A stretch of 35,598 bases of DNA from Euglena gracilis (Eukaryota), in NCBI GenBank assembly GCA_039621445.1, contig CP154954.1, positions 28,237,037-28,272,634 of the forward strand, read 5' to 3'. The notes under the pieces were generated by a model. The model saw only the letters and a list, made by a program, of their open reading frames with translations. It was not told where the DNA came from and did not search any database. The translations under genes and the position numbers were made by a program. Every line of letters begins with the position of its first letter. The stretch's first letter is position 1. Shown in pieces: positions 1-35,598 of this stretch.

Positions 1-1545
1 GGGAACTTTTAATGACATCTGAGGGGGGAGGGGGAGATCTGCCATAACCCCTTCCCTTATCAGGTTTAATACCTCTCTGCTGGCTCCTGCCTTGACCCAA
101 TGGGGGATACTGGCCTGCAGGGCCTTGTAGGGGGGCACCCCTGGGTGTAATGTACCTGGGGATTCCACAGGCCCCATCACAGGGGTCCTTCCCCTGGGCT
201 GCCCCATCACTGGGGGCCCCTCTGGGTGCCCCATCACTGGGGCTGCAGCTGGCCCTGCCATAGGGCTTTCCAAAGACAGGCTTTCCCCCTGTTTTGGAAT
301 GATGGGGGAAGGTCTGTGGTGGGGTGGTACATATAATGCTGGGCTGATTATCTTCTGGGGGGGGCCTGCCTGAGCCAATCTTGGGCCTCCCCCCCAAGGG
401 CTGATGTGGTCTTGATGGTTTTGGCCACCACTTGCCTTCAGGGCCCTTGGGCCTCCAGAGGCACTCAGGCCTGCTTGGCCCCCATTGGCCTTTTCTCCAG
501 GACTTCTCTGTCCATTTGCCTCCATCTGGCTGCCAGTGGCACACAGGCCTGCTTGGCCTCCATTGGCCTTCTTTCCAGGACTTTCTCTTCTCTGTCCTTC
601 TGGGTTCCCAGTATAGGCCACCATGGCCTGTGTTTGGCATTGGCTTGCTGCTCCTGGGAGGTTTGTGTCTGAAATTGCTGGGGGAAAAGTTGGACATACC
701 TTTTCCCAATGGGATCTCTCCAGGCTGGGGTACTGGCTGCCATAGCCTTGCCCCTGGGCCCACTGCCCTCTTGAATAATGGCTGCCAGAGCCTTGATTCT
801 GGGCCCCAGGCCCTGTTGAATGATGGCTGCCATAGCCTTGATTTCGATTTGAATCCTTTGGATTTCTGATCTCCCTTGAGAGGCTGCCATAGCCTTTGCT
901 TCTTCCCCTGGAAGGGGAGGAACTGAGAAAAAGGGGTGGAGTCTGTTGGACCTGTGATGGTAGTCTCCCTGTGTCTCTTCCTGACCACAGTTGTCCATGG
1001 TCCATGGCCATCATTTTGAGTGGGGGAGTCTGAAATCTTTGATTTGCTGGGGGGTGGGGGGGTTGCGATGGCCACGGACTGACGTGCTGCTGCCGCCTCA
1101 TCTCCTTCTGCAGCTGCTGCTGTGACTTCACCTTCCCCAGCTTCAGTTGACTTCTTGGAAGTTCTTTGCAGTTCTTCTTGAAATTCAGAGTTTCTTTGAA
1201 ATTCATTCTTCATGGAAGTCCTTTGTTGATATCTGTGTTTCTGTTCTTTGAATTTCTTGTTCCAGTTGAACTCGAGGCGTTGAATTCTTCCTTCAGGAAG
1301 TTGAAGTTCCGAAGAAAGTTCGGTCCACCAGTTGGTAAAAGTATTGGTTCTCGGGAAGGTAGTACTCCTCGAAAAGCAATTCCACTTGAACTCGTAGCAG
1401 TAAAACTCTTTCTCCTTGAGGTCGAAGGGCAGAATTAGGATCAGCCAACTCCAGCCCGAGGTCTGATGGCACGGACCTCTGGGCTGACGAACAGATGGAG
1501 GAGGAACTGATCACCCCTGTAGCCCCTGCCCATCCGTCTTTCTGG
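1..1545 (-). mobile_element. 5' part of a DIRS-type retrotransposon (ORF1/gag plus start of RT), running off the window's left edge
   Basis: On the minus strand, ~978-1012 reads DGHGPWTTVVR, versus DGHGPWQTVVR at 6182-6215 with mostly synonymous differences. ~1420-1455 reads ELADPNSALR, versus ELADSEFALR at ~5848-5877. 1-~160 reads PYKALQASIPHWVKAGASREVLNLIREG, matching the DIRS RT N-terminus (cf. LYQRLQKSLKWW at ~7111). The boundary near 1545 is approximate. Confidence 0.8.
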
Positions 1546-1692
1546 TCGGTACCCGGAAAATTTTTTTATTCCCCCACTCCCCGCACCAAATTTTTACTTA
1601 GAATGTTGAGCAAAGTAAGCAAAGGGTCATGGGACAGTTGGCCCGACAACAATTTTACACCCGACCCTTTGCTTTGCGTACCCCCCATTAAA

Positions 1693-2048
1693 CTTTTGGT
1701 CCAACTGAAAATCGATACTCAAAATTTCCGTGAACAAGCCAAAAATTTATTCGACACATGGTGTCGAATCCCCCTTCTTTTCCGCAAAGGACTTATACCC
1801 ACCCCCCTGTTGGCTCATGCCAAGAAGCCCATCAAAATTATGACCGCTGACAATAGCCCCACGTGCGGTGGCGACTTGGAATGCATTTTGGACATAGTTC
1901 TTCCCATTATCCTGAAGCACCACACACACACACACACACACCACAATTCCCAAATTTCTGGTACTTGGGCATTCGAGGCGAATACCGCCTGTCAGATTTC
2001 ATATTGGGTTTTCCATTCCTACGGCAACACCGATTGGTGGTGGATTGA
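1693..2048 (+). pseudogene. Decayed retropepsin (LTR-retrotransposon-type aspartic protease)
   Basis: LLVQLKID...AKNLFDTWC (DTG motif altered to DTW at 1753-1761)...PIKIMTADNS. After a frameshift near the (CA)n tract it reads DFILGFPFLRQHRLVVD, the D-x-ILG-x-x-FL...D C-terminal retropepsin motif. Confidence 0.78.
1919..1942. repeat. (CA)n microsatellite inside the protease relic
   Basis: cacacacaca... seen directly; coincides with the frame change in the protease. Confidence 0.9.
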
Positions 2049-2270
2049 CCTTCGCACGGTTTACGCACTACCCCCCGCACACACACCACACCCCAAACTT
2101 GTCCCCCATGACGTCACCCAGAACGTCCCCCTGCATTTTCACACCGTTTTCCACAACCGAAAAAAATGTTTCCTACCCTAGGGGTAAACAGAAAGCTGCC
2201 CCCCTACCCACCGCACGTTTACTGCTTGTTTCCAACGCAGTAGGGGAAGCTAGTATCTTAACCCTGCACG

Positions 2271-4400
2271 TTGCGCTGGGTTCCCAGGCGAAAGCCCAAA
2301 AGGCCGGAAGTAATTACGGTGTCGAGTAGCCGCCCAGCTGCACAACTGTTACGTTTTCCACCAGGTGTGTCAACTTCAGACACCCCTGTACACCCCCCAG
2401 CAGCTACCACAACCGACACCAATTTATGCACTGACACCCACACAAACGCGCACCACGAGCGCCAACCCTCCTACCAATGCGCTCACTGTCGGAGAATTTA
2501 TGCTCACCATGATTTTTATTGTGGATGTCTTGTTGAACCTTACAAAATAATCCAATTGGATCCCGCAACCCGGGAATTTTACCGCCCGGCACTTGGTAGT
2601 GGTACCTTTACACCTAGTAGTGACCTACAGTGACCTACAGTCGCAACCATCGTCAGCTCCCGCTGTTTTTGCAGCGGTTCTGGTTCAGGGCTTGGACGTA
2701 CAAGATCATGTAGATATATTTTTATCTCAACCGCGATAGGGAAATTCCCCCGGACTTTGTCCCCATCAGGCCACGGTTCGAGAAGTAAAGCATTGACGAT
2801 TATGTCAAACGCCGATTCGGCGATACGCTCGATAGAGCGTTACTCGTGCCCTTTTTCCAAGGCGGCAGAGTGAATGATCAAGGCATGGCCCTGCCCCTAC
2901 TGCGCTTCAACCACACGATGGTTTAATATGAATGGAAGCCATGGAAAACTTTCCGATTACGGAAACGACATGTGCCAAAGGCACACCGCCCAAAGCCGCA
3001 ATCGCCTACCGAAATTACGCCATCAGAACGCTCAACTCAGCCGCAACCGGCAACATCAGTTACATCTCAGCCGCAATCGGCAACGCCAAAACCCCGGGGA
3101 ACTCCTGGTCAGTCATCACCAACCACCTTCGGGCGTGGTCGGCGTTACCTGGGATCAAGCCTATCGGCTACGGCAGGACCTTTTGTCCCTAAGGGACCCC
3201 AGCAGAGCCAATCTTCTGTCGCCACCTCTTCTCCCCAGCCCGCTACAGGGGCACCCACTGGCGTCACTGCGCAAGCAGATACTGTGCCTACCGCTATAGC
3301 GGAACAGCCAGCAGCCCCTGCCGCTTCACTAGAAACGGTGGAGGGCAGTGAAGAGGGCGATGGAGAGAGCGGTGAATACTGCATGGAAGGCCTGGAGGAA
3401 ATATGTGCTGATGAACCTCAGCATCTAGCTGTTGCACCAGCCACAATGGGCTCCAGAACACCCCTTGCTGCTGAAGGAGATGTAAGCTCAGAGGCTGAAT
3501 CCCCACCGTCTGAGGCCGAACAGCCAGCGGTACCTCTGGTACCACCCCTCTCCTTACCCGCAGTGCCAACGACACAAATACCGACAGAGCCAGTCGCATC
3601 ACCGACAATAACTACAGGTGTTTTAGGTGGTGTGTTACAGGGTCTGACCGCGGCAATGTCCGCAGTATCAGCAGTGCTGACCCCTCGCGGCTCACCTGCC
3701 GCATCCCCACCAGAGACCCAACGGGTTCCTGCTGCTGATAGCAGCTCAACAGAACAGCCGTACAGGCTGTGGTCACAACTCCAATGGAGTTGAATGTCCC
3801 AGCAGCTAAACCAGCGGCAAAATTGCCGCCAACGGCGGAAGTGCAACCATCTCCTGCCAAACCCGCAGTTTCGGCACCGCCAACGGCGGAAAGACCATAG
3901 CCTCCAGCAGACCCTAAGGAAGAACGGAATTTGATAGATAACCCAACGGTCCATAGCCATGGTACAACGGCATAGGCAGGGTACAACGGGTGATACACCC
4001 ATCGGTACACTTGGTTATTTTTCACATTTCACAACTACACCTAGCAGTTTTTCGCAATTCGCGAAGGTGAATCAAGCACTTCAGTGCAAAGGCATAGCCT
4101 CCCTCTTCGGATTTGCGCATAGCGCTCCCCATGCGCCAATGGCGCTGTCCACACCCCCTGGGCATATCGCGCTTCACGCACATAGTGCGAATCGCGCGCT
4201 ATCGCGCATCGCCGACGTTTGGGTATATGCCCAACCCACCCATGCCCAGCCTGGATCGAGTCCTATGGACGTGTGACTCACAAATACGTTGTTCTGTTTT
4301 GCGGCATGTTCCCCCCCTTCAGGATGTTGAGCAGGTCTCCAAGTACGTCAAGGACACTTGGAATGCTTTTCAGTTTGGTCAAGATGGAATTCCGAAACAT
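2271..4400 (+). pseudogene. Decayed continuation of the polyprotein: Cys/His motif, unknown domain, Pro/Thr/Ala/Glu-rich linker
   Basis: ORF 2271-2633 contains YQCAHCRRIYAHHDFYCGC. Removing the 11-bp tandem duplication AGTGACCTAC(A) at ~2619-2641 puts it in frame with ORF 2972-3793, with three stops between. It continues with frameshifts (ELNVPAAKPAAKLPP..., ORFs 3959-4276 and 4113-4550). Confidence 0.55.
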
Positions 4401-4439
4401 TGGTTTTTTAAAACGGCCGACAAGGGGAATTCCTTTGAT

Positions 4440-4660
4440 TTGACCTTAGAAAATGATGCATTCTCTTCCAACGCGCATTCGTGCTTACCGCGACATTGGT
4501 CGCAACATTCTAACGCTTTTGACAAGTTCTGGAGAGACACCATCCAATAGATGCACCCTCACTGAAACTTATCCCGCTTGTTGTAGATAAGATTTTCCAG
4601 GATCAAGCGCGAGGCGCATTACTCGTGCGTGTGAAACCTGAAGCGGAATGGTTTCAAAAT
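4440..4660 (+). pseudogene. Decayed Dam-like N6-adenine methyltransferase domain of the DIRS-MT type
   Basis: LTLENDAFSSNAHSCLPRHWSQHSNAFDKFWRDTIQ*MHP then a frameshift to LIPLVVDKIFQDQARGALLVRVKPEAEWF. This follows the retroelement MT pattern DxFAS..N..LP.F.S...DAF...W.....(N)PP..LI..VL.KI.......LV.P.W....W and is colinear with 8593-8840. Confidence 0.7.
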
Positions 4661-5159
4661 TGGACTTGTGTACAAAATTCTGCTGAATTCAGGTACTGTC
4701 CTGCACTTTCAATTACAGCGGAAACCTGTTTATGGGTCATACCAACCATAGGGGGGGGGGAAGAACGGTGATACCTATCAGCAGTATGGAGAAAAGCCGT
4801 ATCGGCTCCCACACGGTCGGTATGATCCAACTCACCAACATTCAGGGGTGGTGATTGCGAAACACTGAAAGCATCAAAGAAACAAACGCGAAAAATGATC
4901 ATCACCATCTTCAAAGCTTGGTTGAAGTGTACTGGAACCGCGGTTGGTAGCAAGAAAAGCATCAAAGAGGCTGCTCCAGATCAGGTTTGTATCCTTTTTG
5001 AAGGCGGAATTTTCAACCTACCGAAACGCGTGGCGCATGACATTGAGTTCCCAAAGTTGGACGCCGCACCTCAGGTGGCCAAGGCCCCTTCGGCATTGCG
5101 ACGGCCGTGGGCCGCAGACTGGGAGGAGTCACCTGGAAGGAACCAAGCGAAGGACCACA

Positions 5160-5731
5160 AGCCATAGGACACCCAGTTCACCTGGGGCGAGGTGGAGCCC
5201 CAAGACCCAAAGATTCCAAACGTTCGACTTTTCTGCCCCCCCCCCCTTTGGCCACTGATTGTAAAATGCCCAGTTGTTTACTGACTAAGTCACTGTTTCC
5301 CTTGGCTCTCTGAAGCCCTTTTCCTGTGCTAATTGCTGCGTAATGTTCTTTTAAATTTTTGTGCAAAACAGCGTTTTCACTCCAACGTTCCTGAGCAATT
5401 TTGCTTCATGTGGATGCCCAACCCCCCAAACCTCGGATGCTTTTGTCTGAGGTGACTTCCCTTGTTCAGTTTTTGGGGATGGGTCCGCCCCAGGCTTTCA
5501 GCAGGATAGTAGTTTACTTTACGTCATTGATTATAATAGAGTGGTACGTTTTTAGTTCCAAGGGTTTTAGCCCTCAGAGTTCAGTCAGGGATTCCGCTAT
5601 ATGTTGGAATTTCTTTTCTGAACTTGATTTGAACCTTAATTTTACCACATCCCAGACCACTTCGTTCAGGTGATTTCTAAAAATCTCTTCGATCGGGGCC
5701 TCCGACAACGCGTCCGCGTATATGCACACCT
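5160..5731 (-). pseudogene. Old DIRS pol relic, 3' piece (RT YxDD region, with an internal deletion, to RNase H)
   Basis: One minus frame with 4 stops reads VCIYADAL..IFRNHLNEVVWDVVKLRFK...AWGGPIPKN*TREVTSDKSIRGLGG...QERWSENAVLHKNLKEHYAAIST...KGGGGRK, then QVNWVS after a frameshift. Colinear with VFIYLDDIL..LQNHLKTVVKDLLDSGFK / LHSDSSTHAWGG / HINVKELSAAVST / KGGGRK / QVNWVP of 7680-8480. Confidence 0.85.
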
Positions 5732-5836
5732 GACACCTCGGGCTCCGCACTTTGCCCTTGTGAGGCCATGCCTTGCTCGCCGGCGGTGTTGTTTGGATTG
5801 TTCGTTGCGCTGGGTTAGGAGGTCCCGCTTAGTGCC
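5732..5836 (+). repeat. DIRS left extension (5732-5758) plus left ITR (5759-5836)
   Basis: 5759-5836 is the reverse complement of 11816-11893 with 2 mismatches. 5732-5768 is the reverse complement of 11559-11595. Confidence 0.95.
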
Positions 5837-5866
5837 TTTTTTCGCCGGAGTTGGCTGATTCCGAAT

Positions 5867-6931
5867 TTGCCCTTCGACACCCAGAATAAAGGAACTTCAA
5901 AGACCTCACCAATTGAGAAAAGAAGAAGACAATCAATCCATTCAATTTATCCAGAAAGTCACGCTCGTGCAGAACTTCAAATCAAAAGTTGTAGAATTTT
6001 TCGAAGGAGTTCAATGAAAGATGCAAGTTCAAAGAAGCACAGCGTTGGAAAACTTCAAGAGGGAGCAGCAGCAGCAGCTGGACAACCTGACGGCACGGGT
6101 CAACTGTGGCGAACCGTGGCTGCCCCTTCCCCAAAAGAAATTTCCCCCACAGAAATTTCCAAAACCCAAACCCTCCAAAGTGATGGCCACGGACCCTGGC
6201 AGACAGTGGTCAGAAGACCCCGAAAGGGGCAGAAGCAACAACCAGCAGGCCACTACGGCCATTGGAGCCAGGGCCATTGGGGCCAACATTCTGCCAGTTA
6301 CACCAATACCTTGTTCAAGTTGGGCCATGGCGGCCAAAACAGCAAGCTGGGCCATGGCGGCCAAAACAGCAATGGCCATGGCGGCCGATGGAACAAAGGC
6401 CAGGGTGGCCAACAATACCAAGGCCAGGGTGGCCAATTCCACAAACAGATGCCCAGTGGCAGGGCCAGGACAGGTCAACAACACCCCCCCAGTCATTTCT
6501 TCATCTCAAACCCCATCAGGGGTACAGAGCGGGCCCCCAGTGGCCCCCCAAGATTTTCAATGGGCATGGCGCCCAACATCCAAAAGAAGTCAATGGGGGC
6601 TATCAAAGTTTCAAGAGTGGAGCCAACATCAAGAGGACCAGTGGGGCCAGATTTACCACCAACAACATCAACAATTTCAAGGCCATTGTGGCGATCAATT
6701 ATCAGAAGGGGAAAAACCCCAGAAGCTAACAGGCTGTCCCCCAGCAGGGGGTTTCAATGTACAGTGGCAGCCCCAGGAGGATGCCCCCAAAGGGGCAGTG
6801 GAAGACACAGGGGGCAACCCCCCCTCAACATTCTTTGTTTTGTTTTGTCAGTGCCCATGGCAGGGGCAAACCAAAACAAGGGGGAGACCCAAAAAAGGGC
6901 CCTGTGGTATGTCAATCGGCAACACCAATGA
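5867..6931 (+). CDS. DIRS ORF1 (gag-like) with G/Q/H/N-rich low-complexity region; true start uncertain
   Basis: 354-aa ORF just inside the left ITR. The DGHGPWxTVVR motif is conserved in this frame with the copy at ~1000. Contains GHGGQNSKL and GQGGQ repeats. Confidence 0.7.
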   Translation: MPFDTQNKGTSKTSPIEKRRRQSIHSIYPESHARAELQIKSCRIFRRSSMKDASSKKHSVGKLQEGAAAAAGQPDGTGQLWRTVAAPSPKEISPTEISKTQTLQSDGHGPWQTVVRRPRKGQKQQPAGHYGHWSQGHWGQHSASYTNTLFKLGHGGQNSKLGHGGQNSNGHGGRWNKGQGGQQYQGQGGQFHKQMPSGRARTGQQHPPSHFFISNPIRGTERAPSGPPRFSMGMAPNIQKKSMGAIKVSRVEPTSRGPVGPDLPPTTSTISRPLWRSIIRRGKTPEANRLSPSRGFQCTVAAPGGCPQRGSGRHRGQPPLNILCFVLSVPMAGANQNKGETQKRALWYVNRQHQ

Positions 6932-7083
6932 CAAACTGGAGGATCAGAGAGCCTGTGAGCAGAGCATGCACACCCCCCCAGCCACTTTTAGAGAATGCTC
7001 AATCCCCAGGGGCACCAGGGGTGCAATGTCCAACACCCCCCACCCAGCACCCAGAAAATCATCTATTTGGGAAAATACATTCC

Positions 7084-8160
7084 ATGGAGGAAAAATGGGG
7101 AGACACCCCCCTGTACCAGAGACTTCAGAAAAGTCTGAAATGGTGGACAAAAAATGCCCCCCCCAGCAACATGTCAATTGATAAAAAAGTAATTCAACCC
7201 CCCTGGGTGAATCCCCCAAAATTATCCACCCACCCAAAACCCAGGGCCAACCTGGACCTGAACCAGGCAGAAAAAATTCTGCTGGATTACGAAAAAACTG
7301 GCTCAGTGAAACGAGTTTGGGATTCAGCACCCCAGCATTTGATCCCCTGGTTTTTAATTTCAAAACCAGAAGGGGAACAACCAAATGGAGAATGATCAGC
7401 GACTGCAGAGAAATAAATCAGCAGTTTCAAGTAAAACCCTTCAAGTTGGATCATATCCAACACATTTTTTCCTGTTTTGGAAAAAGGCCACTGGGCAGCA
7501 AAAATAGACCTAAAGGATGCCTATTTTCATATTCCGGTAAGTCCAGGTCTAAGGCCATTTTTAAGGCATCAGGTAGGGGGGCAGACCTGGGAATTTCAAA
7601 CAGGCTGCTTTGGGCTAAATGTAATGCCCCAAATTTCGTGTCAGTCACGAAAACATTCGAAAAACTGTGGAGAAAAAGGGGCATCCAGGTGTTTATTTAC
7701 CTGGACGACATTTTGCTGGTGGCCCCCACCCAAAACAATTTACAAAATCACCTCAAAACAGTTGTCAAAGATTTGCTGGATTCTGGGTTCAAAATCAATG
7801 TGAAAAAGTCCACCCTCCAGCCCACCCAAGTGGTAACCCACCTTGGTTTTCAACTGAACTTCCAGGATGGAAAACTACAGGTGCCCCCCCAGAAAGTCAA
7901 AACCATAAAAAAGGAGCTGGGAAAAATTGTGAAAAAAGATTACATGTCAAAAAGGCAATTGGCTGCCATATTGGGCCAAATAAGATGCAACCTAATGGCC
8001 CTGCTGTTTTTAAGGGCTTTTACAGACACCATGGCAAATTTTTTGGTGGCAAAAAGCACAGCCCCTTGGGACTCAAAACACCCCATTTCCCAGGAAATCA
8101 AAGCCCAATTAAGGGAAATAAAAATTCTGCTGGACACCTTGGGGGGCAGACCCTTCCCCA
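7084..8160 (+). pseudogene. DIRS reverse transcriptase (frameshifted)
   Basis: Stitched from three frames: IPWFLISKP / KWRMISDCREIN / KIDLKDAYFHIPV...GCFGLNVMP / GIQVFIYLDDILL...GFKINVKKS...HLGF. Confidence 0.95.
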
Positions 8161-8560
8161 AAATGCAACCAGAGTGTTGCACTCAGACAGCAGCACCCAT
8201 GCTTGGGGGGGGCTAGACATCCACACAGGAGAAATTGTGCAGGAATTTTGGAGAAAAGACTCCATTTTGCACATCAATGTAAAGGAGCTCAGTGCAGCAG
8301 TCAGCACTGTGAAAAGTTTGAGCAAACCTGGGGAAACCGTTTCCTTGTCAGTGGACAACCAGGTAATTTACTTTTACCTAACAAAAGGTGGGGGCAGAAA
8401 GGACCCCTTCAACAAAATGCTGACACCATTTTTCAAGTGGTGCATGGAGCACCAAGTGCACCTCCAAGTCAACTGGGTGCCTTCAAAAGAATGCCTGGCA
8501 GACCCCATCAGCAGATGGGAAATGGACAGGGGGGATTATTCTTTAGACCCCCAACTTTTC
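8160..8560 (+). pseudogene. DIRS RNase H domain
   Basis: LHSDSSTHAWGG, HINVKELSAA, VDNQV and WVPSKECLADPISR carry the D/E/D/D catalytic pattern. Confidence 0.93.
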
Positions 8561-9036
8561 AATGGCTCAAACAACAGTTCAAAAATTTCATAAGTCTGGA
8601 AACAGATTTGTTTGCCTCCCCAGGCAACAAAAAAATGCCCAATTTTGTGGCCAGGTGGCTCCACTGGGATGCCACAGCAGTAAATGCATTACAATGTCCA
8701 CTGGACAACATGGGGGATCTTTATGCAACCCCCCCCTGGTCAATAATTCAACAATTTCTACCCAGGTTAAAAATGTTTCTCCAGACCAAAGTTTTGATGG
8801 TCACCCTCTACTTGGATTCTGCCACGTGGTGGCCGCAATTAATAAAAATGAAAGTTCCAGGGACCCCCTGCCTGAAAATCACCCCCTACAGGGGCAAGTT
8901 CACCAACTGCAGAGGGGAGCAAATGCCACCCCCCAGGTGGCCCCTGGTTTGCATGATTTGCTCCGGCAAATTTTGGAGGGGAAACAAATTCAGGTTGAGA
9001 CCATTAACGATTTCCTGGGGAGAAACCCCAGCTTAA
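8560..9036 (+). pseudogene. DIRS Dam-like adenine methyltransferase domain (C-terminus of pol)
   Basis: ETDLFASPGNKKMPNF...VNALQCP...DLYATPPWSII...VLMVTLYLDSATWWPQL. The NPPW motif appears as TPPW. Confidence 0.9.
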
Positions 9037-9070
9037 AACGTTATCAGAGTGCTTTTGCACTTCTGTGGGT

Positions 9071-9368
9071 TGAGAGCGCGGGCCAGATTTGAGATTTATT
9101 TTGGTAAGAGATGCCAGCAGAAATTAGGCATTACCTCACAGAGATTTTGGGGAATTACATTTTTCACAGGCAAGCTGGCAAACAGTGCACAAGTTTGCGT
9201 GGGACTCTGAACTGGATTCAAAGTATCAAGTCTTGTCTTCTGGGGTGCTGTGTAGGGAAGTTTGGGAAGAAGACCCCTGAAGGCTGAAAAGTTGGAATTG
9301 GCCAGAAGTCTGATGTGGTGAAATTATCTGGACACACTGGACCATCCCCCAACTTGCACAAACTTGTA
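9071..9368 (+). repeat. 5' LTR
   Basis: Direct repeat of 10447-10744, 293/298 identical by manual comparison. Confidence 0.95.
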
Positions 9369-10435
9369 TGAGATTTGCAGTGCAGAAAAGCCCCGTACAA
9401 ACGTACCTGTGGAGCCGGGGGACACTCAGAAGTGAAATGTCATGGAAGTGGCGGGCCAGCTCAGCAGCAGAAGGGGGACAAGGCAGAGGAAGGCACCAGT
9501 TGGCACACAGTGAGATGCTGTGTTGGGCCACCATGATCAACTCTCCAGATCAAGCTAGCAGCAGGCGATCCTGGAGTTGGTGCTGCTGTGGATCTTGGTT
9601 GGAGCCTGGGCTGAAGGACAGACGAATGTCAATCACAGCCCGCCATCATCATCAATAATCTCAATCTCCAAAATGTCTGTCAAGATGTCATTTCAGGGTC
9701 AAGTTCAAGTCAAGATGTCAAGTTCAATTTAAAGATCCCAAGGAATCTGTGGTGGAAGAAAGTTGTCATGTCAAGATTTCAATTTCCCAAGGTCAATCTG
9801 TGAAGGAGTTCTGTCATCATTTCCAAGATTCCAAGTTCCCAAGGTCAATCCGTGGAGGATCGAAGGTGTGATGTCCAAGATTTCAAGTTCCCAAGTTCAA
9901 GATGTCAAGTTTCAATGTCATTGGTCAAGGTCCCCCTGGAGATTTCGGCGCGAGGAGCCTGACCTCGTAAAAAACAGTGATCAGGGTTGTGCAACAGCCC
10001 TACAAATGCACATCTGGTGGACATCTTCAAGTTCGTCAACCTGTTGCTGCTGTGATGGCTGTGGTGTGTGCCGCCTCCCCGTTCGGTGCTGGGCCGCTTC
10101 AAGGGGGCTCTGCTCCGGTTTGGCTCGGCGGGGGTCGCCGAAGCCCCGGCTGGACCCCATGGGGGGTCATGTTGTACGGGGTAGGTCGTACGACATGGCT
10201 CTCTAAGGTGGAAAGGCTGGGGTGGAGGTAGGCGGCCCCACATGGTATTCATCTGTGGATATGGACATGTTTACAATTATCTGTGGATTCGAAGATTTTA
10301 CAATTTAAATTCGAGAACCGCCATTCGTCACTTTCCATGTCGCTGCTGCGTGTGTGTGTGTTGTGTGTTGAATTTTTATCTCCGGCCCGCTAATGTTTTT
10401 ACTTCCGTTTGGACAATTGCTTGGCAATTGTTTTT

Positions 10436-10446
10436 GGGAAGGGGGG
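10436..10446 (+). promoter_or_regulatory. Polypurine tract (PPT)
   Basis: GGGAAGGGGGG immediately before the TG of the 3' LTR, preceded by a T run. Confidence 0.9.
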
Positions 10447-10744
10447 TGAGAGCGCGGGCCAGATTTGAGATTTATTTTGGTAAGAGATGCCAGCAGAAAT
10501 TAGGCATTGCCTCACAGAGATTTTGGGGAATTACATTTTTCACAGGCAAGCTGGCAAACAGTGTACAAGTTTGCGTGGGACTCTGAACTGGATTCAAAGT
10601 ATCAATTCTTGTCTTCTGGGGTGCTGTGTAGGGAAGTTTGGGAAGAAGACCCCTGAAGGCTGAAAAGTTGGAATTGGCCAGAAGTCTGATGTGGTGAAAT
10701 TATCTGGACACACTGGACCATCCCCCAACTTGCACCAACTTGCA
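10447..10744 (+). repeat. 3' LTR
   Basis: TGAGAGCGCG...AACTTGCA, a direct repeat of 9071-9368. Confidence 0.95.
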
Positions 10745-11558
10745 GGGTGATTTTGGAACACATGGGGGTGCCCCCCCCCCGAAGCCACCACAGACCAAGT
10801 GGCTGACGCTTTAATTCAATTATTCCAATTTTCCAAGGCCCAAGCCCGTAATGCCTACAGTGCTATGCTTTTGATTCCTGGGTTTGGTGGGCTGACATTC
10901 CACACTCTGTTAATCCCCTACCAGAGGCTATGGAACCAAAACCTGGAGAAGTATGGGGCATTTTGGGACCCCCTCCCAATCCTCCTGGTGCTAGCAAAGG
11001 CGCCCATGCCCACTGATATTTGTACATTGCGTACACAACTGATTTTTTGCTCACGAATCCTCTGTTTATACCGATCCTCAGACTTATCGCAAGTCAAACG
11101 AACCACCAGTGTGTTGGGTAGGGCACCCTACATCAAGATTAAGCGTAAAGGACAGAAATTCCATAAGTGGGAAAGGGTTGTGTCCATTCCGCAATGTCCC
11201 CAAATAAGCCCCTTTCATTTAATGATGAGTTATGTGGCTTCCACACGTTTATTTGTCAGACCTGGGGGCCCCCTCCAGATTTCATTAAAACCCCCCTTCA
11301 GGGCCATGAGTGCTGACACCATTGCTTCCATCACAAAAGACTTTTTGGCCAAACATGGGGTACCCCCCCAGGTGTGGGGGGCCCACTCCACCAGAGGGGC
11401 AGGGGTTGGTTTACTCAAAAAATAGGGCCTTTCTGCCCAAGAAGTTTTTGAAATTGGTCAGTGGAGGGGGGTGGAGGCTTTTACAGCCCACTATCAACGA
11501 CTTGGTGCCCAAGGTGCCCTGGAAAATGCCCTGGCCCCCCTAATTTCAGTGCACAATC

Positions 11559-11665
11559 TGGCCTCACAAGGGCAAAGTGCGGAGCCCGAGGTGTCTCGAA
11601 CTCCCTCGAGGAAAACCGACAAGGGAGCAAGGGACACCGAGGGCGAAGCACAAAGACCTTGTGAG
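11559..11665 (+). repeat. DIRS internal complementary region (ICR)
   Basis: 11559-11595 is complementary to the left end 5732-5768. 11595-11665 is complementary, with a few mismatches, to the right end 11888-11958. Confidence 0.95.
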
Positions 11666-11815
11666 CCCGACCCCCCCACCCGTAAAAGAAAATTTGTGTT
11701 CAAAAGCCCTCGGTCAGAGAGTGGGGGCCGGGGCGGAGAGGGGGGGGACACCCCCCAGGGGCAAGAAGTCACGTCGCCCAGTCGGAGCAGCATCGTCAGC
11801 CAAGTCCGGCGAGGC

Positions 11816-11958
11816 GGCACTAAGCGGGACCTCCTAACCCAGCGCAACGAGCAATCCAAACAGCACCGCCGGCGAGCAAGGCATGGCCTCACATGGTCTT
11901 TGTGCTTCGCCCTCGGTGTCCATTCCTCCCTTGTCGGTTTTCCTCGAGGGAGTACGAG
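11816..11958 (+). repeat. DIRS right ITR (11816-11893) plus right extension (11894-11958)
   Basis: Inverted match to 5759-5836; the extension matches the ICR. Confidence 0.95.
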
Positions 11959-12470
11959 TGTGCCCGGCTGTTTTGCTTGTTCCCTTTACCCAAATAATTT
12001 TTGACATCACGAGCAGTCCAAAGCACCCCTCCCTGCAACTCCGAGGTCTCCCCCCCAACCTGATGTGCCAGCAAAGGTATGACGGCTCGGTGAAATGAAG
12101 GTGGACCCCGCCTGGCGGGCTGGCGACGACCGGGCGCGGCTGCTGAGCTCTGATCTTTGGAAGGAAAAGCAGTCTTACTGCCGCGGGTGGGCAAGGAGAT
12201 TTTCCCCCCCAAACCCACTGATAAAAAACTGTGCAGTGAAGCCGATGGCGTCGGAAATTGTTGGCCAATGTTTTTCCTGCACATTCCTACATTCCTGTGG
12301 CTCATTTCCTTCACAAAGCCGATTTCCCTTGAATTACAGGGGAACCAACCGCCCCTGGGGTCTGTGGAACCCATTTTTGCACAAAGTCGGCGGGCAGGAA
12401 CATTTTGCCACGTTTGCACACCCCAGGATTCCAAAATGATGTCGATGCAGAACATAAAACCAAAAGTTCC
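11959..12470 (-). pseudogene. Old DIRS pol relic, 5' piece (RT), contiguous with 5160-5731 before the insertion
   Basis: Minus frames read MCRKNIGQQF (cf. DCREINQQF), IPLLAHQVGGETSELQ (cf. RPFLRHQVGGQTWEFQ) and EGCFGLLVMSKI (cf. TGCFGLNVMPQI). Joining across the DIRS restores GTQVCIYAD (cf. GIQVFIYLDD). Confidence 0.85.
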
Positions 12471-12629
12471 AAATCGCCACAAGAGAGCGCTCAGATGTCA
12501 GCAACAAACTCACCCAAACGCTTTCGGAACTGTGCCACGCGCTCGGGGCTATCGGAGTGGCTGAGTTTGGCTTTGATGTCGGGGTGGTTCGGAGTTGGTT
12601 GAGGGATTGGTCTTTGACGGTGGTCAGCT

Positions 12630-15600
12630 TCACACGTGAAGCCCCAGACGATGAAGAAATTCCCATCCCTCAGTTATCAAACCGCTGGATCTCAAGAATT
12701 CTTGGCACTCAATGAAAATATACAGGAAAATGGGCAAAGAAATCTGGCATTCTTCGGTGAGAACAGGTCGACATCAGAGAAAAAAACTGATTCTTGTCAT
12801 CCTTGGACCATCGCCCATCCACCCAAATCATAAAAGTGTGTTTTTTGGACTTTTCAATTTTGGACCCCGTTTAAGTCCCAGTCCGGCCCTTGGTCGGCCC
12901 TTTGGCCGAAAGGGGGGCGGTCCTTAAGAAAATAAAAAAAAAACTTTCCTGTCCCTTAAGGACCGCCCTGCCGGGAACCCCACCAAAAAGATGAAAATCT
13001 TTCCAAAACCAACTCTAAATAATAAAAAAAACCCTGCAAATTGACCACCGGCTCTGCATCCAGGTTCGCAAAGCGCTTCATGTGGGCAATGACTTCACAT
13101 GCCCTCCGCCAGTCACCAGTGCGGTGGCAAATCTCCCAGGCCAGGTCAAAGGTGGCCCCCGACGGCTCAAGTCCGGAGTTCACGAACTCTTCCCACACCT
13201 GCCACCCGTCAAACAACCACCACCATTCCATCGAATTGTCCAAAAAAAACGCCGACTACATCGCTGGCTGCACTCAACAATGCCAACAATTCATTGCCAT
13301 TGTTGCAAACGAAACAGCAAGCCAATCTTTCCAAACACAGATCCGGCCACAACACTCAAAAAAAAGAATAGGAAACGATGGTGTTTTGGGGGGAGAACTG
13401 TCCCAAAAATAACCCGTAGGGATATCATTTGGGGGGGGGGTGATTTAATCTGCCATGGGTTTCTGTAAAAATATGAATACCGTACACTCAGTCCAAAAGG
13501 TTTTAGGTTAAACTTTTTGAAAGAATGAGACCAACTAACAGCAACTATCTTTGAAATTTTTCAAAAGCGATATGCTTGGACGGTGCAGCTACACATTACA
13601 GGTGACAATGCAGCAACAAAATACGCCGTATCAACGGCCATAAAATGCACCAAAATCAGCACAGCGTGCAACATTGGCAGAAAACGCAAAACAAACGTCT
13701 CCATGGTCAAATTCTTTCTTCCAGGGAATCTTGATGGAGCGCAACAGGGTTGTTTAGAACTTGTTTGGAGGTCTGAAATACAAAGTCGCAGTTGAACATC
13801 AACAAATCACATCAAAGAAAATGCCATGCATTTGCATACCTGCAAAGCCTTGGTGTACTGCCCTGACGTCAGGCACACTGCCATAAGCCCATCGTATGTT
13901 CCTGCACTTGCCACTACTCCTTCTGCAAAAACGACAATACAATGAGAAGACCAACCAGACATCCAACAGATATTTCCGCTGGTGAACCAGGGAATTTCTT
14001 AAGGACCCCCCGGGGGGGTCCTGCCGGCCAGCTGGAAAAAGTGCTAGTTGGAAAAAGGGTATGGCTGGACCCCCCCTCCAGGGGGTGGGGGTCCAAGGAG
14101 GTGGTTCGAGCCCGCTGGGACCCAAAAAACAAGGAAAACAGTTCAAATCCAGCCGGGATGCATTTTTTCAGCTAAATTTTTGAGGTGAAAAAAAGTCCCA
14201 AATATGGCCATTTTTGCCATTTTTGACCCATTTGGTCCAGCCGGGCTTCGCCAGGCTGCGAAAACTTTATTACCACTCGACCTCCTGGGGGGGGGGGTCC
14301 GCAGCCCAGCTGGGAGGTGCTGGCTGGGAAAAAAGGTGCTAGCTAGCTGGACCCCCCCGGGGGGGTAGGGGGGGTCCAGCTTAAGCAAATCCCTGTGGTG
14401 AACACATAAGAAAACAAAAAAATCCTGAACAGAAACATCTTTTATCAGACATCAAGCAGACACATCTGTTAGAACCATAACTGCACACATTAACAACCCC
14501 CATTTCGTCAGACCAGATCCAAAAACAAGCACCTCTGTGAAAAAAATGCTTTTTTTTAATCACTTCAGGCAATTTACAAAACTGGTGGAAAAAAAATAAG
14601 GTGAACACAATGTTTTCTTGGTGAGCACATCAATCCTTGAAATGGCCTAAGTCGACATGTTTCCCCAAAAGTAAAAAAATTTGTTTGACCATGTTCCTTG
14701 GATTTCGCATTAAGTGTACTGGGATGAAAATTTTTTGTTTTGAGACCGCCCTTTTTGCATTCAGCAACAGAAGAATGTGGGCCGTGCTGGAAAGATGAAT
14801 AATTCTCTGTTGGACGGGGATTTGCCACATATCCGCAATTTTCCACAATTTCCTCAATTTCCTGGAAATTTCCAACTTTCCACATTTCCCAACGTTGGGA
14901 ACCCCGTCTTTTCAGAATTTCTCAGAACTTTTCAGAATCGAAACAGAACACCATTCATACAAGCGACCTTTATCCATCTCCTGTCTCAACAGGAACGCTG
15001 CTTCCCAATGATCTGGAACGAGGCTGATTGACTTGATCGCAACATTGGAGGCAGGCTGTGGCAACTGTATACCAGATGCATAAAAAAAGGTAGAAGCAAG
15101 ATCCTTGATGTACTGGTCGCCCATGGGGGGCCAAATAAATGAATGAATGACTGGCTTCAAGGAGGCAAATGGTTGGGGTTGCGAAAGTTAGGAGTGTCGT
15201 TGAGGACAGGGTTAGGGTTAGGGGTTGGCTGATGGGCAATGGTCCAAGAATGCCGGAAATAAATTTTAATTTAATTAAAATTGCTTTTCCCTGAAGTCGA
15301 TCCAATTTTGCCAAAATATGGCCATTTTTTGGTCGATTTTTCCTGTGCATTTTTCATTGGATGTGCAGGGAAGGGAAGTTTTTTTTTCTGTGAAGGACCG
15401 CCCTGGGGGATAGGGATAGGGTTGGGGTTCGGATTTATGCAAGGCCAAACTCTGGCCTAATTCTGGCAAAAACCAGGCCTAATACAGGTTGCCCCCCAAA
15501 AAACTGGACTGGATATTCTCATTAAAAGGGTTTTTATTCAGACCAGCGAACGATTCCATTTGAAGTGATTGTTTGTCTGAAGTCGCCTAACACCCATAAG

Positions 15601-17302
15601 AAAAAAGTTTTTTTCCTTTCCAGCACCAGCCCTTGCAGCCAACCAGATTGCCCTCTCTTTTTTCGAAATTTTTGGCCCATTTAAAGATTGTCCTCGGCTC
15701 AGCTTGATTCCAAATCAGTTACATTCCTAGGTGCATCAATTTTGCATTGATTGTACTGCCATGTGTCATTTTGGATGCAAGGCTCTGAGAAAAAGGGAAA
15801 GAATCTGTGTCAGAGCAGAAAAACATGTGTAACAGGTCCCATTAACTTAAAAATCTGTGGACGAGTCATTTTCTCAAAGTGTGGGTTTTGCAACTGACCT
15901 GCTGTGAAGAGAGCAGGGATGCCCGACCATACTGTGGCTGCTCGTGACATTCCACCCACAATGTCAATAATGGTATTGGTCAAGGTCACTTGTGTCTCTA
16001 GATGTGCAGCATAACCCGAAGATTTTGGGTCAACCTGTATTACCTGTATTGCCTCCTTTTGGTCCGACCCCAACCGTCGCAATGTGCGTTTTTTACTTTT
16101 TGATTTTGACCCCGTTCAAGCCCCAGTTCGGCCCTTGGCCGTCCCAAGGGCACAAGGGCGGTTCTTGAGAGGGGGTCCTTAAGAGAGGAAAAAACTTCCC
16201 GTCCCTTTTCGACCGCCCTGCCGATCCCCAGACAATGACCAGGGTTGCTGGGCTCTTTGGATGAAAAACAATTCGGGGTCATGATGGAGCACAATGAGGT
16301 CGTTGGACATTGCCAGAGCTCAGTGGGAGAAAAACATACCTTTCAGACGTACAACGAGGGTTCGAGCAGGCATTCTTTTTTAAAAGAGTCTTAAAAAACC
16401 TAAAAAACTGAAAAAATTTGCCAAAATGCTTTTAAAAACCTGAAAACCTGAAAACCCTAAAAAATTCGTTCTGCAAAGTTTTCGATGTGTGCGCAAAAAT
16501 GTGCGCAAAAAGAAATCTCGGGGGAAACTGCAGGGGAAAAGTTGATTTCTGGCATTGCTGGAACATGGTCTATCCACCCAAAAACTCAAAGCAATGGGTT
16601 TTTCAACTTTTTGACGTTCGACCTTGACCGACGTTGGTTCCATGCCCAGATGGCTCTTTCAATCTTTGACTGCCCTTGGAAAATAGACGCCCTAATTAAA
16701 TTAAATAACCCTAACATTAAAAAGTCTTAAAAAATATTAAAATTTTTGAAAATTTTCACCTGAAAAAATAATGATAACAATGCCTAGGTTCAACTCGAGA
16801 AAATTTAGGAAAATAAAACAGAACAACAAAGAAATTAATTAATTAATTAATTAATCAATAATTTAAAAGTTAGAAATTAAAAAAGTTAGATTCAGGCATT
16901 ATTTTGTGAAGGCGCCTGAAAAACCCTTAAAACCGTTCAAACCTCAAAATTCTTTTTGCCAACCCGCCTTAAAAACCCTTAAAAAAACTTAAAAAATTCG
17001 TCCTATAAAATTTTTCGAATTTCAAACAAAAACTTGGAACATCTCGGCAAAAACAAGCCATCTCTGGGGGAAAAAATGCTTTCTGGCATCAGTGTATATC
17101 CACTCAAAACTCAAAAAATAAGTTTTAAAACTTTTGATCTTCAACCTAGACGGACGTTGGTTCGATGCCCAGGTGGCTCTTTGACTGCCCGCCTTAAAAG
17201 TTCTTGAACTTTTCAAAGTGCCTTAAAAAACATTAAAAAACCATAAAAATTGCATTAAAACCCTGAAAAAAAATTGAGAATTTTCGCCTTAAAAAAAAAC
17301 TG

Positions 17303-17366
<64 letters not shown>

Positions 17367-19075
17367 GTAGAATTACACATTATTATTCTACCATTGATAC
17401 ACATAATATTATATTCATAAATCAAATTTATAAATAAAAATGCAAATAAAAAAATATGCATAATTATAAATATACAAAATTCAAATAAATAAGCACACAA
17501 TAAATCAGAAAATATGATATATATGTTGTACAAAATAAATAAGTAATAAAGCAAAATGTGTTATTTTTCGGGCCAGGTGCAGAGGCCCTGGAGCTTGCAT
17601 AGGGTGATGGGCTTTATTTAAAAGGTCCAGTGATACTTTAACTCCCGATCATATTTGAGATATGTTTTGAAAAAAAAATCAGAATCCTCACCTGAAAATG
17701 GCTGGAAAACGGTTCATTTGAAACATGCCAAAACTGGTGCAGATACCAACTTAAAATGGCCATAATTCGGGCAAGGTGTTCGGGCAAGGCATGGAGCTAC
17801 AGGAAAATAAAAATGTGGTTGGATGGGGCGTTCCAAAGACTCAGTTTTCGGTCAACAGATATTCACTTCGATTCTTTCGAAATCTTCTTTTGCCTTGGGG
17901 GATTGTTGTTTTGCATATGTGCAAAACGTGGAAAAGGTTGTATGTGTTGTTGTTCACGTGGAAACTGAAGCAATCTTTGCTGGGGAAAGGACTGAAAAAC
18001 ATCCACCATTGAATTCACTGTTTCCCGAATTCATTGCCGCGGTTGACCCGTTTTTGCCAAAACTTTTGCTGAAATGTATTTGAAAAAACCATTAAAAATA
18101 CATTCTGGCAGAATCACCTCTGACCAAACAAACATGAAGCTGCAAAATCTCGGCAAATACAAACCAACTCCAGGAAAACATTTTTTCTTCGCATTCTTGG
18201 AACATTGTCTGTCCATCTAAAGCTCGAAAAGATGTGTTATTCTGTTTGACTGTGGACAAAATGATGGAAAACAAAACAGGCAGCAAGCGACTCACTCCTT
18301 TTTTATCTTGAAACAATGAGGAAAACTTTTGTTCTTCGAGGAAATGACGGAAATATTCGACTACTGGCAAACATTTGGCACAATGGGCAGTCCTTGGACA
18401 ACAAAAAAAAATCTGTGTCAGCACATTTAAGGCAAAATCTACAGAAACAATGGCCAAACAAATGGCATATTTGGGCAGGAAGTGATTTCTGGTATCCTTG
18501 GACCATCGCCCATCCACTCAAAAGTTCAAAAATGCATTTTCCAGCTGTTTGATTTTCGACCCGGACCGGCTTTTGGCCGGCCCTCAGTCCTTGGTGGGAA
18601 AAAAACCTATCCCTTGAGCGCTGCCCTGGGCGGGAAAAGGGCCTGCTTTTTCAAACTGAATTTTTGAGGCTTTTTGAGGGATTTGGAAAAAGGTTTTAAA
18701 GTTTTTCTGCGCGTAAGAAAACAGAAAAGCACAGCAAGCCAGAGAAAAGAAAGATAACTGGGTTTTGTCCACCCCACCTCGACGACGACATTTTAGCCAA
18801 TGCCGGGTCAAAACCCTCCACACTCATTGGCATCAGAGGGATTCTGTGTGGTCGGAAACGGCGCACTTGTCTGGCGCTGGCAGCCTGGAGGAAGGAGATT
18901 GGAAGCAGCATCTGAAAAATAATTTCAGTGCTGCTCAAGCCATGCTCAATGCAGACATTAACATGGTATTCCTAGCGTGTAGTTTGCTACAGATCAGGGG
19001 CCCAAGCTTACCAGGTAGGGCTTGCAGGGGGTGGGATGGTACGTGGTGGTGTATCAAAACCCAACCTCTGGGTAT
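12630..19075 (-). CDS. Multi-exon host gene encoding a pentatricopeptide-repeat (PPR) protein; 5' end unresolved (probably 19.8-21.4 kb)
   Basis: Phase-consistent GT-AG exon chain: 19075-19012, 18911-18867, 18363-18296, 17796-17692, 16034-15899, 15784-15723, 15112-14968, 13922-13840, 13198-13033 and 12700-12630 (stop; weakest exon). The C-terminal part has ~35-aa PPR periodicity: SGIQLPQPASNVAIKSISLVPDHWEAAFLLRQEMDK / EGVVASAGTYDGLMAVCLTSGQYTKALQVWEEFVN / SGLEPSGATFDLAWEICHRTGDWRRACEVIAHMKR. Confidence 0.8.
12705..12970 (+). mobile_element. Family-A hAT-type MITE, 5'-degenerate copy
   Basis: Similar to 22541-22836; ends in CTTAAGGACCGCCCTG. Confidence 0.8.
13033..13198 (-). CDS. PPR gene exon (VWEEFVNSGLEPSGATF...VVNLQ)
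   Basis: CAG acceptor and a PPR motif. The donor position is less certain. Confidence 0.85.
13840..13922 (-). CDS. PPR gene exon (GVVASAGTYDGLMAVCLTSGQYTKALQ)
   Basis: tttttgcag acceptor and gtatgc donor; phases match both neighbouring exons. Confidence 0.88.
13988..14395. mobile_element. hAT-type MITE (408 bp) in a PPR intron
   Basis: TIRs CAGGGAATTTCTTAAG and CTTAAGCAAATCCCTG; perfect 8-bp TSD TGGTGAAC (13980-13987 and 14396-14403). Confidence 0.92.
14968..15112 (-). CDS. PPR gene exon (...SGIQLPQPASNVAIKSISLVPDHWEAAFLLRQEMDK)
   Basis: PPR-like helix pair and a phase-1 GT donor fitting the next exon. Several in-frame acceptors are possible. Confidence 0.75.
15228..15405 (-). mobile_element. 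Family-A MITE, 5' half
   Basis: The reverse complement begins CAGGGCGGTCCTT and matches 22541-22700. Flanked by TTAGGG-like repeats. Confidence 0.8.
16085..16220 (+). mobile_element. Family-A MITE, 3' half
   Basis: Matches 12835-12970; ends GACCGCCCTG. Confidence 0.75.
16367..16786 (+). mobile_element. AT-rich hAT-type MITE (family B), copy 1
   Basis: Ends CAGGCATT...AATGCCTA; flanks GGTTCGAG and GGTTCAAC (6/8 TSD match). Confidence 0.7.
16893..17369 (+). mobile_element. Family-B MITE, copy 2
   Basis: Starts CAGGCATT and is colinear with 16367-16786 (shared GACGTTGGTTC.ATGCCCAG.TGGCTCTTT). Confidence 0.7.
17303..17365. repeat. (AAT)~21 microsatellite
   Basis: Perfect trinucleotide run seen directly. 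Confidence 0.97.
17692..17796 (-). CDS. PPR gene exon (LHALPEHLARIMAILSWYLHQFWHVSNEPFSSHFQ)
   Basis: tttttattttcctgtag acceptor, gtgagg donor, 105 nt open, phase 0-0. Confidence 0.78.
18381..18628 (+). mobile_element. Family-A MITE, diverged copy
   Basis: GGGCAGTCCTT...GATTTCTGGTATCCTTGGACCATCGCCCATCCAC...CTGCCCTG. Confidence 0.72.
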
Positions 19076-19242
19076 CTGGCAGTGTCAGTTCAAAAGTGTT
19101 GCTGCATCCGTCCACTCCACCGGTGGCCATTGGAATTTCAGCTCATTTGCAGATGCGAGAGGGGCCCAAAACAAAATTCTTATGCCACAAGGATGCCAAA
19201 CATCGTTCCATCCCCAATGAACAGAGGAGGTGAAATGATATA

Positions 19243-19811
19243 CGGTGCGGACAAAAACTATGGGAGACTGAAGTTGGAAAACATGATGAAAAAAATGCTT
19301 CGAATTTTTGATTTTGAAAGCAAATAATGACAGTTATGAAAAAAATCATCAAACATTTGGTGGAAATGGTAGTAGCTTTTAGTTGCAATTAAGATTCTTG
19401 GGGCAAAAAGCCAACACTTAACTCCAAAACAAAATCGTTCAAAGTTCATGTTGAAATTTGACTTCCCTCGAGCTCCCCAAAAAGACGTAAACCCCGGCGG
19501 AGTCCTTGCTCCTGGCGAGGGGCCGAATAATTTGGCGGGGGGAGGGGCAAAAAAAATGGTTGCAGTAACTTGGCACCCCCTTTTTTAAGGCAAGTTCCTT
19601 TACGACGCTGAAAAAAAGGGCCCAAATAACCTGGCGGGGGGGGACAGGGCCAAAAGTTGGTTCCAATAACCTGGCACCCCACCAGGTTATTTGGGGGGGG
19701 GGGGTTAGGAAAGGTACACCAGAACCAACCAAAAACTACGAGAAAAGAAAATTCAGTGCACTTTAGGCGGTTTCACAAAATTTTTGTCTCCCGTAATTCT
19801 TGTCCGGACTG
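19243..19811. mobile_element. Tc1/mariner-type MITE (diverged)
   Basis: ~26-bp imperfect TIR CGGTGCGGACAAAAACTATGGGAGAC versus CAGTCCGGACAAGAATTACGGGAGAC (reverse complement of the right end); TA on the left flank. Confidence 0.72.
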
Positions 19812-20418
19812 GAGAATGCACCCCTGATGGGTCCCGACCAGGTGTAGGTTCACAAAGGCCACCTTTGACAGGACCATGACACCTTCAAAACAGCAGGTTC
19901 CGAATTATCTCGATATGGTCCCAAAGACACACCCGAACCCTTTCCAGAGGTGCATAAAACAAAATGGCCACCAAAATATGGTACCCTGAGGACCCCATTG
20001 TTTCCTGAAACGCCCTTTAGGGTTGTCATTTTGGGGGGTGAGCAAATCCTCCTGCCCTCTTGCCCAACGGACTTAAATACTCATGAAGATGCATTGTTTG
20101 ACGCACGTAGGATAAAACAGAGCATGATGAATACCTTAGATTGAAAGACAAAAACACAACGGGTTCTGGTGAGGGAAAAGGTGTCAGATGAGTGCAGATA
20201 ACCCTATGGGGCAACTGGGAGTGGAAAAGCAGTGGAGCAACCACCTGCAGGGGAGGGCAGCATCATACCTGTCTGGTGAGTGTGTCAGCCAATTGTCTGC
20301 AAAAGGACATTTAGAAAAAATCTGTGATGAAAGACAGGTGGGGAAAACCTCGTTCAAAGATGTGCCAGAATCAAGGCATACTACCAGCTGGGGATAAAGA
20401 TAAACCTCCGGGTATTCT

Positions 20419-20820
20419 TAGGGGCAGTTCTGGGCGGGAGAATGTTTCCCATCCCAACACATTCGACGAAAATGCACAAGAATGGAGTGGACATATTTTT
20501 GGCAAAAAAAGCAATATCCGTCAACGTCAAAATTTTTGTTTTTTTGCCATTCAACCCCTGGACCAGCCGTTGGCCAGCGGCCCAAGCAGGCCTTCGGTGC
20601 CGCCAAAGGAAATTTTGGCCGAAAAGTTGGTGCCCCTAGAAACAGCGACATGCCTGACGTGGGGTGGACCCCCGCCCACCAGGATGTGGAGAAGGGGGTG
20701 GTCGTCCCCCTCCCCACCCACCACCGATGGGGTTTCGGGGACTCCCGTCCAGCCCTGCCCAACGGTCCTCAAGGGGCAGTCCTCAAGGGGGAAAAAAAGC
20801 CCGTCCCTTGTGGACCGCCC
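20419..20820 (+). mobile_element. Family-A MITE, diverged, with a ~170-bp insertion (20587-20757)
   Basis: 5' and 3' parts match family A. The insert CAGGC...GCCCTG is flanked by CCCAAG and CCCAAC. Confidence 0.6.
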
Positions 20821-21558
20821 ACATTAGGACCTCCCCCGGGGGAGCTCGGGTGTCTGACGCCTAACTAACCCCCCTCCCCGAATATAACCCCCCTTGGAAA
20901 GGAAGTGGCAAATGACGGGAAAAACACAGGGCAGTTCATAAGGTCCATTTTTCCCCTCTTGAGGAAACCCCCCCCAAAACTGGCGGGGGGAAAGCATCTG
21001 GCCTCAGCAGGGCGGTGCTGAAGGAACAGGAAAGCTTTTTTTTGATTCCCTGAGGGCGGCCTCGTCCACGAAGGGGGTCGAAGTCCACGAAGGGGTGAAA
21101 GGGTAAAAAAAATGCATTTTTTTTTGATGTGTTCGCTGGGTTGAAGCCCCAATTTGTCCAACGCGGTCAAAACCAGAGCATAAACCATCGTAGTTGGGCA
21201 TCCTTCAGTCGGGCACCCAGTCGGGCATCGTTTAGGGAGAAAGTTTTGGGGTGCACACTTTTTGCAAAAGTAGGGGGAGGGGTTCATGGTGAAGCAATTT
21301 CCATGCCATCCTTGGAGGACTCCTCACCCTGTCACAAGTCTGGTGTGGGATGACATTGCAACTTCAAAAAGCAGGCAACATTTTGCCTATGGTTTGCATT
21401 GCCTGCAACTTCCCAAGCGTCGCAGCAGTTGTGCATATCAGACAACTCTGGTGAAACAGGTGAAAGACACCAACGGTGACCTGGCACAAATGCAACACGT
21501 TCAGGTGAAAACACCAGCTCAACTGCAAAAAAAGTGCCAACCATTCACAATAGAATCA

Positions 21559-24500
21559 TCACAGCTGGAGTTTCTCAAAGCACAGCTTCAAAAGTTGTTT
21601 CTTCTTCAAGAACTTTGCAGTGTAATCCACGTCCCGTACCACTGAGGGAAGATTTATCTCTCTGATTGACGAGCCAACTTGTAGACGAAGCACGTTGGAC
21701 TTAATGGTGAGGTCAATATCCTGCAGATGCAAAATACTCTGATAAAAATCACGTATGATGTAGTAGAGCACACAATCAAAACCAACAGCCATCATTTTGG
21801 TAGATAATTTTGGCCAGCTCTTGATCCTCAGGACTCACAGTTGAGTTGGGCCTTTTTTAAAGAGCCCTTGACTCCTCCAAAATAAACCCCCCGTTTAAAC
21901 CGACCCACCCTTCCAAACCGACCCATTGCAGAATTTCAACCAAAAAAATAAATAAACCGACCCATGGCAAGTTGGATGACAAACATGCACAACATAATGG
22001 AAGCCGCCAAAGGAAAGAGCGTCCATGCTAATTGAATAGTTGGTATTGATGACCCAAAATTAGGATTTTACACCCAAAATTAGGCATTTGCCTCCAAATT
22101 TTGGAGTTTGCACCTCAAACTGGGCATTTTCCTCCGAAACTTTGGGGTTGGAACCCAAAAATTACATAATTAGGTGTTTGCCATCTAAAATTTGAAGTTT
22201 GCACCCAAAATTAGGCAGTCTGACACCAAAAATTGGATATTACACCCAAAATTCAGCACTTGCCCCCGAAAATTCAGAACTTGCATCCCAAATTAGGCAT
22301 TTGTCACTCAAAGTTAGGAATTGCCCGACCAAATTGGCATTTACCCATTGAAACTGCCATGCTAACATCAACCCGCTTCCGTCACGCCGTCGGCCAGCCA
22401 TGTGCTCCCCCTGAAACCGACCCCTCGTCTAAACTGACCCCCTCCACGATTTCCGCCAACCCAAAAGTCCTAAACCAATGGGTCGGTTTAATTGGGGGGG
22501 GTTTACATCAAAACGAATTTGTCGTTTCGTTTGTTCTTGTCAGGGCGGTCCTCGACGTGGAAAAAAAATTCCTGTCCCAGCACATTCAATGCAAAATGCA
22601 TAGAAAAAAGGAACAAAAAAATGGCCATATTTTGGCAAAAATGGGTCGACTTCAGGGAACAAAAGTGATTTCTGGCATTCTTGGGTTATCGCCTATCTAT
22701 CTAAAATGTCAAAAAATGGCTTTTTAACGTTTTGATTGACCCCATTCGATCCCCGGATCCCTTGGGCATGAGGGCAGTCCTCAGGGGGCGGTCCTCGAGG
22801 GAAAAAGAAACTTCTCGTCCCTCATGAATCGCCCTGGTTCTTGTTTGCGGGTTCTGGTGTCCCATTTTTTGAGGTCCATGTTGCACTCCTCGATTGGAAA
22901 ATCCCAACGAGAGAGGCATCCTAGGTTGCCAATTCTTAAAATCGAAAAATTGTTCAGCAAAAAATGTTAAAATCTGTGGGGGAAAAGGAGCTTGCAAGTT
23001 CGAAAACGACAACAAGCAAAGGGTCCTCGAGCAACAAAAAACCTGTCGGAGCACATTCAATGACAGAAGGATGAAAAATGGCCAAGAAATAGCAATATTT
23101 TAGAGGCAAAAACTGTTGTTTTTGTATGTCAGTTTTTGACCCGGTTCAAGCTCCAGAGTGGCACTTGAGTGGCCCTCCAGCCCAAGGGCAGGGTTCGATG
23201 TCAGAGCAGGTGGGGGGGGGTCGGACCCACCCCTCCGCACAGCAGGGAAGGGGGGGACACCCCCCCCCCTAAACAGTGGTCCCAGGTGACTGCTGTTTGG
23301 CTCGGCGCTTTGCAATTTTGACCCTCAAAACGGCCATGGGTGCATTTTGGGGCAGGTTTGGGGCAAAAATTTGTCAAAAATGCAAAAAAATTGGCGCAAA
23401 GCGCCGGACCTCAATTGCACTAAGGCTTCTTGTCTGTTCATGGCCGGCGCTGACTTCGCTTCTGGCCCAGTTTGTGTGGTGAGTGCCTGGGTACCCCCCG
23501 GGGTCGGTCCGGACCCACCTGGCTGGGGGGGGGGGGTCCAGACCCCTTCTGGTCCAGGGGGTGGGGGGCACCCCCATCTGAATGTGGTGCGCCCTCCTGA
23601 TATTGAACCCTGCCCAAGGGCGGTCCAAGGGCATTCCTTTAGGGGGATAAAACTTCCTGTCACATATGGACCGCCGTGTTTGTGTCAGGGCAGCAAAAAA
23701 ACTCCTCTGTCCCAGCACATTCAGTGCAAACTGCACAGGAAACACGTCTGGAAAAATGGCCACACTTTGGCAAAAGTGGGTCGACTTTCAGGAAAAGAGT
23801 GATTTTTGTGATACTCGAATCCTCTCAAAACGTCAAAGAATGCCTTCTTCAACCTTTGGCTTTTCAACCTTTTTTTTAAACCTGCTTGAGCCCCAGTCCG
23901 GCCCTTGGCTGACCCTTGGGTCCAGTGGCTGTCCTGAAGGGGCAATCCTCAACAGAAAAAAAAACACAAATTACGCCCTCTTCAGAAGCTGCATCCGAGC
24001 AGCAACCTGCGGGAGTATTTTTCAATATGTGCTTTTCACATCGTTCCTTATTGGGCTATTGGACTTTGAAGAGGTATTGCAAAAACCCGACCCCCACTAG
24101 CAAATCCGCCCCCACCCCCTCCACCCCCCAACCCTTCAACCCCCCCCCACACTTCACCGCAAATCCCCACTGTTATGCGTTGTGGGGACGCATAACAGTC
24201 CCCACAAAAAAATGGGGGAAAAATGGGGGGAAAATGGGGCTGTGCCCCCCCCTCGGACCACCGGACCCCCTCCCAACTAACCCTCACTCTCCCCCATCCA
24301 TTTTCATGGACGTTTGGGTTTTCGACATTCCCTAGATATACTGCAAAAATTGGCGGCCCCACTGGCCAAATCCATCCCAAGTTTTGGTTGTGTTTCTCCC
24401 ACTTCACCAAAAATGCACAATTTTTTCCACCCAAAAATTTTCCGCTTTTTCTTGCCCTGGGGAGGGGGCGACTTTGTGTTTGGGGTCATGGGAAACAAGA

Positions 24501-25258
24501 ATGAAGGGAGGGCCCCACATGGCATTTATCTGTGGGTTTGATTATTTTTACGATTATTTGTTTGAAGGTTTCACAGTTCAATTTTGAGAAGTGCCATTTG
24601 TCACTTCACAATACCGCAGCTGTGTTTGTTTTTGCGAGTTTGATCTCCAGCCCGAATTTCACTTACAAAACTTACGTTTTGCAATTGCCCAAAACTTACG
24701 TTTTGGGCAATTGCATGGTAATTGCTTTTTGGAAGGGGAGTGTGTGCGTGGCCAGATTTGAGATTGATTTTTCCAGAAAGATTTGCCAGATTGAATTGAG
24801 ACTTGCTTTTTTCAAATTTCCAGATTTTGGGGAATTCCATTTTTCATAGGCAAGCTGGCAAACAGTGTACAAATCTGATTATATAAATTACATAAATACA
24901 TAATACATAAATTTATCCTGGACTGGAACTGTCAAGGGGTTACTTTGACCAGCTTTTGAAATTTTGGAAAAATTTCCCACCATTTTCCCTGAAATGTTGA
25001 GTTTTCCCATCATTGGAATTTCTGAAAATTGTAAAAATCGAAAAATTTTCATCATCCCCTCCCCCCGTCATTTTCTTTCCCGTCTTTTTGTCCGGACTGC
25101 AGCAGGGGAAGTGGATCACCATCAGGATCTTGTTGTCCAATCGTTCCTCTGCCCAAAATTCAATGCATCTGACAACACACCTGCACACTTTCACATTCCG
25201 CAGAGATGTCAACAAGAACGTGGGTGGCAGTTTCAAGAATGCTGGGTAAAGCATCAAC
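21559..25258 (-). CDS. Host gene, last two exons (25258-25181 and 21720-21559), encoding a CS/p23/HSP20-like domain of PIH1_CS type
   Basis: Phase 0-0 splice gives VDALPSILETATHVLVDISAECESVQ|DIDLTIKSNVLRLQVGSSIREINLPSVVRDVDYTAKFLKKKQLLKLCFEKLQL*. The DI.L.I....L.L......I.LP..V......AKF.KK...L pattern fits PIH1-family CS domains. The upstream exon may extend to an ATG near 25318. Confidence 0.8.
21883..22505. mobile_element. MITE with ~25-bp imperfect TIRs and internal ~21-bp tandem repeats
   Basis: TAAACCCCCC..TTAAACCGACCCA occurs inverted at both ends; CACCCAAAATTAGG-like units at ~22050-22345. Confidence 0.75.
22541..22836 (+). mobile_element. Family-A hAT-type MITE, best-preserved copy (296 bp)
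   Basis: CAGGGCG...CGCCCTG ends; perfect 8-bp TSD GTTCTTGT (22533-22540 and 22837-22844). Confidence 0.92.
23017..23678 (+). mobile_element. Family-A MITE split by a nested MITE
   Basis: Family-A sequence on both sides of 23189-23612; ends GGACCGCCGTG. Confidence 0.7.
23189..23612. mobile_element. Nested hAT-type MITE (424 bp)
   Basis: TIRs CAGGGTTCGATGTCAG and CTGATATTGAACCCTG; perfect 8-bp TSD CCCAAGGG (23181-23188 and 23613-23620). Confidence 0.92.
23686..23980 (+). mobile_element. Family-A MITE copy
   Basis: CAGGGCAG...CTGTCCCAGCACATTCA...GGGTCGACTT, colinear with 22541-22836. Confidence 0.75.
24086..24492. mobile_element. Probable MITE with degenerate TIRs
   Basis: ACCCGACCCCCACTAGCAAATCCGCCCCC versus the reverse complement of the right end, CCCATGACCCCAAACACAAAGTCGCCCCC. 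No TSD identified. Confidence 0.5.
24500..24872 (+). mobile_element. Diverged fragment of the TRIM family (3' internal region, PPT, start of LTR)
   Basis: Colinear with 10225-10570: GGCCCCACATGG.ATT.ATCTGTGG, PPT GGAAGGGGAG (24731-24740), GGCCAGATTTGAGATT and AGGCAAGCTGGCAAACAGTGTACAA. Confidence 0.85.
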
Positions 25259-26081
25259 CTGAAGGGCGTTGAGCAACGAGAATTGATCTGATTCTTCGTG
25301 GACACTTGCTACTGTCATAATTCTGCAAAACTGGAAAATTTCATCGTGATGTGAAATGCTTCGAAATGCTTCGATTGGCAACTTCAGGTAAGTGAAATCC
25401 TTTGCGAGCAATTTTGGAACTTTGGACTCACAGCCAGGCTGTTTTTTACCAACCCTGGGGTCCAGAGTGCCTTGGGGTGCCTGCACAGGCAGGCACTACG
25501 CCCCCATGGGAGGGTCGGATTTCGGCCTGTGCCCAGGCACATTCCTTTGGAAATAGGCCAATTTTGGCTCCCCGGCGGCTTTGGCGCTGGGGTCTGTGCC
25601 AGGGCACTTTTGGCCGTGTGCCCTACCCCCACGGGGGGGGGGGGTCGGATCGGGAGTGCTTTGGAGTGCCTGCGATTGTCCCTGCCCCCAAGGTTGCAAA
25701 CATTGGCGCACCCACTAGCAAATTCGCCCCAGGGGTGGGGGGGTGTAGGTCAATGTCTAATGTGGGCCCCAGTTTTTGCAATGTTTTCCCCCAAATGGGT
25801 GAACACCCCCTAATAAGTGCGCAGTGTGCTAATGACATGGGCGTCGGGAGTCCGGCCCTGGGCAGAGTCCTTGGACTTCCAAGGGAGATAGGATGGTGGC
25901 ACGGTGGCATGGTGGCACATGGTAAACTTCGCACGAGGTACTGAAATACCGGACCTTCAGATGTGATGGAGGGATGTGATGGAGGGAGAAATGGCACAAA
26001 GCCGGGACCCCTTAACCCAACCTACCCCCTAACCCCCCCTAACCCCACCTAGTCCCCCCCTAACCCCCCCTAACCCCCCTA

Positions 26082-26714
26082 CAGTGTGGCCAAAATTTAC
26101 GGAAGACAAAAATTACGGCAAAAAAAAATTACGAGAAAAAATTTTTGGCAAAATTTTTATTTTGGAAAAATTAATTTTGGCAAAATCTGGTCCCCGTGAA
26201 GGATTGACCTCTGGCACAGGTGAGCGACATTTTTGTCCTAATTGTGTGTTCAACGTATTTTTCTGTCCCCCAGTGGCCACAATCACTCGAGGTATTGTGG
26301 CACGTGCCCGTCCAGCAACGCTTGCAAAAAAATGGGGGAACGTTCAAGATCGGTCAGGCATGGGCAAAATATTCGCTGGCAAAAACAGAATGGAGGCCGT
26401 TCGCTGCAACTTCTGATAGAATTGTGCCACTGATCAGGTGTCAGTAATTTCTAATGCAGAGCGATTTTTGCTGTGATTTTCCCCAGGTGCTTGATGCCGA
26501 TCGCCCGTTTTTCAAGGAGCTGGCTGAGCATATACCATTGAAGAAACTGACATTCAATTGGGATGAGCATTGTGTTCTTTTGGGCACAAACCGGAAGTGG
26601 GCTGGAAGAGGGCGTCGGAAACCGACGGAGTGAGAAAATTACGAGAGAAAAAATTATGGCAAAATTTGGGTATTTTGCCAAAATTTCTGTCTTCTGTAAT
26701 TTTTAGCCGCACTG
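26082..26714. mobile_element. Tc1/mariner-type MITE (633 bp)
   Basis: 27-bp TIRs CAGTGTGGCCAAAATTTACGGAAGACA and CAGTGCGGCTAAAAATTACAGAAGACA (reverse complement); TA on both flanks. Confidence 0.88.
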
Positions 26715-26776
26715 TACCCCCTAACCACCCCCCCTAACCCCCCTATCCCCTAACCCCCCTACCGCAGGTGAGTCGT

Positions 26777-26995
26777 TTTGAGGAAAGAGCGGGTCGTATG
26801 CAACTGTCCGGCACGGCGGGGGGGGGGGCGGAGCCCCCCCCCCCCAACCCCCCCCCCCAGAACCAAAATAACACAATCCCAAAGTGGGAAATTTTTTTGA
26901 GGAAAGAGCTGTTCGTATGCAACTGTCCGGCACGGCGGGGGGGGGGCCCCCCCCGAACCCCCCCCCAGAACCAAAATAACACAATCCCAAAGTTG
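26777..26995. repeat. Tandem duplication, 2 x ~119 bp
   Basis: TTTGAGGAAAGAGC...TCGTATGCAACTGTCCGGCACGGCGGG...CAGAACCAAAATAACACAATCCCAAAGT occurs twice. Confidence 0.92.
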
Positions 26996-27768
26996 GTAAT
27001 TTTTTTTTCACATCAGAGAGCAAAGCATTGATTGGACATTCAGGCATGCTGCTTGCAAAAAGGGGCTTCTTTCGTTCCTAATTCCGCGCCAAAATGGAGA
27101 ATACGAAGAAGTTGATAGTACTAGGCATCGTTGTGAGAAGAAAACTGAATAAAAAACATTTAATTCTACAATTATTGTGAGGCCTAAAGTCTTTTGATAA
27201 CAAACAAACACCCCCGAACCACCCCCTTGCCCCCCCCTAACCCCCCCTAACCCCCCTACCCCTAACCCCCCCTAACCCCCCCAACCCCCCCTAACCCCCT
27301 AACCCCTAACCACCCCCCCTAACCCCCACTAACCCCTGGCGAAGTCGGACACACTCACCTCAGAGTTGGTGCCAGGGTGAACCAGCCCTTACATTTGACA
27401 GGGCTGGGCCAAGAGTGTGACGCCCAAACCTTTTACTCCTCACACGTCTCCTCCTGTGCCCCCCCCCCCCGCACGACACAATGCGCGAGACGACAAGTTC
27501 ACCCGATGTTGTATAATATTTTATGACCCCCCAACGTGGTCAGCTATTTTGTCCGGTGAACCTCCCCGGCCCACATCACTTCAATCCCCTCAGTCTCTTG
27601 GCTGCTTTTCAAAATACGTAACCACACCCTGGCTTATCATAAGGGGTGAAATGCGCCAACCCCTGTAACGTCATTACCCCCGAGACGGCTCTCAGAAACC
27701 AGCGACCCCCCCCCCCGGCCTTTATCCCGCCAGCACGCACCCTCGTGGTTGTGCTGCGCTGTCTTCAC

Positions 27769-28009
27769 TCGGTCCACCGCGGCCGTCGACCTGGCCTTGT
27801 TCCCTCGGTCCACCGAGGCCGTCGACCTGGCGTTGTTCCCTCGGTCCACCGCGGCCGTCGACCTGGCCTTGTTCACTCGGTCCACCGCGGCCGTCGACCT
27901 GGCCTTGTTCCCTCGGTCCACCGCGGCCGTCGACCTGGCCTTGTTCCCTCGGTCCACCGCGGCCGTCGACCTGACGTTGTTCTTTCGGTCCACCGCGGCC
28001 GTCGACCTG
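27769..28009. repeat. 36-bp minisatellite, 7 copies (last one partial)
   Basis: TCGGTCCACCGCGGCCGTCGACCTGGCCTTGTTCCC starting at 27769, 27805, 27841, 27877, 27913, 27949 and 27985. Confidence 0.97.
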
Positions 28010-28860
28010 TCCCCCTTCCCCTTGGGCAAAAGTGGGTGGGTCCCCCGGGGTCCCCCCCCCCCGCCCCCTCACCCTAGGGGCCAGCCCCCACCAGTGAGTT
28101 GGCCGCCGACCCCACCCCCTGCCCGCCCCCTCGTCTAGCACCCAGGAACCCTACCCCGGCTCTGCCTCCACCTATTGCCCTCCCCGCCCACCCACCCACC
28201 CACCACCCATGAACCCTGCTTTTCTAATTAGTTGGGAAACTTTTTCTCCCCGCATCACTGGTTGGTTTCTTGTTGTTTCCGTGTGACCATCCTCACGCAT
28301 ATGACCATTTATTTGCATCCCTGGCCCGAACTTTACCTACAAATGATATCCCATTTTCTCAGTCACATACACAGGTCAGCCAGTGTACACCAGTGGGGCA
28401 CTTTTGGTTCAATATGAGCCTCCAGATCCCTCAATTGAAACGCACTATACGGCGCACATCTACAAAGACTAATTCAGCCGGCATTTTTTCCAGCCAGCTG
28501 GCTAGAATCCCCCTGGGGGGACAAAGCACTGGATTCTTTTTGAATATAAGCGAGAAAGACCCCTCCCCAGTGCAGTTTCCACCCTGTCCACACTGGCCTT
28601 GTCCATCCAGCGGCGCCCGTGTATGTAACGACGTCCGGGCCCAGCCCCAACCCGTGTCGACAGACCAGGGACTAGGACTGACTAACCAGGCCCCGCAGCG
28701 GCCTGGTTTTTCTCGCTGCACCCAAGACAACACGCTTGTCCTGCCGTCTGGCAGAACCAGGGCCCCAGAGGGGGTAGCATGCGGACCCCCCCCCCTGATT
28801 CAAGGCACCGCCGGAAACTCACCAACACTCCCCGGTCACCCCTCCGCCCAAGTCGCCCCC

Positions 28861-29090
28861 TAAACCCGACCCCCCACTTATAACCCCCCATCCTATAACC
28901 CCCCCTATTCATAACCCCGCCCCTCGGGCCCAACCACTAAACCGTGATTTATCATCCCACCCCCGGAAGCCATGAGAAGGCAAAGAGAACCGCCAAGGCT
29001 AAAAACCCCCACTTATAGCCCCCCCTCGGGGTCAACCAATAAACAGGATCCTATGACCCCCCGGGGGGTTACAGGTGAGGGGGGGTTTAT
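28861..29090. mobile_element. Possible short MITE
   Basis: Degenerate inverted ends: TAAACCC..CCCCCACTTATAACCCCCC versus TAAACCCCCCTCACCTGTAACCCCCC (reverse complement). Confidence 0.45.
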
Positions 29091-32000
29091 CTACCCCAGC
29101 TGGCAACCCCGGCCCCACCCCCTACTGACTCCAGCCGACATCCCCGACCCGCCCCCGACCTACCCCGGCCGGCAGCCCCGGCCCCGCCCCCTACCAACCC
29201 CAGCCGACATCCCCGACCCACCCACCTACCGACCCCCGGCAGCCCCGGCCCCGACCCCTACCGACCCCAACCGATATCCCCGGCCCTGCCCCCTACCTAC
29301 CCCAGCCGGCAACCCCGGCCCTGCCCCCTACCGACTCCAGCCGACACCCCCGACCCACCCACCTACCTACCCCAGCCGGCAGCCCCGTCCCCGCCCCCTA
29401 CCAAACCAGCCGACACCCCCGACCCGCCCACCTACCTACCCCAGCCGGCAGCCCCGACCCTGCCCCCTACCAATTCCAGCCGACATATCCGACCCGCCCC
29501 CGACCTACCCAAGCCGGCAGCCCCGGCCCTGCCCCCTATCTACTCCGACTGGCAACCCCGGCCCCGCCCCCTACTGACTCCAGCCGGCAGCCCCGGCCCC
29601 GCCCCCTACCGACTCCAGCCGGCAGCCCCGGCCCAGCCCCCTACCAACTCCAGCCGACATCCCCGACCCGCCCCTTACCTACTCCAACTGGCAGCCCCTG
29701 GCCCGCCCACTACCTATCCCAGCCGGCAGCCCCGGCCCCGACCTCTAGCGACTGCAGCCGACACACCCGACCCGCATATCCGACCCGCCCCCACCTACCC
29801 CAGCCGGCATCCCCAGCCACGCCCCCTACCGACTACAGCCGACACCCCCGACCCGCCCCCTACCTACCCCAGCCGGCAGCCCCGACCCGCCCCCTACCTA
29901 CTCCGACTGGCAGCCCCTGGCCCGCCCCCTACCGACTCCAGCCGACAATTCCGTCCCGCCCCCGACCTACCCCGGCCAGCAGCCCCGGCCCCGCCCCCTA
30001 CCGACTCCAGCCGACATCCCCGACCCGCCCCCGACCTACCCCAGCCGGCAGCCCCGGTCCCGCCCCCTACCGACTCCAGCCGACATCCCCAACCCGCCCC
30101 TTACCTACTCCAACTGGCAGCCCCTGGCCCGCCCACTACCTATCCCAGCCGGCATCCCCGGCCCCGCCCCCTACCTACCCCAGCCGGCAACCCCGGTCCC
30201 GCCCCCTACCGACTCCAGCCGACATCCCCGACCCGCCCCTTACCTACTCCAACTGGCAGCCCCTGGCCCGCCCACTACCTATCCCAGCCGGCAGCCCCGG
30301 CCCCGACCCCTACCGACTGCAGCCGACACCCCCGACCCGCCCCCTACCAAACCAGCCAACATCCCCGACCCGCCCCCGACCTACCCAGCCGGCAGCCCCC
30401 GCCCCGCCCCCCCTACCAAACCAGCCAACATCCCCGACCCGCCCCCGACCTACCCCAGCCGGCAGCCCCGGCCCCGCCCCCTACCAAACCAGCCAACATC
30501 CCCGACCCGCCCCCGACCTACCCCAGCCGGCAGCCCCGACCCTGCCCCCTACCAATTCCAGCTGACATATCCGACCCGCCCCCGACCTACCCCAGCCGGC
30601 TGCCCCGGCCCTGCCCCCTACCGACTACAGCCGACACCCCCGACCCGCCCCCTACCTACCCCAGCCGGCAGCCCCGACCCGCCCCCTACCTACTCCGACT
30701 GGCAGCCCCTGGCCCGCCCCCTACCGACTCCAGCCGACATTTCCGTCCCGCCCCCGACCTACCCCGGCCAGCAGCCCCGGCCCCGCCCCCTACCGACTCC
30801 AGCCGACATCCCCGACCCGCCCCCGCCCTACCCCAGCCGGCAACCCCGGTCCCGCCCCCTACCGACTCCAGCCGACATCCCCAACCCGCCCCTTACCTAC
30901 TCCAACTGGCAGCCCCTGGCCCGCCCACTACCTATCCCAGCCGGCAGCCCCGGCCCCGACCACTACCGACTGCAGCCGACACACCCGACCCGCCCCCTAC
31001 CAAACCAGCCAACATCCCCGACCCGCCCCCGACCTACCCCAGCCGGCAGCCCCGGCCCTGCCCCCTACCAAACCAGCCAACATCCCCGACCCGCCCCCGA
31101 CCTACCCCAGCCGGCAGCCCCGACCCGCCCCCTACCTACTCCGACTGGCAGCCCCTGGCCCGCCCCCTACCGACTCCAGCCGACATTTCCGTCCCGCCCC
31201 CGACCTACCCCGGCCAGCAGCCCCGGCCCCGCCCCCTACCGACTCCAGCCGACATCCCCGACCCGCCCCCGCCCTACCCCAGCCGGCAACCCCGGTCCCG
31301 CCCCCTACCGACTCCAGCCGACATCCCCAACCCGCCCCTTACCTACTCCAACTGGCAGCCCCTGGCCCGCCCACTACCTATCCCAGCCGGCAGCCCCGGC
31401 CCCGACCACTACCGACTGCAGCCGACACACCCGACCCCCCCCCCACCCAACCCAGCCCACCTCCCCGCCCCGCCCCCCACCTTCCCCAGCCGCCCGCCCC
31501 GGCCCTGCCCCCCACCTACTCCGACTGGCAGCCCTGGCCCCGCCCGCTACTGACTCCAGCCGGCGGCCCCGGCCCCGCCCCCCACCCAAACCCAACCGCA
31601 CCCCCCCCCCCCCCCCCCCCACCCACTCCAGCCAACATCCCCGACCCGCCCCCTACCTACCCCAGCCAGCAGCCCCGACCCGCCCCCTACCGACTCCAGC
31701 CGGCAGCCCCGCCCCCGCCCCCTACCGACTCCAGCCGGCAGCCCCAGCCCCGCCCCCTACCGACTCCGACTGGCAGCCCCGGCCCCGCCCCCTACCAACT
31801 CCAGCCGACACCCCCAACCCGCCCCCTACCAAATCTAGCCGACACCCCCAACCCGCCCCCTACCAAATCCAGCCGACATCCCCGACCCGCCCCCGACCTA
31901 CCCCAGCCGGCAGCCCTGGCCCCGCCCCCTACCTACCCCGGCCGGCAGCCCCGGCCCCGCCCCCAACCTATCCCAGCCGGCAGCCCCAGCCCCGTCCCCT

Positions 32001-32316
32001 ACCAACTCCACTACCACGCCCCCGACTACCCTCCGACTGGCGACCCCCGGCCCCGCCCCCTACCGACTCCAGCCGGCAAACCCGGCCCCGCCCCTACCTA
32101 ACTACCCCGGCGACCCGGCCCCAGCCCCCTACCACCCCAGCCGGAGCCCCGGCCCCACCCCCTACCTACCCCGACGGGCAACCCCGGCCCCTCCCCCTAC
32201 CGCCCCCAGCCGACATCCCCGCCGCGCCCCCGACCTACTCCGACTGGCAGCCCCGGCCCCGCCCCCTACCCATCCCAGCCGGCAGCCCTGGCCCCGCCCC
32301 ATCCTTCCCCAGCCGG
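29091..32316. repeat. C-rich minisatellite (~33-34-bp variant units) with higher-order repeats
   Basis: Units such as CGCCCCCTACCGACTCCAGCCGACATCCCCGACC and ...CTACCCCAGCCGGCAGCCCCGGCCC. The rare variant TTCCGTCCCG recurs at ~29950, ~30740 and ~31186. Confidence 0.97.
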
Positions 32317-32554
32317 AAGACCCACAGATTCTTGTCCGGGCCCGGGGTAGGCCCTTTGGAGGCAGGGCAATTACGGCCCTGCCTTGGCTCTGACCTTCGG
32401 CAATGCAGGAACGTGGAGTGCCATTAATCCTAATCCTAATCCCCCCGGCGCCAAGGATGGTTGGTGTCCGCCGATTTCACCCCACCCCCCCCCCCCCCCG
32501 TCTGGCACCCAGGAACCCTGCCCCGGTTCTGTCCACCCATTTCCCACCCCAGTG

Positions 32555-32590
32555 CACACACAGACACACACACACACACACACACACACA
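32555..32590. repeat. (CA)n microsatellite
   Basis: Seen directly. Confidence 0.95.
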
Positions 32591-33656
32591 AGTACCCTGC
32601 ACTTTAAGTTATTGGGGACCTCTTCCCCCCTCTTTGTCTAAATTTTGTTCAAGCTGATTGAGTGAAACCACTTATCTGCAACCACCTTTTGAACATTCTT
32701 TAATTTTCATACACAAATTTAATTTGCTGCTCATTTCAGTTATTTCACATTTACACACCAGCCCAAATCCACTTCACTCTGCACTCTGATCCCCCAAATA
32801 TCTGAATAGAAACCCATTGTGGTGGAACCCCACACGAAACAAAAAAAAAACAAACAAAGAAAATATCTCCTGGATACCGGGAAAGAAGAAAGGGGGGAGA
32901 AACCTTTTCGGGAAAAAGAATTTTCTCAGCGCCTCCCAGCCCCCCAGCCTGCTCCCTGGTTTAAGCACACGGGGCCCATGTTCTCCCATCCGCTCATATG
33001 TGGCAGCTGTGCATGCCCCCATCTCCCTCCAGACCGCGGTGAGGCACAGCTCTCTCCATGGTTTGTCGCATTGCATATGCTGTTTTATCTCAAGCCTGAT
33101 ATCCGCATACCAATGTATTTTGTGTGCACAGGCCAATTCATAATTCCTGGTTTCTTTTTGCTGCCTCTTGGACCTTTAATCTTGGACCAGTCACCATGGG
33201 CCTGACACCGTGTTCCTGCCAGCCCCGCCGCCCCCTCTCCCCCAGCTCACCCACCCCCCTCCCGCAAGCATGGTGGCCGACCCTCCCCCTCCGCCACCCC
33301 CGCCCAGCACCCAGGAGCCCTGCCCCGGTTCTGCCTCCACCCACTACCCACCCCACCCACCCATCCTTTAAGTATCTGGGAAACTCTTCCCCTGCTTTGT
33401 CTAAATTTCGTTCAGGCTGCTGAAGTGCAACCACCTAACTGCAACCGTCCTTTGAACACTCTCTTAATTTTCGCCCATAAATTTCACCAGAATTTATTTT
33501 GCAGCTCATTTCAGTCATATCACATTGACTCACCAGTCGGCAGCACAAGTGCTCTTCGCTGCGAACCCCCAAAATTCCGAGGATAACCCCATTGTGATAG
33601 AAACCCAAATAAAATATGAAGAACACCATTGCCAAATTTCCAAAGAACGGAGAAAT

Positions 33657-33798
33657 TGTGTGTGTGTGTGCGTGTGTGCGTGTGTGTGTGTTTGTGTGTG
33701 TGTGCGCGCGCGCGTGCGTGTGTGCGTGCAGGTTGCGTGTGGGTGTGGGTGTGTGTGTGGGTGTGGGTGTGGATTTGTGGGTGTGGGTGTGTGTGCGT
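33657..33798. repeat. Compound (TG)n/(CG)n/(TGGGTG)n microsatellite
   Basis: Seen directly. Confidence 0.95.
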
Positions 33799-34079
33799 AC
33801 AGGCGTACCCAGCGGGAACACGCCGGGGAAGCGAATTTTCCTCAACGCCTCCTGCACCCCCAGCCCATCCTCCATTCTCATGACATTCGGACCATTTTCC
33901 TCGCCCCCTGCCCCCTCCGGGCCGCAGTGGGTCACAGCTCTCTCCGCAGCTTGAATTTGTGCTGGTTTCCCTCACGACCCAAAATCACATGCCATCGTTT
34001 TTCTTTTTGCATGCACCATCCAATTCATGGTTTCCTCTGCTGCCTCACGCAATTTTGAACCCTCCCCTGAGAACTTTAA

Positions 34080-35598
34080 CCCCCACGTGGTTTTCTGCAC
34101 ACTGATTGCCTGGACCTCCCCAACGTTTCGGATTACCACAAGCCGCGGAATTTTCCCAATAATCCCAACCTCCATGATGTTCTGTTTTCCAATTCCTGAA
34201 TAAACCTGACAACCCATTGGTGTTCTACCCCCCCCCCCCCCCGAACTGCGGATAACACCCTTGCCCAGATGGTGTCCTACCCACCGAGCTCCCGGACCAC
34301 TCCGACTACCTTGTGACATTCTAGGCCTCCCCATGGGTTTCGATATAACCCCAGCCACCCTGTGGAGTCCAACCTGTCAATATGCCGCATAACCCCAACC
34401 AACCCATTACTCTACCTGCTGAATTTTTGGAAAACCTAACACCCCGTGGTCTTCGACACACATATCACTGCCAGAAATCCAATGCGCCAAATTTCCGCAT
34501 AACCAGGACCCCCCCCCCCTGGTGTTTCTCCCGACCCATTACCAGTATTCCACAAAACACATTTCCAGAGGATCTTATCCTCATGGTGCACTACGCACCA
34601 ACTGCCCAGACTACCCCACCCCACGTGGTGTACAACCTCAGCTATCGGCCCATACCAACCTTCACTTAGTATCCTACCCACCATCTTTCTGGCACTGTTT
34701 TTCTTGATGCTGCAACCACCCTGTGGTGTTTTACCTGTAATTTTCCGGGTCAAATTCACGTTCAAATTCATCAAATTTCAGGTTATTTCAGCCCCCCATG
34801 TTGTTCCACCCTTCCAACCCCCGAGTAAATCCACCCACCGAGTTTTCGCCCCCAAGCACCTCGTGCCCTCCAGGCTTCTGGACCACCCCAAATACTCCCT
34901 GTTTTCCAACCCACCGTATTTTCCAGGCCTTCCTCAACCTCCCTGTGATGTTTCTTCCCATCGAATTTCGAAACAACCCAACCGCCCCGTGGTGTCCAAC
35001 CCAACAAACTTCCAGACCCCAAGCAAAAACCCCAAGCAACCCGTGGTGTTCTACTCGCCGCACGCCTGTACAATGTAACCCTCCCCCATGGTGTTGTACA
35101 TGCCGACTGCCCAGAAACCCCCAACGTTCTGCCCGTCCCAACCACCCTGTGGTGTTACCCACTGAGTTTCTGGATTACCACATCACCCCATGGTGTGTCT
35201 TCACTTCGAATTATTTGATAATAACTCATTGATGTTCCACACACCCATCTTCCTGAATTTCCGCAGAAAAGACACCCAAAATTCCAAAATTTTCGCATGA
35301 GAAACACTCCTTCGAGGTGTTTCCCCCCACCCAATTGCCTAAGTGTCTTGCCAACTGAACTGCCACACCACCCTCCATAGTCTCTTGGCATCTAAGTCAC
35401 CATCCCTCTGGACCGCCACCACCACTCCATGGTGACCAACCCGAATTTCTAGACCACCCCAACCACCCCATGGCTTTTTACCCATTAAATCTTTGGATAA
35501 TCCACAACTCACCCCACTTCCCAATAACTTATTGGTGTTCTACTACTTCTATCTAAACTAACCCTCCCAATAAACCCATCACCACACCCCTTGGCATT
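34080..35598. repeat. Degenerate satellite with recurring CCC(A/G/T)TGGTGTT(C/T)TAC motif
   Basis: Motif variants recur every ~40-70 bp, e.g. near 34213, 34718, 34985, 35040, 35085, 35145, 35185 and 35530. Confidence 0.7.

Follow-up and report, generated by a model that had tools for sequence, protein, structure and literature searches.

A decayed chromovirus-like LTR retrotransposon whose intact relatives carry a Dam-like domain between protease and reverse transcriptase

Dam-like domains in retroelements were known from DIRS elements only, until the few protist and algal LTR elements presented in the available text of a 2026 preprint (bioRxiv 10.64898/2026.05.21.726589). The locus considered here raises the question of what kind of element would join such a domain to a retropepsin with no reverse transcriptase (RT) between them, and whether the two belong together at all. 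It lies in a stretch of 35,598 nucleotides (the window), of which positions 1453-5000 very probably represent, judging by sequence comparison, the dead and rearranged remains of a Ty3/gypsy (Metaviridae) LTR retrotransposon that is chromovirus-like and present in high copy number. What survives on the plus strand is a truncated, frameshifted chromovirus-like pol, which extends from the N-terminus to just before the RT and is collinear with two intact relatives, P0010 and P0011, and with a family hidden Markov model (HMM). The damage comprises frameshifts, stops, a (CA)n run within the protease and an inversion of the final ~330 bp.

The protease, a Cys motif and the Dam-like domain all lie on the plus strand, in that order, and are matched well above chance. 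When P0010 and P0011 were compared with the window by tblastn, the protease was recovered at 1627-1911 and 1947-2063 (38-43% identity; linked E-values of 2e-23 and 1e-17), the Cys motif region at 2472-2552 and the Dam-like domain at 4290-4559 and 4556-4657 (34-47% identity; E-values of 5e-14 and 1e-15). The family HMM, built from four intact relatives and searched against 1263 six-frame fragments of the window, gave matches at 1606-1983 (E 1.5e-27), 2328-2561 (2e-8), 4320-4544 (2e-13) and 4556-4666 (3e-7). Nine matching family motifs each occur once, at the collinear place, in the 71,192 six-frame residues of the window, in which the patterns WIHPP, KFFRC and YxDD have zero occurrences. The same HMM search of six-frame fragments found no RT, RNase H or integrase of the relic's family in the window, which also holds no LTRs or gag of that family; these parts are ascribed to this copy through relatives that are 34-47% identical to it. 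Among 10 + 1 + 10 open reading frame (ORF) pieces of 1420-5673 from both strands, Pfam recognised no credible family and nothing reached threshold, so the domain names rest on the intact relatives. The profile searches proposed as a check in the sequence-only reading gave a divided answer, empty for Pfam on the window's own pieces and positive for the HMM and tblastn queries derived from intact relatives. A word search that set the protease ORF against longer proteins came back empty, blastn of 1550-5150 gave no match in phages, Rfam gave no family over the entire window and the family alignment found no relative among viral contigs.

The architecture of the complete element is provided by the four intact relatives, of 1662-1769 residues (P0010, 1705; P0011, 1662; P0012, 1677; P0013, 1769); the family proteins derive from metagenome or run assemblies. 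All four encode, in a single ORF, a protease, a Ser/Thr/Pro linker, a CxxC-x10-CxC motif, the Dam-like domain, RT, RNase H, integrase and a chromodomain. Pfam identifies RVT_1, RT_RNaseH, Integrase_H2C2, rve, SH3_Tf2-1 and Chromo in each of them, including a C-terminal chromodomain (PF00385) with E-values of 1e-9 to 2e-8, a part that is absent from the window. Their best solved relative is Ty3 Gag-Pol (7q5b, E 9e-79). Mean pairwise identity amounts to 54% in the protease, 53% in the Cys motif region and 51% in the Dam-like domain, and to 12-31% in the linkers. An ESM Atlas search with residues 1-660 of P0010 gave no usable match. The locus had been read from its letters as a decayed polyprotein joining a retropepsin to a Dam-like methyltransferase, which the collinear matches on one strand bear out, and as a possible LTR-type relic with an adenine methylase between protease and RT, which is the order found in P0010-P0013. 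Whether the protease and methyltransferase segments ever co-occur elsewhere was also looked at, and both share one ORF in every one of these four proteins.

The relic opens with the start of the pol ORF, GTDLWAD (1468-1488, plus strand), a motif unique in the six-frame translation; its start codon is lost here, and P0010 and P0013 begin MGTD[PL]WAD. The retropepsin-like protease follows at 1606-2045 on the plus strand, its second part (1947-2045) being matched by the family HMM with an E-value of 0.0046. A retropepsin had been claimed at 1693-2048; the protease is present, and the HMM moves its start to ~1606. Retropepsins (peptidase family A2) are defined by a D-T/S-G triplet and a hydrophobic-hydrophobic-Gly motif ~80 residues on, and this order is found in all four relatives, which have DTG followed by I[LI]GY.FL after 77-81 residues. 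The active-site triplet of the window protease reads DTW (LFDTWCR, 1747-1767), ILGFPFL lies at 2001-2021 and the frame shifts within the (CA)n run, at ~1914-1949. Pfam support for the protease is limited to a weak match to PF12382 (E 0.043), phmmer against the PDB gave one chance match and no sequence relative, and the AlphaFold model was unusable (pLDDT 39).

The end of the linker and the Cys motif CxxC-x10-CxC CAHCRRIYAHHDFYCGC occupy 2328-2561 on the plus strand, the motif itself 2478-2528. An earlier description as CxxC-x8-9-CxC was right about the motif and wrong about its spacing, which is x10. The motif is kept in 4/4 intact relatives, where the 53% identity of this region compares with 12-29% for the flanking linkers. 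Between it and the Dam-like domain lies a lineage-specific plus-strand spacer of ~1.76 kb (2562-4319), containing a second Cys motif (C..C-x22-C..H, 2892-2984), a Pro/Thr/Ala-rich open frame of 288 residues (2927-3793) and in-frame stops at 2631-2633 and 2871-2873. The corresponding interval in the relatives spans just 51-73 residues (tblastn), and Pfam assigns no family to the spacer on either strand. Contig depth over the spacer is high (4.5e4-2.5e5) and 2470-3800 is tiled by contigs that are 83-88% alike, so the spacer belongs to the family in the source genome.

The N-terminal two thirds of the Dam-like methyltransferase-fold domain are located at 4320-4666 on the plus strand (Dam-domain HMM A1, 65.5 bits, E 4e-19, and 32.3 bits, E 7e-9) and include the landmarks DAFSSNAH (4455-4478), HWSQHSNAF (4494-4520) and VVDKIF (4580-4597). 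Stops and a frameshift disrupt the motif IV region at ~4545-4562, which reads ..MHPH... A DIRS-type N6-adenine methyltransferase had been placed at 4440-4660; a Dam-like domain is indeed there, starting near 4320, with its C-terminal part inverted and on the minus strand. This inverted segment (4663-4980, minus strand), covering the end of the domain and the linker toward the RT, is marked by FRVCFFDA (4893-4870) and VSAVIESA (4725-4702), each found once in the window; 56 residues separate them, compared with 44-59 in the relatives. Family HMM positions 576-646 match it weakly (E 0.05 over 1263 fragments) and tblastn with residues 549-615 of P0011 gives an E-value of 0.64; at 4670, other copies part from this one (19 contigs in sequencing run X1, agreement 0.95). 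The weak HMM match and the two motifs together suggest that 4663-4980 is the inverted continuation of the same polyprotein toward the RT.

The inversion disposes of a faint resemblance of 4860-5110 to the N-terminal domain of a tyrosine recombinase (YR), since what was read there is the opposite strand of the inverted polyprotein piece. It bears equally on the suggestion that the relic descends from a protease-bearing tyrosine-recombinase element, of DIRS or Ngaro type, with its pol deleted. Such an origin would agree with a Dam-like domain of the DIRS kind, whose closest relative outside the family was found in a DIRS-like locus, L001; nevertheless, all four full-length relatives carry Integrase_H2C2, rve and Chromo and no recombinase according to Pfam, and with the recombinase segment gone this origin is hardly credible.

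At its 5' side the relic is cut by the 5' part of a DIRS-like element with a gag-like ORF (1-1440, minus strand), which lies outside the relic and shares 18/36 identical residues around DGHGPW.TVVR with the gag-like ORF of the DIRS at 5819-6931 (BLASTP, E 6e-6). At 1440 the contigs of other copies stop (95 loose ends in X1), contigs also join 1440 to 5732, and loose ends at 1453 mark other copies of the relic family that continue upstream. The relic ends near 5000, ~730 bp before the DIRS terminus at 5732, so that of the proposal that DIRS sequence cuts both ends the 5' half (1440/1453) holds and the 3' half does not. The low-copy DNA in between (5002-5731), likewise outside the relic, has a depth of 148-563 in X1 and is covered by locus-specific contigs with 0 differences and a depth of 64-69. 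Beyond it, and given for context only, stands a plus-strand DIRS1-like element with inverted terminal repeats (5732-11920), comprising gag-like, RT, RNase H, methylase-like and recombinase parts; its repeats (5732-5858 and 11920-11796) are 86% identical, its RT matches RVT_1 (E 2e-12), PF05869 is matched at 8122-9036 (E 0.015) and 538 loose ends fall at 5732 in X1. Two plus-strand frames of 12001-27001 yielded nothing with Pfam.

Summed contig depth in X1 reaches 4.5e4-7e5 in bins 1522-5001 versus 148-563 in bins 5002-5697, and the relic family reaches a very high copy number in the source organism. Contigs of the sequencing runs are highly fragmented, averaging 49-110 bases. RNA run X21 has 102 reads on the stretch, 97 of them only partly aligned, and the GC content of the window is 52%. 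The depth profile also bears on the possibility that two unrelated relics, one a protease fragment of gypsy type and the other a methylase fragment from a DIRS, came to lie side by side by chance, as the flanking DIRS copies and the failure of Pfam to detect either domain in the window's own pieces might suggest. This is very improbable: 1522-5001 is uniformly deep as one repeat unit, four intact proteins bear both domains and the intervening Cys motif in this same order within a single ORF, assembly chimeras are unlikely for four contigs from separate records, and the family HMM barely recognises the methylase-like domain of the window's own DIRS (E 0.076).

If the relic is a chromovirus-like fragment, the next question is what its Dam-like domain is. 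A phmmer search with 4098-4550 found P0002, P0003, P0004, P0007 and P0008; three of the eight matches (P0005, P0006 and P0009) were dropped as spurious, being repetitive bacterial-type proteins matched in 5-9 stretches. The sole non-retroelement Pfam family matched by family proteins is PF05869, found in seven of the eight scanned (E 3.5e-6, 4.2e-6, 0.0018, 0.0042, 0.0057, 0.006 and 0.071; no match in P0004), always at profile positions ~20-107 and in every protein below the gathering score of 28.1 bits (best 27.2 and 27.0 bits). The family HMM matches the Dam domain of L001 (E 2e-8), a locus with the order RT, RNase H, Dam, recombinase, whose Dam domain also reads MHPPL. On these comparisons, the Dam-like domain is related to the Dam domains of DIRS elements and PF05869, and clearly so to that of L001. 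In the PDB, a sequence search with the Dam alignment returned arylphorin alone (E 0.6, a chance match) and one with P0007 returned nothing. One of five AlphaFold models of the domain was confident (pLDDT 81; the others 37-50), and its best structural matches were CAPAM (Z 9.5), KsgA (8.7), T4 Dam (7.8), M.TaqI (7.4) and EcoDam (7.1); the top matches are N6-adenine methyltransferases and nearly all of the 50 matches listed are class I methyltransferases, while Foldseek gave none at E <= 1e-3 (best 2.8e-3). The domain is thus predicted to adopt a class I methyltransferase fold.

Motif IV of N6-adenine methyltransferases is (D/N/S)PP(Y/F/W). This full motif is present in none of seven aligned Dam-like domains: five read HPP[A/S/P] or HPMF, two (P0007 and P0002) read NPP[I/L], and an aromatic residue follows the triplet once, in HPMF. 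As most members have HPP with a small residue and not NPP with an aromatic one, methylase activity is doubtful, and the domain is somewhat more likely to bind nucleic acid or SAM without efficiently methylating adenine than to act as an N6-adenine methylase. An active enzyme, which would mark the cDNA or new insertions of the element for permissive chromatin as in the preprint's DAM-LTR model, is a less favoured but serious reading. It can appeal to conservation of the domain at the level of the protease, to fifteen residues invariant over the seven sequences, to a predicted fold nearest to N6-adenine methyltransferases, to the NPP kept in two members and to the enrichment of 6mA on DAM-LTRs in three protists, as given in the available preprint text (10.64898/2026.05.21.726589). 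Set against these are the HPP or HPM of five of the seven domains, with HPMF alone followed by an aromatic residue, and the same text, in which activity is shown for no eukaryotic element-borne DAM, no 6mA was gained in E. coli on expression of DIRS and DAM-LTR domains, and an animal host, if that is what the source is, would lack the AMT1/6mA system (10.64898/2026.05.21.726589).

The domain would descend from a DIRS-type (PF05869-like) domain that an LTR element acquired by capture. While an element is active, its protease may release the domain, or the domain may stay attached ahead of the RT; it could be carried along with Gag-Pol inside the particle and have the products of the element's own reverse transcription as its target. 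An animal host, in which a chromovirus captured a DIRS-type Dam domain in a sixth, independent event and was amplified to thousands of copies without an AMT1/6mA system, is unlikely. Were it true, it would contradict both the absence of these elements from Metazoa and the proposed link between DAM-LTRs and host 6mA in the available preprint text, and the HPP variant, common to a DIRS lineage, would point to a conserved non-methylation role in reverse transcription or integration. Such a host would offer a good case for asking how a retroelement uses a methylase fold that does not methylate, and the proposed 6mA link would need revising. What stands out in the relic family itself is the fixed place of the domain between protease and RT, behind the Cys motif, together with a degenerate catalytic motif and a very high copy number in a large genome.

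How far does this family differ from known systems? DAM-LTR retrotransposons were first described by Fernandez-Moreno et al. in a May 2026 preprint, the only source found when the literature was searched for LTR elements other than DIRS with a Dam domain (bioRxiv 10.64898/2026.05.21.726589); Kuafuorterviruses (PMC11673190) were set aside as not relevant, a methylase being mentioned, in the text available, only in a figure key for DIRS. As far as the available preprint text goes, DAM-LTRs form five lineages, in Chlorophyta, Ochrophyta, Ichthyosporea, Pyropia and Euglena, are absent from Metazoa and are tied to host 6mA chromatin; those of Chlorophyta and Euglena include chromodomain-bearing elements, DIRS are mixed with LTR elements in E. 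gracilis, almost all DAMs have Asn-Pro-Pro flanked by aromatic residues, and the hmmsearch cut-off was 1e-5 (10.64898/2026.05.21.726589). Common to these elements and the relic family are a Ty3/gypsy-type pol with a DIRS-type, PF05869-like Dam domain thought to be captured from DIRS elements and, in some DAM-LTRs, a chromodomain. The relic family has its domain between protease and RT, behind CxxC-x10-CxC, the DAM-LTR lineages being compared here by text description; unlike them, it mostly has HPP instead of Asn-Pro-Pro with an aromatic residue, and its PF05869 scores lie below the Pfam threshold and mostly below the preprint's cut-off, so that such elements may be under-counted.

The relic could be merely one more dead copy from one of the five published lineages, in a host such as Euglena gracilis or a green alga and not an animal, a view that we regard as somewhat doubtful. 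The chromodomain-bearing DAM-LTRs of Chlorophyta and Euglena and the mixing of DIRS and LTR elements in E. gracilis speak for it, as do the third-nearest ESM Atlas cluster of the window's DIRS RT, which is mostly Euglenozoa (score 0.95, 166 shared features), the 52% GC and the very fragmented contigs. The nearest cluster, however, is commonest in Chordata (0.96, 181 shared features), and the DIRS1-like inverted terminal repeats of the window's DIRS are of a type that Piednoel et al. 2011, in the text available, tie mainly to unikonts (PMC3266345). Moreover, PF05869 E-values of 3.5e-6 to 0.07 per protein would mostly be missed at 1e-5, and five of the seven family Dam domains, as well as the window remnant, are without the Asn-Pro-Pro that the available preprint text makes near-universal. 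On this comparison, the relic family is probably a further, divergent DAM-LTR lineage.

Three older systems remain to be compared. Phage and bacterial Dam proteins of PF05869 share with the family a weak, consistent profile similarity (positions ~20-107) and a small domain of ~160 residues; the family proteins differ by scoring below threshold, by having other residues in most cases in place of the catalytic Asn and the aromatic residue, and by holding the domain as one part of a retroelement polyprotein. The methyltransferase (MT) domain of DIRS1-like retrotransposons was reportedly treated, along with the elements themselves, by Goodwin and Poulter in 2001. The family's domain is of the same kind, as the matches to the Dam domain of L001 (E 2e-8) and of PF05869 to the MT of the window's DIRS (E 0.015) indicate. 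DIRS elements have it after RNase H and possess a tyrosine recombinase and inverted repeats, without protease or integrase, whereas in the relic family it precedes the RT of an integrase- and chromodomain-bearing element. With chromoviruses the family shares the backbone of RT, RNase H and integrase (7q5b, E 9e-79), the Tf2-type SH3 domain and the C-terminal chromodomain. In ordinary chromoviruses, the protease runs more or less straight on to the RT; in the relatives, by contrast, the linker, the Cys motif and the Dam-like domain, ~480-600 additional residues in all, separate the two, and the lineage of the window adds to this insert a further spacer of ~580 residues.

The decayed polyprotein at 1453-5000 (+) is a copy of the pol of a chromovirus-like Ty3/gypsy LTR retrotransposon. 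The relic's pieces taken alone, in a three-frame reading of 1400-5300, gave no match in Pfam, a profile check of the kind proposed in the sequence-only reading. Its parts were instead mapped by tblastn and an HMM of four intact relatives (P0010-P0013) against 1263 six-frame fragments. The protease, Cys motif and Dam-like domain proposed earlier were recovered in this way, all on the plus strand and collinear with the intact proteins: the pol N-terminus (GTDLWAD) lies at 1468-1488, the protease at 1606-2045, the Cys motif at 2478-2528 and the Dam-like domain at 4320-4666. The protease has DTW as its active-site triplet and is frameshifted within a (CA)n run (~1914-1949); in-frame stops follow at 2631-2633 and 2871-2873, and in the Dam-like domain a frameshift and stops interrupt motif IV near 4545-4560. 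Run over the six-frame fragments, the family HMM detected none of the family's reverse transcriptase (RT), RNase H or integrase anywhere in the window.

When the open frame 4098-4550 was compared by full phmmer search with 1.84 billion representatives, eight proteins matched at E <= 1e-3. Five of them are real relatives; the other three (P0005, P0006 and P0009), repetitive bacterial-type proteins matched over many stretches, were dropped. One relative, P0008 (748 aa), combines within one open frame a DTG protease, a CxxC-x10-CxC motif, the same methylase-like domain and the beginning of a gypsy-type RT. Searches started from P0008 and P0010 yielded the four full-length relatives (1662-1769 aa), each of which matches RVT_1, both RNase H models, Integrase_H2C2, rve, a Tf2-type SH3 and a C-terminal Chromo domain in Pfam; among solved structures they come closest to the Ty3 Gag-Pol (7q5b, E 9e-79). 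Because P0010-P0013 carry this full chromovirus-like set, the architecture envisaged from the relic, an LTR-type retroelement with a methylase-like domain between protease and RT, exists intact elsewhere, which speaks against a chance juxtaposition of two relics.

The rival proposal of a tyrosine recombinase (YR) element is contradicted by the integrase and Chromo domains of all four relatives. The peptide at 4860-5110, in which a faint likeness to a YR N-terminal domain had been seen, is the antisense of the polyprotein's next piece, which the minus strand carries at 4980-4663. The motifs FRVCFFDA and VSAVIESA of this piece each occur only once in the window, 56 residues apart, compared with 44-59 in the relatives; the HMM score of the piece is weak (E 0.05), and contigs of other copies diverge from the window at 4670. 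We read this as a probable inversion of ~330 bp of the relic.

Contigs from three DNA runs, very fragmented, were placed on the window at >= 80% likeness. In one run (X1), summed depth is 4.5e4-7e5 over 1522-5001 and 148-563 in the next four bins (5002-5697), where locus-specific contigs have a depth of 64-69. Summed depth cannot be read as a copy number, but a contrast of 3-4 orders of magnitude still shows that the relic family is very abundant. Loose contig ends fall at 1440, the end of the left DIRS (1-1440, -), at 1453, upstream of which other copies of the relic family run on, and at 5732, the start of the right DIRS (5732-11920, +). DIRS sequence therefore cuts the relic on its 5' side only; the earlier view that both ends are so cut holds there and fails on the 3' side, where the low-depth DNA of 5002-5697 precedes 5732. 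Contigs of the three runs also join 1440 straight to 5732 without the intervening 4.3 kb, one DIRS terminus to another, and head-to-head DIRS pairs must thus occur at other places in the genome. A 1.76-kb spacer (2562-4319) separates the relic's Cys motif from its Dam-like domain, whereas the relatives have only 51-73 residues at this position. No recognisable domain was found in it with Pfam, and it belongs to the relic's lineage because tiling contigs, 83-88% alike, cover it.

The right DIRS is DIRS1-like, with inverted repeats, and among Atlas clusters for the RT of the window's DIRS the nearest is commonest in Chordata, a Euglenozoa cluster being third. The inverted repeats and the Chordata cluster hint at an animal host; the Euglenozoa cluster, the window's GC and the fragmentation of the run contigs hint at a protist such as Euglena. 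Within the right DIRS, a 300-bp direct repeat (9067-9366 and 10443-10742, 98% identical), placed between the methylase-like and recombinase parts and bracketing ~1.1 kb, suggests a duplication or nested insertion. RNA reads of run X21 lie on both strands of its left terminal repeat (5698-5871; mean depth 9.5 and 15.3), with next to none on the relic. The DIRS coding regions (1-1100, 6300-9000) are nearly CpG-free (observed/expected 0.0-0.3), and 1-800 lacks CpG altogether although GC is 57-60%; the ratio is 0.8 in the older-looking relic (1500-5200) and 0.66-0.75 in neighbouring DNA (12000-13400), and GC over the whole window is 52%. A 35-bp C-rich minisatellite (~93 copies, GC ~75%) and degenerate CCCTAA-like arrays (29091-32323; 26007-27337) suggest a subtelomeric or otherwise repeat-rich setting. 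A ~120-bp repeat occurs three times in mixed orientation (15284-15405, 22541-22659 and 23695-23808; 80-83% identity).

The only non-retroelement Pfam family matched in the relic family is PF05869 (Dam), found at the same profile positions in seven of the eight family proteins scanned (E 3.5e-6 to 0.071, all under the gathering score) and not matched in P0004; the methylase-like domain of the window's own DIRS matches it at E 0.015. A profile of the family's Dam-like domain finds, at E 2e-8, the Dam of a DIRS-like element on a metagenome contig (L001, 6793-9055; order RT, RNase H, Dam, recombinase), and the window's own DIRS at E 0.076 only. AlphaFold modelled the P0010 domain with pLDDT 81, reached in one of five models only. 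With this model Foldseek gave no match at 1e-3 or better, the best being a cap-specific adenosine methyltransferase (E 2.8e-3). An exhaustive structural search placed the same enzyme at Z 9.5, KsgA/Erm/DIMT1 adenine methylases at 8-9, T4 Dam at 7.8 and EcoDam at 7.1, and nearly all structural matches listed are class I methyltransferases. With mean identities of 51% for the Dam-like domain, 54% for the protease and 12-31% for linkers, the domain is conserved like the protease.

Its catalytic motif is not kept: motif IV reads HPP[A/S/P] or HPMF in five of seven aligned domains and NPP[I/L] in the other two, with MHPH in the window relic. The histidine variant is common to the LTR family and the L001 Dam (MHPPL), and the L001 type is thus a possible donor lineage. 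Beyond the demonstrated domain order and conservation, the Dam-like domain would be made as part of pol and enter the particle with it, the protease might free or trim it at the poorly conserved linkers, and it could then act on the element's own replication intermediates. We lean modestly towards a binding role without efficient methylation, because the motif is degenerate and other element-borne DAMs are negative in E. coli assays, according to the available part of a recent preprint (bioRxiv 10.64898/2026.05.21.726589).

Dam-like domains have long been known in DIRS elements, as the accessible portions of two reports describe (PMC3266345, PMC6338049). The literature search found no report of them in non-DIRS LTR elements besides that preprint, which, in the text available, terms its finding the first of this kind. 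It describes five DAM-LTR lineages (Chlorophyta, Ochrophyta, Ichthyosporea, Pyropia and Euglena) and, by its account, Metazoa and Streptophyta have none. Its search, as set out in the same text, used hmmsearch at E <= 1e-5, a cut-off that would miss most proteins of the relic family. To this recently described DAM-LTR kind the relic's element adds a new and divergent member.
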